The notes under the pieces: generated by a model | What the model was told of the DNA's origin: nothing | Database searches by the model: none | What the model saw: the letters and a program-made list of their open reading frames with translations, nothing else | Program-made: the position numbers and the translations under genes | From: Candidatus Woesearchaeota archaeon | Lineage (GTDB): Archaea > Nanobdellota > Nanobdellia > Pacearchaeales > GW2011-AR1 | Direction of reading: 5' to 3' | Assembly: GCA_964530955.1 (NCBI GenBank) | Contig: CAZHCL010000004.1 | Location: 1-55,264 of the forward strand | Length of the DNA: 55,264 nucleotides | Part shown: in pieces, positions 1 through 55,264 of the stretch | How positions within the stretch are numbered: the stretch's first letter is position 1 | Layout: each line of letters begins with the position of its first letter

Positions 1-2
1 AA

Positions 3-821
3 CTTCAAGAGTCAATAAATGCAGTAGGTATTCTCGTTCCATTAATTGTTTATTTTGATGAAAAAAAGAAAAAATATATTCTTTTAGATGGAGAAAGGAG
101 ATTAAGATGTGCAAAATCATTAAAATATAAAACAGTTCCAGCGAATATCATGTCGAAGCCTTCACGATTACAAAATATACTACAAATGTTCAATATTCAT
201 AATGTAAGAATAGAATGGGGACCAATGGAAGTAGCATGGAAAATAAAGACAATTATGGAAGAAGCTGGAACGGAAAAGGAATCAGAATTAGCAAGAATGA
301 CTTCTTTAAAGCCAACAGAAATCAGAAAATCAAAAATATTACTTTCTTTTGATTCTAAATATCAAGAACTTGTACATTTGGGACCTAATAATAACGGAAT
401 AAAACAGGATTTTTTAGTTGAATTAAAACCTACACTTAATTGGTTAGAAAAAGAATTACCTGAGATAAAAAAGAACAAATTAATAGATGTTTTTATTGAA
501 AAACATAAAAATAAAATAATTGACAACTACGTAACTGGTTTTAGAAACTTAAGTAAAGTTGTAAAATCTGGATTAAAGAAGGAAAAAATACGTAGCATCT
601 TCAGAAACTTGATAGAAAAAGCAGATTACTCTTTAGAAGACGCATTTGAAGCATCAGTTAAATATAAAATCGACATAGTAGAAATAGAAAGAAGAACTGA
701 TAAATTACTTAATCTTCTTGGAAAATTAAAGATAAAAAAGAATAGTGATTCAGATAATCTTGTAAGCTTATTAAAACAACTAAGGGAGAGAATAAATATT
801 ATATTGAAAGATGAAAAATGA
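3..821 (+). CDS. ParB/Srx N-terminal domain protein, 5' truncated by the window edge
   Basis: Frame 3 is open from position 3, upstream of the ORF-track Met at 150: LQESINAVGILVPLIVYFDEKKKKYILLDGERRLRCAK, the ParB-type 'G.L.P..V ... DGERR' motif. The C-terminal part is not a typical ParB HTH/dimer region. Confidence 0.8.
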   Translation, partial: LQESINAVGILVPLIVYFDEKKKKYILLDGERRLRCAKSLKYKTVPANIMSKPSRLQNILQMFNIHNVRIEWGPMEVAWKIKTIMEEAGTEKESELARMTSLKPTEIRKSKILLSFDSKYQELVHLGPNNNGIKQDFLVELKPTLNWLEKELPEIKKNKLIDVFIEKHKNKIIDNYVTGFRNLSKVVKSGLKKEKIRSIFRNLIEKADYSLEDAFEASVKYKIDIVEIERRTDKLLNLLGKLKIKKNSDSDNLVSLLKQLRERINIILKDEK

Positions 822-1698
822 AACTAAGAAAGCATTTAAAAACTTTATAAAAGAGAATAATTTTAAATATTTAAAAAAAAGTAAAATATTACCATATATT
901 GATTATGAATTTAGTTTTTATCACAATGATGATGAAACTATAGCAACATATGTTTTAGATATTGAAAGTGAGTCTATACATCCTTTGATTGATGCAACAA
1001 GAACTTGTAGTCTTACAAAATCAACAATTAAAATTTTATTATTCATACCTTCAAGTTGTAATATGCCTGCAGATATAAAAACTAAAATTTATAATACACA
1101 AATAGAAATATACGTTGTAAATGAGGGAATAGCAGAAAGCTATATTAAAGCTTCTGAAATAAAAATGCAAGAAAAAAGTAGACTGAAAAATTTAATGACG
1201 ATTATTAATTCAATTAATATAGCATCTACAAATTATTTGGGTTTAAAATTATTCAAAATAGATAAAAAACTATTTAATAAGTTTAAAATTACTATAGATG
1301 ATGAAGAAGGATTTATTTATCAGATACAAACAATAGTTTCAATAATAGAAAGTCTTGAATATTCAAAAATCAGAGCAGGGTTACCAAAGCTAAAGAAGAA
1401 TGAGTCTACTTTTATTGAAAAAAAACAATCAATATCAGTTATAGAACTAATTTTTAAGAAAAATAAAAGACCAATAGATGCAAAATTTCAACGTGCAATT
1501 AGAGAGTTAAGAAATCTAAGAGATCTCAGAAACATGCCTCCTGCCCACCCTTCATCAACTTATAAAAAGGTTTGCAAGATATATATTGGTAAAAAAATAC
1601 CGAAAACAAAAACTGATTGGAAAAGACTCAGTCAAGTAGCTTTATCTCGTTTTGAAGAAAGTCTTAAAGATTTAAAGGAGTGCATACTCAGAAAATGA
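811..1698 (+). CDS. Hypothetical protein with a C-terminal HEPN-like RxxxxxH motif and a possible degenerate restriction-endonuclease-like N-terminus
   Basis: LRDLRNMPPAH (Rx5H) lies in a helical C-terminal half. The gene overlaps the upstream ParB gene and the downstream MTase (ATGA overlap at 1695-1698). Confidence 0.5.
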   Translation: MKNETKKAFKNFIKENNFKYLKKSKILPYIDYEFSFYHNDDETIATYVLDIESESIHPLIDATRTCSLTKSTIKILLFIPSSCNMPADIKTKIYNTQIEIYVVNEGIAESYIKASEIKMQEKSRLKNLMTIINSINIASTNYLGLKLFKIDKKLFNKFKITIDDEEGFIYQIQTIVSIIESLEYSKIRAGLPKLKKNESTFIEKKQSISVIELIFKKNKRPIDAKFQRAIRELRNLRDLRNMPPAHPSSTYKKVCKIYIGKKIPKTKTDWKRLSQVALSRFEESLKDLKECILRK

Positions 1699-2531
1699 AA
1701 ATTCCTACATTTCTAAAATGGGCTGGTGGAAAAAGAAAATTACTAGAACAAATAGACATTCACTTGCCTATTGAAATTAAAAATTATTTTGAACCATTCT
1801 TAGGTGCAGGTTCAGTCTTTTTCTATATTAAACAGAAGTATAATCCAAAAAAATGTACTATTTCAGATATAAATAAGGATCTAATTAATACTTTTATAGC
1901 AGTTAGAGACAGACCATTGGAATTAATAAAGTATGTTGAAAAGTTGAAAAGTGAAAATAATAAAGAGTTTTATTTAAAAGTAAGATATCTTTTCAATCAA
2001 AATAAAATTACTGGAATAAAGAGATGTGCTACTTTTATTTATCTAAATAAAACTTGTTTTAATGGGTTATATAGGGTGAATAAAGCAGGTGAATTCAACG
2101 TACCTTATGGTAAATATAACAATCCAGAAATAATCAATAAAGAAAATATACTTCTTGCAAGCGAGTTATTGCAAGGTGTCAATATTTTATGTGGTGACTA
2201 CAATATTATTAGAAGTAAAGTAAATGAGAATGATTTTGTTTATCTCGATCCTTGTTACGATCCATTAACTAAAACCAGCTTTGCAAATTATACTCCTGAT
2301 CGCTTCTCTGAAAAAGATAATGATAAATTAGCTAATTTTATTTATGATCTTAAAAATAAGGGGGCAAAAATCTTATTCAGTAATAACGTTACAAATGGTG
2401 TAAAAAGAAGATACCCTCAAAAAGAAGGATTCAAATGGATATTTGTAGAATGTTGTCGTAGTATAAATTCAATAAGTTCAAAACGAGGCAAAATTCAAGA
2501 ACTACTTATAAAAACATATAATCAAAATTGA
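1695..2531 (+). CDS. Dam-family (D12 class) N6-adenine DNA methyltransferase
   Basis: FLKWAGGK, YFEPFLGAGSVF (motif I), FIYLNKTCFNGLYRVN..GEFNVPYG; motif IV reads DPCY. Start placed at ATG 1695, overlapping the upstream TGA. Confidence 0.9.
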   Translation: MKIPTFLKWAGGKRKLLEQIDIHLPIEIKNYFEPFLGAGSVFFYIKQKYNPKKCTISDINKDLINTFIAVRDRPLELIKYVEKLKSENNKEFYLKVRYLFNQNKITGIKRCATFIYLNKTCFNGLYRVNKAGEFNVPYGKYNNPEIINKENILLASELLQGVNILCGDYNIIRSKVNENDFVYLDPCYDPLTKTSFANYTPDRFSEKDNDKLANFIYDLKNKGAKILFSNNVTNGVKRRYPQKEGFKWIFVECCRSINSISSKRGKIQELLIKTYNQN

Positions 2532-2646
2532 GTACAATAATCTATCCACTCAATCTCGACAAAGTTTATAAACTCACGTCGCTAAATTAGATTAGCTAAA
2601 TAATATAATAGCGAAGCGCTCTCACACCGAGACATTAATTGGTCCG

Positions 2647-2662
2647 GGCGTTTCTACTTTTT
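2647..2662 (+). repeat. 16-nt direct repeat copy 1 (GGCGTTTCTACTTTTT), possible att-like site
   Basis: Exact match to 4016-4031; both copies are intergenic. Confidence 0.55.
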
Positions 2663-2728
2663 GTCTATTTTGAGAGATGTACATATTTCATACAAGTGCC
2701 TTAAAAAGAAAAAATAAGTTACATCCAT

Positions 2729-2869
2729 ATGAAAATAGATCCATACAAGCACAAAGAAAAATATCTTAATTGGAAGGAAAAGACCAAAGAGAGCATTGAA
2801 GGTATAAGTGAATTTAATTATAATATCATCAAGCAATACCTTTCAGACATGGAGAAAGGCATTAATTAA
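2729..2869 (+). pseudogene. Probable N-terminal fragment of a DPANN-type tyrosine recombinase/integrase
   Basis: 46-aa ORF not in the track: MKIDPYKHKEKYLNWKEKTKESIEGISEFNYNIIKQYLSDMEKGIN*. From memory it resembles the N-terminus of Pace/Woesearchaeota integrases; no catalytic domain follows. Confidence 0.45.
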
Positions 2870-2958
2870 CAATCAGTTCATCATAAATAGGGCGTTTTTC
2901 ATAAATGTCCCAATTTAAAATTAGAAAGGAATTTAATCAGCAGTTTACCCTCTAGTAT

Positions 2959-3465
2959 ATGAAAAAGAAGGTTGTTGTAAATGATTTGATGCAGAAGAGG
3001 TACGTTTATTTTCTGACAGAACCAGTAGGAAAAAACTTTGATCATGAATTTAATCCAGAACTCACTCCAAAACAGATGCTTGAACTCGGAGTATTTGGTG
3101 GAAAATATATAACTGATTGCAAAGAAGAGTTTCCCAAAGAATGGTTCAAAAAGGCGAAATTGAACCATCAATTTCATGATGCTCAGCTGAATTATTTTAA
3201 AGTTAATGCCTCTCAATCCTTGCAGGTATGGAGAGCTAAAGGATGGATTTACAAGGAAGACCCGCGAGGCTGGTTCCAGTGGTATTGTCGTTATTATATG
3301 GGAAGAAGAATACAAAAAGAAGATAAAAGACAAATAAAGAGATGGAAAGCAATAGTAAGACATATAGGGGCCATAAAGAAAAATTGTAAAAAAGGAGATA
3401 TGAATTGTAGAATAAAAGAAAGACAAGCCTTACTGCACTGGGCTTATGATTCTAGGAAGATTTAG
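2959..3465 (+). CDS. Conserved hypothetical protein (PELTPxxMLxLGVFGGKY / DPRGWFQWYCRY family)
   Basis: Recognisable conserved motifs of a widespread uncharacterised family; intact ORF. Confidence 0.75.
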   Translation: MKKKVVVNDLMQKRYVYFLTEPVGKNFDHEFNPELTPKQMLELGVFGGKYITDCKEEFPKEWFKKAKLNHQFHDAQLNYFKVNASQSLQVWRAKGWIYKEDPRGWFQWYCRYYMGRRIQKEDKRQIKRWKAIVRHIGAIKKNCKKGDMNCRIKERQALLHWAYDSRKI

Positions 3466-3630
3466 AATTTAAAATATCCAGTAACTAAATCCAACAAATT
3501 AATTTGTTAAAGACGTAAAAATGGGACACTTTGTTCTGGGTTCTGATCCGGGATTTTTTGTCGATAACAAATTATTGTTTAACTACTTCAAGATAGAAAT
3601 GTTTAAAATCTAGAGCAAATACCTTTTCTC

Positions 3631-3990
3631 ATGATAAAACAAATAGGAAGACATTTGCTAATGTACGGAGTTCCTTATATGATAATTGGATCCGCATCAT
3701 TTCAACTTGGGCTACAAGATCATAGAAATAGTCAATACCATGATTTGGGAGAGGGTTATAGAGTTAGAGAAACTGCAACTGAGAGAATTTTTGTTTTTGG
3801 AAATGGGCGCTTCGGAGTAGAAGATAAAAAAGAGGGCGGGCTAGATAAAGTTTTAATTAACTTACCTATCTCTCCTATGATGGGTGGTCCAGGATATGTT
3901 CCTTTTAAGGTTAAAACTACCCCTGAAGATATTAAGAATTTTGAGAGAGCAAGTTCTTTACTTAAATCTATGAAAAAAAATCCTAATTAG
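3631..3990 (+). CDS. Hypothetical protein, N-terminal hydrophobic segment
   Basis: Intact ORF preceded by TTTAAAA about 25 nt upstream. Confidence 0.6.
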   Translation: MIKQIGRHLLMYGVPYMIIGSASFQLGLQDHRNSQYHDLGEGYRVRETATERIFVFGNGRFGVEDKKEGGLDKVLINLPISPMMGGPGYVPFKVKTTPEDIKNFERASSLLKSMKKNPN

Positions 3991-4015
3991 GTCATCTTTT
4001 CCGAAGAATGGCTCT

Positions 4016-4031
4016 GGCGTTTCTACTTTTT
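4016..4031 (+). repeat. 16-nt direct repeat copy 2 (GGCGTTTCTACTTTTT)
   Basis: Exact match to 2647-2662. Confidence 0.55.
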
Positions 4032-4140
4032 CTAAAAAACGCAGGATTACACAATAGAAAATTCAAAACAAGGTCTTACAAATCAAATGTTCATATAACT
4101 AGAGCGTTTAATTTATTAATCTATTTTTCTTAATCCTTTT

Positions 4141-4707
4141 ATGACAGAGATAAAAGAAGTTGAAGTATACAAAAAAGGCGATTTCTCTAAATGGCTGGAA
4201 GAGAACGGGATAAAAGAAAACAAAGTGCGCGTAGTAATTCACAAGAAGCATACTGGCAAGTCAGATGTTAATGCTGCATATCTTATGAGAGAAGCAATAT
4301 GCTTTGGGTGGATTGATACCACAGCAAAAAGACTTGATGAAGATAGATACATGATAAACTATTCCAAAAGAACAGAAAAGAGCAGATGGAGCGACAACAC
4401 TTTGCGATACGGAAAAGAGCTGATAAAAGAAGGAAAGATGTCTCCACAGGGCTTGAAATTCTATGAACTTGGACTTGCAAAGCCAACTCACGATCATGGA
4501 ATACCTAAAGACCCTAAGATGCCAAAAGAACTAAGGCTTGAGCTGTCAAAGAATGAAAAGGCAAGGGATAATTTTTCAATGTTCTCAAAGTCGACAAAGA
4601 GAATGTTCTATAGATGGCTGTTAAGAGCAAAGCAGGAAGAAACAAAAAATAAGAGGATAAAGATAATTATTGAATCAGCTCTGAAAAATAAGAAAGATTT
4701 GAATTGA
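4141..4707 (+). CDS. YdeI/OmpD-associated family protein
   Basis: WLEEN...EAICFGWID...YSKRTEKSRWS, plus a C-terminal 'P.EL...L...A...F ...W...AK..ETK..RI' domain. Confidence 0.85.
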   Translation: MTEIKEVEVYKKGDFSKWLEENGIKENKVRVVIHKKHTGKSDVNAAYLMREAICFGWIDTTAKRLDEDRYMINYSKRTEKSRWSDNTLRYGKELIKEGKMSPQGLKFYELGLAKPTHDHGIPKDPKMPKELRLELSKNEKARDNFSMFSKSTKRMFYRWLLRAKQEETKNKRIKIIIESALKNKKDLN

Positions 4708-4723
4708 TTGCTTAAAAGAATTC

Positions 4724-5086
4724 TCAATCAACTGCATGAGGGACATATCTGACAGTATTTTCGCTACTAGCAGGAGGGTTATAAGCAAATTTCAATCTTT
4801 CCCTGCAAGCTAGAAAAGCTTCGGCCACCATTGCCTGAAATCCTTCAAAGTGGAATGTTGTTCCTTTATCAGTTACTTCCGCGTGTTTAGGAATTTTTAA
4901 TCCCTGACTGCTTTTTTGTCTGGCAATTCCAGAATAACTTAAAACATTTCCTTCAACTCTAGCTGCAAGATCTCTGGTGGTAATAGAAGGAACGTGAATT
5001 GCATAGGTTGCATACTCTCCTAAATTAGCAGGGCTTAACACAACAGGCGCTTGATGCCTTGTCGCTCCAAGATATTCTCTTGCCAT
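4724..5086 (-). CDS. Hypothetical protein
   Basis: Intact 120-aa ORF with no competing frame. Confidence 0.55.
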   Translation of the reverse strand: MAREYLGATRHQAPVVLSPANLGEYATYAIHVPSITTRDLAARVEGNVLSYSGIARQKSSQGLKIPKHAEVTDKGTTFHFEGFQAMVAEAFLACRERLKFAYNPPASSENTVRYVPHAVD

Positions 5087-5206
5087 GCTTCAGAATAAAT
5101 ATTGTGCCTTTAAATATATTTCGATTTGATATAACTTTATAATTAATACACTAAATTTCATTTGAAAAATGTAAGATTTAAATAGCCTTTTCTCCTGACC
5201 TGAAAG

Positions 5207-6868
5207 ATGTTTGAGAAGGGAAAGACACAAAAAAAGAATTTTAATTTATTAGTCTTTACTTTTATTTCCGCCATAATTATTCTTTCTTTGCAGTTTGCTT
5301 CTGCTGCACAATCTGCAGTAGACCTTGGAACTGCTGGTAACTTTGCCATATTAAGTACTTCGGGAATTTCAAATACTGGAACTAGTTCAATAGTTGGAAA
5401 TGTTGGAGCCAATTCTGCCAGCAGCACAATAACAGGTTTTTCTCTAATCAGCGACTCGTCCAATAGATTTTCTACATCCTCTCTAGTTGATGGAAATGTT
5501 TATGCTTCTGACTATTCCTCTCCAACTCCTTCAGTTACTTTCTCTGCGGTTAAAGACATGCAAACAGCTTACGATGATGCAGCTGGTAGAACATCACCCG
5601 ATTTTACTGACCTAAACTCTGGAAATATAGGCGGTATGAATCTACCTGCGGGTCTTTACAAGTGGAATACGGGAGTATCGATTACTTCCGATCTTGTTCT
5701 CTCTGGAAACTCCAGCGATGTATGGATACTTCAGGTGCATGGAAATCTCTTTATGTCATCAGGTACCAACATTATTTTATCAGGAGGAGCACAGGCAAAG
5801 AATGTTTTCTGGCAAGTTAAAGGGCTAACTCTGCTAGGGTCAAGTTCTACTTTCAATGGAAACATATTAGGAAATAACCAAATAGTCTTTGATACTGGTT
5901 CAACATTAAACGGAAGAGCTTTAGCTCTATCATCAGTTAGTCTAAAATCTGATACTCTTACCTCTCCTAACAAAAATGATTTCCAATCACCAATAACAAT
6001 TGCTACAAATGTTGGAAACAGTTGGACAAACTCCGATTATAATGTGACTCTAAACGCAACCTCATTCAATAATACCTATATTTACCAAATAATCTATTCA
6101 TTAAATAACATTTCTGGACAGATAAATGGAAGTTCTGGAAATATATTGATAAATGTGAGCGGAAACAATACACTTACTTTTTACGCTGTTGATAGCTTCA
6201 GTCATTCAGAGGTATTAAAGACAGTTTATCCTCTTCTTGATGAAATAGCACCTAATATAACTTCATTTAATCTTTCATCTTCAAGTGTAAATGTTGGAGG
6301 AGTTATCACCTCATCGTGCATTGCTACTGACAATGTTGATTCTAATGTCAGTATTAATGTAACTGGAATAGATATCTCTGTAGCTGGAAATTACACTGCA
6401 AACTGCACGGCAACAGACTTTGCTGGCAACACAGCAGTTGCTTATGCAAATTATACTGTAACAACCCCCACACCAACTTCAACATCTAATGGAAATAGCG
6501 GCGGTGGAGGCGGAGGAAGTCAGTGTTTAACAAATTGGACTTGCTCAGATTGGTCAGTATGTTCAAACAACATACAGACAAGAACTTGCAATAGAATAAG
6601 ATCCTACTGCTATGCTGGAGCTCAGCCTGCTCTGAATCAGACTTGCACTATCCCTGTAAATTCTCAGAATAATAATGAATCCAACTCTGGAGCAAGCACT
6701 TCTGCAACCTCAAGTGGATCCAATGGCGCAGGTGCGGGAATAACTGGAGCAGTAACTGGTGCTTTGAAAAATGCTGGAATAAATTCAACAGTCCTTGCAG
6801 TAATTGTATTGATTGGAGTGGGCATATATGCCTTTGTTGTTCTGGCAGTAAAACCAAGAGCTATTTAG
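5207..6868 (+). CDS. Secreted, membrane-anchored DUF3494 (ice-binding-like) protein with Ig-like stalk, Cys-rich TSP1-like module and C-terminal TM (paralog 1)
   Basis: Signal peptide; VDLGTAGNFAILS, DMQTAYDDAAGR, GGAQAKNVFWQV, LNGRALA (DUF3494); CxxxWTCSDWSVC module; hydrophobic C-terminus. Confidence 0.9.
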   Translation: MFEKGKTQKKNFNLLVFTFISAIIILSLQFASAAQSAVDLGTAGNFAILSTSGISNTGTSSIVGNVGANSASSTITGFSLISDSSNRFSTSSLVDGNVYASDYSSPTPSVTFSAVKDMQTAYDDAAGRTSPDFTDLNSGNIGGMNLPAGLYKWNTGVSITSDLVLSGNSSDVWILQVHGNLFMSSGTNIILSGGAQAKNVFWQVKGLTLLGSSSTFNGNILGNNQIVFDTGSTLNGRALALSSVSLKSDTLTSPNKNDFQSPITIATNVGNSWTNSDYNVTLNATSFNNTYIYQIIYSLNNISGQINGSSGNILINVSGNNTLTFYAVDSFSHSEVLKTVYPLLDEIAPNITSFNLSSSSVNVGGVITSSCIATDNVDSNVSINVTGIDISVAGNYTANCTATDFAGNTAVAYANYTVTTPTPTSTSNGNSGGGGGGSQCLTNWTCSDWSVCSNNIQTRTCNRIRSYCYAGAQPALNQTCTIPVNSQNNNESNSGASTSATSSGSNGAGAGITGAVTGALKNAGINSTVLAVIVLIGVGIYAFVVLAVKPRAI

Positions 6869-6913
6869 TTTTATCATCAATGAATTTAAAAAGTATTAAT
6901 CAATATTATAAAC

Positions 6914-7330
6914 GTGGCTAATAATAAAAAAGTGAGAGGTTTTGTCACAGATATAGAGAAAGATGTCTTGGATAATAAAAATTTTAGAAAAGTTCTCTAT
7001 ACTTCAAAGCATAGTCAGCTGGTTTTGATGACTCTTCTTCCAAATCAGGAAATAGGTATGGAAGTCCATCCTAAAAATGACCAATTCTTCAGGTTTGAAA
7101 GTGGAAATGGTCTATGTATAATTAACGGCCATAAATATAAAATTAAAGATGGAACGGCAGTAATAGTTCCTGCTGGGGCTAATCACAATATAATAAATAC
7201 ATCTTCCACTAAAAAATTAAAAATGTATACTATTTACTCTCCTGCTCATCATAGAGACCAAGTTTTACATAAAACAAAACAAGAAGCCGAGTCAGATAAT
7301 GAAAAGTTCAACGGAAAAACAACGGAATAA
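6914..7330 (+). CDS. Cupin-domain protein
   Basis: EIGMEVHPKNDQFFRFESG ... VPAGANHNIIN ... YSPAHH cupin motifs; GTG start. Confidence 0.9.
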   Translation: MANNKKVRGFVTDIEKDVLDNKNFRKVLYTSKHSQLVLMTLLPNQEIGMEVHPKNDQFFRFESGNGLCIINGHKYKIKDGTAVIVPAGANHNIINTSSTKKLKMYTIYSPAHHRDQVLHKTKQEAESDNEKFNGKTTE

Positions 7331-7341
7331 AAAAGTATAAA

Positions 7342-7797
7342 TTATTTCTTAAAACTAACTCTATCATCAGTCTCTAAATAATCAAATAAGGTAGTTTTCT
7401 CAGCATCCAAACCTAATCTTGTGCATTCAGAAACAAACCAATCCTTTTTAGCAGGGTCTCTGTAATAGTAATCGTTTTCAGCTTTGTCTGACCATGCCTT
7501 AATCTCTTTTGCACTTCTCTTCTTACCATTTTCATTCACCCACTTAAGTATTTCTTCATCAGTTCTTCCCTGAGAAACAAATTTCTTGAATTCCTCGCTG
7601 TTTAAGTCCTTGAAAGAAAATAAATTTTTATCCAATGGGCAGTTAAAATGATACTCTCCAGGTTGATTCAATATGGTTGCTCTGCATTTATCTATTGTTC
7701 TAAATAGTATAGCAAACCCTCCAAGTTGTATTCTTGGACTTCTTGGAGCTTCTTTCGCCAGATTTTTAGCTAATTTGAGTAAATTTTCATTTAACAT
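7342..7797 (-). CDS. DUF5069-like protein
   Basis: PRSPR..LGG...L.R.IDK.RA......GEYHFNCPLD signature. Confidence 0.75.
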   Translation of the reverse strand: MLNENLLKLAKNLAKEAPRSPRIQLGGFAILFRTIDKCRATILNQPGEYHFNCPLDKNLFSFKDLNSEEFKKFVSQGRTDEEILKWVNENGKKRSAKEIKAWSDKAENDYYYRDPAKKDWFVSECTRLGLDAEKTTLFDYLETDDRVSFKK

Positions 7798-7938
7798 ATA
7801 AACCTATAGATTTCAGAGTATATAATTGTATCGGTTGACCGATATATATTATTTTAAATGTATTTTGTAAATTTAGTAATTTCAAGCAATAAACTTAAAT
7901 ATCCTCCTTACCTAATCTATAAAATGGTGAGGTGCTAG

Positions 7939-8835
7939 GTGAAAAAGGTCAGTGATACAAAGGAACTTAAAATTATTGCAGATGATATCAGAGAAGAAAT
8001 AATAAAAATGCTTGTTGAAGCAGGTTCTGGTCACTCTGCAGGTCCTTTAGGAATGTCTGACGTTTTCGCTGCTCTTTATTTTAATATTTTGAATCACGAA
8101 CCAAAAAATCCTAGTTGGGAAAATAGAGATAGACTTGTTTTATCAAATGGGCACATTTGTCCTGTGTTATATGCCTCTCTTGCAAAGTCAGGTTATTTTC
8201 CAGTGAGTGAACTAAAGACATTAAGAAAAATCGGATCAAGATTACAGGGACATCCTCATTTGCATGCTCTTCCAGGAATAGAAACAAGCACGGGACCTTT
8301 AGGTCAGGGAACTTCCGTTGCAGCAGGTATGGCCTACGGAGCTAAGATGGATAATAAAAAATATAAAATATTTCTTTCAATGGGTGATGGCGAGTTAGAT
8401 GAAGGTCAGTGTTGGGAATCATTTATGTTTGCAGGCAAATATAAGCTGGATAATTTAATAGGATTTGTTGACAGAAATAATATTCAGATCGATGGTACAA
8501 CCGATGATGTCATGCCTCTAGAGCCTTTAGCTAAAAAATTCCAGGCATTTAACTGGAATGTCATTGAAATAGATGGAAATGACATGAAGCAGATAATTTC
8601 TGCCTTCAATCAGGCAAGAAATCATAGAGGAAAGCCCACGGTTGTTATTTGCAAAACAATTCCTGGAAAAGGAGTTAGTTTTATGGAAAAAAGATTTGAG
8701 TGGCACGGCAAAACACCAAATAAAGAAGAGGCAATTAAAGCTCTGCATCAAATATGTGAAGATGAGTGCAAAATTCGAGGGCTCAATTCAGAAAAATGCA
8801 AATTGTTACTTGAACAGTCTGGGAGGCTTGAATGA
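7939..8835 (+). CDS. tkt: Transketolase, N-terminal (TPP-binding) subunit
   Basis: AGSGHSAG, DRLVLSNGH, LQGHP, STGPLGQG, GDGELDEG...DRNN TPP motif. Confidence 0.93.
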   Translation: MKKVSDTKELKIIADDIREEIIKMLVEAGSGHSAGPLGMSDVFAALYFNILNHEPKNPSWENRDRLVLSNGHICPVLYASLAKSGYFPVSELKTLRKIGSRLQGHPHLHALPGIETSTGPLGQGTSVAAGMAYGAKMDNKKYKIFLSMGDGELDEGQCWESFMFAGKYKLDNLIGFVDRNNIQIDGTTDDVMPLEPLAKKFQAFNWNVIEIDGNDMKQIISAFNQARNHRGKPTVVICKTIPGKGVSFMEKRFEWHGKTPNKEEAIKALHQICEDECKIRGLNSEKCKLLLEQSGRLE

Positions 8836-9800
8836 AATTTAACTTAAAAAATCCAGAAATGATTGCATCTAGAGATGGATATGGAAAAGCATTGATTTCT
8901 TTAGGAAAGAAAAACAAAAATATCTTTGCTTTATGCTGTGATTTGACTGATTCAACAAGAGTTGAAGGATTCAAGCAAAAATATCCCAAACAATTTATAG
9001 AAGTAGGAGTTGCAGAACAGAATATGGCTGGATTAGCAGCAGGCCTTGCCTTGATTGGAAAGATTCCTTTTATCAGCTCATATTCCGTATTCAGCCCTGG
9101 GAGAAACTGGGACCAGTTAAGAGTAAGTGTATGTTATAATAATCTAAATGTAAAAATTCAGGGAGCTCATGCAGGAATCAGCGTAGGTCCAGATGGGGCG
9201 ACTCATCAGGCACTAGAAGATATAGCAATAATGCGTGTTCTTCCTAATATGAAAGTAATAGTTCCTGCTGACGCATTTCAGGCAGAGAAAGCAACCATCG
9301 CGTCAGCCTCAATTAAAGGACCTGTTTATATAAGATTAGGAAGAGACAAAATTCCAGTGATAACTGATTCTAAAACACCGTTCGTATTTGGAAAGGCAGA
9401 TATCTTGCGAAATGGCTCTGATGTATGCATCATTGCTTGTGGAAGAATGGTTTATGAGTCTTTGTTTGCTGCTGAGACTTTAGCAAAAGAAGGAATAAAT
9501 GCGATGGTAATAAATTGTCACACTATCAAACCATTAGATGCAAAAACAATAATTTCTGCTGCAAAGAAAACAAATGCGATTGTGACTGCTGAAGAGCATC
9601 AGATTCACGGAGGGCTTGGCAGCGCGATTGCCGAAACACTTGCAATGCATTATCCCACACCAATAGAGTTAGTAGCCATACAAGATACTTTTGGAGAATC
9701 AGGAAATCCTGAAGAATTGCTAAAGAAATATAATTGCACCCATGCAAATATCTCCCAGGCAGTAAAAAAGGTTCTAAAAAGGAAGAAGTCCTATGAGTGA
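8832..9800 (+). CDS. tkt: Transketolase, C-terminal subunit
   Basis: EVGVAEQNM, HAGISVGPDGATHQALED, YIRLGR, EEHQIHGGLG; ATGA overlap with the N-subunit gene. Confidence 0.93.
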   Translation: MKFNLKNPEMIASRDGYGKALISLGKKNKNIFALCCDLTDSTRVEGFKQKYPKQFIEVGVAEQNMAGLAAGLALIGKIPFISSYSVFSPGRNWDQLRVSVCYNNLNVKIQGAHAGISVGPDGATHQALEDIAIMRVLPNMKVIVPADAFQAEKATIASASIKGPVYIRLGRDKIPVITDSKTPFVFGKADILRNGSDVCIIACGRMVYESLFAAETLAKEGINAMVINCHTIKPLDAKTIISAAKKTNAIVTAEEHQIHGGLGSAIAETLAMHYPTPIELVAIQDTFGESGNPEELLKKYNCTHANISQAVKKVLKRKKSYE

Positions 9801-11418
9801 TTGGATAGCTGAACTAAAAGAAGGATTTGAAGGAGATGTTCTCAATGACTCAGATACAATTGAAAAGTACAGTCAGGATGCTTCAATATTCAAGGTGATG
9901 CCAAAGCTTGTTGTTTTTCCTAAGAATTACAAAGATGTTCAGCATCTTGTTAACTTTGTTAAAAAAAGAAAAGGCATTTCTCTTACTGCCAGAGCAGCAG
10001 GAACAGATATGACTGGAGGTCCATTAACAGAATCCATAGTTGTTTCATTTACAAAATATCTCAATCATATCAAAAAAGTTGACAAAAAAAATGCAGTAGT
10101 TGAGCCTGGAGTGTATTACAGAGATCTTGAAAAAAAGATGGATAAAATAGGAGTTATGTATCCAAGTTACCCTGCCAGCAAATCTTTATGTGCTATGGGT
10201 GGAATTATAGCAAATAATTCTGGGGGAGAAAAATCGCTGGTTTACGGGCAAACAGTTAATCATGTAAATAGATTAAAAGTAGTTTTAGCAGATGGAAATA
10301 TATACGAATTAAAAAAACTCAATAAGGAAGAACTAAAGTTGAAGATGCAGCAGAAAGACTTCGAGGGTAAGATTTACAGAGAAGTTTATGAGCTCTGTGA
10401 AAAGAATTATGATTTGATTAAATCTGCAGAACCTAAAGTCTCAAAGAATTCTTCAGGATATCTTTTGTGGAAAGTCTGGGACAGAAAAACTTTTGATTTG
10501 TCCAAGCTTTTCGTAGGCTCTCAGGGAACTTTAGGCCTTTGGTTAGATGCCGACATTGATTTGGTAAAGAAAAACAAGCATTCCAGACTTGTTGTAGTCT
10601 CCCTAGGCAATTTAAATCAGATAGGCGAATTAATAAAAACAGTAAAGAGCTACAACCCAGAGTCTCTAGAATGTTTTGATAAATATACGCTGCGGCTCGG
10701 TCTGGAATTCCTACCAGAAATAGCCAAGAAAGTGCATAAGGGCCTTCTTCCCATGTTATGGGACTTCAGAAGGGAAGCAGAAGAAGCGTTATTTCATGGA
10801 ATTCCCATATTCATCGTATTAGTAGAACTCACAGGAGATAGGGAAGAAGAAATTCAGAAGAGAGCAGATAAATTAGGAAAAGAATTATCAGATAAAAAAA
10901 TACACAATCTGGTTATGCAAAGCGAGGAAGAAGGAAGCAAATTCTGGATTATGAGAAGAGAGTCATTTAATCTTCTTAGACAGAAAGTAAAAGACAAAAT
11001 GGCAACTCCTTTCGTGGATGATTTTAGCGTCAAACCGGAATATTTGTCTGAATTCCTACCAAAATTATACAAATTGCTTGAAGATAATGGCATAAAGCCC
11101 ACTTTAGCAGGACATGTAGGAGATGGAAACTTTCATGTCATTCCATTGATGGATTTAAATAATAAAGCTGAAAGAGAAAAGATACCTATTGTTCTCAATA
11201 AATTCATTGACCTTGTCTGCAAGTATGGTGGCACAATAACTGCAGAACATAATGATGGTCTGATAAGAACCCCCTATCTGGAGAAAGAGTATGGAAAAAA
11301 GATGATAAAGATTTTTGAAAGAGTTAAGGACATTTTTGACAGGGAGGGGATATTTAATCCTGGAAAGAAAGTCCATGGAAGCATGGAATTTGCAATGTCT
11401 CATATTAAATCAAAGTGA
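9793..11418 (+). CDS. FAD-linked oxidoreductase (GlcD / D-2-hydroxyacid oxidase-like)
   Basis: RAAGTDMTGG, GGIIANNSGG, VGSQGTLG, GHVGDGNFH, AEHNDG, FNPGK; no Fe-S C-terminal domain. Confidence 0.88.
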   Translation: MSDWIAELKEGFEGDVLNDSDTIEKYSQDASIFKVMPKLVVFPKNYKDVQHLVNFVKKRKGISLTARAAGTDMTGGPLTESIVVSFTKYLNHIKKVDKKNAVVEPGVYYRDLEKKMDKIGVMYPSYPASKSLCAMGGIIANNSGGEKSLVYGQTVNHVNRLKVVLADGNIYELKKLNKEELKLKMQQKDFEGKIYREVYELCEKNYDLIKSAEPKVSKNSSGYLLWKVWDRKTFDLSKLFVGSQGTLGLWLDADIDLVKKNKHSRLVVVSLGNLNQIGELIKTVKSYNPESLECFDKYTLRLGLEFLPEIAKKVHKGLLPMLWDFRREAEEALFHGIPIFIVLVELTGDREEEIQKRADKLGKELSDKKIHNLVMQSEEEGSKFWIMRRESFNLLRQKVKDKMATPFVDDFSVKPEYLSEFLPKLYKLLEDNGIKPTLAGHVGDGNFHVIPLMDLNNKAEREKIPIVLNKFIDLVCKYGGTITAEHNDGLIRTPYLEKEYGKKMIKIFERVKDIFDREGIFNPGKKVHGSMEFAMSHIKSK

Positions 11419-12671
11419 TAATAAAAAACTTCAACATTCTGGCTAGTGATAAAACGCGCGGAGACGCATTAAAAATAATAAATTCAGGAATTGAATCAGT
11501 GTTGGTAAAACCATTAATACAAAAACAAATAACTCTTTCTGAAAACACTCTAAAAATAAAAAATCATAGCTGGAATCTTTCTAAATATAATAGAATTTTT
11601 GTCGTTGGAGCTGGTAAAGCTGCAGCAGATATGGCTGAAACAATAGAAGATATATTGGGCAGTAAAATTTCAGCAGGCATAGTTATAGACACTAGAACAA
11701 GAAAATTAAAGAGAATTAAAGTCATAAAAGGAACACACCCCCTTCCTACCAAAATAAATATAGAAGCAACAGAAAAAATAATAAAAATATTGAACAATAG
11801 CGGAGAGAATGATTTAATTATTGCATTAATAAGTGGAGGCGGCTCTTCCCTGATGGTTTCTTCGAGAATTAAATTGAAAAAATTAATTGAACTAAATAAA
11901 ATGATGTTGAAAAGGGGTGCGACAATTAATGAAATAAATACAGTAAGAAAGCACATATCAAATATTACTGGAGGACAGCTTGCTAAACTAGCAGCTCCAG
12001 CTGAATTAATAAGTCTGATTGTGAGCGACGTTATAACAAATAACCTTGATGTGATAGCATCAGGACCTACAGTAAAAGACACCACAACAATTAAAGACGC
12101 AGTTAAAATTCAGAAGAAATATAATCTTCCGAGTTTGCCCTTTATTGAAACTCCCAAGGAAAAACCAAAAAAAGTTGCTAATATTCTGCTAGTTACTAAT
12201 GTCTATGCTGCCGAGGCGATGAAAAAAGAGGCAATAAAAATAGGATACAAGTCAAAGATTTTAACTACCCAACTAAAAGGAGAAGCCAGATTAATTGGAG
12301 TTAAATTGGCTAAATTGGTAAAATCCAACTGTGCTTTAATAGCGACTGGAGAAACTACTGTTAATGTGAAAGGCAATGGAATGGGAGGAAGAAATCAGGA
12401 ACTGGTTCTTGCAGCAAGCAAGTTCATCAATAAAGGAGTAATTATCAGCTGTTCTTCAGACGGAGTTGACTATATCAGCCAGGCTGGGGGAGCCATAGCT
12501 GATAAAAATACAAAAGAGCAGGCAAAAAAATATAAATTAAATGCAGATGAATTTCTAAAAAATAACAACTCTTATAATTTTCTGAAAAGAGTTAATGGAA
12601 TAATTATCACTGGCAAAACCGGAACTAATATAGGCGATCTCTTTCTTGTTCTGGGAGAAAAAACTAATTAG
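11415..12671 (+). CDS. Glycerate 2-kinase (MOFRL/TtuD family)
   Basis: VVGAGKAAADM, HPLP, LISGGGSSL, IASGPT, GETTV, GGRNQE, GTNIGD. Confidence 0.9.
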   Translation: MIIKNFNILASDKTRGDALKIINSGIESVLVKPLIQKQITLSENTLKIKNHSWNLSKYNRIFVVGAGKAAADMAETIEDILGSKISAGIVIDTRTRKLKRIKVIKGTHPLPTKINIEATEKIIKILNNSGENDLIIALISGGGSSLMVSSRIKLKKLIELNKMMLKRGATINEINTVRKHISNITGGQLAKLAAPAELISLIVSDVITNNLDVIASGPTVKDTTTIKDAVKIQKKYNLPSLPFIETPKEKPKKVANILLVTNVYAAEAMKKEAIKIGYKSKILTTQLKGEARLIGVKLAKLVKSNCALIATGETTVNVKGNGMGGRNQELVLAASKFINKGVIISCSSDGVDYISQAGGAIADKNTKEQAKKYKLNADEFLKNNNSYNFLKRVNGIIITGKTGTNIGDLFLVLGEKTN

Positions 12672-13327
12672 CAATTAATAAAATCCTTCAGATTGAGATT
12701 TGTCAAACTATTGACTAAAATATCTGCAGGATAATCTTCCTTGTCATAAACAAGTCCTACACAAAGCATTCCTGCCTTCTTAGCTCCAGTCATTCCGCTT
12801 CTTCCGTCCTCCACAACAACGCAGTCATTTGGTTTAACAGACATTGCCGATGCTGCTTTTAAGAATATTTCAGGGTCTGGCTTGCCTTTGGAAACCTGAT
12901 CTCCAGTTATTATAGCTTTGAAATAATTAATCACACCTAGTTTAGTAAGAACCGCGTCAACATACTTTTTGCCAGAAGCAGAAGCTACTGCCTGAGGCAC
13001 ATTATATGAATTTGCTTCTTTTATTAATTTTATAACTCCAGGTATTGCTTTTAATTCATCTAAAAGTGCAGTGGCCCTCTCCCATTTTTCTTTCATGAGT
13101 TCATCAACATTATATCCCTTAGCTCCTTTCTCTTTAAGCAGCTCGACAAAAAAATCTGCCGTTCTCCTACCAGCATATTTGGCGGTTATTTCTTCAGGAG
13201 TTAAATTTATTCCATATCTTGCAAGAAGCTCAGATTCAACTAAGGCATGAAGTCTCTGAGTATCAGAAATAACTCCATCCATATCCCATATTATTGCTTT
13301 CTTTTTGTTAACAATTGGAAGTTTCAT
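12668..13327 (-). CDS. HAD-family phosphatase (beta-PGM/CbbY-like)
   Basis: WDMDGVISD, KGKPDPEIF, VEDGRSG..GAKKAG. Confidence 0.9.
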   Translation of the reverse strand: MKLPIVNKKKAIIWDMDGVISDTQRLHALVESELLARYGINLTPEEITAKYAGRRTADFFVELLKEKGAKGYNVDELMKEKWERATALLDELKAIPGVIKLIKEANSYNVPQAVASASGKKYVDAVLTKLGVINYFKAIITGDQVSKGKPDPEIFLKAASAMSVKPNDCVVVEDGRSGMTGAKKAGMLCVGLVYDKEDYPADILVNSLTNLNLKDFINC

Positions 13328-13403
13328 TAAGTCATCAAAAGAAATAGATATATAAAATTAACTTAAAAGATATAATTTATATATCATCAAGCGATAAATT
13401 GTC

Positions 13404-14291
13404 ATGGAATTAAAAAAAATAGTTTCTAAACTAGATAAAGAATTTAAAGTTGAAGAAGTTAATGATGATTGGCATTGGCTCTTTGATGATTTATTCTTAA
13501 ATAAGTCTCTGGCTTCTTTTAGAAAACCCAATAAAAATACGGGTATAATGATCAAAAATTCTAATGAAGTTAATAAAATATATACTGCTTTTTCACCAAG
13601 TAGATATGTCCTAGAAGAGATAAGAATGAAGGGGATAGTTAATTGTCTGCTCATAGTAAAACACCCTTTTGACTGGGATGGAAGAAGAAATGGCCAAGGA
13701 TTTATATTTTTTAAAGATAGAGATTATCAGTTAATGGAAAGTATGGGTATATCTATATATTCGTTGCACACTCCCTTAGATAAGAATAGAAATGATAAGG
13801 TTGTTTCTACAGCATACGGTTTTGCCAAGGTTATAAAACTAAAAGTAGAAGAAGAATTCGGAATAGATGAAAGCAATGAGGGATTAAAATTAGGTTTAAT
13901 AGGAAAATTACCTGAAAATAATCTTTCAGATTTAATAAAAAGACTAAATAAAGTTCTAAACTATAGCGTTAAAGTGAAAAAAGTGAATGATTCTGTAGGA
14001 AAAGTTGCAATAGTAACTGGGGGCGGATTTATTCCTGAAGTTGTAGAGCAGGCTAAGGAGAAGGGAGTTAATACATACATCACAGGAATAATTACACCAA
14101 ACTCGTCTGAATACGACCAAAAAACATACAAAGATAAGTTTTCAAAAATAAATAAACTTGGATTAAACATTATAGGCTGCTCTCATTATTTAACTGAAAA
14201 ATGGGCCATGCTATATTCAATACCTTATTTTTCAGAGATGTGTGACACAGAATTCATAGAAGATAAAGAAGCACTGAATCTGCTTGAGTAA
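13404..14291 (+). CDS. Nif3-like dinuclear metal-centre protein
   Basis: KHP, YSLHTPLD, VAIVTGGG, YITG, SHYLTEK. Confidence 0.85.
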   Translation: MELKKIVSKLDKEFKVEEVNDDWHWLFDDLFLNKSLASFRKPNKNTGIMIKNSNEVNKIYTAFSPSRYVLEEIRMKGIVNCLLIVKHPFDWDGRRNGQGFIFFKDRDYQLMESMGISIYSLHTPLDKNRNDKVVSTAYGFAKVIKLKVEEEFGIDESNEGLKLGLIGKLPENNLSDLIKRLNKVLNYSVKVKKVNDSVGKVAIVTGGGFIPEVVEQAKEKGVNTYITGIITPNSSEYDQKTYKDKFSKINKLGLNIIGCSHYLTEKWAMLYSIPYFSEMCDTEFIEDKEALNLLE

Positions 14292-14385
14292 TAAAGAGCA
14301 AATTAAGCAGATTTATATACCAACTTTTAGGAGTAAATTTAGGAAACAATCAAAGAACACTCTTTTTTTATTTCTTCAACACAAA

Positions 14386-15717
14386 ATGGAAAAATTCAAG
14401 CAACTTGGAATAGGCGAAAGCGTACTTAGAGTAATCTCCGAGCTGGGCTTCACAGAACCAAGTGAAATACAGCAGAAAACAATACCTCTCGTAATTGCTG
14501 GAAAAGATGTAATCGGGCAAAGCGCAACAGGCTCTGGAAAGACACTTGCATTTGCTGCAGGGATAATTGATAAGATAAATAAAGGTTCAGGAGTTTCTGC
14601 TCTCGTTTTAACACCAACAAGAGAACTTGCTGAGCAGGTGTCTTCTAATATAAGGAAATTCTCTAAGAATAATAGGTTAAATGTTGTAGAAATATATGGC
14701 GGAGTCTCAATTGAGCCCCAGGTAAGATATTTGAGACAGGCAGACATCGTTGTAGGCACTCCTGGGAGGATAATGGACCACTTGCAGAGAAGAACCCTTA
14801 ATCTTTCCAAGGTAAAATTCCTCATACTTGATGAAGCAGATAGAATGTTAGATATGGGTTTCATAAAAGCAGTAGAGTCAATAATAAGAATATGCCCTCA
14901 GCAAAGGCAAACTCTTCTTTTTTCTGCGACCATATCTGATGAAATAGTTCGTATTTCTAATAAATACATGATTTCTCCCGTAAAAGTTTCAGTGCAAAAT
15001 CAGGTAGACCCAAGCAAGCTCTATCAGAAGTATTATGATGTTTCAGCAAATGAAAAATTCTCTCTTCTTTTGCATCTTCTCAAGCTTGAAAAGAATGGAG
15101 TTGTAATGGTCTTCTGTAATACAAGAAGAAATGTGGATAAATTATCCTATAATTTGAATAGTCAGGGAATTCATTGCATGGCTATTCACGGTGGACTTTC
15201 CCAGAATAGGAGAAGCGACACTCTTAGGGCATTTCATGAAAAAAGCACTCTTGTTCTTATTTGCACAGATGTTGCTGCCCGTGGTTTAGATATAAAAGAT
15301 GTCTCCCATATTTACAATTTCGATATTCCAAGCACTTCAGATGATTATATTCATAGAATTGGAAGAACAGCAAGAGCCGGTAAAAATGGTATTGCAATAA
15401 GTTTTGTTTCAAGTGGAGACCATACTGAATTTAGACAGATATGCAAAGAAAAGGGAATAACCATGGAAAAAGAAACTCTTCCCAACATTAAGATTATTCC
15501 AATAGCATTCGGCTCAAATAGCGATAGAAAAATGGCCAGAAGAAACGCTGGTATGGGAAGAGGTGGCGGTAGAGGGGGTGGAGGCCGAAGATTTGGTGGA
15601 GGAGGTCGTGGAGGATTTAGAGGTCGTAGCAGAGACGAAGGAAGAGATAATTCAAATAGAGGTTTTAGGGGAAGAGGCGGTGGAAGAGGAAGTAGTGGCA
15701 GATTCAGGCGAAGATAA
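14386..15717 (+). CDS. DEAD-box RNA helicase with RGG-rich C-terminal tail
   Basis: Q motif, ATGSGKT, PTRELA, TPGR, DEAD, SAT, ARGLD, HRIGRTARAG. Start moved from 14284 to 14386 (MEKFKQLG), which avoids overlap with the upstream gene. Confidence 0.95.
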   Translation: MEKFKQLGIGESVLRVISELGFTEPSEIQQKTIPLVIAGKDVIGQSATGSGKTLAFAAGIIDKINKGSGVSALVLTPTRELAEQVSSNIRKFSKNNRLNVVEIYGGVSIEPQVRYLRQADIVVGTPGRIMDHLQRRTLNLSKVKFLILDEADRMLDMGFIKAVESIIRICPQQRQTLLFSATISDEIVRISNKYMISPVKVSVQNQVDPSKLYQKYYDVSANEKFSLLLHLLKLEKNGVVMVFCNTRRNVDKLSYNLNSQGIHCMAIHGGLSQNRRSDTLRAFHEKSTLVLICTDVAARGLDIKDVSHIYNFDIPSTSDDYIHRIGRTARAGKNGIAISFVSSGDHTEFRQICKEKGITMEKETLPNIKIIPIAFGSNSDRKMARRNAGMGRGGGRGGGGRRFGGGGRGGFRGRSRDEGRDNSNRGFRGRGGGRGSSGRFRRR

Positions 15718-15813
15718 TAATAGATATTTTTTTAAAGCACAAATTATTGAGTTTTTTGAGAGGGGATTCGGTCCTCAGCGATTTCTGAGATAAATAACAA
15801 TGGAAAATAAAAA

Positions 15814-16359
15814 ATGAAAGAATTAAATCTTGAATTGGAATGTAAAGAACATGATGATTTTGCAGAATGGAGATATGGCAATTTATATGTTACAGGTATT
15901 ATGGGAATATGCGACAATCCTCTAAATGAATGGCCTACTCTTTACGGATATTCTTTGGATTTTGGTCAAGTTGAAAGTTGCAAAGATGGAGATTCACTAG
16001 CTGCTTTTTCGGTTAGCTTACCTTTGCGAATAACTATTGCTCAATATTACAATAATAGGGGCACATTAATAGTTTCATATGGTCTAAATGAGGATAAGTC
16101 TAGAAAAGTTACTGATGAATTAGTTCTAAAATCAGGATTAGTTAGAGCTATGCCAACCACTCACTTTATTTCTTCAGTAACAGAACAAATAAGACGTGCA
16201 AGTTTAAATGGATATGAGAAATGTGAAGAAATAGCCAGAGAGAGAAATATGCCTTTAGAAAAGGTTTTTGGTAGAGTTTATTTTGTAGATTTTCTTCAGA
16301 AATATAAAGGGCTACCTGAAAGTCAAGCATTACATGTCGCCAATGCAGCATTCAAATAA
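15814..16359 (+). CDS. Hypothetical protein
   Basis: Intact 181-aa ORF; no motif recognised. Confidence 0.65.
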   Translation: MKELNLELECKEHDDFAEWRYGNLYVTGIMGICDNPLNEWPTLYGYSLDFGQVESCKDGDSLAAFSVSLPLRITIAQYYNNRGTLIVSYGLNEDKSRKVTDELVLKSGLVRAMPTTHFISSVTEQIRRASLNGYEKCEEIARERNMPLEKVFGRVYFVDFLQKYKGLPESQALHVANAAFK

Positions 16360-16366
16360 TAATATA

Positions 16367-18019
16367 TTAATTAACAGCCTTAACAGAATAAGTCATAGGT
16401 TTAATCAACAAAGCAATAAATCCATATATTCCTACACCAATTAACACGAGTATTGCCCAACCAGTAGCTCCTAGACCCTTACCAGTGCCTACAGAACCAG
16501 TTACTGCTCCGGTTATGCCCGAGTCTCCATTCCCTGTGGCTGTTGCAGAATTATTTGTCAAAGTATTAGTTGTGTTATTAACCGCGAAAATAACTGGAGT
16601 AGTGCAAGTCTGATTCAAAGCAGGCTGAGCTCCAGCATAACAGTAGGATCTTATCCTATTGCAAGTTCTTGTCTGTATGTTGTTTGAACATACTGACCAA
16701 TCTGAGCAAGTCCAATTTGTTAAACACTGACTTCCTCCGCCTCCACCACCACCGCCATTTGATGTTGAAGTTGGTGTGGGAGTTGTTACAGTATAATTTA
16801 GGGAAGCAAGAGCAATATTACCTACAAAATCTGTTGCAGTACAATTTGCAGCGAATGTTCCTGCTACAGAGGTATCTATTGTAGTTACATTGATACTAAC
16901 ATTAGAATCTACATTGTCTGTTGCAATGCATGAAGCAGTAATTGTTTCTCCAACATTTACGCTTGAGGATGAAAGATTGAATGAAGTTATATTAGGAGCT
17001 ACTTCATCAAGCAATGGATAGATAGTGTTTAATCCTTCAGAATGACTGAAGCTATCAAAAGCATAGAAAGTAAGAGTGTTATTTGCACTAATGTTTATGG
17101 GGATGATTCCATAATTACCATCTATCTGCCCAGAAACTCCATTCAAAGAATATGAAATATGATCTACATAGGTATTATTGAATGATGTTGCGTTTAGAGT
17201 AACATTATAATCGGAATTTGTCCAACTGTTTCCAGGATTTGTAGCGATGGTTATTGGTGCTTGGAAGTCATTTTTATTTGGAGAGACAATATTATTAGAA
17301 TCTAAAGTGACTGCTGTTTGCGCTAAAGCTCTTCCATTTAGGGTTGCACCATTCTTAAATACGATTTCACTCTTGCTTAAAAAATTTCCGCTAGATTGTG
17401 AAGAATATCCAAGTAGGGTAGTGCCAGTAGTTTGCCAGAAAACATTCTTTGCTTGTGCTCCGCCAGATAATATGATCTTAGATTTTACCCATAAAGTTCC
17501 ACTTGTTTGGAAAATCCAAACATCAGTTGAATTTCCAGCTAAAGTTATATCTCCAAATAATGTAAGATCTGAATTCCATCTATACAGACCTGGAGCAAAA
17601 GTGGTAGATCCTAAATTTCCGCCATTATAATCAATAGAATCTGGTAAATTTCTTGCAGCAGCATCATTGTAGGCTGTTTGCATATCTCCTATAGCAGAGG
17701 TCATAACAGATGGTGTTGGAGAAGAATAGTCAGCAGCATAAACGTTACCAACAACCAAAGATGAAGTAGAAAAGGTATTAGAAGAATCAGCTACCAAACC
17801 AAATCCTGTGACCGCAGTACTACTAATAGGACTAACTCCAATGTTTCCAACAATTGAAGTTGTTCCAGTAGTTGAAATTCCTGATTGACTTAATATAGCA
17901 AAATTACCTGCAGTCCCAAGATTGACCGCTGATTGAGCAGCAGAAGCAAACTGTAGAGATAATATAATCCCTGCAAAGAGCAAAGCGAAGACTAGCATTT
18001 TATAGTTTGATTTTTCCAT
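16367..18019 (-). CDS. DUF3494 (ice-binding-like) surface protein (paralog 2)
   Basis: Same architecture as 5207-6868, with long near-identical blocks. Confidence 0.9.
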   Translation of the reverse strand: MEKSNYKMLVFALLFAGIILSLQFASAAQSAVNLGTAGNFAILSQSGISTTGTTSIVGNIGVSPISSTAVTGFGLVADSSNTFSTSSLVVGNVYAADYSSPTPSVMTSAIGDMQTAYNDAAARNLPDSIDYNGGNLGSTTFAPGLYRWNSDLTLFGDITLAGNSTDVWIFQTSGTLWVKSKIILSGGAQAKNVFWQTTGTTLLGYSSQSSGNFLSKSEIVFKNGATLNGRALAQTAVTLDSNNIVSPNKNDFQAPITIATNPGNSWTNSDYNVTLNATSFNNTYVDHISYSLNGVSGQIDGNYGIIPINISANNTLTFYAFDSFSHSEGLNTIYPLLDEVAPNITSFNLSSSSVNVGETITASCIATDNVDSNVSINVTTIDTSVAGTFAANCTATDFVGNIALASLNYTVTTPTPTSTSNGGGGGGGGSQCLTNWTCSDWSVCSNNIQTRTCNRIRSYCYAGAQPALNQTCTTPVIFAVNNTTNTLTNNSATATGNGDSGITGAVTGSVGTGKGLGATGWAILVLIGVGIYGFIALLIKPMTYSVKAVN

Positions 18020-18142
18020 TTTATTTTTTCTTGTTATATTTAAGATTAGATGCGGGTTGTATATAGAGCCTTATAGTAATAATTCATACTTGTTGTATTA
18101 ACTAATACTCTTTTATGACCTACAATTAACCGCACTTTCGTT

Positions 18143-18523
18143 CTATTTATTATGAATTTCATAATCATAAAGTTCAGTATTAAAAGATTCCTGAAAATTA
18201 TTTATTAAACTTATATTTTTTAGATTTTTCTTAACTATCTGGGAAGCTTCATTAGTAACACAATAAAAACACATCAAATGCACATCTTTTTCACATCTAA
18301 TGCATTTCATTACAGATGATTTCCATTTATTTTGAGAAAGAAGTATGACATAATCTAAAGATTCGACTCGGTTTAATAAAGACTTAAACTCCTCGCTTAT
18401 CTTTTTGATAACATTTCTATCAGTATTCTGCCCAAAAAGCCAGGATTTAATTTCGTTAATAACACAGGAAGCACAAATCGGCTCTGTAACCGAATACCCA
18501 CATTTCAAACACTGTATCGACAT
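18143..18523 (-). CDS. Small Cys-rich, putative double Zn-finger protein
   Basis: CLKC...CASC and CIRC...CFYC pairs. Confidence 0.65.
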   Translation of the reverse strand: MSIQCLKCGYSVTEPICASCVINEIKSWLFGQNTDRNVIKKISEEFKSLLNRVESLDYVILLSQNKWKSSVMKCIRCEKDVHLMCFYCVTNEASQIVKKNLKNISLINNFQESFNTELYDYEIHNK

Positions 18524-18644
18524 TTTTTATTTACCTTTATTTTTTACCTTTTTTCCACCTCCCTCGAACAATCTTAAAGACATCTTTGTTTATATTATAA
18601 CGCAGTATTTCACTATACTTTGTAGTACTGACTAATACGCCTAA

Positions 18645-18926
18645 TTAATTACTATTTAGTCCAAAAGAGCTAGTAAAATCGTTAATAAGAGCATATCTTT
18701 CTAAAAACTGATAACCCTTTGAAGCCAGAGAGTAAGTTCTTCCATTTTCGAGTCTTTGTTCAAACAAAAGATCTTTTTCAATTAATTCTTTTAGGTAGGA
18801 GGTCATCATTTGATGAGACAGGTTAGATTTATACAATATATGTGTGGGTTTTATCTTTCCGTTTCTATTTTTAACTGCCCCGAGAATATCATGCATTACT
18901 TCAATATGTGTTCTTTTATTATTCAT
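18645..18926 (-). CDS. Winged-helix transcriptional regulator (COG3432-like)
   Basis: KRTHIEVMHDIL...KPTHILYKSNLS...YL.EL...L...Y.L..KG..FL pattern. Confidence 0.8.
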   Translation of the reverse strand: MNNKRTHIEVMHDILGAVKNRNGKIKPTHILYKSNLSHQMMTSYLKELIEKDLLFEQRLENGRTYSLASKGYQFLERYALINDFTSSFGLNSN

Positions 18927-18975
18927 TTTACTAAATTAATTTTAAAATTTGCTTTTTAATCAAATACAATAAGAT

Positions 18976-19176
18976 TTAAGCGCTCTTTATTGTGTGGGCT
19001 ATCACTGAAATTATAAACAAGATTACAAATATTAATGCAAGCCATTTAGCCAATGTAAATGAAACCCCAGAAATAAAACCAAATCCGAATACTCCTGCAA
19101 CCAATGCTACAATCAAGAATAGTACTGCCCAAATCAACCAGCCCGATAAACCTTTTCTGTTCATTTTTAACTCCAA
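18976..19176 (-). CDS. DUF1328-like small membrane protein
   Basis: WAVLFLIVALVAGVFGFGFISG...AKWL pattern. Confidence 0.75.
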   Translation of the reverse strand: MELKMNRKGLSGWLIWAVLFLIVALVAGVFGFGFISGVSFTLAKWLALIFVILFIISVIAHTIKSA

Positions 19177-19240
19177 TACATTAAAGTAGTTTAGTTATAT
19201 ATACTTGAGCTGTATGATTCCATACTTCAAATCAGAATGC

Positions 19241-19423
19241 TCAAATTTCGCGAATCTCAAACCATTTCCTAATTTCTCTGGAAGGTGAATTTTCATATAT
19301 TAAATCATTGTCTTTCTTTATTCTTGTTTCTGTCAATTTCTGTTTAGTAATCTGAATTTCTGTATGACCTGCCAATTTATTTTTAAATTTAAGAAAAATA
19401 TCCTTCTTGCTTGCAGTATTCAT
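19241..19423 (-). CDS. Small hypothetical protein
   Basis: 60-aa ORF abutting the upstream gene in a same-strand cluster. Confidence 0.45.
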   Translation of the reverse strand: MNTASKKDIFLKFKNKLAGHTEIQITKQKLTETRIKKDNDLIYENSPSREIRKWFEIREI

Positions 19424-19813
19424 TTAATTTGCTCCAACTGTAAATTTCTGATCTCCGCAAAAATACAACTTTTCACTTATAATTTTATCATCTTTCCAGT
19501 GCTGAACATTGACTCTATAAATTGTCTTATTTTCCCCTTTCTTGTTATCTAAGTTTATTGCCCATTCAGTCATTGAAACATTATCATCTGTCCCTCCAAA
19601 AGTAACTGACTTTATCTCAGCACTGTTCAACTTTTCTATTTCCTGAAGAAATATGAGCTCTCTTTTTCTATTTGCATCCTTTCCAACCACAGCAGGATTT
19701 CCATTAACCTGTATAACTACTTCTTCACCATAGTATTTCTCAAAGGCTTCCATGATCTTGCCTTCTTTAATAAGGTTGTTCAATTTTTCGACTGTATTTT
19801 TTAATTTTATCAT
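19424..19813 (-). CDS. SnoaL/NTF2-like protein
   Basis: AFEKYYGEEV....N...VGKDAN..RE ... SMTEW ... VQHWKDDKIISEKLY. Confidence 0.8.
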   Translation of the reverse strand: MIKLKNTVEKLNNLIKEGKIMEAFEKYYGEEVVIQVNGNPAVVGKDANRKRELIFLQEIEKLNSAEIKSVTFGGTDDNVSMTEWAINLDNKKGENKTIYRVNVQHWKDDKIISEKLYFCGDQKFTVGAN

Positions 19814-19841
19814 TTTTCAGTATTAGATTTTATTTATGACC

Positions 19842-20117
19842 TTACTTTAAATAAAAGTAAACGGCTCCGATTATCAGAACTATTAGTATAAAAAAAAGCA
19901 CCGCTAAAGCCATAGGATTTCTATCATTCGCCTGCCTTCTGTCAATAGTCATCTGATCGTTCTTTAATCTGTTTTCTCTGGTAAGTTCGTCTGCTCGGAA
20001 TCTTCTTTTTATAGTCAAATCATCATTCTTAATACGATTATCTCTTATAGTTCTGTCAACATTTTCCCTTCGGTCAATTGTTGCCATATCATTTGTTCTT
20101 CGTTGTTTATTTGCCAT
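19842..20117 (-). CDS. Small protein with 11-residue tandem repeats and a C-terminal TM helix
   Basis: NDMATIDRREN/VDRTIRDNRIK/NDDLTIKRRFR/ADELTRENRLK/NDQMTIDRRQA, then a hydrophobic tail. Confidence 0.7.
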   Translation of the reverse strand: MANKQRRTNDMATIDRRENVDRTIRDNRIKNDDLTIKRRFRADELTRENRLKNDQMTIDRRQANDRNPMALAVLFFILIVLIIGAVYFYLK

Positions 20118-20219
20118 ATTGATTTTTATATTGTATAATCACTAGTAACTCATAGTATATATGATAGAGTAGTAGTAAGGCATAAATGTTGTATGAGAAT
20201 ATACTTTTATATTGTAAAA

Positions 20220-20975
20220 TCAAACAACTTTCTCAGAGTATTCCCAAAGGATATTGTATAGATCAAGATATTCTTTTGCAATAAGTTCATTCTCTATTAC
20301 AATAGTATGGACCGGATCAATCCATAAAGTAATGTAAACAGAATTGTTGCAGACAATCTGAGTTATCTGGGAGGTTTTTGATTGTTGAGTTTTAGGCAAA
20401 AGTCGGGCTTCAGTGAATTTCAAATTACTTAATGTTTTAATTTCCTCATGAGGCAGTTTATAAAAAAGAAGTTTGAGCGGGATGTGTTTCTTTATTCTTT
20501 CAATATGAAAGGAGTGTAATAATCTATCATTAAGTACATTGATTATATTTTCATTCTCAGCAAGACCATAAATCCATACCTCTGACTGCTTTTCAAGCAG
20601 ACCAAACAATATACTTTTTACAGCGTTTAAACCTTCAAGAGAATACACCCTAGGAGTCTGTCCAGACACATAAGTCGTTTTTATATAATTCATCGCCGAT
20701 TTTAAATTTTCTAGTTTGTCTTTTTCTTCATTAATTAGCAAATCAGTCGACAGAGCCACAAATATTTGCTTGCCATCCTTATTAGTCAGATAAACAAGAT
20801 TCTTCTCTTTAAGTTTTGTCAGGGTGTCATATACATTAGCTCTGTGCATTTTAGTCCTTTTTGAAATTTGGGTCGCGGTAGAATCCTTATTCTTTAATAG
20901 GTCTAAATAAACAAGAGTCTGCATCTTAGGTATACCTACAGATTCAAATGCCTTCAATATATGCTCATCAGCCAT
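20220..20975 (-). CDS. TrmB-family transcriptional regulator
   Basis: G.......VYLDLLK....TATQISKRTKMHRANVYDTL..L.EK.L HTH, plus an effector domain. Confidence 0.88.
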   Translation of the reverse strand: MADEHILKAFESVGIPKMQTLVYLDLLKNKDSTATQISKRTKMHRANVYDTLTKLKEKNLVYLTNKDGKQIFVALSTDLLINEEKDKLENLKSAMNYIKTTYVSGQTPRVYSLEGLNAVKSILFGLLEKQSEVWIYGLAENENIINVLNDRLLHSFHIERIKKHIPLKLLFYKLPHEEIKTLSNLKFTEARLLPKTQQSKTSQITQIVCNNSVYITLWIDPVHTIVIENELIAKEYLDLYNILWEYSEKVV

Positions 20976-21057
20976 AATAAGCTTAAGTGACCAATCTATA
21001 TAGTTCTATGTTTTATTGCGGGGAAGGTATTTTAAACATCTTCACTTTATCTAATAT

Positions 21058-21690
21058 GTGTTCAATCAGAAAAAGGCAAATCATTATGTAAGAATAACGC
21101 TGGGCATATTTCTGGTAATAATTGGCATCCTAGCTTTTTTCAATGTATTTTATTATGGAGATATTTCAATAATTTTTTGGTTTTGCTATCTAAGTGTTCC
21201 TCTAGCTGGTGTAGGCATACTGCTGAATAATTCAACTCTTGTTAAGAGCCAGTTATACATTTTGGCAATTCCAGACTTAATTTGGACCATTGATTTGATT
21301 TACTATTTGCTTAATGGGCGTTCTTTTTTAGGTATAATAGACTATCTATTTCTTCCAGGCCATATTTTGCCTAAAATAGTTACCCTGCAGCATATAATTA
21401 CCGTACCAATTATGTTCTACTCATTGATTCTTTTTAAAAATGAAAAGACTGAGAGCTGGAAAATCAGTATATTTCAGGTTATGTTGGTCTTTATATTGAC
21501 CAAAATTTTTACTTCCCAAGAAGCAAACATAAATTGCGTATATAATTTATGCGGCTCATTGTATGCTAATTTAGGAATGCTCTATCCATTTCTTTGGTTT
21601 GCAATGTCTTTCCTAATGATTTATATTTCGAGAATAGCTTTTATTAAATCACATAGGTTTTTCACTAAATTCTTTAAGATAACTAGCTAA
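21058..21690 (+). CDS. Integral membrane protein (FWFCY...QH...NINCV)
   Basis: About 6 hydrophobic segments. Confidence 0.7.
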   Translation: MFNQKKANHYVRITLGIFLVIIGILAFFNVFYYGDISIIFWFCYLSVPLAGVGILLNNSTLVKSQLYILAIPDLIWTIDLIYYLLNGRSFLGIIDYLFLPGHILPKIVTLQHIITVPIMFYSLILFKNEKTESWKISIFQVMLVFILTKIFTSQEANINCVYNLCGSLYANLGMLYPFLWFAMSFLMIYISRIAFIKSHRFFTKFFKITS

Positions 21691-21739
21691 AAAAAGATGA
21701 AATGTGTATGTTTATAAACTAAGTTTATCTATATATAAC

Positions 21740-21901
21740 ATGGCAGCAACAGCACCTGGAGCAAGGAAGAAGAAGCTTGATTACAATGTAGACGGTGCAG
21801 TATTCGATGATTTTATGAAAGCGTGTAGCAGAAAAGGCTTTGCACCTCAGGTTATTCTTGAACAGGCTATGAGAAAGTTTACCCAAACAGGGCAGATTTA
21901 A
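21740..21901 (+). CDS. Small ribbon-helix-helix-like protein
   Basis: MAATAPGARKKKLDYNVDGAVFDDFMKACSRKGFAPQVILEQAMRKF: a strand-helix-helix pattern. Start chosen downstream of TTTATAAA. Confidence 0.55.
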   Translation: MAATAPGARKKKLDYNVDGAVFDDFMKACSRKGFAPQVILEQAMRKFTQTGQI

Positions 21902-21950
21902 TAGATTTCTGAATGCCTAGATTTTTAAATTCAATTTCACTCTTATATTT

Positions 21951-22109
21951 ATGAAAACAAAATTATGCCTTGCATGCAAGAAAAACAAGTTTGAAGTCAA
22001 TCCTTCCGCGAGGTATGAAAGAAAATACTGTGAAAAGTGTAGTAAGGAAAGGAAGAAAATGTGGGATAATCAGTGGAAAATCAAGTTTGAGGATCTTCCG
22101 GACGAATAA
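21951..22109 (+). CDS. 52-aa Zn-ribbon microprotein, not in the ORF track
   Basis: MKTKLCLACKKNKFEVNPSARYERKYCEKCSKERKKMWDNQWKIKFEDLPDE*; two CxxC pairs; TTTAAAT about 25 nt upstream. Confidence 0.7.
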   Translation: MKTKLCLACKKNKFEVNPSARYERKYCEKCSKERKKMWDNQWKIKFEDLPDE

Positions 22110-22159
22110 AAAACTTTTTTTTCACTAGATTATATATACTTCCGTGACTTATTTTTAAG

Positions 22160-22723
22160 ATGCCTGAAATAAAAGTAGTTCATAAAGTCTTCAAAACCAT
22201 CACAGTTCTAAAGGGAATTCATGCAATAATAGAGATATTGTTGGGTATTGCCTTATTTATTTTAAGTAAAGAATTTATATCAAGTTTAATAGTTGTTTTT
22301 GTTCAGGGCAGGCTCGCAGGAGATCCAACTAGTTTTATCGCTAGACACATCTCTCAATTTGGAATAGGTCTCTCTTTAGGAATCAAATTATTCTTCTCAG
22401 TCTATTTAGTTACCCATGGGCTCGTTAATCTTTCTTTAGTTCTCGGAATTATCAAAAAGCCTTCACTTGCCTACCCAGTCTCACTCCTCGTTTTTATCGG
22501 ATTCTTAGTCTATGAAATATATAGCTATTTTATTATCGCCTCAATCTGGCTGCTGGTAATTACTCTATTTGATATCTTGTTCATAGGTCTGCTATTTTAC
22601 GAATATCATCACCATCTTGAAAAATATTCATTTTTAGGTAAGCTTAAAATGATTGCAAAAGCTGAAGTTCCCAACATTGTAGAAATAAAGATGCCTACAG
22701 CAATTGTTATAAAATTAGATTAA
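22160..22723 (+). CDS. DUF2127-like membrane protein
   Basis: LKGIHAIIEILLG ... YLVTHGLVNL...G ... AYP ... YEIY ... FDI. Confidence 0.75.
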   Translation: MPEIKVVHKVFKTITVLKGIHAIIEILLGIALFILSKEFISSLIVVFVQGRLAGDPTSFIARHISQFGIGLSLGIKLFFSVYLVTHGLVNLSLVLGIIKKPSLAYPVSLLVFIGFLVYEIYSYFIIASIWLLVITLFDILFIGLLFYEYHHHLEKYSFLGKLKMIAKAEVPNIVEIKMPTAIVIKLD

Positions 22724-22775
22724 CTTTAGAAAGTGAATTGCGCAGGTTTAAATACCATGTTTTAGGTTAATTATA

Positions 22776-23249
22776 ATGGGATTTAGAGATAACGACAGGA
22801 AAGGATCATTTGGTTCTGGACGAGGAAACGGCGGAGGATTTGGCGGAGGCGGTTTCGGAGGCAGAAGCAGAGGAGGATTCTCAGGTAGAGGCGGAGGCCG
22901 TGGAGGATTTAGAGATAGAGACTCTGGTCCAAGAGAGATGTTTGACGCAGTATGCAGCAAGTGTCACAAGCCATGTCAGGTTCCATTCAAACCAACAGGA
23001 AATAAGCCAGTTCTATGTAGTGATTGCTTCAGGCAAAGTGAAGGCTCAAATCAGAGTTTCAATAGAAGTTCAGGTTCTGATAATGCTGGAATATCAGCAG
23101 ATCAATTCAAACAGCTTAATTCAAAATTAGATAAAATCCTAGAAATTCTTGACCAGCTTGAAATTGAGGCAGTTGAAGGAGAAGACGAAGATATTCAAGA
23201 TAACGAAAAAGATGAAGAATCAGATGAGAACGAAGATGGAAAAGAATAA
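22776..23249 (+). CDS. RGG-rich, CxxC-x17-CxxC Zn-ribbon protein with acidic tail
   Basis: REMFDAVCSKCHKPCQVPFKPTGNKPVLCSDCF. Confidence 0.88.
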   Translation: MGFRDNDRKGSFGSGRGNGGGFGGGGFGGRSRGGFSGRGGGRGGFRDRDSGPREMFDAVCSKCHKPCQVPFKPTGNKPVLCSDCFRQSEGSNQSFNRSSGSDNAGISADQFKQLNSKLDKILEILDQLEIEAVEGEDEDIQDNEKDEESDENEDGKE

Positions 23250-23318
23250 TTACAAAAAAGCAAATATTTATATTGCCTCATTACAAACTCATTTTACAAC
23301 CAGGAGGATATTATAACA

Positions 23319-23510
23319 ATGAAAGGCAAAATAAAGTTCTTCAATGAAATTAAAGGATTTGGATTTATAACTGCTGAAGACGGAAAAGAATACTTTGTTC
23401 ACAGCACAGGATTAGCAGCTGGAACTAAGGTCAAAGAAAATGATTCAGTAACTTTTGAAGTTGAGCAGGGAGATAAGGGTCCTAAAGCAGTGAAAGTAAC
23501 AAAAGAATAA
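23319..23510 (+). CDS. cspA: Cold-shock domain protein
   Basis: KGKIKFFNEIKGFGFI (RNP1), YFVHST (RNP2), GDKGPKA; CAGGAGG RBS-like sequence upstream. Confidence 0.93.
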   Translation: MKGKIKFFNEIKGFGFITAEDGKEYFVHSTGLAAGTKVKENDSVTFEVEQGDKGPKAVKVTKE

Positions 23511-23534
23511 AATCTTATTAAATATCATTTCAAA

Positions 23535-23657
23535 ATGAGTAAAAAATTTGGATTTAGCATAGTAGCCGGTAAGATGGGCAGACGCGGTCTTAGAAAGTCA
23601 GGTATAAAGAAGATCTGGAATAGAGACAAGAAGATAAAATCTTTTAGCACTGTTTAA
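23535..23657 (+). CDS. 40-aa basic micropeptide, not in the ORF track
   Basis: MSKKFGFSIVAGKMGRRGLRKSGIKKIWNRDKKIKSFSTV*, 24 nt after the csp stop. Confidence 0.5.
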   Translation: MSKKFGFSIVAGKMGRRGLRKSGIKKIWNRDKKIKSFSTV

Positions 23658-23715
23658 TTATTTATTTTTTATATTATATATTATATATCTCATATATCTT
23701 TAAAAGTTTGTAAGT

Positions 23716-24747
23716 GTGAAAAATTTTGCTATGAAGGCAGCAATATGTTCAAATCAAGGTTATGATAAATTAGAAAGAGCAGATATTTTATCTAGAGCAA
23801 GAAAAATAGAAGATGGTTTAAGCATATTGCTTTTGTACAGGTCAATTTGGGAAGGTCTTCCAGAAAAGACTCTTCAAGATATTAAATCATCAAAATCGGA
23901 ATTATTAGAAGAAGACAGAAAAGATGTTTCCGCATTAGAAAAAAAGATGAATGAGCAGGACCTGATAACTGATATTAGACCATTTGTATTTGAACACCCC
24001 TATCTAATAGCGCGCATGGTTTTTGGAAGCGATATGGAAAAATTTGCATCATATGGTTTCGGCTCAAAAATGGCATTGGCCAGTGCAATTTCCACATATT
24101 GCATTGCTGAAAGAGATACAATAAAGCAGACCCCACACGAATATAGTTGGAGAAATAATAATTATAGAAACGTAGTAAGTTTGACAACTCACGGAGATAT
24201 GGATGTAACACAGATAAAAATATTAGGAAATCCAGGAGAAGATGTAATCATTGACCCTCAATATTATGGATTTGGTCTGCAGCAAGATTGGTCTCCATTC
24301 CTTGCTTCTGCCCTTAAATACGCAGAAGCTATAGGCAAAAAAGATATTCCTCAAATAAGAAATTGGAGAGAATTTGCCAGACAAATAAGAAAGCATAATT
24401 TTTGGGGAACAAAAATACCTGAGGAAAGTAAAGATGATGATTACTTTGATGCTGAAATTATATTTACAAGAGGATTATATCCATCAAATTCACCTATATT
24501 CATCAACGACCATGTGGCTGCATCTCTCAAAGATAATAGATTAGAGATGTTAAGAGAAAGCGCAGATGGAAAAGTCCTTCTGTATGACGGAAGATTAAAA
24601 ATGAACGTTTGTGCAACCTATTTTCCAGATGACCTACCACATCTTTTAAATGCAAACTACCAACTATTTGCCAGAAGTGTTGATTCTATGGCTAAATTAA
24701 TGGATTATTTTAATAATCAAACATCTACTTCATTAAAAGCTCCTTAG
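23716..24747 (+). CDS. Hypothetical protein
   Basis: Intact 343-aa ORF; no motif recognised. Confidence 0.7.
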   Translation: MKNFAMKAAICSNQGYDKLERADILSRARKIEDGLSILLLYRSIWEGLPEKTLQDIKSSKSELLEEDRKDVSALEKKMNEQDLITDIRPFVFEHPYLIARMVFGSDMEKFASYGFGSKMALASAISTYCIAERDTIKQTPHEYSWRNNNYRNVVSLTTHGDMDVTQIKILGNPGEDVIIDPQYYGFGLQQDWSPFLASALKYAEAIGKKDIPQIRNWREFARQIRKHNFWGTKIPEESKDDDYFDAEIIFTRGLYPSNSPIFINDHVAASLKDNRLEMLRESADGKVLLYDGRLKMNVCATYFPDDLPHLLNANYQLFARSVDSMAKLMDYFNNQTSTSLKAP

Positions 24748-24799
24748 TAAATGAGTCATCCTTCCGAAGGTTTTTAAATCAAATTAGTGCGTTTTTTAT

Positions 24800-25645
24800 A
24801 TGGAAGAGCTAAATTTCACATATAAGCTGTTTGGAGGAGAAATTCAGGTAGTAATTTACGATGCAGATAAAAATCTAGTCGAAGATGTAATGAATGAGTT
24901 TTATCAGGAAGCATTAAGATTGCAGAAAATATTTAACTTTTTTGATGATAGAAGCGAACTTTCAATTCTTAACCAGAAAAGAGAGCTTGTTGTTTCTCAA
25001 GATTTGCTAAAAGTAATAAAAAAAGGCATTAAATTCTCTGAATTGACCAATGGAAAATATGACATAAGTCTAGGTAGAAAGTTTCTTGCCAGAAAGAAAG
25101 AAGGAAAAGAAATATCTGCTTCATGTTCCTACAAGGACATCGAAATTGAAGGAGATAAAATTACGCTTAAAAATAAAGATGTGATGATTGATTTAGGAAG
25201 CATTGCAAAGGGATATATCACAGACAGACTTGCTGACTTTCTCAAGAATAAGGGCGTTAAAGAGTTCCTAATTGATTCAAGAGGAGACATAATCGTTTCA
25301 GGCAGCTATGAGCATTTAATTGGAATTCAGAACCCTAGAGACAAAAAAGAAGTTATCTGCAACATTAAAGTCAAAAATAAAGGAATAGCAACATCGGGCG
25401 ATTACAAGCAGTATTATAAAAGTTATGATAATTCACATATAATAAACGCGAACAATTCTGCTTCCATAACTGTATTATCTGAAAAACTTGAAGACGCAGA
25501 CGTTTATGCTACAGCATTATTTGTTGCAAATAGCAGAGAAAAAGATAAAATAATCAATTTGGATAAAAATGTTAAGGTTTTTGTCATTGATAAGAATTTA
25601 AAAGCAGAGAAGTATAATAATTTCGAAGAGGTAATGGCAAAATGA
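24800..25645 (+). CDS. apbE: FAD:protein FMN transferase (ApbE) lacking a signal peptide
   Basis: SELSILN, IDLGSIAKGY, ATSGDY, HIIN, ADVYATAL. Confidence 0.9.
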   Translation: MEELNFTYKLFGGEIQVVIYDADKNLVEDVMNEFYQEALRLQKIFNFFDDRSELSILNQKRELVVSQDLLKVIKKGIKFSELTNGKYDISLGRKFLARKKEGKEISASCSYKDIEIEGDKITLKNKDVMIDLGSIAKGYITDRLADFLKNKGVKEFLIDSRGDIIVSGSYEHLIGIQNPRDKKEVICNIKVKNKGIATSGDYKQYYKSYDNSHIINANNSASITVLSEKLEDADVYATALFVANSREKDKIINLDKNVKVFVIDKNLKAEKYNNFEEVMAK

Positions 25646-26958
25646 ATTACAAAACAAAAAGAACTCTTGGATGGATAGTCCTACTTGCATTATCTCTCAT
25701 TCCAATCTATCTTTTATTTGCATTTGGGCCTGCGGGGAATGAACTTTCAGATTATTCTTCCGTAACTCATACGCTTGGAGAAGTCTTCGGTCTGGTAGGG
25801 ATGACTATGTTTGCGCTTACTTTTGTTCTTTCAACAAGAATAAAATGGATAGAAGATGTTTTCGGAGGTCTTGATAAAGTTTATCTTGCTCATGGTATCC
25901 TCGGAGGAACCGCTTTAATAGTAATACTCGCGCATCCCATATTCCTTGTATTAAAGTTTATACCTAGCGATTTTGTGACTGCCGCAATGTATTTGCTACC
26001 AAGTTCCTTCTGGTCAGTCAATTTTGGAATAATCGCACTTCTGGGAATGGTTATACTTATAGGAATAACTTTGTTTTCAAAGATGAAATATCATAGATGG
26101 AAGTTTACTCATGAATTTCTTGGATTAATATTCCTATTTGCTGTATTTCACATCTTTCTTGTAAGAGGGGTAGCTTCAAAAGATAACATATTCAATGGTT
26201 ATTACATATACTCAGCAATAGTATCTATAATAGGACTTTCCGCCTTCTCATATAGCCTATTCCTTAAGAACAGGATGATTAAGAACGCAGTATATAATAT
26301 TGAAAAAATATACAATGAAAAAGATGTATTTGAGATAATAATTACTCCAGAGCATAAACCTATAAGCTATCAATCAGGGCAGTTTGTATTTGTAAGATTC
26401 TATAACCAAAACCTATCAAAAGAGGCACATCCATTCTCCATAGCTTCAAAGTCAAACGACCCTAGAATGAAAATAATTGTCAAAAAACTCGGGGATTACA
26501 CAAGCAAAATGACCCATTTAAAGATTGGAGATAAAGTTTCAGTCGAAGGCCCCTATGGAAGATTCCATTTCAGAAACTACCATAATGAAAATCAGGTATG
26601 GATTGCCGCAGGAATAGGAATAACTCCCTTCATGGGGATGGCTGAAGACATTGAAAATGAAAAAATAAAATCCAATGTTAGATTGTATTACACAGCAAAA
26701 AATGATTCTGACTTTGTAGGATATAATTTGTTTAGTAGAATTGCAAGAAGTTTAAGTAACTTCAAGTTTATTCCCTGGAAATCTGAAGAAAAAGGAAGAA
26801 TAACTGCTGAAGAAATAATAAAAAATAAGGAAGACCTAAAAAACACCCAGTTTTTACTATGTGGTTCAGGTCAATTTAAAGAAGGAATAATTGATGGACT
26901 TGTCAACGCAGGAGTTAAGAAGAGTATGATTCATGAGGAGGCTTTTGATTTCAGATGA
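25642..26958 (+). CDS. Ferric-reductase-like transmembrane domain fused to FAD- and NAD(P)-binding (FNR) domains
   Basis: About 6 TM helices with His pairs (LAHG...LAHP; FTHE...VFH), HPFSIAS, EGPYG, AAGIGITPF, LLCG, EAFDF. Confidence 0.9.
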   Translation: MNYKTKRTLGWIVLLALSLIPIYLLFAFGPAGNELSDYSSVTHTLGEVFGLVGMTMFALTFVLSTRIKWIEDVFGGLDKVYLAHGILGGTALIVILAHPIFLVLKFIPSDFVTAAMYLLPSSFWSVNFGIIALLGMVILIGITLFSKMKYHRWKFTHEFLGLIFLFAVFHIFLVRGVASKDNIFNGYYIYSAIVSIIGLSAFSYSLFLKNRMIKNAVYNIEKIYNEKDVFEIIITPEHKPISYQSGQFVFVRFYNQNLSKEAHPFSIASKSNDPRMKIIVKKLGDYTSKMTHLKIGDKVSVEGPYGRFHFRNYHNENQVWIAAGIGITPFMGMAEDIENEKIKSNVRLYYTAKNDSDFVGYNLFSRIARSLSNFKFIPWKSEEKGRITAEEIIKNKEDLKNTQFLLCGSGQFKEGIIDGLVNAGVKKSMIHEEAFDFR

Positions 26959-27251
26959 GATTTAAAAAACTAAGAATTTTTGTCGGAATTGCAATTCTTA
27001 TTTTCGTTTTGGTAATTGGAAATATAATTGCCTTTGGATTAACTCATAATACTAACAGCAATAATATCGCTGCAATTGACACTAGGAAATCGGCAGTTAA
27101 TTCAACTTTACAGGTTATAGATTCAAGTTCTCCAAACACTGCAAGCTCAAGCACTAGCTCAAATACTCAGCAGCAACAGGTCCAGTCAACCCCAGCACCA
27201 GTACCTGCACCGATAGTTTATCATCCAACTATGCGAACAAGAGCTTCTTAA
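26955..27251 (+). CDS. Small membrane-anchored or secreted protein with S/T/Q/P-rich linker and C-terminal TRAS
   Basis: N-terminal TM, low-complexity linker, ends ...HPTMRTRAS*; ATGA overlap with the reductase gene. Confidence 0.75.
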   Translation: MRFKKLRIFVGIAILIFVLVIGNIIAFGLTHNTNSNNIAAIDTRKSAVNSTLQVIDSSSPNTASSSTSSNTQQQQVQSTPAPVPAPIVYHPTMRTRAS

Positions 27252-27252
27252 C

Positions 27253-27924
27253 TTACTTTCTTGTTTGACTGCTATCAAGAGAAGCAGCTATAAAAAATAA
27301 GATAGCCAAAAGCAGAGCAAAATGGCAAAGAACAGAGGGAAGATTAACATTAAAAATAGGAAAAATTTGTAGGACTATAAATGTTGGTAAAGTCATGCAA
27401 AGAATTCCCAAAGCAACAAAGAAAGAAACCTTTTTTCTTGTTTTATCTTTCACTTTCAAATATTCTCTAACCAAGTATATGAAAGCAATTGTAATAAAAA
27501 TAATGTAATAAAGCATATATGGGAGGACAAGAAGAGCATTATTAGAAAGAATAGTCTTTACAGACACAAAGAGCCTCATGCAAGTGCCAGACAAAACAAA
27601 ATTGGGAGTTAAGAGAGCCAAAAATGAATAAACTATGGGTATTGCATAAAGCAAAGTAAAGTTTTTCCTTTTATTTAGATAAAAAAGAGTTGCGTGTAAT
27701 CCTAAAACTGGCAAGAAACTGTAGGCTATGAAACCTACTCTCACCCATATAAGATTTGCAGAAAAGCAAAGCATGAATTCAGTGAACTGATAAATTCCAA
27801 GAAGCAGAAGAATTATGCTGAAAAATGGTGTTAATTTCGACTTTCTAAAAGAAGTTATTAGAATTAAAGCTAAAACCCATTCAGTTATTGCAGTTGCAAG
27901 AGATATGGTCGGAGTAAAGCACAT
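27253..27924 (-). CDS. 7-TM membrane protein (MCF-start family)
   Basis: Seven hydrophobic segments; MCFTPTIS start. Confidence 0.7.
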   Translation of the reverse strand: MCFTPTISLATAITEWVLALILITSFRKSKLTPFFSIILLLLGIYQFTEFMLCFSANLIWVRVGFIAYSFLPVLGLHATLFYLNKRKNFTLLYAIPIVYSFLALLTPNFVLSGTCMRLFVSVKTILSNNALLVLPYMLYYIIFITIAFIYLVREYLKVKDKTRKKVSFFVALGILCMTLPTFIVLQIFPIFNVNLPSVLCHFALLLAILFFIAASLDSSQTRK

Positions 27925-28027
27925 ATAAAAAAATGATTTTCTTAGTTCTTAAATCTTCAGTTATATTAAATAAAGTGACCAAAATTATTTTCGATGGTTT
28001 TTTAAACTAAACAGAAAACCTATTTTT

Positions 28028-28654
28028 ATGACAAGCAGAGAAGAATTTGAAAAAGTATATTCTGAACCAGGGGCAAGATGGACTATGGAAGAACCGCCAG
28101 CCATCTTAAGAGAGTTAGTAGAAAAAAGAATAGTCTTGCCTTGTGAGACTCTAGATATTGCTTGCGGAGAAGGAATGTATGGGATTTATCTAGCAAGAAA
28201 AGGATTTGATGTGACTGGAATAGACTTTTCTGAAAAAGCAATAGAATATGCTAAGCAAAACGCAGAAAAAGCAAAAGTCAAAGTTAAATTCATTAATTTA
28301 GATGTAACAAATCTGGCCCAGATTAGGAGAAAATTTGATTTTGCACTAGAATGGGGGCTATTACATCATTTAACACAGGATGAATTAGTTAGTTATATTC
28401 CAAAAGTCTCTGAAACGTTAAGAAAAGGAGGGTTGTATTTGACTGCCTCTTTTAATATCAACAGCCCAGAATACGGAAAACCTGGTCAAAGATATAGAGA
28501 AACTCCAATCGGAACAAAACTATTTTACCGTTCTCAGCAAGAGCTAATAGAATTATTTGAACCTCACTTTGATATAATAAGAAAAGAAATATCTCCTCTT
28601 GCAGGAAAAGGAATCTCTCAGCCAGGAAATATTTTTCTAATGAGAAAAAAGTAA
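28028..28654 (+). CDS. Class I SAM-dependent methyltransferase (TPMT/TehB-like)
   Basis: LDIACGEG, VTGIDFS..AIE.A, FDFALEWG..HH. Confidence 0.9.
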   Translation: MTSREEFEKVYSEPGARWTMEEPPAILRELVEKRIVLPCETLDIACGEGMYGIYLARKGFDVTGIDFSEKAIEYAKQNAEKAKVKVKFINLDVTNLAQIRRKFDFALEWGLLHHLTQDELVSYIPKVSETLRKGGLYLTASFNINSPEYGKPGQRYRETPIGTKLFYRSQQELIELFEPHFDIIRKEISPLAGKGISQPGNIFLMRKK

Positions 28655-28701
28655 TTTAACATTCTAAAAACCTATTTAAACGCCCTATCTTATCTCCTAA
28701 T

Positions 28702-29559
28702 ATGAGAATAAGATATTCATTTTCTTCGAGAATGACAAGAGTAGCAAGGGCATCACACAGCAATAGCCATAGAATAGCTTACCCTAAACTTGCAAGAGAT
28801 GTTATCAGAATATCTGACATTGTTCTTGAAGTGCTGGATGCAAGGTTTATCAATAAAACAAGAAATATTCCTATGGAAGATTTAGTAAAAAAAGAAGGAA
28901 AAATACTTATTTATATAATTAATAAGAGCGATCTTGTAAGTTCCAGTTTTCTAAGAGATAGCGAAGAGCTGAAAAACCTAAGACCTTTCGTAATTTATTC
29001 TTGCAAGTCTCCTCTAGGAAGAAAGCAATTGCGTTTAATGTTAAAAATAATGGTTAAAAGAGGAAAGTTTTCCCAAAAACATGCCAAAGCGCATATAGGA
29101 ATAATAGGATATCCAAACACAGGCAAGAGTACTCTTATTAATACTCTAGCAGGCGGAGGAAAAGCATCAGCCGCTCCTGAATCAGGATTTACTAAAGGAA
29201 TTCATAGAATAAGATTTAGCAAAGACATCATAATTCTTGATACACCTGGAGTTTTCAAAGAAACTGAAAATGTAGAAGTCAATTCTGCAGATTTGAAAAA
29301 ACAGGCAGAAATAGGAATCAGAGGAGCGCATTCAGTGAAAGCGCCTTTCTTTGTAGTGCATCAATTAGTCACAGAAAATCCCGGTTTATTTGAATCATTC
29401 TATGGCATAGACGTAAAAGGAGATACAAGCATCCTCATTGAAGAGCTTGGAAGAAAAAAGGGATTCATAAGAAAAGGGAATACTTCTGATGTGGATAAGA
29501 CTGCACGTTATATTCTTGAGGACTGGCAGGCAGGTAAGATCAAGAAGAAAAAGGCTTAA
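28702..29559 (+). CDS. Circularly permuted ribosome-biogenesis GTPase (RbgA/YlqF family)
   Basis: EVLDAR, NKSD (G4) precedes GYPNTGKS (G1) and DTPG (G3). Confidence 0.9.
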   Translation: MRIRYSFSSRMTRVARASHSNSHRIAYPKLARDVIRISDIVLEVLDARFINKTRNIPMEDLVKKEGKILIYIINKSDLVSSSFLRDSEELKNLRPFVIYSCKSPLGRKQLRLMLKIMVKRGKFSQKHAKAHIGIIGYPNTGKSTLINTLAGGGKASAAPESGFTKGIHRIRFSKDIIILDTPGVFKETENVEVNSADLKKQAEIGIRGAHSVKAPFFVVHQLVTENPGLFESFYGIDVKGDTSILIEELGRKKGFIRKGNTSDVDKTARYILEDWQAGKIKKKKA

Positions 29560-30269
29560 TCTTTATTTCTCCTATAGAATGAAATTATTCCAAATATAGC
29601 AATTACAACGGCTATAGAAAATAATGTCCAATTATAACTGGAAGGAGAGTAACTAGAAACTAATGCAATGAACTGCGAATTGTTTTCAAGCGTTAAGAAA
29701 GAACTTCCAAATCCATTCTTGAAAATTAAAGCCCCATAGTCATAAAGCCAAGAGTAAAGAGTAAGGATTGATGCAATAATGAAAGCAGTCCATTCTATTC
29801 CTGATATTTTAACAGGTTTTACCTTGTCTTCAAAATGAATTATCAGCAAAGCAAAGACTATGAAAAGAAGTGAGCAAATAACTGGAGCAATAACTGGACC
29901 TATCCAAGGCCAAGGAATTAAAAATAACAAATCCCAGGTTAAAAGAGAGGAAGGCCAATTGATAGTCAATTTCAAAAATACATAGTAAAATATGTCCCAT
30001 ACTGCAAATGCATAAAGAAAGTAAGCAAATCTGACATAAAACTTTTTAGCAGCAAGATATCCTACCGCCGCAAGCATCACAATTGTAGCAAATTCTCTAA
30101 TCCATTCTATATTTAAAATCGAAGGCTCAATGAAACCAATAAGAGGGAAACTAAATCCGTTAGGATAAAATAGTTTTCTGAGATAAATGACAATTACTGC
30201 CTCAAGAAAGCCCATTGCAATGGCATAAATGCTTACAGCAAGAACTTTGTTTACACTCTCTCTTTTCAT
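29556..30269 (-). CDS. Conserved membrane protein
   Basis: AIAMGFLEAVIVIYLR...REFATIVML...WDIFYY...WDLLFLIPWPW motifs; multiple TMs. Confidence 0.75.
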   Translation of the reverse strand: MKRESVNKVLAVSIYAIAMGFLEAVIVIYLRKLFYPNGFSFPLIGFIEPSILNIEWIREFATIVMLAAVGYLAAKKFYVRFAYFLYAFAVWDIFYYVFLKLTINWPSSLLTWDLLFLIPWPWIGPVIAPVICSLLFIVFALLIIHFEDKVKPVKISGIEWTAFIIASILTLYSWLYDYGALIFKNGFGSSFLTLENNSQFIALVSSYSPSSYNWTLFSIAVVIAIFGIISFYRRNKD

Positions 30270-30323
30270 TAAATTTTTAGGTTTTAAGAATATTTAAGAT
30301 TATCTTATATCAATATTTAACTA

Positions 30324-30686
30324 TTACTTTCTCTGAACATAATTTCCTTTAGGATTTTGGTAAAATATTGATCCTCTAAAAGCTTCCCCTTCTTTAAATA
30401 AAGGTGATTGATAAGCCTGATTAAGTATGGCTGAGAGCTCATCTGCAGTTTTTCTGTTAGTGTCATTTGGAATTTCAGCCTTTAGATAATACCTAACATT
30501 CGCTTCTCTGGCTTCTTGAACCATTCCTTCTTTTAAGAATAATTCTAGATTTGACGGAGAGTTTACTGCATGTCTTAGATGAGGAAGCTCATCTTGAATC
30601 TGTTGATAAGAAGAAGAGCAATGAAAGAAAGCATATGCCTCGCCCTTCCCACCTTTTTTATCTTTTATCATATTAATTATAGGCAT
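30324..30686 (-). CDS. Hypothetical protein
   Basis: Intact 120-aa ORF. Confidence 0.6.
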   Translation of the reverse strand: MPIINMIKDKKGGKGEAYAFFHCSSSYQQIQDELPHLRHAVNSPSNLELFLKEGMVQEAREANVRYYLKAEIPNDTNRKTADELSAILNQAYQSPLFKEGEAFRGSIFYQNPKGNYVQRK

Positions 30687-30815
30687 AACAAGTATTTAAA
30701 CTTATCTAGATGTTACTACTTTAAAGATACATTATTATTTATTTTCCCCACACAAACTATCAAAATTATAAAATAAGCACTAAAAGATGTAATTTATCTA
30801 TCAAATAAAGCAAGA

Positions 30816-30968
30816 TTATCTTCTTTTCTTCTTCTTAGAATGCCTAGACCTTGCAAGCCAAGATTTCAACTTTCTAATCTTAGAAGCCTTACTCTTACCG
30901 CTTGCAGATCTTCCCTTCTTAGAAGCAACTTTAGTCTTCTTTGCACTTCTTGTTTTCTTTTTTGCCAT
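30816..30968 (-). CDS. 50-aa K/R-rich basic peptide, not in the ORF track
   Basis: MAKKKTRSAKKTKVASKKGRSASGKSKASKIRKLKSWLARSRHSKKKKRR*; 24 of 50 residues are K/R and none are acidic. Confidence 0.7.
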   Translation of the reverse strand: MAKKKTRSAKKTKVASKKGRSASGKSKASKIRKLKSWLARSRHSKKKKRR

Positions 30969-30979
30969 TTATGAATATA

Positions 30980-31204
30980 GCTGGTATCTCGGACTCAGTG
31001 AAGAAAGTTCCTTAAACACTCCCCTGAACAAATCTTGACCTGTTGGTGCGCTTTAAAGGTTATCTTCTTCGCTCTTGATGACAAGCTTAACATGTGTAGG
31101 TTTCATATAGTGAGTTATAGTCCGATCACCATACTAATAGTCGCACACATGACAGAGGCAGCATCAGTAGCATCCTTTCCAGGACAACTGCTAATGACAC
31201 CAGC
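30980..31204 (-). ncRNA. Candidate structured non-coding RNA of unknown family (~225 nt)
   Basis: Terminal 9-bp helix GCUGGUGUC/GAUACCAGC; GGAA-capped hairpin; interleaved helices CAUGUGU/ACACAUG and UCGGACU/AGUCCGA; 44% GC by hand count; G-U pairs favour the minus strand. Confidence 0.65.
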
Positions 31205-31225
31205 AAATATAGATGCTAAAATATG

Positions 31226-31236
31226 CTTATATATTT
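31226..31236 (-). promoter_or_regulatory. TATA box for the candidate ncRNA/basic-peptide unit
   Basis: Minus-strand AAATATATAAG lies 22-32 nt upstream of the first base of the terminal helix, which is archaeal spacing. Confidence 0.55.
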
Positions 31237-31272
31237 GATTGGCTACTATAAAATTACAGCATTTAGCTAAAT

Positions 31273-31947
31273 TCAATAAGCTTGTTTCAATACATCAAGT
31301 ATATCTTTATCAAGAGTAGGACACCCTCCGCCTATAGCAGTCATAATGCTCTTCGCCTTTGTTGTATGCCCAAATCCAAGAGTATGCAATAGCTCATGTA
31401 TCTCAGTATCTGGATAAATTAAACATCCTCCAGGATAATTATGAGAAAGTTCATTTACTTTATTGAAATTAATTACTGCAGAGACTATTTTATTATCTGC
31501 AAAGATTGGAAGAGCGTTACCTGATTCAAAAGTTCCAGAAGTAGAGCCAGCAACATAATTTCTGTTACACATTACGCTTATATCTGCACTTCCATTGACT
31601 TCAGTAAAATTAACTGCATAATCAGTATCATTAGCTATAATATTTGTTGCTCTTCTTATTCTGTTTCCTTCATAGTTGCCACAATCAGAGGTTATGTTGA
31701 ATGAAATAGGCATATGATCCCAAGTAAATAAACTAGAACCTGTTAAGAATGTTCCTCCATTCTTAATCCAGTCTGAATTAGTGAAAGAATTATCCTGTGC
31801 ATTTGTAGTTTGATTTGCATTAACTAAAGAATCACTTCCAGTAGAAGAGTTATTTTTACCTTTATTTATTGTTTCAAAATAAAGCACAGCAGATAATATT
31901 AAAATAAAGACTAACAAAAATGTTAAGTATTTCCAAACCCCTTTCAT
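31273..31947 (-). CDS. Membrane-anchored matrixin/metzincin metalloprotease
   Basis: HELLHTLGFGH (HExxHxxGxxH) plus SIM Met-turn; N-terminal TM. Confidence 0.88.
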   Translation of the reverse strand: MKGVWKYLTFLLVFILILSAVLYFETINKGKNNSSTGSDSLVNANQTTNAQDNSFTNSDWIKNGGTFLTGSSLFTWDHMPISFNITSDCGNYEGNRIRRATNIIANDTDYAVNFTEVNGSADISVMCNRNYVAGSTSGTFESGNALPIFADNKIVSAVINFNKVNELSHNYPGGCLIYPDTEIHELLHTLGFGHTTKAKSIMTAIGGGCPTLDKDILDVLKQAY

Positions 31948-31984
31948 TGAGCTAATTACTCTTTAATATATTTAAATCTGCGTT

Positions 31985-32533
31985 TTATGTCGGCTCAAGA
32001 AGCACACCATTTTTTGATACTTCCATTTCCGTACATTGACTACGATTAAAACAGCAGGCAGTTCTCTTTCCTGCTTTGAGTTTCGAGAAAGTCTTTTCAA
32101 TTCTTATTTTGCGTGTTTCTGGATTTTTGGTCGCGTTTATCCAGCGAATCCAATCCCAGCGAGCATTTGGTGTAATGTCTTCCCAGAATTCTCGCGCCTT
32201 TAAGTCATCAGAGAGAGCTTTTTTCAAATCTGCTGGAACGATAGGTTCTGGCCATTCCTTAACAGGTTCTATCGCCAGCGCTACAGTATTCCCTAATTTT
32301 GCTCGAGCACCTTCGAGCAGTTTTTTGTCTAAATTTAACCAATGGCTTCCCTTACCATCTGGCTCAAGAGGAGATTGAAAGTTAAAACTATTGACAGTTC
32401 CATTAACCATAGTCATGCCTCGTGATGGAAGCTTAGCACTTGCACTCCTAGGCAGTCGGATAATTGTCCATGAGCCTATTTTAGAAATTTCAGCTTTAAA
32501 ATTAATTTTTGTCATATTAAACTGAAAAGCCAT
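31985..32533 (-). CDS. DUF1905 + YdeI/OmpD-associated domain protein
   Basis: LPSRG...V.GT.N....S.L.PDG.G.HW; P.DL..AL.......WE.ITP.AR.DWIRWI..TK..ETR..RI. Confidence 0.85.
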   Translation of the reverse strand: MAFQFNMTKINFKAEISKIGSWTIIRLPRSASAKLPSRGMTMVNGTVNSFNFQSPLEPDGKGSHWLNLDKKLLEGARAKLGNTVALAIEPVKEWPEPIVPADLKKALSDDLKAREFWEDITPNARWDWIRWINATKNPETRKIRIEKTFSKLKAGKRTACCFNRSQCTEMEVSKNGVLLEPT

Positions 32534-32577
32534 CTAAATTTTATAAATCTTCTGATTCTTTGGTCTATTTATTAAAA

Positions 32578-32730
32578 TCCCCTCACCGAGAGTCGAACTT
32601 GGGTGTTCCGGGTTCTGTCACTTGCTTGTAACCAAGCAGGTCCTGTCACGCTTCATCCTTTTCCCGTTCGGGAATGTCTGCGCTAGGCAATTGCCTACAG
32701 CCGGACGCTCTACCGTTGAGCTATGAGGGG
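32578..32730 (-). tRNA. tRNA-Tyr(GTA) with an 82-nt intron at 37/38 (intron 32694-32613)
   Basis: CCCCTCA/TGAGGGG acceptor stem + A73; GCTC/GAGC D stem; TCCGG/CCGGA anticodon stem; CT-GTA-G loop; TTCGACT T loop; BHB CTGT/ACAG. Confidence 0.92.
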
Positions 32731-32844
32731 TATTTATAGACATTAAAATGATTTTTTAAATGTTTGTTATGCTCTACTATTCAATTATCTAAACTTGTAT
32801 TCAGTTACCAGTAAGTTTAAAAGTAAACAAGAATTAAAAAGCCC

Positions 32845-33282
32845 GTGGCAAGATTAGATATTCAGACCTTAAACAAGTTGAAAGCTATTAGCGCAAGACA
32901 AACAGAGGAGTATAAAGAAGCATTATCAAAATATCATTTCTTAGCTGAAACCCATCGCTTTGCCAGCACTTCTGCTCTTAAAAAAGATTTGGTTTATTCT
33001 TATCCAGGAATAGCTGCTCAGATTTTCTACCATTTTGATGACAAAGAAATTGGAGGTCTTCTTGTAAAAAATTATTCTGAACATTTTGATGGTAAATTAA
33101 GGGAACTTGCTGTGGGAGTTAGACAAGTCTTAAAGAAAAGAGAAATAGAAAATAACTCATTAGAAAGAGTTTTAGGAATAAAGGCTATACCTATTATGAA
33201 TGGAGACGCTAATGATGAAGTTACTGAGGGATTTATTGAAAACTGTCAAAAATCTCTTGAAAGTGAAGCTTATTCGTTATAA
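32845..33282 (+). CDS. Hypothetical protein
   Basis: Intact ORF with GTG start; TTTAAAA upstream. Confidence 0.6.
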   Translation: MARLDIQTLNKLKAISARQTEEYKEALSKYHFLAETHRFASTSALKKDLVYSYPGIAAQIFYHFDDKEIGGLLVKNYSEHFDGKLRELAVGVRQVLKKREIENNSLERVLGIKAIPIMNGDANDEVTEGFIENCQKSLESEAYSL

Positions 33283-33309
33283 TTAATTAACTTTTTCCAA
33301 AATCAAAAT

Positions 33310-33338
33310 AAAAAAAGGGCTGCCTATAGAACAGCCCT
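33310..33338 (-). terminator. Hairpin + T-tract terminator between convergent genes
   Basis: AGGGCTG-N9-CAGCCCT stem, followed on the minus strand by a T run. Confidence 0.5.
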
Positions 33339-33369
33339 GGCTGATATACTTCTACTTTGCGCTGCCTAA

Positions 33370-33675
33370 TCAATCCAATTTCAATTCCAAATCTGCAAAA
33401 CCCTTGTCTGGTCTTCTAAATTCATTGCCTCTGGCTTCGTGCGTGTTTGTAAAGCTAAAGTTAAGGAAATGCTCATCATAGACATTTCTCATGACTCTTA
33501 CAGCTCTCGCCCGCGCATCTTCAAGACTGGTGCCATGCACATACATGTTACCAGTTGAGACCTTTGTATATGGAACCGGTTTTCCGTCAGCATATTCCAT
33601 AACTGTCTCATCAAGGCAGACAACGCTCATTGCGACTTTCCACAACGGAACTTTCGGCATTATTTGCTTTGTCAT
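33370..33675 (-). CDS. Hypothetical protein
   Basis: Intact 101-aa ORF preceded by CAGGAGG. Confidence 0.6.
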   Translation of the reverse strand: MTKQIMPKVPLWKVAMSVVCLDETVMEYADGKPVPYTKVSTGNMYVHGTSLEDARARAVRVMRNVYDEHFLNFSFTNTHEARGNEFRRPDKGFADLELKLD

Positions 33676-33869
33676 TTTTCCTCCTGAGTGATTTAATTAA
33701 TTAGGTAAGGAAAAATCAAAGTTTATTCTTTGTCAATATCTTTCTTGGATAAAATAGCACTCAATAGCACTCCAGATAAACACATAACAGGATATATCAT
33801 ATATCTACACTAGTGAGGATATACGAAAGATTCATAAATATATTTTACCTAGGAATTAAGGAGTGTCCA

Positions 33870-34868
33870 ATGAAACGTAAGATAATAAAGCAAGGGCATA
33901 ACACCCTCACATTAACTCTACCAAGAACCTGGACGAAGAAGCTTAATCTGAAAGCTGGAGACGAAGTCGACCTTTACGAAAACGATGTTAGTCTGATAGT
34001 TAATGGTCATCAGAACAACAGAGAGCAGTGCTGCGTAATTGACATAAAAAACTTCACGATTCCTCTTCTCTGGAGATATTTCCAATCAGCCTACAGGTCA
34101 GGTTGCACGGAAATAAAAGTTATTTTCGATAAGGAAAAAGATGAGTATGAAGATGCATTTCATTATTACACCACCCAGTTCGACTACGCAGAGTTTGGGG
34201 AGAAAATACCTCCAAAATCAGCCAAAGCTATGATTCAGGAGGTTGTGAGCAGATTCATAGGAATAGAGATGGTAGAAACGAACAAAGGATATTGTATAAT
34301 AAAAGAGATGGGGGAGCCAAGTTCTAAAGAATTTGAAAGCTCTTTAAGAAGAATATTCTTAGTAATATTTGAGTTGTTCGACAGGATAATAGAAGCGATA
34401 GAAAAAAATGAGGTCAACGACGTTAGTTTGTGTAAGGAAATTCACAATATAGACCTCAATATAGACAAATTTGTAGATTATTGCTGCAGAATTTTAAATA
34501 AAATAAATGGCGTAGTGCCAGATAACAAGAAACAGCTATTATTCTCAAGTTTATTCATTCTTGAATTGATAGGTGATGAATTCAAGTATATAGCAAAACA
34601 TCTCGCCCTAACAAAAAGAAATGTTAAGGATTGTTTGGAGCCTGCAAAAATAACGAGAGAGCACTTCGATATATATTACAATCTTTATTACAAGTTTGAC
34701 AGAGAAACAGCAATAAAATTCGGAGACAGCGATATAAATGTTTACAAGAAAAATACCAATGCGAAACATAAAACTCAGGGAGAATCAAGAAGCATACTTA
34801 GGCATTTAATGCTCATAAGCAAACTCACTCTCGCCTTAGCAGAACTCAGAATACAGATGGAATTTTAG
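33870..34868 (+). CDS. AbrB-domain + PhoU-like phosphate-uptake regulator
   Basis: MKRKIIKQG..TLTLTLP..W.....LKAGDEV (AbrB), then PhoU-like helical repeats (D..IDKF..YC.R). Start moved to 33870, behind AAGGAG. Confidence 0.85.
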   Translation: MKRKIIKQGHNTLTLTLPRTWTKKLNLKAGDEVDLYENDVSLIVNGHQNNREQCCVIDIKNFTIPLLWRYFQSAYRSGCTEIKVIFDKEKDEYEDAFHYYTTQFDYAEFGEKIPPKSAKAMIQEVVSRFIGIEMVETNKGYCIIKEMGEPSSKEFESSLRRIFLVIFELFDRIIEAIEKNEVNDVSLCKEIHNIDLNIDKFVDYCCRILNKINGVVPDNKKQLLFSSLFILELIGDEFKYIAKHLALTKRNVKDCLEPAKITREHFDIYYNLYYKFDRETAIKFGDSDINVYKKNTNAKHKTQGESRSILRHLMLISKLTLALAELRIQMEF

Positions 34869-34870
34869 AA

Positions 34871-35143
34871 TTACTTTTTCTTTCTTGGACTTTGCTTTTC
34901 AGAGCTTATTACTTTTGAAGCTTGCATCATATTCAAGGCAGGCTCAACCTCTCTTGAAAGCATTCTTATTTCAGCAAGGTCAAGCTCAACTATTCCTGAA
35001 CTACTTTTTCCCTTGAAGCAGAGAGCAACAGAATTTCCTCCAGGGCTCAATAAATCGCCTTTGATTATAACTTCCTTCAGATTACCAGAAGTCTCAAGCC
35101 TTACAATTCCGTCAGAATTCTGCTTTTTTACTTTGACATGCAT
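34871..35143 (-). CDS. Hypothetical protein
   Basis: Intact 90-aa ORF. Confidence 0.6.
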   Translation of the reverse strand: MHVKVKKQNSDGIVRLETSGNLKEVIIKGDLLSPGGNSVALCFKGKSSSGIVELDLAEIRMLSREVEPALNMMQASKVISSEKQSPRKKK

Positions 35144-35277
35144 AAAAAAGCGAGCATTATCTGCTTTAAAATGATATATGCCAAAAAATATGAAGATTCA
35201 ATCATATGCTTTACAGTTCAATTAAAATAGAATTATTATTCATAAGGTTTAAATATCCTGATTCTGAGGATAGTCGA

Positions 35278-35718
35278 ATGAGCAGTAAAACTTTGTGGAT
35301 AGGTGTTGTCATTGCAGCGATTATAATTATTGCTGGAGCATTTATTTATTCTCACAATTCAAGCTCTGTTCAAAGTTCTCAGAATTCAGGTTCATCCCAA
35401 GGCTCAGATTCAGGAGTATCAACAGTTACTTCAGAATCAAGTTCTTCGGCAGGAAACATAACTGAAAAAGTTATTACAATTGATGCTTCAAGATTCCAGT
35501 TTAACCCAAATAGCATTACCGTAAATCAGGGAGATCATGTAAAGATAATAGTTAACAATATGGACACAACTCATGGAATAGCCATTCCTGATTTCAATGT
35601 CGTAGGAATAGATTCTGTTGAATTCGTTGCTGATAAGACTGGCACATTCCCATTCCATTGCCCAACAATCTGTGGCTCAGGTCACAGAAGCATGACTGGC
35701 ACATTGATTGTCAAGTAA
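35278..35718 (+). CDS. Membrane-anchored cupredoxin with CuA-type ligand set
   Basis: N-terminal TM, Ser-rich linker, DTTHG ... FHCPTICGSGHRSM (H..Cx3Cx3Hx2M). Start moved to 35278. Confidence 0.85.
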   Translation: MSSKTLWIGVVIAAIIIIAGAFIYSHNSSSVQSSQNSGSSQGSDSGVSTVTSESSSSAGNITEKVITIDASRFQFNPNSITVNQGDHVKIIVNNMDTTHGIAIPDFNVVGIDSVEFVADKTGTFPFHCPTICGSGHRSMTGTLIVK

Positions 35719-35721
35719 ATA

Positions 35722-36321
35722 ATGACTAAAAATAAGTCTTTGCTATACGCATTAATATTTATCTTTCTTATAGCTTTGATAATCGTTCTGATTTTTAACT
35801 TATCCCCAAAGAAAAACACTTCAATAATAGGAAACCAGAATATATTAACTGAGATAAATCGCCTATTAGGATTAAATTATTATCAAAATATAACTGTATC
35901 TGATTTTGAAAAGATAAAAGCAATGGTAAAAGGAGATGATTATGCAACTAATGAATTAAATGAGCTTGTCCTACTTGCAAAATATAAGGAATATTCACAT
36001 ATAGGTCATGGTTTAGGCTTTATTTATGAATATGTAAAAACAGGCAATCAATCCATTTGCCCAGGTCATTCACTTTCTCATTACTATGTCTTTCTAAGGC
36101 ATGGAGAAAACAGCTCAGCCCAGAATAATTTGCAAGAGGCAGAATCAAATTTCCCTGTCTGGCAATCAGCTGAGCAATCAAAGAACAAGACATATCTTTC
36201 AGATATAAATTATACTTATTATAATTTATTGATTAATTCCAGTATTCAGAATATTAATTTGGGAAATTCCAGTGCAAGTGATGATTATATTTCTAACTTG
36301 TCAGATGCTCCATGTGTGTAA
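35722..36321 (+). CDS. Membrane-anchored hypothetical protein with His/Cys clusters
   Basis: N-terminal TM; YSHIGHG and CPGHSLSHYY; begins 3 nt after the cupredoxin stop. Confidence 0.65.
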   Translation: MTKNKSLLYALIFIFLIALIIVLIFNLSPKKNTSIIGNQNILTEINRLLGLNYYQNITVSDFEKIKAMVKGDDYATNELNELVLLAKYKEYSHIGHGLGFIYEYVKTGNQSICPGHSLSHYYVFLRHGENSSAQNNLQEAESNFPVWQSAEQSKNKTYLSDINYTYYNLLINSSIQNINLGNSSASDDYISNLSDAPCV

Positions 36322-36380
36322 GAAAAAAACAAGTATTCTAACCCAATTAATTATTTAAATCGACCAAAGAGTAAATTTTA

Positions 36381-37769
36381 ATGGTTAAAATACCAAATCT
36401 AGTAAGGAAAGAAATTGGATGGGTTGATGAGGACTTTTCTATTCATGAGTCAATAAACGGTTTAGCACCCCCAGAAACACGCAGAAGACAGGGATATAAT
36501 AATAAATTTAATAGTCAAGTTTTTGGAGGGAGATATTCATATAATGATGCAATTTATAGACAGAATTTCCTTTCAGATTGGTTAGATCGTGAAGTAAGAC
36601 CTAAGTTAAACAGACTATTCTATGGCATTCCAGGAGAGAGAATATATTCAGTATCCTACGAAGAAGACTTTGATGGATTTAATGACCAAGCAGAAGAAAG
36701 AGCGTTAAGACAGATAGGATTGGTAGAGAGAAGAATATTGCTACCAAAAACTCTGGAAGAAGCAGCAGAATTACCTGGTGCTTCAAGTGCGGTTAGAGAA
36801 TTAAGGAAATTTGCAGACCAGACAAGAAGAGAGCTGAATCATTTTGTAAGGATTACTACTCCTTTTTTAAAAGATCCAAGATTTACTAATTCAGAAAGCA
36901 TTGAAGAAAAAGTTAGGTGGGCAAATGATGTTCTTGAGGCGACAAGATACATGGATCCCTTGTTTGAAGAAATAATTGATTTAAAGAGAGAGCTTCGTCA
37001 TTTTATAGACCTGGCAGAGCCATATGAAGTAGAATTTCAAGGAAAAAGAGTTCCTTCCTGCAAACCTGAATTGCTAGAGCCAGAAAGAAGAGAGGGAAAA
37101 ATAATCAATGCCTATAATCCTACTTATTTTAAATGGAGAATTACAAAAGAAGGCAGAAGAAGAAAAGTAGAAATCAAAAAGTTAAATATTCCAAATGATA
37201 TATTTTGGGGTTCAGAAGCGAGAGGGACTTATATTCATGGACCTAATAGCATGGGCAAATCAGTTTACATAAGTACTGCAGCGTTAAATATCCATTTAGC
37301 AATGAACGGCGCATATTGTTTTGCAGATTCTGCAAGACTTTCCTTACCAAGACAACTATTTCCTTGCCTAGATTTAGGCTCTTCCCTAAATGAAGGTCAT
37401 TTCGGAAATGGAGGGGAAAGAGTAAGATATATGCTAAAGAGAGTAAAAGAAGAAGATATAATATTTATGGATGAAGTGGGCTCTGGAACTGAGCCTGAAG
37501 CAGAGAGGGAAGTGGCGAAAGGTCTTAGTGATTCATTATTAGCACATGGTCTAACATTTTTTTCAGTAACACATGATAAAGGTTCTTGGTTACATAATAA
37601 AAATAAAAAAGGAGTAAGAATATTGAGAGTTGCAGATTACAATGATTGGAGAAAAAAGTTTAAGGTTTGGGAAGGAATTGCTCCCAACGGATATGGGTTA
37701 GAAAAAGCAAAAAGATTAGGAATAGACCCAGAATCTGTAAGGAGAACATTAGATAAGAGGCTCAATTAA
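36381..37769 (+). CDS. MutS-related ATPase (domain V) with an unrecognised N-terminus
   Basis: HGPNSMGKS (Walker A), IFMDEVGSGTEP (Walker B), FFSVTHD, GIAPNGYGLEKA..LG. Confidence 0.8.
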   Translation: MVKIPNLVRKEIGWVDEDFSIHESINGLAPPETRRRQGYNNKFNSQVFGGRYSYNDAIYRQNFLSDWLDREVRPKLNRLFYGIPGERIYSVSYEEDFDGFNDQAEERALRQIGLVERRILLPKTLEEAAELPGASSAVRELRKFADQTRRELNHFVRITTPFLKDPRFTNSESIEEKVRWANDVLEATRYMDPLFEEIIDLKRELRHFIDLAEPYEVEFQGKRVPSCKPELLEPERREGKIINAYNPTYFKWRITKEGRRRKVEIKKLNIPNDIFWGSEARGTYIHGPNSMGKSVYISTAALNIHLAMNGAYCFADSARLSLPRQLFPCLDLGSSLNEGHFGNGGERVRYMLKRVKEEDIIFMDEVGSGTEPEAEREVAKGLSDSLLAHGLTFFSVTHDKGSWLHNKNKKGVRILRVADYNDWRKKFKVWEGIAPNGYGLEKAKRLGIDPESVRRTLDKRLN

Positions 37770-37774
37770 ACAAT

Positions 37775-38095
37775 ATGTATTGGAACAACCACAGAAAGAA
37801 AGCTGTTGAACATGCGAGACAAACTCTTGAGTTCTTTTTTGATATTCGCCCTACGATGAGCGAGAGAATGTTCCTTAAAAGATACGTTCTAGAAGTAATA
37901 GATGACATCGAACTAATATCTACTCGAGAACAAAGCAGATCAGATTATCCTGACCCAATTTTAGCAGGAGTAGGAAAATTTCTTATGATTCATTACGATT
38001 TTAGAGATATACATAAAATCTCGAGTATTTGTTACGGAGAGACTGATAACTCAGTTTCACGATTATTAATCGAAAAATCTAGAAAAACAAATTAA
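37775..38095 (+). CDS. Hypothetical protein
   Basis: Intact ORF 5 nt after the MutS-like gene. Confidence 0.55.
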   Translation: MYWNNHRKKAVEHARQTLEFFFDIRPTMSERMFLKRYVLEVIDDIELISTREQSRSDYPDPILAGVGKFLMIHYDFRDIHKISSICYGETDNSVSRLLIEKSRKTN

Positions 38096-38140
38096 ATATA
38101 ACATTCTAAAATAAAATTCAATAATTAAGAAAAAACAAAA

Positions 38141-38218
38141 CTATTTCTTCTTTCTGCTCTGAATCTTCTTTACTCTTTTTCTGCGGTTTACTCGCAGAGC
38201 TCTTCTTCTTGTTGGCAT
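38141..38218 (-). CDS. 25-aa Arg/Lys-rich micropeptide, not in the ORF track
   Basis: MPTRRRALRVNRRKRVKKIQSRKKK*; 14 of 25 residues basic; TTTAAGTA about 25 nt upstream. Confidence 0.55.
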   Translation of the reverse strand: MPTRRRALRVNRRKRVKKIQSRKKK

Positions 38219-38321
38219 CTTCTAATAAGAACGCTGAACTACTTAAATGCATCGGAAATTTTCTGGATGGTTGAAAAATAAAAAAGGCTAAGCTTTTAAT
38301 GCCTATTTGCCATAGATTGAT

Positions 38322-39449
38322 ATGGTATTCAAAATAATTGCAAAAGATAAGAAGACAAAAGCCCGTTCTGGGATTTTAAAAACAAAATCGGGAGAAATAG
38401 AAACTCCATTTTTCATGCCTGTGGCAACAAAAACTGCTGTAAAAAATATTTCTGTTGAAGATATTAAGTCAATGGGAGCAAAAGCAATAATATCCAATGC
38501 ATTTATTCTTTCTCTCAGACCTGGAATGGAGGTAATAAAAAAGTTTGGAGGAATAAAAAAATTCATGAGCTACAAAGGAATTAACTTTACTGATTCAGGA
38601 GGATTTCAGATGTATACTCCAAGTCTATACATAGGCTCTAATGACAAGGGAGTTTTCTTCAGAGACCCTTTTGCAGGCAAGAAACTGTTTGTAACGCCTG
38701 AAAAAGATATGGAAATACAATTAGATATAGACAGCGATGTTGCAATGTGTCTTGATAGCATGCCTCTTATAGAACATTCAAAAGAAGCAATTGCCGAAGC
38801 AATACGAAAAACTTCTCTCTGGGCAAAACTCTGCAAAACACATCATGATTCTCTTCAGAAAAAAGTTAAGAAAGAAAAGAGACAGCTTTTATTTGGAATA
38901 ACTCAAGGAGGAGTTCATTCCGACCTAAGAAAAAAATCATCTCAAGAACTTCTAAAAATGGATTTTGACGGATACTCTATTGGAGGTCTTGCCCTTGGAG
39001 AGCCTAAGAAAGAAGAGTATAAGATGATTGAAGTTGTGAAATCAATAATTCCTGAATCAAAACCAATTTATTTAATGGGAGCAGGAGACCCTGTAGAACT
39101 TCTTGAATCAATAGCAAGAGGAGTAGATATGTTTGACTCTCGTTTTCCAACAAAAAATGCAAGAAGAGGAGCAATATTCACATCAAAAGGAAGATTAAGA
39201 CTTATGAGAGCAAAGCACAAGTATGATAAAAAACCTCTTGATGAAAATTGTGATTGTTTTGTATGCAAAGATTACTCTCGCGCATATATAAGGCATCTTC
39301 TCGTTAATAAAGAAGGAGTTGGTTATAAACTTGCAAGCTACCATAACCTTTATTTTCTGCAGTCTTTGATGAGAAAATCAAGGGAAGAAATAAAAAAAGG
39401 AAAATTCAGCTCTTTCCTTGCAAAGTTCAGAAAGAATTACAAGGAATAA
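38322..39449 (+). CDS. tgt: Bacterial-type tRNA-guanine transglycosylase
   Basis: ETPFFMPVAT, TDSGGFQ, FGITQGG, GGLALGE, YLMG, DMFDS, CDCFVC...HN Zn site; no PUA extension. Confidence 0.9.
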   Translation: MVFKIIAKDKKTKARSGILKTKSGEIETPFFMPVATKTAVKNISVEDIKSMGAKAIISNAFILSLRPGMEVIKKFGGIKKFMSYKGINFTDSGGFQMYTPSLYIGSNDKGVFFRDPFAGKKLFVTPEKDMEIQLDIDSDVAMCLDSMPLIEHSKEAIAEAIRKTSLWAKLCKTHHDSLQKKVKKEKRQLLFGITQGGVHSDLRKKSSQELLKMDFDGYSIGGLALGEPKKEEYKMIEVVKSIIPESKPIYLMGAGDPVELLESIARGVDMFDSRFPTKNARRGAIFTSKGRLRLMRAKHKYDKKPLDENCDCFVCKDYSRAYIRHLLVNKEGVGYKLASYHNLYFLQSLMRKSREEIKKGKFSSFLAKFRKNYKE

Positions 39450-39493
39450 ACAACTATCACAAGACTTATAAATGATATTTCTTTATTTGCTTT

Positions 39494-40441
39494 ATGAAAA
39501 AGGGAATTGGGATGATATTTTTGTCTTTTGCAATCCTAGGCTTGTTGTTAATAGGAGTCGCAAGCGCAGATAACATTTATTTAAATGAAAATACTAGTTA
39601 TTCAAATGTTGGACTTTCTGTAAACCCTCAGTTTGCTGTCCAAGTACTAAAATATGAACCCTATCCAGTAAGTCCTGGAGAATCATTTGACCTATGGGTT
39701 AAAGTTCAGAACATAGGACAGAATGATGCCCAAAATGCGAGATTTTCTCTGGGATTAGATTATCCTTTCTCTTCAAATGATTCTCTGGATCAGAGCTATG
39801 GAACAATATTTGGTACACTAAATGCAAATAGCAATAAAAAGCCAGGAGAGACAGATATTCAAGCAAATCAAGTAGTTTTGAAGTATCACATAAATGTCGA
39901 TGATAATGCAAATCCTGGAATAAATAATATTAAGCTTAGTGCTTATACAAGCCAATCTGATAGTGGGATAACCTTCAATCTTCCAATAACAGTCGACAAG
40001 ACAAAGACTGATTTTGATGTTGAATTGCAAAAAGCAGGCTCAGACGGATATTCGTTTTTAGTCTCAAACACAGGACAGAAAGACGCAAATTCCCTCAGCG
40101 TATCAATTGAACCTCAAAGCGGATTAACTTTAACAGGTGATAGAATATTTGTTATAGGAAATTTAAATGCAGGAGATTTCACAAAGTTCAATGCGCCTCT
40201 TTCAATATCAAATAATGTAAGCAACTTACAGTTCAAAATAGACTATACAGATTCATCGGGGGCAAGAAGAAGTATTGAAAGAATAGTTTCAGTTCAGGGA
40301 ATATCTCCCGTAACTTCAGCGAGTGTTGAAGTTGGAAATGGTTATGTTAAATGGATATATGCATTCGTAGGATTTATAATAGGAATAATCGCAATGGCAA
40401 TAGTAAAGAGAAAACAAGTCAGTAATTTAAATAAAAAATAA
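39494..40441 (+). CDS. COG1361 S-layer-domain protein with C-terminal TM
   Basis: Signal peptide; YEPYPVSPGESFDLWVKVQNIG; N.G...A ... IGNLNAGD Ig-like repeats. Confidence 0.8.
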   Translation: MKKGIGMIFLSFAILGLLLIGVASADNIYLNENTSYSNVGLSVNPQFAVQVLKYEPYPVSPGESFDLWVKVQNIGQNDAQNARFSLGLDYPFSSNDSLDQSYGTIFGTLNANSNKKPGETDIQANQVVLKYHINVDDNANPGINNIKLSAYTSQSDSGITFNLPITVDKTKTDFDVELQKAGSDGYSFLVSNTGQKDANSLSVSIEPQSGLTLTGDRIFVIGNLNAGDFTKFNAPLSISNNVSNLQFKIDYTDSSGARRSIERIVSVQGISPVTSASVEVGNGYVKWIYAFVGFIIGIIAMAIVKRKQVSNLNKK

Positions 40442-40453
40442 ATCTTATTTTCA

Positions 40454-41125
40454 ATGGAAAAGAAAAATAACTCACATCATGAGCAAAGAGAAAAGAATAC
40501 TAATAAGATAAAATCTTTTGTTAATCACCATTATTTTCTTCTCGCAGTAATAATTATAGGAGTTACTGCACTTATAGGGATAATTATTTTTATCAGCATA
40601 ACTTCTTCCAGAATTTCAATAGATAAGGCAGAAATATATGCTCCGATAATAACCCTAAGCTCATCTTCTCCAGGGACATTGGATAGAGTATTTGTAAAAG
40701 AAGGAGATTCAGTTGCTGAAAATATAGTTGTTGCTGAAGTTTCTGGTGCTCCTATAAAGACTGAAACTTCTGGTCTTGTAACATTTGTTCAAAATACTCC
40801 TGGACAGCTTGTTTCAAGCTTAACACCTATAGTTCAGATGGTTGATCCCCAAGAATATAGATTGATAGGCCATATCGATGAAGACAAAGGATTAAGTGAT
40901 ATAAAAGTAGGGCAGAATGTAATATTCACCATGGATGCTTTTGGTTCAAAGCAATATTCTGGTACAGTTGAATCAATAAACCCTAGTGCAAGGCAGTCAG
41001 ATATTGTTTTCAGTATATCTGACAAGAGAGAGGAAAGGCAATTCGATATCTATGTTAAATTTGATGTTACAAAATATCCTGAATTAAAGAACGGAATGTC
41101 TGCAAGGATGTGGGTTTACAAATAA
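40454..41125 (+). CDS. HlyD/EmrA-like membrane fusion (adaptor) protein
   Basis: N-terminal TM; GTLDRVFVKEGDSV (lipoyl), IKTETSGLV...PGQLV, IKVGQ.V.FT.DAF..Y.GTVESI, KNGMSA. Confidence 0.85.
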   Translation: MEKKNNSHHEQREKNTNKIKSFVNHHYFLLAVIIIGVTALIGIIIFISITSSRISIDKAEIYAPIITLSSSSPGTLDRVFVKEGDSVAENIVVAEVSGAPIKTETSGLVTFVQNTPGQLVSSLTPIVQMVDPQEYRLIGHIDEDKGLSDIKVGQNVIFTMDAFGSKQYSGTVESINPSARQSDIVFSISDKREERQFDIYVKFDVTKYPELKNGMSARMWVYK

Positions 41126-41137
41126 GCCTTTCATCCA

Positions 41138-42619
41138 ATGGACGAGTCAAAGCTTAAATGGTGGGTTCTTGCCACAGTAATGATTGGCACCTTTCTGGGA
41201 AGGATAGACCAGACTATAGTCAATCTTGCAATACCAAATATAATAAATGATTTCTCAATTACTGTCCAGTCAGCCGGCTGGATTGCAACTGCATATATAA
41301 TTGCAAACGCAGTCTTCGTTCCTATTTGGGGAAAATTAGGAGATACTAAAGGAAGAAAAAAAGTATATCTCTGGGGATTTATTATTTTCATTATAGGTTC
41401 CGTTTTAGCTGGCCTTTCCTGGAATCTGAATTCAATGATAGTTTTCAGAATAATCCAGGCAATTGCAAGCTCGGCAGATTATCCTACTGCAATGGCAATT
41501 CTTACGGTTACATTTATAGAAGCAAAAGAAAAAGCCCAGGCATTAGGAATATGGTCTGCCTCTTTCGCAGCAGCTTCAGTATTTGGCCCTCTTATAGGTG
41601 GTCCATTAATAGATGCTTTTGGGTGGAGATCTGTTTTTCTTATAAATCTTCCAATAGGTATTCTTGGAATTTTAATGGCCTATGTCTTTATCCATGAGTC
41701 TACCTCAGAAAGAAAGACTGTTGAGTTTGACTGGCAGGGTTCATTAGTTCTTGGAATTTCACTTTCAGCTCTCGTCCTTGTCCTAGATAAAGGAAGCGAC
41801 TGGGGATGGTTATCCTATGCTAGTATAGTAACCTATTTGCTTGCAATAGTTTCATCTATAGCATTCTATTTTATTGAGAAGAACCATAAAGAGCCAATAG
41901 TAGATTTCAAGTTCTTCAAAAACAGAATATTTGTAACAACTTTAATAAATAACTTCATAGTATTCATGGGATTAATGGGTTCTGTATTCCTTATCCCTGT
42001 GTTTGCACAAACATTTATGGGTTATACATCAAGAGAAGCAGGATATCTATTTATTCCAATGGCAGTAGCATTTATGGTGGGCGCTCCAATAGGAGGAAAG
42101 CTTATAGGAAAAGTAAAGCCAAAGTATGTTATTGCTATTAGCACTTTAATAGGCGGAATAGGAATTTTCATATTCTCCTTCCTTGATCCAAGGTCAACAG
42201 CCTTAGATGTAATTATCCCATTAACAATAATGGCTCTAGGAATGGGCTTTGGAATGGCACAAAGAACAAGTCTTATCGCCTTTGCAGTTCCCGAACATGA
42301 AGTAGGAATAGCCTCTTCAATTCTTGCCCTAGCGAGAAATATAGCAGGAGCATTTGGAATAGCCATTTTCGCAACAATATTGAGTAATTCAATAGAAAAT
42401 CATGTCCTCAGTCTTGCTCAAAATACAGTAGTCCATTCAACAGACCATTCAGTTTATCAAAAAGTTGTAGGATTAATAATCCTAAAAGCTCAAATATTAG
42501 GTTATGCAGAAGTATTTTACGTGGCAGCTTTTGTTCTCGTTGTTGGTGCAATTGCAGCTCTTTTCATAAATGCACAGACAAAGCAGGAAGAAAGAAGAGA
42601 AGAATTAATGATTGAATAA
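41138..42619 (+). CDS. DHA2-family (EmrB/QacA) MFS efflux transporter
   Basis: IDQTIVNLAIP, WIATAY, GKLGDTKGRKK, FRIIQA, GPLIGG, WRSVFLINLPIG; about 14 TM. Confidence 0.9.
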   Translation: MDESKLKWWVLATVMIGTFLGRIDQTIVNLAIPNIINDFSITVQSAGWIATAYIIANAVFVPIWGKLGDTKGRKKVYLWGFIIFIIGSVLAGLSWNLNSMIVFRIIQAIASSADYPTAMAILTVTFIEAKEKAQALGIWSASFAAASVFGPLIGGPLIDAFGWRSVFLINLPIGILGILMAYVFIHESTSERKTVEFDWQGSLVLGISLSALVLVLDKGSDWGWLSYASIVTYLLAIVSSIAFYFIEKNHKEPIVDFKFFKNRIFVTTLINNFIVFMGLMGSVFLIPVFAQTFMGYTSREAGYLFIPMAVAFMVGAPIGGKLIGKVKPKYVIAISTLIGGIGIFIFSFLDPRSTALDVIIPLTIMALGMGFGMAQRTSLIAFAVPEHEVGIASSILALARNIAGAFGIAIFATILSNSIENHVLSLAQNTVVHSTDHSVYQKVVGLIILKAQILGYAEVFYVAAFVLVVGAIAALFINAQTKQEERREELMIE

Positions 42620-42632
42620 TAATTCAATTATT

Positions 42633-43820
42633 TTATCTACTATTTTTTAGAGCCTCAAGTCCAGGCAGTTTCTCTCCTGAAATATAAGCAATTAAAGCTC
42701 CTCCAGAAAGACTTATGTGAGAAAAATTATCAGGTATCTTATATTTTGAGATTGTTGTAGTCAAATGTCCTCCACCTAAAAGAGAGAATATTTTTCTCTT
42801 TCTGGATAAATTTGATATTTCATTAAGAATTGCAATAGTTGCATAACTTGCCATAGGCATCTCTGAGAATCCCAAAGGTCCTTTCATAAATATTGCTCTG
42901 CTGTGCATCAAGTTTTTTCTGAAAATCTTTACAGTTTCATGCCCAACATCATATATTTTATTTCTGAAAGGTGCTTTTTCAACAGAAAACTCTTTTCTTC
43001 CATTGATATCAAATGCAAAATCAACAGGTAAAATAATTTGCTTTGCATACTTTTTACAGACTTGTTTAAGTCGAGGTATTAATTTAAGATATCCATTTTC
43101 TCTCAACCAGTTATTCTCATATCCTAAATTATATCCTTTTGCAACAAGAAGTAAGTTTGCAAGAACACCTGAAGCAAGTAACTTATTCTTCCTATTCTTG
43201 AGCTTGTTGAAAATAGCGAAGTAATCTTCTATTTTATTTCCCCCTATCAGATAAACGCATGTTTTATTTTTTATTTCAAAATTCTTAAGAGCAGAAAGCT
43301 CTTTTTCAACTCCAAACCCAATATATCCTAGCAAATATCTAGGAGGAATGATTATGCTTCCCTGCTTTCTGTGACAGGCTGAAAAAGCATCATTCACATA
43401 AATATCAAATTCTTTGCAAAAAGCAATATATCTATTTTCCTTTTTACTTATATTAATTTCATCTTCATATTCTCTTACATTTTTAAGAATAATCGCTTCC
43501 CCAGAATCCAACTTTCTAATTTTATTCAGCGCAAGACTTCCGAACAAGTCATCAACATAATTTATTTCTCTACCAACATATTTAGAAATAATTTTGGCAT
43601 GTTGTTTTAAAGAAAGAAAATCTTTATCACCTTTCCTTCCCTGATGTGCAATAATAACCAATCTTGCCTTATTTTTTAGAAGATATTTAATAGTTTCAGC
43701 ACTTTCTCTGAATCTCGGAGAGTCGAGAACTTTTCCGTTTGCAATAGGAGAGTTAATATCGATTCTCAAGAGAACTTTTTTATTTCCTATATCTGCCTCT
43801 TTTATGCTTTTTAGTTTCAT
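42633..43820 (-). CDS. pgk: Phosphoglycerate kinase (archaeal type)
   Basis: RIDINSP, AHQGR, LKNVR, YVNDAFSACHR, IGGNK, LGGGH, SLSGGA. Confidence 0.92.
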   Translation of the reverse strand: MKLKSIKEADIGNKKVLLRIDINSPIANGKVLDSPRFRESAETIKYLLKNKARLVIIAHQGRKGDKDFLSLKQHAKIISKYVGREINYVDDLFGSLALNKIRKLDSGEAIILKNVREYEDEINISKKENRYIAFCKEFDIYVNDAFSACHRKQGSIIIPPRYLLGYIGFGVEKELSALKNFEIKNKTCVYLIGGNKIEDYFAIFNKLKNRKNKLLASGVLANLLLVAKGYNLGYENNWLRENGYLKLIPRLKQVCKKYAKQIILPVDFAFDINGRKEFSVEKAPFRNKIYDVGHETVKIFRKNLMHSRAIFMKGPLGFSEMPMASYATIAILNEISNLSRKRKIFSLLGGGHLTTTISKYKIPDNFSHISLSGGALIAYISGEKLPGLEALKNSR

Positions 43821-43834
43821 AATCTATGATAATT

Positions 43835-44899
43835 TTATCCCTTATTAAGAATCATTCTCGCGACATCCGCAAGGCGGTTTGAATATCCCCACTCATTATC
43901 ATACCATCCAGCTATACTAACAAGGCTTCCATTAACACTTGTCAACCCAGAATCAATTATACATGAAGAGGGATTATGAATTATATCGGAAGAAACGATA
44001 GGATCATCAGTGTAGCTCAATATGTCTTTGTATTCCGTAACAGATTTTTTCTTTAATAAGTTATTAACGTCTTTTGCAGAGGCTGGAGGATAGTCCAACA
44101 AAGCAATCACACTTGAAATTGAGCCGTCAATCACTGGAACTCTTAATGCATATCCATCAATCTTATCTTTCAAATCAGGAATTGCCTCAACAACAGAAAT
44201 AGCTGCCCCTGAAGTAGAAGGAACTATATCTTCTGCAGCAGCTCTTCCCCTGCGAAGATCTTTTCTATCAACTCCATCAATCAATCTTTGAGTTGAAGTA
44301 TAGGCATGAGTTGTTACAAAGTAAGCATTCTTTATTCTAAATGAGTCATGTAATATTTTTAACATTGGAGCAACGCAATTAGTAGTGCAGCTTCCTGCAG
44401 AAATTATTTTATGATTTGAAGAAAGCATGTTATGATTAACTCCAGGAATAACTGTTATGTCATGGTCTTTTGCAGGAGCAGATATAAGAACTTTTTTGGC
44501 TCCTGCATGAATATGTTTCATCGCCTCTTCTCTTGAAGTGAACATTCCAGTGCATTCAACAACCAAATCTATCTTTTCAGCTTTCCAAGGAAGTTTCTCA
44601 GGCAAAAGCTCGCGATAAACTTTTATCTTTCTGTTTCCAAAAATAAGATTTTTCCCATCATGAGAAATATTTTCAGTAGGAACAGGATGAACCGAATCAT
44701 ACTTCAAAGAGTAAACAATGAAATCAAGGTCTGAAGTGTTGTTTATAACAAACTCCCAAGGCACATTTTTCTCCATGCAAGCCAAAAAGAATTGTTTACC
44801 TATACGACCGAAGCCATTTATAGCTACTTTGAAAGAATCTTCTCTCAAGGATTTTCTAGAGACCTTATGAGTCTTGACCGCTTTTTTCATTCTGACCAT
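43835..44899 (-). CDS. gap: Glyceraldehyde-3-phosphate dehydrogenase, class I (bacterial type)
   Basis: AINGFGRIG, VVECTG, SCTTNC, HAYT..Q, RRGRAAA, RVPV, WYDNEWGYS.R. Confidence 0.93.
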   Translation of the reverse strand: MVRMKKAVKTHKVSRKSLREDSFKVAINGFGRIGKQFFLACMEKNVPWEFVINNTSDLDFIVYSLKYDSVHPVPTENISHDGKNLIFGNRKIKVYRELLPEKLPWKAEKIDLVVECTGMFTSREEAMKHIHAGAKKVLISAPAKDHDITVIPGVNHNMLSSNHKIISAGSCTTNCVAPMLKILHDSFRIKNAYFVTTHAYTSTQRLIDGVDRKDLRRGRAAAEDIVPSTSGAAISVVEAIPDLKDKIDGYALRVPVIDGSISSVIALLDYPPASAKDVNNLLKKKSVTEYKDILSYTDDPIVSSDIIHNPSSCIIDSGLTSVNGSLVSIAGWYDNEWGYSNRLADVARMILNKG

Positions 44900-45066
44900 T
44901 TTAAGAATTAATATCTATATAAACTTTTGTCAAAATATAGATATTTTTAATATTAAACGAACTTTTGATTAACTAACTATATTCATATTATATTAGATTA
45001 AATTACCACTATCTTTCAATAAATATTTAACCCAAATGTTTAAAATAATAAACAATATAATTATTC

Positions 45067-46725
45067 ATGGACGAAACAATCTATGGCTCAGGAATAGTGA
45101 TAAGAAATATAGCAGGGCACAAAATTGGTATTGATGGAAATAAAGCAACTATCTGGGCAGACGTTCCTGAAAAAGCTAATCAAATCACTGAAAATGAAAG
45201 AATATACCGTAATCCAGCCAGTTTGTTTTCACGTTCAAGTAACATTCTAACTTCTTTTTCATTAGTCAGATTTGGGAAAGTAAAACCATTCATTGATGGT
45301 GTCTATTCAGTAGTAGAAGAGCAGGTTGCTAAAGAGGCGGGGAGTTTTTCTAGACCAGAACTTCTAAGAAATTTGGAAAGACAAGTAAGAGATGAAGAAG
45401 CTAGATTATACATATCAGTTGCAAGAGCTATAGGTAATGAATCAGTAACTGAATCCGATAGTCTGCGCAGTGCCTTGTCTCTATTTGAAAAAGAACTAGG
45501 CATTTCTCTTCCACAAGGATTATGCGATTGGTCTCCAGAATTAAGAACTGCATTTAGACAAATTAAAGCAACAGGCACAAGACCTGGATTTTTCTTCGGA
45601 AGAGAAAACGATGAAGAATTCAACAGAACGATAAGAAGTCATATAGATCAAGCTCTATGTCAAAATCCTGAACTTGATATACTTTACCGAAATATCGTAG
45701 ATATTTATGCAAAAATGACTAATCCTCCAACAGAAACATCAGCCTTATTTCCATCTGCATTGCTCCCAGATCAGGAATTTTTCAAGAAATTATCATCTAA
45801 AACAAAGAGCGACTTGGAGGAAGGATTAGGAAAACTTTTAGTTCAGGGAATGAAAGATGGCAAAATTGAATTTTCATTAAAACCTAACTCTGGATTATAT
45901 GATTGGCAAATGCAGGAATTAATACCTCTTATTTTAAGAAAAGAAAGAGAGTTTGAAAAATTCCTGCCAGGAAATAATTATTCAAAGTTAATGGAAAACG
46001 AATTTATTTCCCAATGGGCTGCAACAAGACATACCCACGTTGCACACACAGACTATAGAGATATGTTAATAGGTTGTGCCCTAGCTCCTGAAAGAAAAAT
46101 AACAATAACTCCAGAACTATACGCAGAACCTTTTGTAACAGGATATGAAAGAATGGCAGAAACTCTTTCATTCCTAAGAAGAACTGTTGTTTCATTTTTT
46201 GGAGATGAATTTCTAAATAAAAGGAGATTGCTTCAAGGTGGAGAAAGATCCAGATTAAATTTAGGAGAAGAATTTAGTAAGTTAGAAAATATATTGCTTG
46301 GACTTTCATTAAATTCAAAAGATTCAATTCATCAGCCATATGAGTACGGACCTGAACAAGAAGGATATCGGAATGTTGCTAATGTATGGCTAAACAACAT
46401 ATCCACCGACCCTGACTTGAATAGAGACACTGCTATTTTTGTTCCAATAATCAGGGAAACAAGCGGAGAAAGATATATTTCATATGTAGTTCCAGGTTTT
46501 AGATTAGTAGATTTAAATGTCGGTTATGATGCAAAACCTAGAATAGGCACGGGGGAAGATTATGTAAATTATGAATTTGAATCAGCAAATTATCGCCTTC
46601 CAGTTTTAGTACACAAAGAAGTAAGAATACCTAAAGACAGATTAATCAATGATAGATTGCTAAGGGAAAGATTGCCAAAAGTCCTTAATATTTCTGAATT
46701 AGATGAAATCTTAAGAAAAATCTGA
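45067..46725 (+). CDS. Large hypothetical protein, possibly distantly DUF3160-like
   Basis: 552 aa; WAATRH and YAEP..GYERM are reminiscent of DUF3160 (W..LRHD / YVEP..Y.RL). Confidence 0.6.
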   Translation: MDETIYGSGIVIRNIAGHKIGIDGNKATIWADVPEKANQITENERIYRNPASLFSRSSNILTSFSLVRFGKVKPFIDGVYSVVEEQVAKEAGSFSRPELLRNLERQVRDEEARLYISVARAIGNESVTESDSLRSALSLFEKELGISLPQGLCDWSPELRTAFRQIKATGTRPGFFFGRENDEEFNRTIRSHIDQALCQNPELDILYRNIVDIYAKMTNPPTETSALFPSALLPDQEFFKKLSSKTKSDLEEGLGKLLVQGMKDGKIEFSLKPNSGLYDWQMQELIPLILRKEREFEKFLPGNNYSKLMENEFISQWAATRHTHVAHTDYRDMLIGCALAPERKITITPELYAEPFVTGYERMAETLSFLRRTVVSFFGDEFLNKRRLLQGGERSRLNLGEEFSKLENILLGLSLNSKDSIHQPYEYGPEQEGYRNVANVWLNNISTDPDLNRDTAIFVPIIRETSGERYISYVVPGFRLVDLNVGYDAKPRIGTGEDYVNYEFESANYRLPVLVHKEVRIPKDRLINDRLLRERLPKVLNISELDEILRKI

Positions 46726-46727
46726 TA

Positions 46728-47648
46728 TCACAGTTTTCTTAATAAGTTATTCTTAGCACCAATATGGCCTAATACGGAAAGAGCCTCTTTATGCCCGTAA
46801 TCCATCGCAGTATCTATAGTCTTTCCTTTCATTATGGCGTAAGTAAAACCCGCTGCAAAAGCATCCCCCGCGCCAGTTTTATCAACCGAATTGACTGGAT
46901 GAACGTTTTTTATATAAATTCTTAGAGAGTCAGAAGCATGAATATCCCCAGAACCATCCGTTATTACAATAATAGCGCTAGTATGAACATATATTGAATC
47001 AAAAATATCGACAATATCTTTCTTTCCAGTTAAAATGTGCGCCTCTTCCCTGTTTAAAACAAGAATGTCTGCACTCTGAAGAAGAGGAGAGAGATAATCA
47101 AGACCTTTGGCAGCAAGATAGAGACTGAAGTTCATTGCAATCTTCGTTCCTTTTTTCTTTGCCAAATGAACTATCTTTTCAGCAGTTTCTAATCCTTGCC
47201 CAAGCATTGAAGAAACGTAAAGCCACTTTGATTTTGCCTTGCTAAGTTTAATGTCATTAATTGTAAGATAATCATTAATGCCTTTGTAAGTAAGTATTGT
47301 TCTGTCTTTCCTAGTTGGAAGTATTAAAGATATTCCAGTCACAGCACCCTTCATTTCACTTCCAAGAAAATCAACTTTTTCCTTTTTTAATTCATTAAGA
47401 ATATGTCTTCCATTAACATCATCCCCAACAAGACCTATAAATCCAGTTTTAAGCCCTAGTCTTGAAAAAGCAACAGCAGTATTTGTTCCTCCACCCCCAG
47501 TAGTTATAAGCAAATCATCAATCAATACTTTATCTCCAAGATGATAAGCTATATCCTTATGTCCCAAATGGCTTATTATCTCTGGTTTTGCCAAGGTCTT
47601 TACATACAAATCAACATCCGCTCCGCCCAAGGTTATTATATCATACAT
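46728..47648 (-). CDS. PfkB-family carbohydrate kinase
   Basis: GGGGTNTAVAFSRLG, VGDD.NG, VLNREEA, DKTGAGDAFAAGF. Confidence 0.92.
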   Translation of the reverse strand: MYDIITLGGADVDLYVKTLAKPEIISHLGHKDIAYHLGDKVLIDDLLITTGGGGTNTAVAFSRLGLKTGFIGLVGDDVNGRHILNELKKEKVDFLGSEMKGAVTGISLILPTRKDRTILTYKGINDYLTINDIKLSKAKSKWLYVSSMLGQGLETAEKIVHLAKKKGTKIAMNFSLYLAAKGLDYLSPLLQSADILVLNREEAHILTGKKDIVDIFDSIYVHTSAIIVITDGSGDIHASDSLRIYIKNVHPVNSVDKTGAGDAFAAGFTYAIMKGKTIDTAMDYGHKEALSVLGHIGAKNNLLRKL

Positions 47649-47700
47649 TTTGCTCTTTTTTATATCAAATAAAACAAATATAAGTAGATAAATCTTTGGC

Positions 47701-48471
47701 TTACCTTACCAGAAACTCTGTCTTACTGCAGTGACCTTTCCAGTCAAAAGGAAATACTCTAATTAAAGGAGCATATATTTTCACATCTCCTTTAACAATA
47801 GCTCCAACTTCAAGACCATTAACTTTTACAATTCCTTTACCCTCTGCTTTTTCAAAAGCGATCTCTGCGGCATTTGATAAAGATTCATACTCTTCTTCTA
47901 AGAAAGGAATATTGCCTTCCCTATAGTTTCCATTAACAAAATTTTCAATTTGAGGTAAAGGATTTGACGCAGGAACTTTGCCAGAAACAAACCTACGAGA
48001 AAAAGAAATAGTATAGATATTAGTCAGTGCAGCATCCATATTCGCAAGAAATTTGCTTATATTTTGTTCATAATATTTAATACCAAGAAGTTGAGCGACC
48101 GCAAAAGGAGCTAAAATCCTCTCTTGACATCTGAATACTAATCCTTTTTGTAAAGAGGACAATGGATCAGACAAATCTTGAACGCCTGAAGAAACTGCAT
48201 CTCTATAATTTTTAAACCTTGAAGATTCCATCTGAACGCCTTGCCTAAGGAAAGCAAGCTTTTCCTCCAAACTTCCATCAATTACCTCACCAAAATTTGC
48301 TCCAAGTATTTCTTCTCTAGTTACACCTATTTGATCTACCTTTTCTAAAATATGAACATAATCCTCACCACAACTAGAACACAACATAACAGAGTAAACT
48401 CCCCGAGGATACCTCCTCACCCATTCATCAGGAAGAGACTTTCCAAGCAAAGATAAATTAACTCCGCCCAT
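47701..48471 (-). CDS. Hypothetical protein
   Basis: Intact 256-aa ORF. Confidence 0.6.
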   Translation of the reverse strand: MGGVNLSLLGKSLPDEWVRRYPRGVYSVMLCSSCGEDYVHILEKVDQIGVTREEILGANFGEVIDGSLEEKLAFLRQGVQMESSRFKNYRDAVSSGVQDLSDPLSSLQKGLVFRCQERILAPFAVAQLLGIKYYEQNISKFLANMDAALTNIYTISFSRRFVSGKVPASNPLPQIENFVNGNYREGNIPFLEEEYESLSNAAEIAFEKAEGKGIVKVNGLEVGAIVKGDVKIYAPLIRVFPFDWKGHCSKTEFLVR

Positions 48472-48506
48472 AATATTGACGCACAGAATGCATTTATAAA
48501 TATTTC

Positions 48507-49511
48507 TTATCCGACAAGATTTATCTTCTTCCCTTTCAAGAATGCTTTTATGTTTTCAATTGTTACATCAAGTATTTTCTGCACAGCTTCCTGAGAATAG
48601 AAAGCAATATGAGGCGTAAAAACAACTTTTTCATTTCTTATTATTCTATGATCAACCGCAAGCTGATGAATCTTCTGAATATTGAGCTTCTTAGGCTCAT
48701 GCAACAATTCTTTTTCTTCCTTAATCAGCTCTTCTCCTTCAATAACATCTATCCCCGCTCCTGCAATCAAATCTTTGTTAAGAGCATTCATCAAAGCTGA
48801 AGTATCAACTATCGGTCCTCTTGAAGTATTTATCAGTAAAGCACTTTTCTTCATGCTAGAAAGAACTTTCCTGTTTACCAAGTGATGATTCTTTTCACAA
48901 TAAGGGACATGAAGAGTAACTATATCTGATTTTCTGAAAAGCTCATTTAATGAAGCATACTTGAATCCCATTTTACTTGCAAACTTTTTATCGGGATGAT
49001 GGTCGTTTGCAATAACATTCATCTCAAAACCACGAGCAATTTGTATTACTTTACTTCCAATTCTTCCTACTCCAACAACTCCAAGAGTTTTTCCCTTCAA
49101 GTCAAAACCTTTAAGCCCTTCAATTGAATGATTTTCGTTCAAATTTCTTACGTATGCTTTATGAATATTCCTTGTAAGAGATAAAATAAGACCAAAAGTG
49201 TGCTCAGCAACAGAGTTATCTCCATAATGGGGTGTGTTTGAAACAACAATTCCCCTCTTCCTACAGGCTTCAAGGTCAATATGGTCAAATCCCATTGATC
49301 GTGTAGTTATGTAATTGACATTCTTAAGAATACTAATAATATTTGCGTCTATCTTTGAATAAATAAATACAGAAACAATATCAAAATCAGATACTTGTTT
49401 AGCATTTTCAGAGTTCAAAGGTTCATAAAAGAATTTCAATGTGTAACCTTTCAAATCTTTCTTCAGCTCCTCAATTTCCCAATCATGCACCTCAAAAAAT
49501 GCTATTTTCAC
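48507..49511 (-). CDS. D-2-hydroxyacid dehydrogenase (D-lactate dehydrogenase-like)
   Basis: RSMGFDHID, VAEH, GVVGVGRIG, LHVP, INTSRG, AGIDV..E, TPHIAFYS. Confidence 0.9.
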   Translation of the reverse strand: MKIAFFEVHDWEIEELKKDLKGYTLKFFYEPLNSENAKQVSDFDIVSVFIYSKIDANIISILKNVNYITTRSMGFDHIDLEACRKRGIVVSNTPHYGDNSVAEHTFGLILSLTRNIHKAYVRNLNENHSIEGLKGFDLKGKTLGVVGVGRIGSKVIQIARGFEMNVIANDHHPDKKFASKMGFKYASLNELFRKSDIVTLHVPYCEKNHHLVNRKVLSSMKKSALLINTSRGPIVDTSALMNALNKDLIAGAGIDVIEGEELIKEEKELLHEPKKLNIQKIHQLAVDHRIIRNEKVVFTPHIAFYSQEAVQKILDVTIENIKAFLKGKKINLVG

Positions 49512-49591
49512 CTTATAACCTCTATTTTATACTCAATATAATAAATACTGATATAAAAATCTATCCCCTGATAAACAGGTAAGAGAATTAA

Positions 49592-50392
49592 TCAGCCACT
49601 CAAGAGATGCCTGTCAGCTAAATCACAAATTTGTACTAATGTATGAGGTGCATAATTTAAAGAGAAATCTGTAGAATAATAATCTACATCCCAACTAGGT
49701 TTAATTCGTTGAACAGCTATAGAAACAGGAAAGGGGGTTTCAGAGGAAGTAATTATTGCTTCAGTAAATTCCAAAGGATGTTGCCTGCAGAATTCAGCCA
49801 CGGGAGCAAAACCATCCTTAGAAGCAAATGTAAAGTAAGCTGTTTTGTCATGATTAGCTCTAGGACCAATTCCAGGTTGGACATATTCTAAGTTCTGAAA
49901 CCTTCCGCTTAACTTAGCTTCATCAACAATATTCTTAGTATTGAAAACCCTAGTGGGTCTCCAAGAACTAGATCTTACTACTCTATTCGGTTCAGTAGTC
50001 TCTCCAAAGAGCCAAGCCGTCCTTTCATTGCCAGGAAAAATATCATACAATTCTCCAAAAAAAGCAAGAAGAGAATCAAGATTTTTTCTGTTAGCACTAA
50101 AATCTAACTTTAATCCTTTATCTCCATCAACATAATTCAAACCCACTCTAAGATATTCTCTAGCGCCCTTATTACCAACTACAAATTCTGGATTGTCTGC
50201 CAACAATTCTTTCAAAACAAAATAGTTAATATAAATCGGGTTGGGAATTAGAGATAGTTGTTCATCAGAAAAAGTATCAAAATCAGAGGTAGACATTGCT
50301 CTGCCTAAAAACTGATTTTTGGCTTGAAATTTGTCTAGCATAGAAAACCTTTTTGAGAAAAAGTCTTGTGCCGATTTAAAAGCTAATTTCAT
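49592..50392 (-). CDS. Hypothetical protein
   Basis: Start moved from 50536 to 50392, because the longer version overlaps prs and runs through AT-rich promoter DNA. Confidence 0.6.
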   Translation of the reverse strand: MKLAFKSAQDFFSKRFSMLDKFQAKNQFLGRAMSTSDFDTFSDEQLSLIPNPIYINYFVLKELLADNPEFVVGNKGAREYLRVGLNYVDGDKGLKLDFSANRKNLDSLLAFFGELYDIFPGNERTAWLFGETTEPNRVVRSSSWRPTRVFNTKNIVDEAKLSGRFQNLEYVQPGIGPRANHDKTAYFTFASKDGFAPVAEFCRQHPLEFTEAIITSSETPFPVSIAVQRIKPSWDVDYYSTDFSLNYAPHTLVQICDLADRHLLSG

Positions 50393-50501
50393 AAAAGTTT
50401 GAGCTATTAATGATTTATAAGTATTAATATAATTAAAGATATATACTCTAATCAACATGTTTATAAAACTCTCCTCCTTGTTTATAGAAAGGTGATAAAA
50501 A

Positions 50502-51383
50502 ATGAGTAAAAAAGTGATTATAGCTGCATTTCCCAATGTGGCTGAAATAGGAAGAAAAGTTGCAAAATCTCTTAAAGCTGAATTTACAGAAATATCTGTT
50601 AAGAAATTCCCCGATTCAGAATTTCATCTAACTCTAAAGAAAAATCCAGGCAACAAGACAGTTGTAATAATTAACTCATTTTTCCATGACCCAAACAGCA
50701 AACTTGTTGAAACTCTTCTGGCAGGAGGAGTGGCAAAAGATTACAAAGCAAATAAAATAATTTTATTCGCTACATATTTACCTTATATGAGGCAAGACAC
50801 TCATTTTGTTAATTATGATAGCTTCTCAGCAAAGCACATGCTTGAAGTTTTTGCTGACTTTGACAAAATAATAGCCATAGACCCTCATTTACACAGAATA
50901 AAAAATATGCATACTCTTTCAGCCAAAGCAGAAAGCATAACCGTAGACGAGATCGTTGCAGATTATATTAAAAGGAATTTCAAAGGAGAGTATGAAATAA
51001 TAGGACCTGACAATGAGAGCGCACAATGGAGCGCAAAAATAGCAAAAATGCTAAAGAAGAAAGTAGTGATATTAGATAAAACAAGAATTGGAGATGCAAG
51101 TATAAAGCAAAAAAAAGTTAATTTAGATAAAAACTCAAATTATATTTTAATTGATGATATCATAAGCACAGGAAAGACTCTTCTCGGTGCGTTTGAAATG
51201 GCTGAGAAGCAGGGAGCTAAGAAGTTGGTGAGCATTGGAATTCACGGGCTGTTTGTAAATGAAGCAGATAAACTGATTGCAAAGCATGCTTCAATAATAA
51301 CAACAAACACAGTTCCAACAAAATATTCTAAGATAGACATTTCCTCTGCTATTGTTGATAGATTAAGAAAAGAAATTAAATAA
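50502..51383 (+). CDS. prs: Ribose-phosphate pyrophosphokinase (archaeal type)
   Basis: FPDSE, YLPYMRQD, IDPHLH, IGPDNES, LIDDIISTG.T. Confidence 0.88.
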   Translation: MSKKVIIAAFPNVAEIGRKVAKSLKAEFTEISVKKFPDSEFHLTLKKNPGNKTVVIINSFFHDPNSKLVETLLAGGVAKDYKANKIILFATYLPYMRQDTHFVNYDSFSAKHMLEVFADFDKIIAIDPHLHRIKNMHTLSAKAESITVDEIVADYIKRNFKGEYEIIGPDNESAQWSAKIAKMLKKKVVILDKTRIGDASIKQKKVNLDKNSNYILIDDIISTGKTLLGAFEMAEKQGAKKLVSIGIHGLFVNEADKLIAKHASIITTNTVPTKYSKIDISSAIVDRLRKEIK

Positions 51384-53259
51384 ACGTCTTTGCATGCATT
51401 ACAATATGCCTTGCATTTATGCTGTATTTATCAAGCAACTGCTCTGGAGTTCCAGAATGAGGTGCCTTATTGATTGAAAGAGACTTAATTCTTATTCCAG
51501 TATTAAGAAGTTCATAGGCAAGCATTTCTCCTATTCCCCCTCCAGAGTAATGGTCTTCTGAAACTATTATTTTTCCACCATGATGATTAACAAAATTAAT
51601 CAACTTTTTAACATCGAGAGGTTTAATGCAATACAAATCTATTACTGCAGAGCTAATTCCATTGTCTTTTAATAATTTATGAGCTTTCAAACATTCATGA
51701 AGAGTTATACCTGCTCCAATTAAAACAATGGAGTCTGACTTTGATTGCCTAAGAATCTTAAACTCCCCAACCTCAAATTTTTCTTCTTTAGAATAAATTA
51801 CTGGAGTTTTTGCCCTAGTTGTCCTTATGTATTTAATTCCTTTCAATTTATTGGAAAGTTCAACAATCTTCTGCGTCGAAACCGCATCACTTGGATAAAA
51901 GACGGTTGAATTTGGAAGGTCTCTGAATAAAGCTATATCTTCAAGACCCATCTGCGAAGCTCCATCCTGTCCTATGGATATTCCAGCGTGACTTCCACAT
52001 ATAGTTATATTACCATGTGAAAGAGCAGACATTCTTATCTGATCATGGGCTCTTGAGAGGAAAGCAGCAAATGAAGAAGCATAAACATGATATCCTTTTA
52101 TTGACAAGCCCAAAGCCATCCCAATCATATTCTGCTCTGCAATGTATGCTTCTATAAAATGACTTGGCTCCATTTTCTTAACTATTTCAGAAAATGTAGA
52201 GTTGCTTACTTCTGCATCAATTACAATTATTTTTTTATCTCTCTCAGCCAGATATTCAAGACCAAAACCATAAGCCTCTCTTGTTGCAACAAGCTTTCCA
52301 ATTTTGAAGCTTTTCATCCTAGTTTTCTTCTTTTTATTTGATTCTTTGAGTGTTCTTGACTTCTCAGGAAGTTTAATATTTATCTCAGGCATACTTGGAG
52401 GAGGAATTTCCTTCAAAGCAGCAAAATATTCTTCTTTTGTTAAAGCTCTACCATGCCATCCATCCTTATTCTCAACAAAAGAAACCCCCTTTCCCTTCAC
52501 AGTCTTAGCTATTATTAAAGTAGGCTTATCATTTTCTCTTGACCTTTTAAAAGCACCTACAAGAGAACCAACCGAATGCCCATCGACAATTAGTACATCC
52601 CATCCAAAAGAACGAAATCTTTTTTTATAAGTTTCAGCGTCATATCCTAGCATTGTCTGACCTCTCTGCCCTAATCGATTCATATCCAGTATGGCGCAGA
52701 TATTACTAACTTTATGATAACTTGCAAGTTCACATGCTTCATAGATAGAGCCTTCTGCAATCTCGCTATCTCCAAGAAGAACATATACCCTTGATTTCTT
52801 TTTTTGCATACGCATTGCCATAGCCATCCCCAGTCCAACTGAAAGCCCTTGCCCAAGAGAACCTGTTGCAACCTTTATAGCAGGTTCAAAAGGAGAGGGA
52901 ACAGGATGACCTTCTAAATGACTGCCCAATTTTCTATAGCTAGACAAAGGCTCTTCAAGAGCCCCAGCTCTCTTCAATGCCGCATAAAGTATAGGAGCAG
53001 CATGTCCCTTACTTAGAACAAACTCATCATTATCAGGATTATTTTCATTTTTAGGCTCATAATGCATTTCATCAAAAAATAAAACTGAAATTATCTCTGC
53101 GCAAGATAAACAGGAAGAAGGATGACCACTTCCAGCCTCTGTAGTCATCTGCAAAGAATCTCTGCGCAATAAATTAGCAATATCCTGCAACTGCTGATTC
53201 TTACTTTTAGGAATTAAAGCTAATGCCTGCCCTTTTTTTATTTTCATCTTAAAGACCAT
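51376..53259 (-). CDS. tkt: Transketolase, single-chain (627 aa)
   Basis: AGSGHPSS, LSKGHAAP, LEGHP, ATGSLGQG, GDSEIAEG...MN, IAEQNM, GQDGASQMGLED, EDHY. Confidence 0.92.
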   Translation of the reverse strand: MVFKMKIKKGQALALIPKSKNQQLQDIANLLRRDSLQMTTEAGSGHPSSCLSCAEIISVLFFDEMHYEPKNENNPDNDEFVLSKGHAAPILYAALKRAGALEEPLSSYRKLGSHLEGHPVPSPFEPAIKVATGSLGQGLSVGLGMAMAMRMQKKKSRVYVLLGDSEIAEGSIYEACELASYHKVSNICAILDMNRLGQRGQTMLGYDAETYKKRFRSFGWDVLIVDGHSVGSLVGAFKRSRENDKPTLIIAKTVKGKGVSFVENKDGWHGRALTKEEYFAALKEIPPPSMPEINIKLPEKSRTLKESNKKKKTRMKSFKIGKLVATREAYGFGLEYLAERDKKIIVIDAEVSNSTFSEIVKKMEPSHFIEAYIAEQNMIGMALGLSIKGYHVYASSFAAFLSRAHDQIRMSALSHGNITICGSHAGISIGQDGASQMGLEDIALFRDLPNSTVFYPSDAVSTQKIVELSNKLKGIKYIRTTRAKTPVIYSKEEKFEVGEFKILRQSKSDSIVLIGAGITLHECLKAHKLLKDNGISSAVIDLYCIKPLDVKKLINFVNHHGGKIIVSEDHYSGGGIGEMLAYELLNTGIRIKSLSINKAPHSGTPEQLLDKYSINARHIVMHAKTFI

Positions 53260-53306
53260 ATATTGATGTAAAAAGAGGTATAAAAATAATGCGGTTTACT
53301 AACTAA

Positions 53307-53843
53307 ATTAAATCAAGCTTTCCTTCTATTTCTCTAAGGCTTTTTATTGGAATTATATTTTCAGGGAGATATTCTTCTCAGCAATGCCTTACTCGAATTG
53401 ACTGGGAACCAAGAAAGGATTTATCCAAAGAAGAAATTTGCCGCAGAGTAATAAGAAACTACGGTGATTGGTTATGTTCAATAGCACAAGGAAATCCTCA
53501 AATAGAAGTAGATATTCAAATTAAATATAAAACTCGCGGCGAAAAGATTTATATTCCAGCCAGAAATTCAGAATCCAGTTTATCTCTTCTTTATCAACAT
53601 CCAAGATATGAACGATTTCAGGGAATGGTATTATGGGGTTACGATCACAATGGTGCATATGCATGCGTAGGTCTGGATACTATTCATTTTGAAAAACCCT
53701 GGGATGTAGAACAAGGAATGATATTCACAGAATTTTGGACGGATAATATGGGAGAAAAAATAGCTTCATTGTTTACTGATACTGCGAATATGCCAAATCA
53801 AGAAATTATTAATATAATGCCTAGATTAATTAAGTTTGAATAA
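53307..53843 (+). CDS. Hypothetical protein; frame is open from 53307, first ATG at 53625
   Basis: Stop-free frame upstream of the track ORF; true start uncertain. Confidence 0.4.
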   Translation: MKSSFPSISLRLFIGIIFSGRYSSQQCLTRIDWEPRKDLSKEEICRRVIRNYGDWLCSIAQGNPQIEVDIQIKYKTRGEKIYIPARNSESSLSLLYQHPRYERFQGMVLWGYDHNGAYACVGLDTIHFEKPWDVEQGMIFTEFWTDNMGEKIASLFTDTANMPNQEIINIMPRLIKFE

Positions 53844-53915
53844 AAAGTTCTTATTACATATAGTTCATTACTATCTGGCAAACATCTTTAAATAGTAAAA
53901 AATATCTCTGAAAAC

Positions 53916-54155
53916 ATGATTCAACCAGCAGCGATATTTGACCGAGCAGACTACGCTCACAACTATTTAATGATCTATGGCGATAAACCAGACTCAACTC
54001 TGAGAGGATACGCTGCAGGATACAAATCGGCAGGTACATTCAAGAAAGTATTAATGGCTTTAAACCCCTTTGTTGATTTCGGATTAAGAGCAGAAGTTGC
54101 GGAGAAAATTATTCTGCAAAGAGCAAAAGAAAGCGATTTGACTGATAAATTTTAA
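53916..54155 (+). CDS. Small hypothetical protein
   Basis: 79-aa ORF with TTTAAAT upstream. Confidence 0.55.
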   Translation: MIQPAAIFDRADYAHNYLMIYGDKPDSTLRGYAAGYKSAGTFKKVLMALNPFVDFGLRAEVAEKIILQRAKESDLTDKF

Positions 54156-54614
54156 AATAAATAAAAAGAGCTTATCGTGCTTAATTTTAGATAAGATGTA
54201 AACTCTTTCTTTGAGGAGTATGAAGTAATTCGGATAACCTTTCTTTGCCTATACAAGGACTTTATTTGAAAGATTTGAAGAATTACTGTATCAATCGAAT
54301 GATTATAATTTTCCTCTTTATCATCCTCTTTTCCCTTTCTCCCAGAATGCCTTATTCTTTTGATAATAAACCTTTAGAGTTTATTAAACCCATGAAGAGG
54401 AGATTCCACCATTCAAAAAGAGCGATGAAATGTCCTCTCCTGGGAAAAAAGAGGTGATAATATATCTATGTGGTTTGGGTATTTAAATCTTTCGCTTTGT
54501 TGTAACTAAACAATGAATACACATTTCTTTCATCGCACAATTAAAGCGTTCAGAACATAAAGGCATTTAAACTCTTCGCCCATTAAATTAAGATGAAAGA
54601 GGTATTTCTGATTA

Positions 54615-55264
54615 ATGGATAATGAATTTGAAAATAGCCAAAGCGACGCTAATTTAGCTCCCGCCGTTGAAGAAAAAAAAGTAAAGATAGCCAAGGTAGG
54701 ACAGGAGCAGATACATTCCCTGTTGTTTGGAGAAAAATTAAGCTGGCATGAAATTATATATGATTTGATAAATACGGAGCAACTTGACCCTTGGGATATA
54801 GACATAAGTCTTCTTGCAAATAAGTATTTAGAAAGAGTAAAACTTCTTGAAGAAGCAGACTTCTTTGTTTCAAGTAAAGTCCTTCTCGCAGCAGCTCTGC
54901 TTCTAAGAATGAAATCAGAAATCCTCCTCGATCACGAACTTCCTAATTTAGATGCAGTTCTATTTGGAAAGAAAGAGGAAAAGAAATATTCTCAGGAAAG
55001 AATAGAGCTTGATGAAGATGTTCCTTCATTGGTTGCAAGAACTCCTCTACCAAGATTCAGAAAAGTAACTCTTGAAGAACTTATGAATGCGCTCAATAAA
55101 GCAATAGTAACTGAAAATAGACGTATTAAAAAGATAGTTCTTGCAAAACAGCAGGAGTTTGAAACTGCTTTGTTCATGCCGAAACAAGGCATAAACCTTA
55201 AGGATAAGATAAAAGAAGTCCATGAGAAGCTTGAAAAGATATTCGCTACAAGAGAAACAAGAGT
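54615..55264 (+). CDS. scpA: Segregation and condensation protein A (SMC kleisin), 3' truncated by the window edge
   Basis: Not in the track. ...LDPWDIDISLLANKYLERVKLLEEADFFVSSKVLLAAALLLRMKSEIL... RKVTLEELMNAL. Confidence 0.9.
   Translation, partial: MDNEFENSQSDANLAPAVEEKKVKIAKVGQEQIHSLLFGEKLSWHEIIYDLINTEQLDPWDIDISLLANKYLERVKLLEEADFFVSSKVLLAAALLLRMKSEILLDHELPNLDAVLFGKKEEKKYSQERIELDEDVPSLVARTPLPRFRKVTLEELMNALNKAIVTENRRIKKIVLAKQQEFETALFMPKQGINLKDKIKEVHEKLEKIFATRETR

What the first reader, a model, noticed from the sequence alone, without database searches (positions are those of the whole stretch)
24800..27251. ApbE + ferric-reductase/FNR fusion + small 'TRAS'-tailed membrane protein: candidate archaeal flavinylation-based transmembrane electron transfer
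Seen: three genes joined by two ATGA overlaps. The ApbE has no signal peptide or lipobox. The reductase has two His pairs plus FAD and NAD(P) domains. The third protein is a TM anchor + flexible S/T/Q/P linker ending ...MRTRAS-COOH, with no folded FMN-binding domain. Known: ApbE attaches FMN to the last S/T of [S/T]GA[S/T] motifs, and ApbE/ferric-reductase clusters mediate extracytosolic redox in bacteria. Inference: TRAS is a variant motif whose terminal Ser is flavinylated, giving a minimal FMN 'swinging arm' that takes electrons from the NAD(P)H-heme b reductase to external acceptors. This could be a redox sink for a fermentative archaeon, or a route to its host.
Basis: partly seen in the sequence, partly recalled or inferred. 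Interest (0 to 1): 0.72.

Follow-up and report, generated by a model that had tools for sequence, protein, structure and literature searches.

The report
Tail-tagged flavin carrier operon in DPANN
A three-gene operon, conserved across tiny DPANN archaea, pairs a flavin-attaching enzyme and an NADPH-oxidase-like membrane reductase with a small membrane-anchored protein that is disordered and always ends in ...T-R-A-S, most likely a natural "flavin tag" that carries electrons out of the cell.

Summary
Three ATGA-overlapping genes encode a leaderless ApbE, a NOX/SpNOX-type reductase (two haem-binding His pairs, FAD and NAD(P)H domains), and a 98-aa protein. That protein is one TM helix plus a disordered tail ending RTRAS-COOH.

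In 45 DPANN loci, apbE and an x-[T/S]-x-A-S-COOH protein always occur together; the two apparent exceptions are contig ends. Another 35 loci have neither. Of 155 family members clustered at ≤50% identity, 150 end in A-S. Position −3 is T or S in 149. Position −2 is mostly R, but G or S in 20, which gives the canonical TGAS/SGAS/TSAS motif.

DPANN relatives without apbE keep only a 31-aa TM stub. CPR bacteria replace the tail with a membrane-anchored cytochrome b5, so the partner looks like an outward-facing electron carrier.

Published work shows ApbE can flavinylate a 7-residue tag at a protein terminus. Flavinylation itself is untested here.

One problem remains open: every ApbE lacks a signal peptide, while the tail is predicted to lie outside the cell.

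Verdict: a new, undescribed variant of the "MsrQ-like" flavinylation system, with a substrate that has no folded domain.

The parts
24771..24779 (+). TATA-box-like element TTTTTAAAT, 28 nt upstream of the apbE ATG. It implies a leaderless mRNA and fixes the ApbE start codon.
   Evidence: Sequence. An element sits at the same position (-27 to -30) in about 24 of 40 homologous loci.
24800..25645 (+). apbE: FAD:protein FMN transferase, 281 aa, with no signal peptide or lipobox (predicted cytosolic).
   Evidence: PF02424, E=1e-48. Matches solved ApbE/FmnB structures 1vrm and 7esa. Motifs DLGSIAKGYI, RGD, ATSGDY.Q, sHi and AD..aT are conserved in 44 homologues. N-termini are aligned.
25642..26958 (+). 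NOX/FRE-type transmembrane reductase, 438 aa. It has six TM helices, haem His pairs H84/H98 and H157/H170, the FAD motif HPFSIAS and the NAD(P)H motif GIGITPF.
   Evidence: Pfam PF01794, PF08022 and PF00175. Best solved relative is SpNOX 8qq7/8qt6/8qta, E=1e-32. Invariant residues are listed.
26955..27251 (+). Small subunit, 98 aa: basic N-terminus MRFKKLR, one TM helix, an S/T/Q/P-rich disordered linker and a C-terminal RTRAS-COOH.
   Evidence: No Pfam family. AF2 gives helix 2-36 with the rest below pLDDT 65.
26955..27041 (+). Signal-anchor / TM helix of the small subunit (residues 1-29), predicted N-in. It is conserved even in relatives that lack the tail (31-aa stubs).
   Evidence: Mean flank charge across 42 family members: 3.2 K/R on the N side versus about 1.2 K/R and 1.3 D/E on the C side. 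Stubs in L046, L048, L049 and L053.
27234..27248 (+). C-terminal pentapeptide R94-T95-R96-A97-S98. S98 is the proposed FMN-phosphoester acceptor, a natural C-terminal 'flavin tag'.
   Evidence: Logos from 42 locus-derived members and 150 library members. A(-1) and S(0) are invariant. T/S at -3 in 149 of 150. At -2: R 124, S 12, G 8.

Best explanation
This operon encodes a minimal transmembrane electron-export module that is conserved across DPANN archaea.

The proposed mechanism:
1. The NOX/SpNOX-type reductase takes electrons from cytosolic NAD(P)H. It passes them through FAD and two b haems to the outer face of the membrane. (Inferred from homology.)
2. The small subunit docks on the reductase through its conserved N-terminal TM helix. 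It presents a long, disordered, partly glycosylatable tail outside the cell. (Inferred.)
3. ApbE transfers the FMN moiety of FAD onto the hydroxyl of the very last residue, Ser98. That residue sits in the degenerate flavinylation motif [T/S]-[R/G/S]-A-S-COOH. (Inferred; supported by comparative genomics.)
4. The tethered FMN accepts electrons from the outer haem and hands them to an external acceptor, which has not been identified. It plays the role that a folded FMN-binding domain plays in bacterial 'MsrQ-like' systems, and that a cytochrome b5 domain plays in the CPR version of this module.
5. Every ApbE in the clade is leaderless, so the tag is most likely modified in the cytoplasm before the unfolded tail is translocated. 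(Speculative step.)
For: - Tight translational coupling: both junctions are ATGA overlaps.
- The trio is conserved, with differing flanks, in Woese-, Pace-, Nano- and Micrarchaeia.
- Co-occurrence is strict. apbE plus an x-T-x-A-S-COOH protein occur together in 43 of 45 loci; the two exceptions are cut by contig ends. Neither is present in 35 loci.
- DPANN loci without apbE keep only a 31-32 aa TM stub with no tail.
- The C-terminus is almost invariant while the linker is hypervariable in length and sequence. 150 of 155 members from ≤50%-identity clusters end in A-S. Twenty of them have G or S at -2, which reproduces the canonical [S/T]-G/S-A-[S/T].
- ApbE catalytic and FAD-binding motifs are conserved in all 44 homologues.
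- The reductase has no ApbE-specific A-[S/T] site.
- The CPR orthologous partner is a TM-anchored Cyt-b5 (PF00173), with PT-rich or Ig-like stalks and no apbE nearby.
- Tail topology: the positive-inside rule and N-x-S/T sequon enrichment, 87 observed versus 54.8±6.1 in shuffles, place the tail outside.
- Literature:
  - ApbE flavinylates a 7-residue tag, best at protein termini. Changing the motif Asp to Ala has a minor effect, Gly to Ala leaves about 50% activity, and Ser is accepted (PMC12052999).
  - apbE plus PF01794/NAD-binding clusters are a known 'MsrQ-like' system (PMC8238504).
  - Unstructured C-terminal extensions carrying the motif are predicted in FMN_red proteins (PMC11334425).
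Against: - No experiment shows FMN on Ser98.
- The window's motif departs from the canonical one: Arg replaces Gly at -2 and there is no Asp at -6.
- ApbE lacks any export signal in all 44 homologues, while the tail is predicted to be extracytosolic. Cytoplasmic modification followed by export of a flavinylated, Arg-rich C-terminus has no precedent.
- The co-occurrence statistic rests on few independent evolutionary events. The apbE-less DPANN loci are probably a single clade.
- The profile used included the A-S ending, which slightly favours retrieving such sequences.
- No external acceptor, iron transporter or flavin exporter is linked to the cluster.
Confidence: 0.6

Rival explanations
1. 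Cytosolic 'flavin-fixing'. The tail stays in the cytoplasm, where the leaderless ApbE is. Its terminal FMN is inserted into the flavin site of the reductase's dehydrogenase domain. This gives a covalently tethered flavin in an organism that must scavenge flavins.
For: - ApbE is leaderless in all homologues.
- The closest solved relative, SpNOX, binds flavin weakly when the dehydrogenase domain is isolated, and the full enzyme works with FMN (Km 0.92 uM; PMC11031084).
- Precedent exists for predicted C-terminal extensions that deliver FMN to a non-covalent site (PMC11334425).
- The C-terminal segment is Arg-rich, which is typical of cytoplasmic segments.
Against: - The N-terminal flank carries about 3-4 K/R, against a roughly neutral C-flank, which predicts N-in/C-out.
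- N-glycosylation sequons are enriched in the tails.
- The homologous partner in CPR bacteria carries PT-linkers, Cys-containing Ig-like modules and Cyt-b5, which are typical of surface proteins.
- The residues that bind the FAD adenine in SpNOX (Y122, R126) align with the invariant Y150 and K154 here. The HPFS/GDYT FAD motifs are kept whether or not apbE is present. There is no sign that the FAD site has been remodelled.
Confidence: 0.12
2. The tail is not flavinylated. ApbE serves another target elsewhere in the genome, or acts as an FAD pyrophosphatase or flavin-handling protein for the reductase. The conserved ...RTRAS-COOH is a docking, sorting or processing signal for the small subunit.
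For: - The window's motif lacks the canonical Gly(-2) and Asp(-6).
- Some ApbE/Ftp proteins hydrolyse FAD (general knowledge of T. pallidum Ftp).
- Only 55 kb of the genome could be inspected for other substrates.
Against: - The tail disappears together with apbE while the TM stub is kept.
- Orthologous tails with TGAS, SGAS or TSAS match the canonical motif.
- The invariant residues are exactly those that are strictest in the known motif: Ala(-1) and the acceptor Ser/Thr.
- The window contains no FMN_bind, DUF2271 or DUF3570 candidate. Its only other [ST]GA[ST] is a lone SGAS in an ice-binding-like protein.
Confidence: 0.15
3. Secreted flavo-peptide shuttle. The N-terminal hydrophobic segment is a cleavable signal peptide (…A-F-G|L…). 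The flavinylated tail of about 68 aa would then be released as a diffusible electron shuttle rather than a tethered arm.
For: Small residues lie at -3 and -1 relative to a possible cleavage site after the TM segment. Free flavins act as shuttles in other extracellular electron transfer systems (general knowledge).
Against: - The hydrophobic segment is long (about 22 residues). It is conserved in sequence, including a terminal G-L shared with the CPR b5 partners.
- It is retained on its own as a 31-aa ORF where the tail and apbE are absent. This argues for a structural membrane subunit.
- Covalent attachment is generally interpreted as preventing flavin loss (PMC11334425).
Confidence: 0.07

Closest known systems
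'MsrQ-like' flavinylation-associated transmembrane electron transfer system (Méheust et al. 2021, PMC8238504)
   Same: The gene cluster contains apbE and a PF01794 six-TM di-haem protein fused to FAD/NAD-binding domains. The proposed flow is NAD(P)H to haems to an ApbE-flavinylated extracytosolic acceptor.
   Different: - The known clusters, mainly in Actinobacteria, carry a folded FMN-binding domain (PF04205) protein and a secreted or lipidated ApbE.
- Here the substrate is a domain-less tail with the motif at the extreme C-terminus.
- ApbE is leaderless.
- The hosts are DPANN archaea. That study's filter for signal-peptide-bearing components would not have retained this leaderless ApbE or its domain-less substrate.
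Synthetic 'Flavin-tag' (Tong et al. 2021, as reviewed in PMC12052999)
   Same: A short unstructured peptide ending in the acceptor Ser/Thr is enough for ApbE, and it works best at a protein terminus. This is exactly the architecture seen here.
   Different: The tag is engineered and uses D-x-x-[S/T]-G-A-[S/T]. The natural tail is mostly R-T-R-A-S with a free carboxylate on the acceptor residue, and no Asp.
SpNOX / prokaryotic NADPH oxidases (PDB 8qq7, 8qt6; PMC11031084, PMC5676040)
   Same: Same domain architecture, His-pair spacing, HPF[ST] and GIGITPF motifs, and D-loop Tyr/basic residues.
   Different: SpNOX works alone and reduces O2. The DPANN and CPR enzymes are encoded with a dedicated single-TM partner that carries, or is proposed to carry, a third redox cofactor (FMN or haem b5).
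Listeria flavin-based extracellular electron transfer (FmnB/PplA)
   Same: An ApbE-type enzyme flavinylates a surface-tethered carrier that passes electrons to external acceptors.
   Different: Listeria uses a lipoprotein ApbE, folded FMN-binding domains, a quinone pool with EetA/B, and a dedicated flavin exporter (PMC9973259). None of these is seen here.
ApbE-associated FMN_red proteins with an unstructured C-terminal extension (PMC11334425)
   Same: The flavinylation motif lies on a disordered C-terminal segment.
   Different: In those proteins the segment folds back onto a flavodoxin-like domain of the same protein. Here there is no domain at all, and the likely partner is a separate membrane cytochrome.

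Membership tests
ApbE / FAD:protein FMN transferase (PF02424) | Sequence match to the family profile above the curated cut-off | tested here: met
   166 bits against a 25.6-bit cut-off, covering profile positions 2-264 of 266. PDB relatives 1vrm and 7esa, E about 1e-17.
ApbE / FAD:protein FMN transferase (PF02424) | Conserved active-site and FAD/Mg motifs (…DLGxIAKG…, …TSGxY…, catalytic His, C-terminal AD..(A/S)T) | tested here: met
   DLGSIAKGYI, ATSGDY, sHi and AD..aT are ≥80-95% conserved in 44 clade members. They align to the corresponding FmnB/TM1553 segments.
ApbE / FAD:protein FMN transferase (PF02424) | N-terminal signal peptide or lipobox (typical of the family, but not obligatory) | tested here: not met
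   The domain starts at residue 12. A stop codon lies 15 nt upstream. A TATA-like box lies at -28. All 44 homologues start at the same Met.
ApbE / FAD:protein FMN transferase (PF02424) | FMN transfer activity onto a Ser/Thr of a target | not testable with these tools
   Needs co-expression and mass spectrometry.
MsrQ-like flavinylation system (PMC8238504) | apbE clustered with a PF01794 transmembrane cytochrome, often carrying NAD_binding_1 | tested here: met
   The arrangement is conserved in about 45 loci.
MsrQ-like flavinylation system (PMC8238504) | A cluster-encoded substrate with an FMN-binding domain (PF04205), DUF2271 or DUF3570 | tested here: not met
   The 98-aa protein matches no Pfam family. 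AF2 shows one helix plus disorder.
MsrQ-like flavinylation system (PMC8238504) | Extracytosolic (secreted or lipidated) ApbE | tested here: not met
   ApbE is leaderless.
NOX/FRE ferric-reductase-domain flavocytochromes | Six TM helices with two bis-His haem sites on TM3 and TM5, spaced 13 and 12 residues | tested here: met
   H84/H98 and H157/H170, invariant in alignment A2. PF01794.
NOX/FRE ferric-reductase-domain flavocytochromes | C-terminal FNR-like dehydrogenase domain with FAD (HPF[ST]) and NAD(P)H (GxGxxP) motifs | tested here: met
   HPFSIAS and GIGITPF are invariant. PF08022 and PF00175. Aligned with SpNOX over residues 53-432.
NOX/FRE ferric-reductase-domain flavocytochromes | Reduction of O2 or Fe(III) at the outer haem | not testable with these tools
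   Needs an enzyme assay.
ApbE flavinylation motif D-x-x-[S/T]-G-A-[S/T] | Acceptor Ser/Thr preceded by Ala | tested here: met
   A(-1) and S(0) in 42 of 42 and 150 of 150.
ApbE flavinylation motif D-x-x-[S/T]-G-A-[S/T] | Ser/Thr at -3 | tested here: met
   T 139, S 10, A 1 of 150.
ApbE flavinylation motif D-x-x-[S/T]-G-A-[S/T] | Gly at -2 | tested here: not met
   The window has Arg. Across the family: R 124, S 12, G 8. In the literature, Gly to Ala keeps about 50% flavinylation (PMC12052999).
ApbE flavinylation motif D-x-x-[S/T]-G-A-[S/T] | Asp at -6 | tested here: not met
   Position -6 is T/R/K/V/M/P. In the literature, Asp to Ala has only a minor effect (PMC12052999).
ApbE flavinylation motif D-x-x-[S/T]-G-A-[S/T] | Covalent FMN phosphoester present on the acceptor residue | not testable with these tools
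   Needs mass spectrometry or in-gel fluorescence.

The most novel reading that the evidence does not exclude
DPANN archaea possess a widespread, previously unrecognised electron-export device. A leaderless ApbE flavinylates the free C-terminal serine of an intrinsically disordered 50-110-residue tail in the cytoplasm. The flavin-tipped tail is then threaded through the membrane. Anchored next to a NOX-type cytochrome, it works as a tethered 'fishing-line' shuttle long enough to cross the S-layer and reach minerals, O2 or the host cell surface. This would give these 'purely fermentative' episymbionts an NAD(P)H sink. CPR bacteria would have solved the same problem with a stalked cytochrome b5.
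Probability: 0.3. Interest if true: 0.88.

Novelty: new variant of a known kind. Interest (0 to 1): 0.72.

Why it matters
If confirmed, this would matter in several ways.
- It would be the first natural ApbE substrate with no folded domain, a native counterpart of the engineered Flavin-tag, and it would extend the recognised motif to T-R-A-S-COOH.
- It would be the first flavin-based transmembrane electron-transfer module assigned to DPANN archaea. Their energy metabolism is regarded as minimal and host-dependent. The module is present in at least about 150 sequence clusters at ≤50% identity, across several DPANN classes.
- The parallel CPR module (NOX-type reductase plus stalked cytochrome b5) suggests that both ultra-small episymbiont radiations export reducing equivalents. 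This bears on how they balance redox and interact with hosts.
- The leaderless ApbE raises a cell-biological question that can be tested: is a cofactor attached before a Sec/YidC-type export step?
- The 5-residue tag and its cognate enzyme could also be useful for protein labelling.

Tried and rejected
- **Reductase as the substrate:** rejected. The only A-[S/T] conserved in apbE-linked reductases is A268-S269 of the FAD motif HPFSIAS, which is equally conserved where apbE is absent. The loop-E 'G-V-A-S' is not conserved.
- **Group-specific reductase residues:** I compared apbE+tail, stub and CPR-b5 loci to locate a docking site for the tail. The differences track phylogeny and do not cluster on either face of the membrane, so this was uninformative.
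- **ApbE/tail covariation:** ApbE D159→N occurs only in the three loci whose tails have G or S at -2. These form one clade, so this is a single evolutionary event and only a hint.
- **Other substrates in the window:** only a lone SGAS was found, in an ice-binding-like protein.
- **Tat export of a pre-modified protein:** considered and rejected. There is no twin-arginine motif; the N-terminus is MRFKKLR, and distant homologues have a single K or R.
- **Cleavable signal peptide:** considered unlikely because the TM-only stubs are conserved.
- **Word-indexed search with a tail profile:** returned only 13 proteins. The exhaustive HMM search was needed.
- **Transcript evidence:** none could be obtained. 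Only rhizosphere metagenome DNA runs hold the sequence.
- **Literature:** full-text searches found no paper linking ApbE to DPANN lineages, and no paper on NOX plus b5 in CPR.
- **AlphaFold-multimer:** a model of the reductase, small subunit and ApbE could not be run with the tools available.
Full report
**1. Observation**

The three ORFs are exactly as described:
- ApbE, 24800-25645
- a 438-aa reductase, 25642-26958
- a 98-aa protein, 26955-27251

All are on the + strand, and each pair shares an ATGA overlap.

Pfam assigns ORF1 to ApbE (PF02424, E=1e-48). ORF2 matches Ferric_reduct, FAD_binding_8/6 and NAD_binding_1. ORF3 matches nothing.

The ApbE domain begins at residue 12, and an in-frame stop lies 15 nt upstream of the ATG. 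A TATA-like TTTTTAAAT sits 28 nt upstream. A comparable element occupies the same position in about 24 of 40 homologous loci. This implies a leaderless mRNA and a firm start codon.

The reductase has the NOX-type His pairs H84/H98 and H157/H170, the FAD motif HPFSIAS and the NAD(P)H motif GIGITPF. All are invariant in 17 homologues. Its best solved relatives are the Streptococcus pneumoniae NADPH oxidase structures 8qq7, 8qt6 and 8qta (E about 1e-32).

AlphaFold2 models the small protein as one helix (residues 2-36) followed by a disordered chain.

**2. Organism and spread**

Reductase homologues at 55-83% identity are annotated as Woesearchaeota, Pacearchaeota, Nanoarchaeia, Micrarchaeia or simply DPANN. 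The window's nearest relative is a Woesearchaeota MAG. The sequence occurs in rhizosphere metagenomes.

A scan of one genome per GTDB species returned 80 loci. About 50 are DPANN. About 30 are CPR bacteria (Saccharibacteria, Paceibacteria, WWE3, Dojka-, Collier- and Shapirobacteria), plus a few other bacteria, at 29-37% identity.

**3. The key test: conservation of the tail and linkage to apbE**

I called ORFs in all loci and identified ApbE and reductase with phmmer.

In DPANN loci with apbE immediately upstream, the ORF overlapping the reductase stop is an 82-140 aa protein. It has a basic N-terminus, one TM segment, a hypervariable low-complexity linker and a C-terminus of …[R/V]-[T/S]-x-A-S-COOH.

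In seven loci a different protein follows the reductase. It has three TM segments, a coiled coil and an acidic D/E tail.
- In five of these, the next ORF is again TM-anchored and ends (V/P)-(T/S)-R-A-S.
- In the other two, the contig ends before that position.

The totals:
- 43 of 45 apbE loci show the tail protein.
- The two apparent exceptions, and the two 'tail without apbE' cases, are all contig truncations.
- 35 loci have neither gene.

Four DPANN loci without apbE retain only a 31-32 aa ORF, MRLKKLR plus a TM segment, with no tail.

The logo of 42 unique tails gives A(-1) 42/42, S(0) 42/42, T(-3) 39/42 and R(-2) 35/42.

An exhaustive profile search of 1.84 billion cluster representatives found 198 proteins. 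Of the 155 family members examined (the 150 listed hits plus members found earlier), 150 end in A-S:

| Position | Residues (of 150) |
|---|---|
| -3 | T 139, S 10, A 1 |
| -2 | R 124, S 12, G 8, A 2, M 2, H 1, K 1 |

The five outliers look truncated. About 13% of members therefore carry [S/T]-[G/S]-A-S, the canonical ApbE motif, at the orthologous position. This argues that T-R-A-S is a derived flavinylation motif.

Roughly 0.5% of background ORFs in the same loci end in AS.

Two caveats apply. The apbE-less DPANN loci probably represent one or two evolutionary events. The profile also contained the A-S ending.

**4. Is ApbE competent, and is the reductase the target?**

The motifs DLGSIAKGYI, RGD, ATSGDY.Q, sHi and AD..aT are conserved across 44 clade members. 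They align with the catalytic regions of solved ApbE/FmnB proteins.

The reductase has no ApbE-specific candidate site. The only conserved A-[S/T] is A268-S269 in the FAD motif, and it is equally conserved in loci that lack apbE. The loop-E 'GVAS' is not conserved.

The rest of the window contains no FMN-binding candidate. Its only other [ST]GA[ST] is one SGAS in an ice-binding-like protein.

**5. What the partner does: evidence from CPR**

In CPR loci the gene at the same position encodes a protein with a similar N-terminal anchor, including the terminal G-L. This is followed by PT-rich or Ig-like stalks and a cytochrome b5 domain (PF00173, E from 3e-18 to 9e-6). No apbE lies within 4 kb.

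The conserved architecture is therefore a NOX-type reductase plus a single-TM subunit carrying a redox head on a stalk. The head is haem b5 in CPR bacteria. In DPANN it is the ApbE-dependent tail.

**6. Topology problem**

All 44 ApbEs lack any N-terminal extension, so the enzyme is cytosolic. Cytosolic ApbEs are known, for example in Klebsiella (PMC12052999).

The small subunit has on average 3.2 K/R in its short N-flank and a roughly neutral C-flank, which predicts N-in/C-out. N-x-S/T sequons are enriched in the tails, 87 observed against 54.8±6.1 in composition-preserving shuffles, with 0 of 1000 shuffles reaching 87. The enrichment is driven by a subset of lineages and is not seen in the window's own protein.

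So enzyme and acceptor appear to lie on opposite sides of the membrane. I consider the likeliest resolution to be that the short, unfolded protein is modified at its free C-terminus before the tail is translocated. This is speculative.

The alternative is a cytosolic tail that fixes FMN into the dehydrogenase domain. It gains some plausibility from SpNOX, which works with FMN (Km 0.92 µM; PMC11031084). However, the SpNOX residues that bind the FAD adenine (Y122, R126) align with the invariant Y150 and K154 here. The FAD motifs are unchanged whether or not apbE is present.

**7. Comparison with what is known**

The cluster corresponds to the 'MsrQ-like' flavinylation-associated system of Méheust et al. 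(PMC8238504). It fails two of that system's usual features: a folded FMN-binding, DUF2271 or DUF3570 substrate, and a secreted ApbE.

The substrate resembles the engineered 7-residue Flavin-tag, which works best at protein termini. For that motif, Asp→Ala has a minor effect, Gly→Ala keeps about 50% activity and Ser is accepted (PMC12052999). It also resembles the disordered C-terminal motif-bearing extensions predicted in FMN_red proteins (PMC11334425).

Full-text searches found no paper linking ApbE with DPANN lineages. None describes the CPR NOX-b5 pairing either.

**8. Verdict**

The central inference, that T-x-A-S-COOH is an ApbE motif on a domain-less carrier, passes its own refutation test by a wide margin. 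It remains unproven biochemically.

Extracellular function is supported by analogy and by topology predictions. It conflicts with the location of ApbE, and that conflict is the most interesting open point.

I classify this as a new variant of a known kind. I give about 0.6 confidence to the full mechanism, and higher (about 0.7-0.75) to the narrower claim that the tail is ApbE's substrate.

Noticed in passing
L057-L085 (e.g. L084:5290-5754, L083:3596-4000, L074:1670-2530, L056:5423-5974): In CPR bacteria the NOX-type reductase is followed by a TM-anchored cytochrome b5 (PF00173). It often has PT-rich linkers, Ig-like Cys-containing modules or an acidic D/E C-terminus, and no apbE is nearby. 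This looks like an undescribed surface electron-transfer module in CPR.
   Followed up: partly
L023:2786-3313, L043:5332-5913, L051:5293-5838, L052:5287-5829, L055:5266-5835; also L021 and L026 (cut by contig ends): A DPANN subclade inserts an extra gene between the reductase and the TRAS-tailed protein. It has the same N-terminal anchor, two more TM helices, a coiled coil and a strongly acidic C-terminus (…EEEDEND, …EEYDDDD). Function unknown. Acidic tails also end some of the CPR b5 partners.
   Followed up: partly
L046, L048, L049, L053 (ORF overlapping the reductase stop): DPANN loci without apbE keep only a 31-32 aa ORF (MRLKKLR plus a TM helix) in place of the tailed protein. This suggests the helix is itself a structural subunit of the reductase.
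   Followed up: partly
ApbE residue D159 (window 25274-25276); loci L012, L027, L031: ApbE Asp159, in 'LIDSRGD', is Asn only in the three loci whose tails have G or S instead of R at position -2. This could be enzyme-substrate charge covariation, but the three loci form one clade.
   Followed up: partly
L060:5447-5926 and L061 (equivalent position): In two bacterial loci (record titles say only 'bacterium') a peptide methionine sulfoxide reductase MsrA (PF01625, E=2e-58) lies about 105 nt downstream of the NOX-type reductase. This echoes the MsrQ connection of the ferric-reductase-domain family.
   Followed up: partly
window 5207-6868 (+) and 16367-18019 (-): Two paralogous proteins of about 550 aa, each with an Ice_binding-like domain (PF11999, E about 1e-66), on opposite strands about 10 kb apart. 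They are probably surface or adhesion proteins.
   Followed up: no
window 7939-12671 (+): A run of overlapping genes: split transketolase (N-terminal part at 7939-8835, C-terminal part at 8832-9800), an FAD-linked oxidase resembling D-lactate or glycolate dehydrogenase (9793-11418), and a DUF4147/MOFRL glycerate-kinase-like protein (11415-12671). A second, full-length transketolase lies at 51376-53259 (-).
   Followed up: no
window 22776-23510 (+): An RGG-repeat protein with a treble-clef zinc finger (PF23477) is followed by a 63-aa cold-shock-like protein, just upstream of the operon region.
   Followed up: no
window 1-55264: ARAGORN found no tRNA gene anywhere in the 55 kb window. A D12-class adenine DNA methyltransferase lies at 1680-2531. 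G+C content is about 34% throughout.
   Followed up: no
window 27253-27924 (-): A convergent 223-aa multi-pass membrane protein (weak HisKA_7TM match) ends 1 nt after the small protein's stop codon. It is not conserved next to the operon in other loci.
   Followed up: no

What the first reader, a model, noticed from the sequence alone, without database searches (positions are those of the whole stretch)
30980..31236. Unannotated ~225-nt pseudoknot-capable RNA with its own TATA box
Seen on the minus strand: terminal helix GCUGGUGUC (31204-31196) / GAUACCAGC (30988-30980); 33-nt hairpin capped by a GGAA GNRA loop (31192-31160); helix X CAUGUGU (31151-31145) / ACACAUG (31097-31091); and helix Y UCGGACU (31125-31119) / AGUCCGA (30995-30989). 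X and Y interleave (X5', Y5', X3', Y3'), which gives a pseudoknot. There is also a CUUG-UCAU-CAAG hairpin and a long GAAGAAG..CCUUUAAA / UUUAAGG..CUUUCUUC arm. GC is 44% against visibly AT-rich intergenic DNA. Several G-U pairs would be A-C mismatches on the + strand. TATA spacing fits a start at about 31204. I could not match it to SRP (no CAGG/AGCA domain IV), RNase P, tmRNA, a group I intron or a riboswitch I know. Inference: a novel ncRNA/ribozyme or ribonucleoprotein with the basic peptide, or a highly divergent housekeeping RNA.
Basis: partly seen in the sequence, partly recalled or inferred. Interest (0 to 1): 0.8.

Follow-up and report, generated by a model that had tools for sequence, protein, structure and literature searches.

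The report
New DPANN structured RNA with mini-protein
The region encodes a real, previously uncatalogued ~225-nt double-pseudoknotted RNA, found in more than 100 DPANN-type archaeal metagenome and genome contigs, always just upstream of, and apparently co-transcribed with, a tiny lysine-rich protein; this looks like a new RNA-protein unit of unknown function.

Summary
The RNA is real. On the minus strand, 31204-30980 (225 nt, GC 0.44 against 0.34 for the window) has no Rfam 15 match, even at E<=10.

Homologues turned up in two GTDB DPANN genomes. That gave 106 distinct homologues, 55-73% identical to the window copy.

On this alignment a 67-pair structure is 93% paired, and 50 pairs show compensatory changes (0/500 shuffles reach this; slid controls give 33-43%).

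the terminal helix, helix X, pseudoknot Y, the GNRA hairpin tip and the long arm.
- **Not supported:** the CUUG/CAAG hairpin and the lower stem of the 33-nt hairpin. Those strands form other helices (P2, P4).
- **New:** a second pseudoknot (ACCU/AGGU).

TATA boxes pile up about 26 nt upstream of P1 in the homologues. A 40-75 aa Lys/Arg-rich ORF (motif GR.PS.KSK.SKVKKLIKLAK) follows the RNA in essentially every locus, a median 28 nt after GAGUCC and rarely with a T-run between them. In the window this ORF is 30968-30816.

The protein matches nothing in Pfam, NCBIfam or PDB. The defining sequence motifs of RNase P and SRP RNA are absent.

Best reading: a new RNA family that works with its own mini-protein, as a particle and/or an autoregulated leader. 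The function is untested.

The parts
31226..31236 (-). TATA box (AAATATATAAG), centred about 27 nt upstream of the RNA 5' end
   Evidence: Read. In 105 sequences TATA-like hexamers pile up at -47..-43 from the CGGUUG anchor, about 26 nt before P1.
30980..31204 (-). The structured RNA (225 nt), which forms the 5' part of the transcript
   Evidence: nhmmer E=2e-20 and 6e-19 to L062 and L031. 106 distinct homologues. 93.1% of structure cells paired and 50/67 pairs with compensatory change.
31196..31204 (-). P1 5' strand (GCUGGUGUC); pairs with 30980-30988
   Evidence: A terminal helix of >=5 bp can be found in 103/107 sequences; its position and sequence vary (GCUGAC/GUCAGC is the commonest).
30980..30988 (-). 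P1 3' strand (GAUACCAGC), directly abutting the PK1 3' strand
31187..31190 (-). P2 5' strand (CAGU); pairs with ACUG at 30996-30999
   Evidence: 100% paired. Column 33-241 is GC:95, AU:11.
30996..30999 (-). P2 3' strand (ACUG)
31173..31184 (-). P3 hairpin: UCCU / AGGA closing a GNRA loop (GGAA at 31177-31180)
   Evidence: 98.8% paired; the loop is GAAA or GGAA in the homologues.
31162..31172 (-). P4 5' strand; pairs with 31070-31080
   Evidence: 8 of 9 pairs show compensatory change. The window copy has a 2x2 internal loop where most homologues have a 1-nt bulge (my reading of the window sequence against A4).
31070..31080 (-).
31145..31151 (-).
   Evidence: 7/7 pairs with compensatory change, 93.7% paired.
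31091..31097 (-). P5 3' strand (ACACAUG)
31106..31133 (-). P6 hairpin (7 bp) with a 14-nt loop, 31113-31126, that carries the PK1 5' strand
   Evidence: 96.9% paired, 5 pairs compensatory.
31119..31125 (-).
   Evidence: 99.7% paired. The two outer pairs covary (CG:97 AU:4 UA:3; UA:102 CG:5).
30989..30995 (-). Pseudoknot PK1 3' strand (AGUCCGA), between P2 3' and P1 3'
31098..31101 (-). Pseudoknot PK2 5' strand (ACCU) in the P6/P5 junction
   Evidence: 96.2% paired. Column 127-192 is UA:87, CG:14.
31038..31041 (-). Pseudoknot PK2 3' strand (AGGU) in the apical loop of P7
31001..31069 (-). P7 long arm (GAAGAAG..CCUUUAAA.. / ..UUUAAGG..CUUUCUUC) with internal loops
   Evidence: three sub-helices, 91-97% paired, 15 of 19 pairs with compensatory change.
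30816..30968 (-). 50-aa Lys/Arg-rich ORF (MAKKKTRSAKK...GRSASGKSKASKIRKLKSWLARS...), whose start codon lies 11 nt after P1
   Evidence: The same family (R-x2-S-x3-K-x2-K-x2-K core) sits directly downstream of the RNA in essentially all homologous loci. Codon score +0.27 per codon.

Best explanation
**Shown**
- A TATA/BRE promoter starts a minus-strand transcript at about 31204.
- Its first 225 nt fold into a compact RNA. P1 closes a four-way junction (P2, the GNRA hairpin P3, P4 leading to P5-P6, and the long arm P7).
- Two pseudoknots lock the fold. PK1 joins loop L6 to the strand between P2' and P1'. PK2 joins the P6/P5 junction to the P7 apical loop.
- The transcript most likely runs on, usually without a terminator, into a 40-75 aa Lys/Arg-rich ORF.
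- This RNA-plus-ORF pair recurs in more than 100 contigs from DPANN-type archaea. The named ones are Woesearchaeota-type.

**Inferred**
- The RNA and the mini-protein form one functional unit. The basic protein binds the RNA and, by neutralising charge, helps its double-pseudoknot core to fold and stay folded, much as the small basic protein of bacterial RNase P does.
- Because the binding site lies on the protein's own mRNA, the same contact would also feed back on its synthesis.
- The RNA, which is larger and better conserved than the ORF, is probably the main functional component. Its target or chemistry is unknown.
For: **Real, conserved RNA**
- Pairwise nhmmer hits to two GTDB genomes, at non-syntenic positions.

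**Structure**
- 93.1% of cells paired against 83.7% in shuffles and 33-43% in slid controls. 50/67 pairs carry double changes, 0/500 shuffles reach this.
- RNAalifold independently finds P2-P7.

**Strand and start**
- G-U pairs are common in covarying columns.
- TATA boxes pile up about 26 nt before P1.

**Link to the protein**
- The ORF is present downstream in almost all loci. The two apparent exceptions have a GTG start or an assembly frameshift.
- The median distance from GAGUCC to the ATG is 28 nt. Only 12/95 loci have a run of >=5 T in between, and 40/95 have an SD-like GGUG/GGAG.
- No other neighbouring gene is conserved.

**The RNA looks like the principal component**
- Mean column identity is 68% for the RNA alignment A4 (which includes short flanks) and 36% for the protein. 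Part of the RNA was fixed by the search pattern.
- There are about 60 conserved unpaired nucleotides, a GNRA loop and two pseudoknots.
Against: - No binding, expression or processing data exist. RNA-protein contact is inferred only from gene linkage and the protein's charge.
- Constant placement in the 5' UTR of a single gene is also what a purely cis-acting regulator would show.
- The homologue set was gathered with a pattern that fixes L6 and the P2'/PK1' strand. Invariance there is partly ascertainment, and more divergent members were not sampled.
- The window protein had no hits in a 5.8-billion-protein word-indexed search, so whether the protein ever occurs without the RNA is unknown.
- One natural variant (L009, G>A at 30990) would break a PK1 pair. 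Its partner strand lies off that contig.
Confidence: 0.5

Rival explanations
1. A purely cis-acting leader. The 225-nt structure exists only to control the downstream mini-protein. It would do so either by binding that protein (classical autoregulation, as for ribosomal-protein leaders or the archaeal L7Ae 5' UTR) or by sensing a metabolite or ion (a riboswitch). It would switch between the PK1 pseudoknot and an alternative P1-GGAY:GUCC-P2 rod.
For: - The RNA always lies in the 5' UTR of the same gene, with short spacing and few terminators.
- A conserved GGAYA between P1 and P2 in 82/107 homologues duplicates the L6 sequence and can pair with the invariant GUCC of PK1. That gives two mutually exclusive folds.
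- UCACC tracts in the RNA are complementary to the GGUGA Shine-Dalgarno that often follows it (my reading).
Against: - The RNA is larger and more conserved than the ORF it would regulate.
- Known riboswitch classes usually control several gene families tied to their ligand. This RNA is tied to one tiny basic protein.
- GGAYA is missing in the window, L175, L128, L180, L161 and L136, where PK1 still covaries.
- P1 does not overlap the SD or the start codon in most loci.
Confidence: 0.27
2. A self-processing ribozyme placed 5' of an ORF. The RNA would cleave or branch at or near its 3' end to release a leaderless or short-leader mRNA for the mini-protein, as the lariat-capping (GIR1) ribozyme does for a homing-endonuclease mRNA.
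For: - A complex pseudoknotted core with many invariant unpaired nucleotides.
- The 3' end of the fold lies 0-30 nt from the start codon.
- Many loci, including the window, lack an SD. From my own knowledge, leaderless mRNAs are translated well in archaea.
- Group I ribozymes do occur in these lineages: a 23S rRNA intron in L108.
Against: - No Rfam ribozyme family matches, even at E<=10.
- No conserved candidate cleavage site was identified.
- The helix order differs from the group I / GIR1 core (P3-P7 with a P4-P6 domain).
Confidence: 0.1
3. A highly divergent housekeeping RNA, either RNase P RNA or SRP RNA, of this lineage.
For: - The 5'-P1-P2-P3...P2'-(long-range helix 3' strand)-P1'-3' order matches the RNase P P1/P2/P3/P4 layout as I recall it.
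- The PK1 3' strand reads AGUCC, like the RNase P CR-I.
- A small basic protein partner recalls bacterial RnpA.
- The TATA spacing of the window's tRNA-Tyr suggests a leaderless tRNA transcript.
Against: - No RNase P or SRP hit at E<=10 in the window or in 20 homologues.
- By reading the consensus: CR-I (GGAAAGUCC after P3) and CR-V (ACAGAA..GGCUUA) are absent; the AGUCC lies on the 3' strand, not the 5' strand; the PK1 5' strand lies in a hairpin loop.
- Also by reading the consensus: there is no SRP helix 8 AGG/AGCA loop and only one GNRA loop.
- A DPANN relative has a canonical RNase P RNA at 115.6 bits (L047).
- A preprint on 208 complete Nanobdellota genomes finds standard 5S rRNA in 203 (10.64898/2026.05.13.725050).
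Confidence: 0.04
4. Not an RNA gene. The region would be small protein-coding ORFs (53 aa at 31276-31115 with a TTGA overlap to the upstream gene; 32 aa at 31093-30995), or chance structure in a long spacer.
For: The 53-aa ORF scores +0.20 per codon, inside the range of real genes, and overlaps the upstream stop codon in the way translationally coupled genes do.
Against: - The frame is not conserved. 86/107 homologues have in-frame stops, and segment length mod 3 splits 58/34/15.
- No homologue among 1.84 billion representative proteins.
- The 32-aa ORF scores -0.14 per codon.
- The substitutions preserve base pairs, not codons.
Confidence: 0.01

Closest known systems
RNase P RNA with its small basic protein (bacterial RnpB/RnpA; archaeal RF00373)
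   Same: The two ends pair as P1. P2 and a P3 hairpin follow. A long-range helix has its 3' strand between P2' and P1' (like P4). That strand contains AGUCC. The partner is a small, very basic protein. The RNase P layout is from my own knowledge.
   Different: No CR-I or CR-V, by reading the consensus. AGUCC lies on the opposite strand of the helix, and its 5' partner lies in a hairpin loop (L6). There is no specificity domain. No Rfam score even at E<=10. The protein is 40-75 aa with no RnpA, Pop5 or Rpp signature. A relative has a canonical RNase P RNA.
ncRNA-protein operons in which the RNA is encoded directly 5' of its partner ORF (IscB/IsrB omega-RNA, retron msr-msd with RT, DRT2 ncRNA with RT)
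   Same: A structured, pseudoknotted ~200-nt RNA lies immediately upstream of, and is co-transcribed with, the one protein it is always found with. The comparison is from my own knowledge.
   Different: The partner here is a 50-aa Lys-rich peptide with no enzymatic domain. There are no transposon ends or defence neighbours, no PADLOC or PHROG hit and no hit in viral contigs.
Autoregulatory leaders of RNA-binding proteins (bacterial S15 and L20 pseudoknot leaders; the archaeal L7Ae k-turn 5' UTR, PMC5539422)
   Same: A structured 5' UTR in front of a small basic, presumably RNA-binding, protein. A pseudoknot is involved.
   Different: Those leaders are short, simple and mimic an rRNA site. This RNA is 225 nt with seven helices and two pseudoknots. 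No motif from it was found in the 16S or 23S rRNA of L108, and only a 9-nt near-match (TGTAAGCTT) in the 23S rRNA of L047. The protein is not a recognised ribosomal protein.
Lariat-capping (GIR1) ribozyme and other ribozymes placed 5' of an ORF
   Same: A ~190-230 nt double-pseudoknotted RNA whose 3' end lies just upstream of an ORF. The comparison is from my own knowledge.
   Different: No match to RF01807 or RF00028. The helix order differs. It is not inside an intron. No cleavage activity has been shown.
Large orphan structured ncRNAs (OLE, raiA, ROOL, GOLLD, HEARO)
   Same: Size, extensive sequence conservation, pseudoknots, discovery by comparative genomics, and unknown biochemistry.
   Different: Those are bacterial or phage RNAs. 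This one was found only in DPANN-type archaeal contigs and is fused to a mini-protein gene.

Membership tests
Archaeal RNase P RNA (RF00373 / type T RF02357) | Covariance-model score at or near the Rfam gathering threshold | tested here: not met
   No hit at the gathering score, nor at E<=10, in the window region or in 20 homologues. The same tool scores a DPANN RNase P RNA at 115.6 bits.
Archaeal RNase P RNA | CR-I (GGAAAGUCC after P3, forming the P4 5' strand) and CR-V (ACAGAA..GGCUUA, forming the P4 3' strand) | tested here: not met
   By reading consensus A4, neither motif is present. AGUCC occurs only on the 3' strand of PK1. A regex scan gave near-matches to each motif on its own across the loci and window, but both together on one strand only in L047, about 290 nt apart.
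Archaeal RNase P RNA | P1-P2-P3 followed by a long-range P4 whose 3' strand lies between P2' and P1' | tested here: inconclusive
   The 3' order P2'-PK1'-P1' matches. However, the 5' strand of PK1 lies in hairpin loop L6, after P4-P5-P6, and not directly after P3.
Archaeal SRP (7S) RNA (RF01857) | Helix 8 with a GNAR loop closed by 3 bp and a symmetric AGG/AGCA loop; a second GNAR hairpin (helix 6); a long helix 5 | tested here: not met
   No Rfam hit at E<=10. By reading the consensus there is a single GNRA hairpin (P3) flanked by UG/UG, not AGG/AGCA, and no helix 5 rod.
Group I intron / GIR1 lariat-capping ribozyme (RF00028, RF01807) | P3-P7 double pseudoknot enclosing a P4-P6 domain; flanking exons or a twin-ribozyme context | tested here: not met
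   No Rfam hit for the RNA, although RF00028 does detect an intron in the 23S rRNA of L108. The helix order differs, and the RNA has its own promoter rather than a host gene.
Known riboswitch classes (e.g. cobalamin RF00174, lysine RF00168) | Match to a class model; association with genes for the ligand's metabolism or transport | tested here: not met
   No Rfam hit at E<=10. The only associated gene is the Lys-rich mini-protein.
Riboswitch or protein-responsive leader (generic kind) | Ligand- or protein-dependent switch between alternative folds that changes expression of the downstream ORF | not testable with these tools
   An alternative GGAY:GUCC pairing exists in 82/107 homologues. Whether the RNA switches can only be shown by probing or reporter assays.
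tRNA / C/D box sRNA | Cloverleaf with D and T arms; or C (RUGAUGA) and D (CUGA) boxes next to a terminal stem | tested here: not met
   ARAGORN with introns allowed finds only tRNA-Tyr at 32578-32730. The Afu_190 C/D snoRNA hit is chance level (14.9 bits, E=2).
Protein-coding gene | An open frame conserved across homologues, with substitutions that respect codons | tested here: not met
   86/107 homologues have in-frame stops, and indels are not in multiples of three. No protein homologues.

The most novel reading that the evidence does not exclude
A new class of archaeal ribonucleoprotein. It would be a compact, double-pseudoknotted, possibly catalytic RNA that carries the gene for its own ~50-aa lysine-rich cofactor on the same transcript. 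It would be specific to Woesearchaeota/Pacearchaeota-type DPANN archaea and would act in trans on a cellular or host target not yet identified.
Probability: 0.3. Interest if true: 0.92.

Novelty: categorically new. Interest (0 to 1): 0.8.

Why it matters
From my own knowledge, large, intricately folded RNA classes of unknown function are rare, and almost all known examples are bacterial. This one is widespread in DPANN-type archaea, organisms with tiny genomes in which most retained elements are thought to be needed. It is tied one-to-one to a mini-protein that standard gene callers often miss. If the pair is a ribonucleoprotein, it adds a new RNA-based machine to archaeal biology and is small enough (225 nt plus 50 aa) for direct structural and biochemical study. 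If it is a regulatory leader, it would be by far the most elaborate one known in Archaea. Either way it gives annotators a covariance-model-ready family for an otherwise 'empty' 300-nt spacer, and a named small-protein family.

Tried and rejected
- **Rfam.** At gathering score and at E<=1 over the whole window, and at E<=10 over the region: nothing but chance hits (Afu_190, DLEU2_3, a tmRNA fragment).
- **Near-identical strain contigs.** L001-L014 are 99.7-100% identical, so they are useless for covariation.
- **Synteny through the upstream 224-aa metalloprotease-like gene.** Its 34-43% homologues have no RNA next to them.
- **Synteny through the 120-aa neighbour.** No RNA lies beside its homologues. 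The 64 GTDB loci fetched with it did happen to contain two RNA copies 6-9 kb away, and that opened the case.
- **53-aa ORF hypothesis.** It looked plausible from codon usage and the TTGA overlap. It was rejected by the lack of homologues and the non-conserved frame.
- **Window peptide search.** It found only itself. Profile searches of the peptide family against Pfam, NCBIfam, PDB, PHROGs and PADLOC were all empty.
- **Conserved neighbours other than the peptide.** None. An L41e gene follows the peptide in one genome only.
- **rRNA mimicry.** Eight RNA motifs were searched in the 16S and 23S of L108 and the 23S of L047. Only a 9-nt near-match in the L047 23S turned up.
- **Viral contigs.** No match to the pattern.
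- **RNase P or SRP RNA on the same contigs as the new RNA.** None in about 290 kb of RNA-bearing loci, so co-occurrence could not be settled.
- **Literature.** Four searches found no description of this RNA or peptide. One candidate preprint could not be opened.
Full report
**1. What is in the window**

The spacer lies between a 224-aa metalloprotease-like gene (31947-31273, minus strand) and a 50-aa Lys-rich ORF (30968-30816, minus strand). GC is 0.44 over 31204-30980 against 0.34 for the window.

Taken alone, the sequence proves little.
- The minus strand folds with z = -1.93 and the plus strand with z = -0.23.
- The number of perfect 6-7 bp complements is no higher than in dinucleotide shuffles.
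- Rfam 15 gives nothing at gathering score for the whole window. At E<=10 for the region it gives only chance hits.

**2. Finding relatives**

Contigs carrying the flanking proteins were 99.7-100% identical strains and held no information. The protease's distant homologues have no RNA beside them.

The 120-aa downstream neighbour belongs to a conserved family of hypothetical proteins whose matches lie almost entirely in DPANN-type MAGs. I used that alignment to fetch 64 loci from GTDB genomes, named Woesearchaeota, Pacearchaeota, Nanoarchaeota and similar, with best identity 48%. This places the window in that group.

nhmmer with the window RNA then hit two of these loci at E = 2e-20 and 6e-19. 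The hits lie 6-9 kb from the anchor gene, so they are not syntenic.

I took blocks invariant in the three sequences as a pattern, GGACTATAACTCA N{90,120} TTCACNGAGTCC. This yielded 124 nhmmer hits and 106 distinct sequences, 55-73% identical to the window RNA. Viral contigs gave none.

**3. Structure**

Mutual information on the alignment pointed to the helices. I wrote them as a 67-pair structure on alignment A4 (107 sequences).

| Measure | Result |
|---|---|
| Cells forming standard pairs | 93.1% |
| Same, column shuffles | 83.7% |
| Same, 3' partners slid 1-3 columns | 33-43% |
| Pairs with changes on both sides | 50 of 67 |
| Shuffles reaching the observed value | 0 of 500, on every measure |

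RNAalifold independently predicts the nested helices P2-P7.

In window coordinates on the minus strand (the upper part of P4 is adjusted by reading the window sequence):

| Element | Coordinates | Note |
|---|---|---|
| P1 | 31204-31196 / 30988-30980 | terminal helix |
| P2 | 31190-31187 / 30999-30996 | |
| P3 | 31184-31181 / 31176-31173 | GGAA loop |
| P4 | 31172-31162 / 31080-31070 | |
| P6 | 31133-31127 / 31112-31106 | |
| PK2 | 31101-31098 / 31041-31038 | new |
| P7 | 31069-31001 | long arm |

P2, P3, P4 and P7 meet in a tight four-way junction.

PK1 is invariant in its core, partly because the search pattern fixed it. Its two outer pairs were outside the pattern and covary: CU/AG, UC/GA, AC/GU and UU/AA.

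Their strands belong to P2 and P4.

A terminal helix of >=5 bp can be found in 103/107 sequences. Some of these, in AT-rich flanks, are likely spurious. In 68 it starts within 3 nt of PK1.

In 82/107 sequences a GGAYA motif lies between P1 and P2. It could pair with the invariant GUCC of PK1, which would give an alternative conformer. The window copy lacks this motif.

**4. Transcription unit**

TATA-like hexamers pile up 43-47 nt before the CGGUUG anchor, about 26 nt before P1, in 105 sequences. A purine-rich BRE-like tract often precedes them. The window's AAATATATAAG (31236-31226) fits this pattern.

A 40-75 aa ORF rich in Lys and Arg follows the RNA in essentially every locus.
- Its invariant core is R-x2-S-x3-K-x2-K-x2-K, within the consensus GRxPSxKSKxSKVxKLIKLAK.
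- The apparent exceptions have a GTG start (L111) or a frameshifted assembly (L203). In L126 a tandem RNA copy precedes the copy that carries the ORF.
- The ATG lies a median 28 nt after GAGUCC. Only 12/95 spacers contain five or more T, and 40/95 have an SD-like GGUG/GGAG.

So the RNA and the ORF are most probably one transcript. No other neighbour is conserved.

**5. What it is not**

- **Coding sequence.** The 53-aa ORF that overlaps the 5' third looked coding by codon usage. It has no homologues, and its frame is broken in 86/107 relatives.
- **RNase P RNA.** By reading the consensus there is no CR-I or CR-V, and there is no Rfam score. A DPANN relative (L047) has a canonical RNase P RNA at 115.6 bits, beside its 23S rRNA and a 120-aa-family gene.
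- **SRP RNA.** By reading the consensus there is no helix 8 motif and only one GNRA loop.
- **5S rRNA replacement.** Standard 5S rRNA is reported in 203 of 208 complete Nanobdellota genomes (preprint 10.64898/2026.05.13.725050).
- **Any other Rfam family.** Twenty homologous loci scanned at E<=10 gave no family hit on the RNA.
- **rRNA mimic.** Motifs from the RNA were not found in the 16S or 23S rRNA of L108, and gave only a 9-nt near-match in the 23S rRNA of L047.
- **The peptide as a known protein.** It has no match in Pfam, NCBIfam, PDB, PHROGs or PADLOC.

One resemblance is worth recording. The order 5'-P1-P2-P3 ... P2'-PK1'-P1'-3', with AGUCC in the long-range helix and a small basic partner protein, echoes the RNase P P1/P2/P3/P4 core as I know it. 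The strands are swapped, however, and the 5' partner lies in a hairpin loop. I treat this as analogy, not membership.

**6. Most likely mechanism**

What is shown: a promoter, a covariation-supported double-pseudoknot fold, and obligatory linkage with, and probable co-transcription of, a conserved mini-protein.

What I infer: the mini-protein binds the RNA. The alignment holding the RNA has 68% mean column identity against 36% for the protein, and the RNA is longer than the ORF (225 nt against about 150 nt). It also has about 60 conserved unpaired positions, a GNRA loop and two tertiary pairings. These are features of ribozymes and ribonucleoprotein RNAs rather than of simple operator sites.

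I therefore favour a ribonucleoprotein in which the basic peptide stabilises the fold, with autoregulation as a by-product of the binding site lying on its own mRNA (confidence 0.5).

The rivals are:
- a purely cis-acting protein- or ligand-responsive leader that uses the GGAY/PK1 alternative (0.27);
- a self-processing ribozyme that frees a short-leader mRNA (0.10);
- a divergent housekeeping RNA (0.04);
- coding sequence or chance (0.01).

**7. Novelty and limits**

No Rfam 15 family, and none of the papers found in four literature searches, describes this RNA or its peptide. I cannot rule out a description in a paper that is not held.

The homologue set is biased by the search pattern. No expression or binding data exist. 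Co-occurrence with canonical RNase P or SRP RNAs in the same genome could not be tested, because none was found in about 290 kb of RNA-bearing loci.

Noticed in passing
window 32578-32730 (minus strand): An intron-containing tRNA-Tyr(GTA) with an 82-nt intron in the anticodon loop. The default ARAGORN run and Rfam both missed it. It is the only tRNA found in the 55-kb window. A TATA-like TTTAAAAA lies 23-30 nt before its 5' end, so the tRNA may be transcribed without a leader.
   Followed up: partly
window 30324-30686 (minus strand): A 120-aa protein of a conserved family of hypothetical proteins (invariant ...LNQAYQS.L... motif) with no Pfam domain, found almost entirely in DPANN-type MAGs. 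Some members carry a 30-45 aa N-terminal extension. In L023 and in the window it lies close to a MMR_HSR1-type GTPase gene.
   Followed up: partly
L047 216-3975: In a GTDB MAG labelled 'bacterium' (JAIOTG010000093.1), an archaeal 23S rRNA (216-3138), a 120-aa-family gene (3199-3573) and a canonical archaeal RNase P RNA (3629-3975, 115.6 bits) lie side by side. The label is evidently wrong.
   Followed up: no
L108 297-6297: Here the new RNA (515-297) lies directly after the terminator of a 16S-tRNA-23S unit, where a 5S gene might be expected. The 23S rRNA carries a group I intron hit (2055-2352, 60.2 bits).
   Followed up: no
L126 46-491; L103 5148-5288: L126 has two tandem copies of the RNA, with the Lys-rich ORF only after the second. 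L103 has, besides a full copy, a second copy covering only the 5' ~145 nt, followed by an unrelated membrane-protein ORF.
   Followed up: partly
window 30990 and 31071: Strain variants in near-identical contigs. G>A at 30990 (L009) would turn a C-G pair of PK1 into C-A, but the partner strand lies off that contig. C>A at 31071 (L001, L003, L007) lies in the 3' strand of P4, where it would break the G-C pair 31171-31071.
   Followed up: partly
window 31115-31276 (minus strand): A 53-aa ORF with a TTG start that overlaps the stop of the upstream gene (TTGA) and has gene-like codon usage. It is an artefact of the RNA's composition, since its frame is not conserved in the homologues.
   Followed up: yes
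L031 263-370 (minus strand in locus): A ribosomal protein L41e-like ORF (MKRSSRRWKKKRQMRWKW...) directly follows the Lys-rich ORF in one genome (L031 and L089 only), and in none of the other loci checked.
   Followed up: yes
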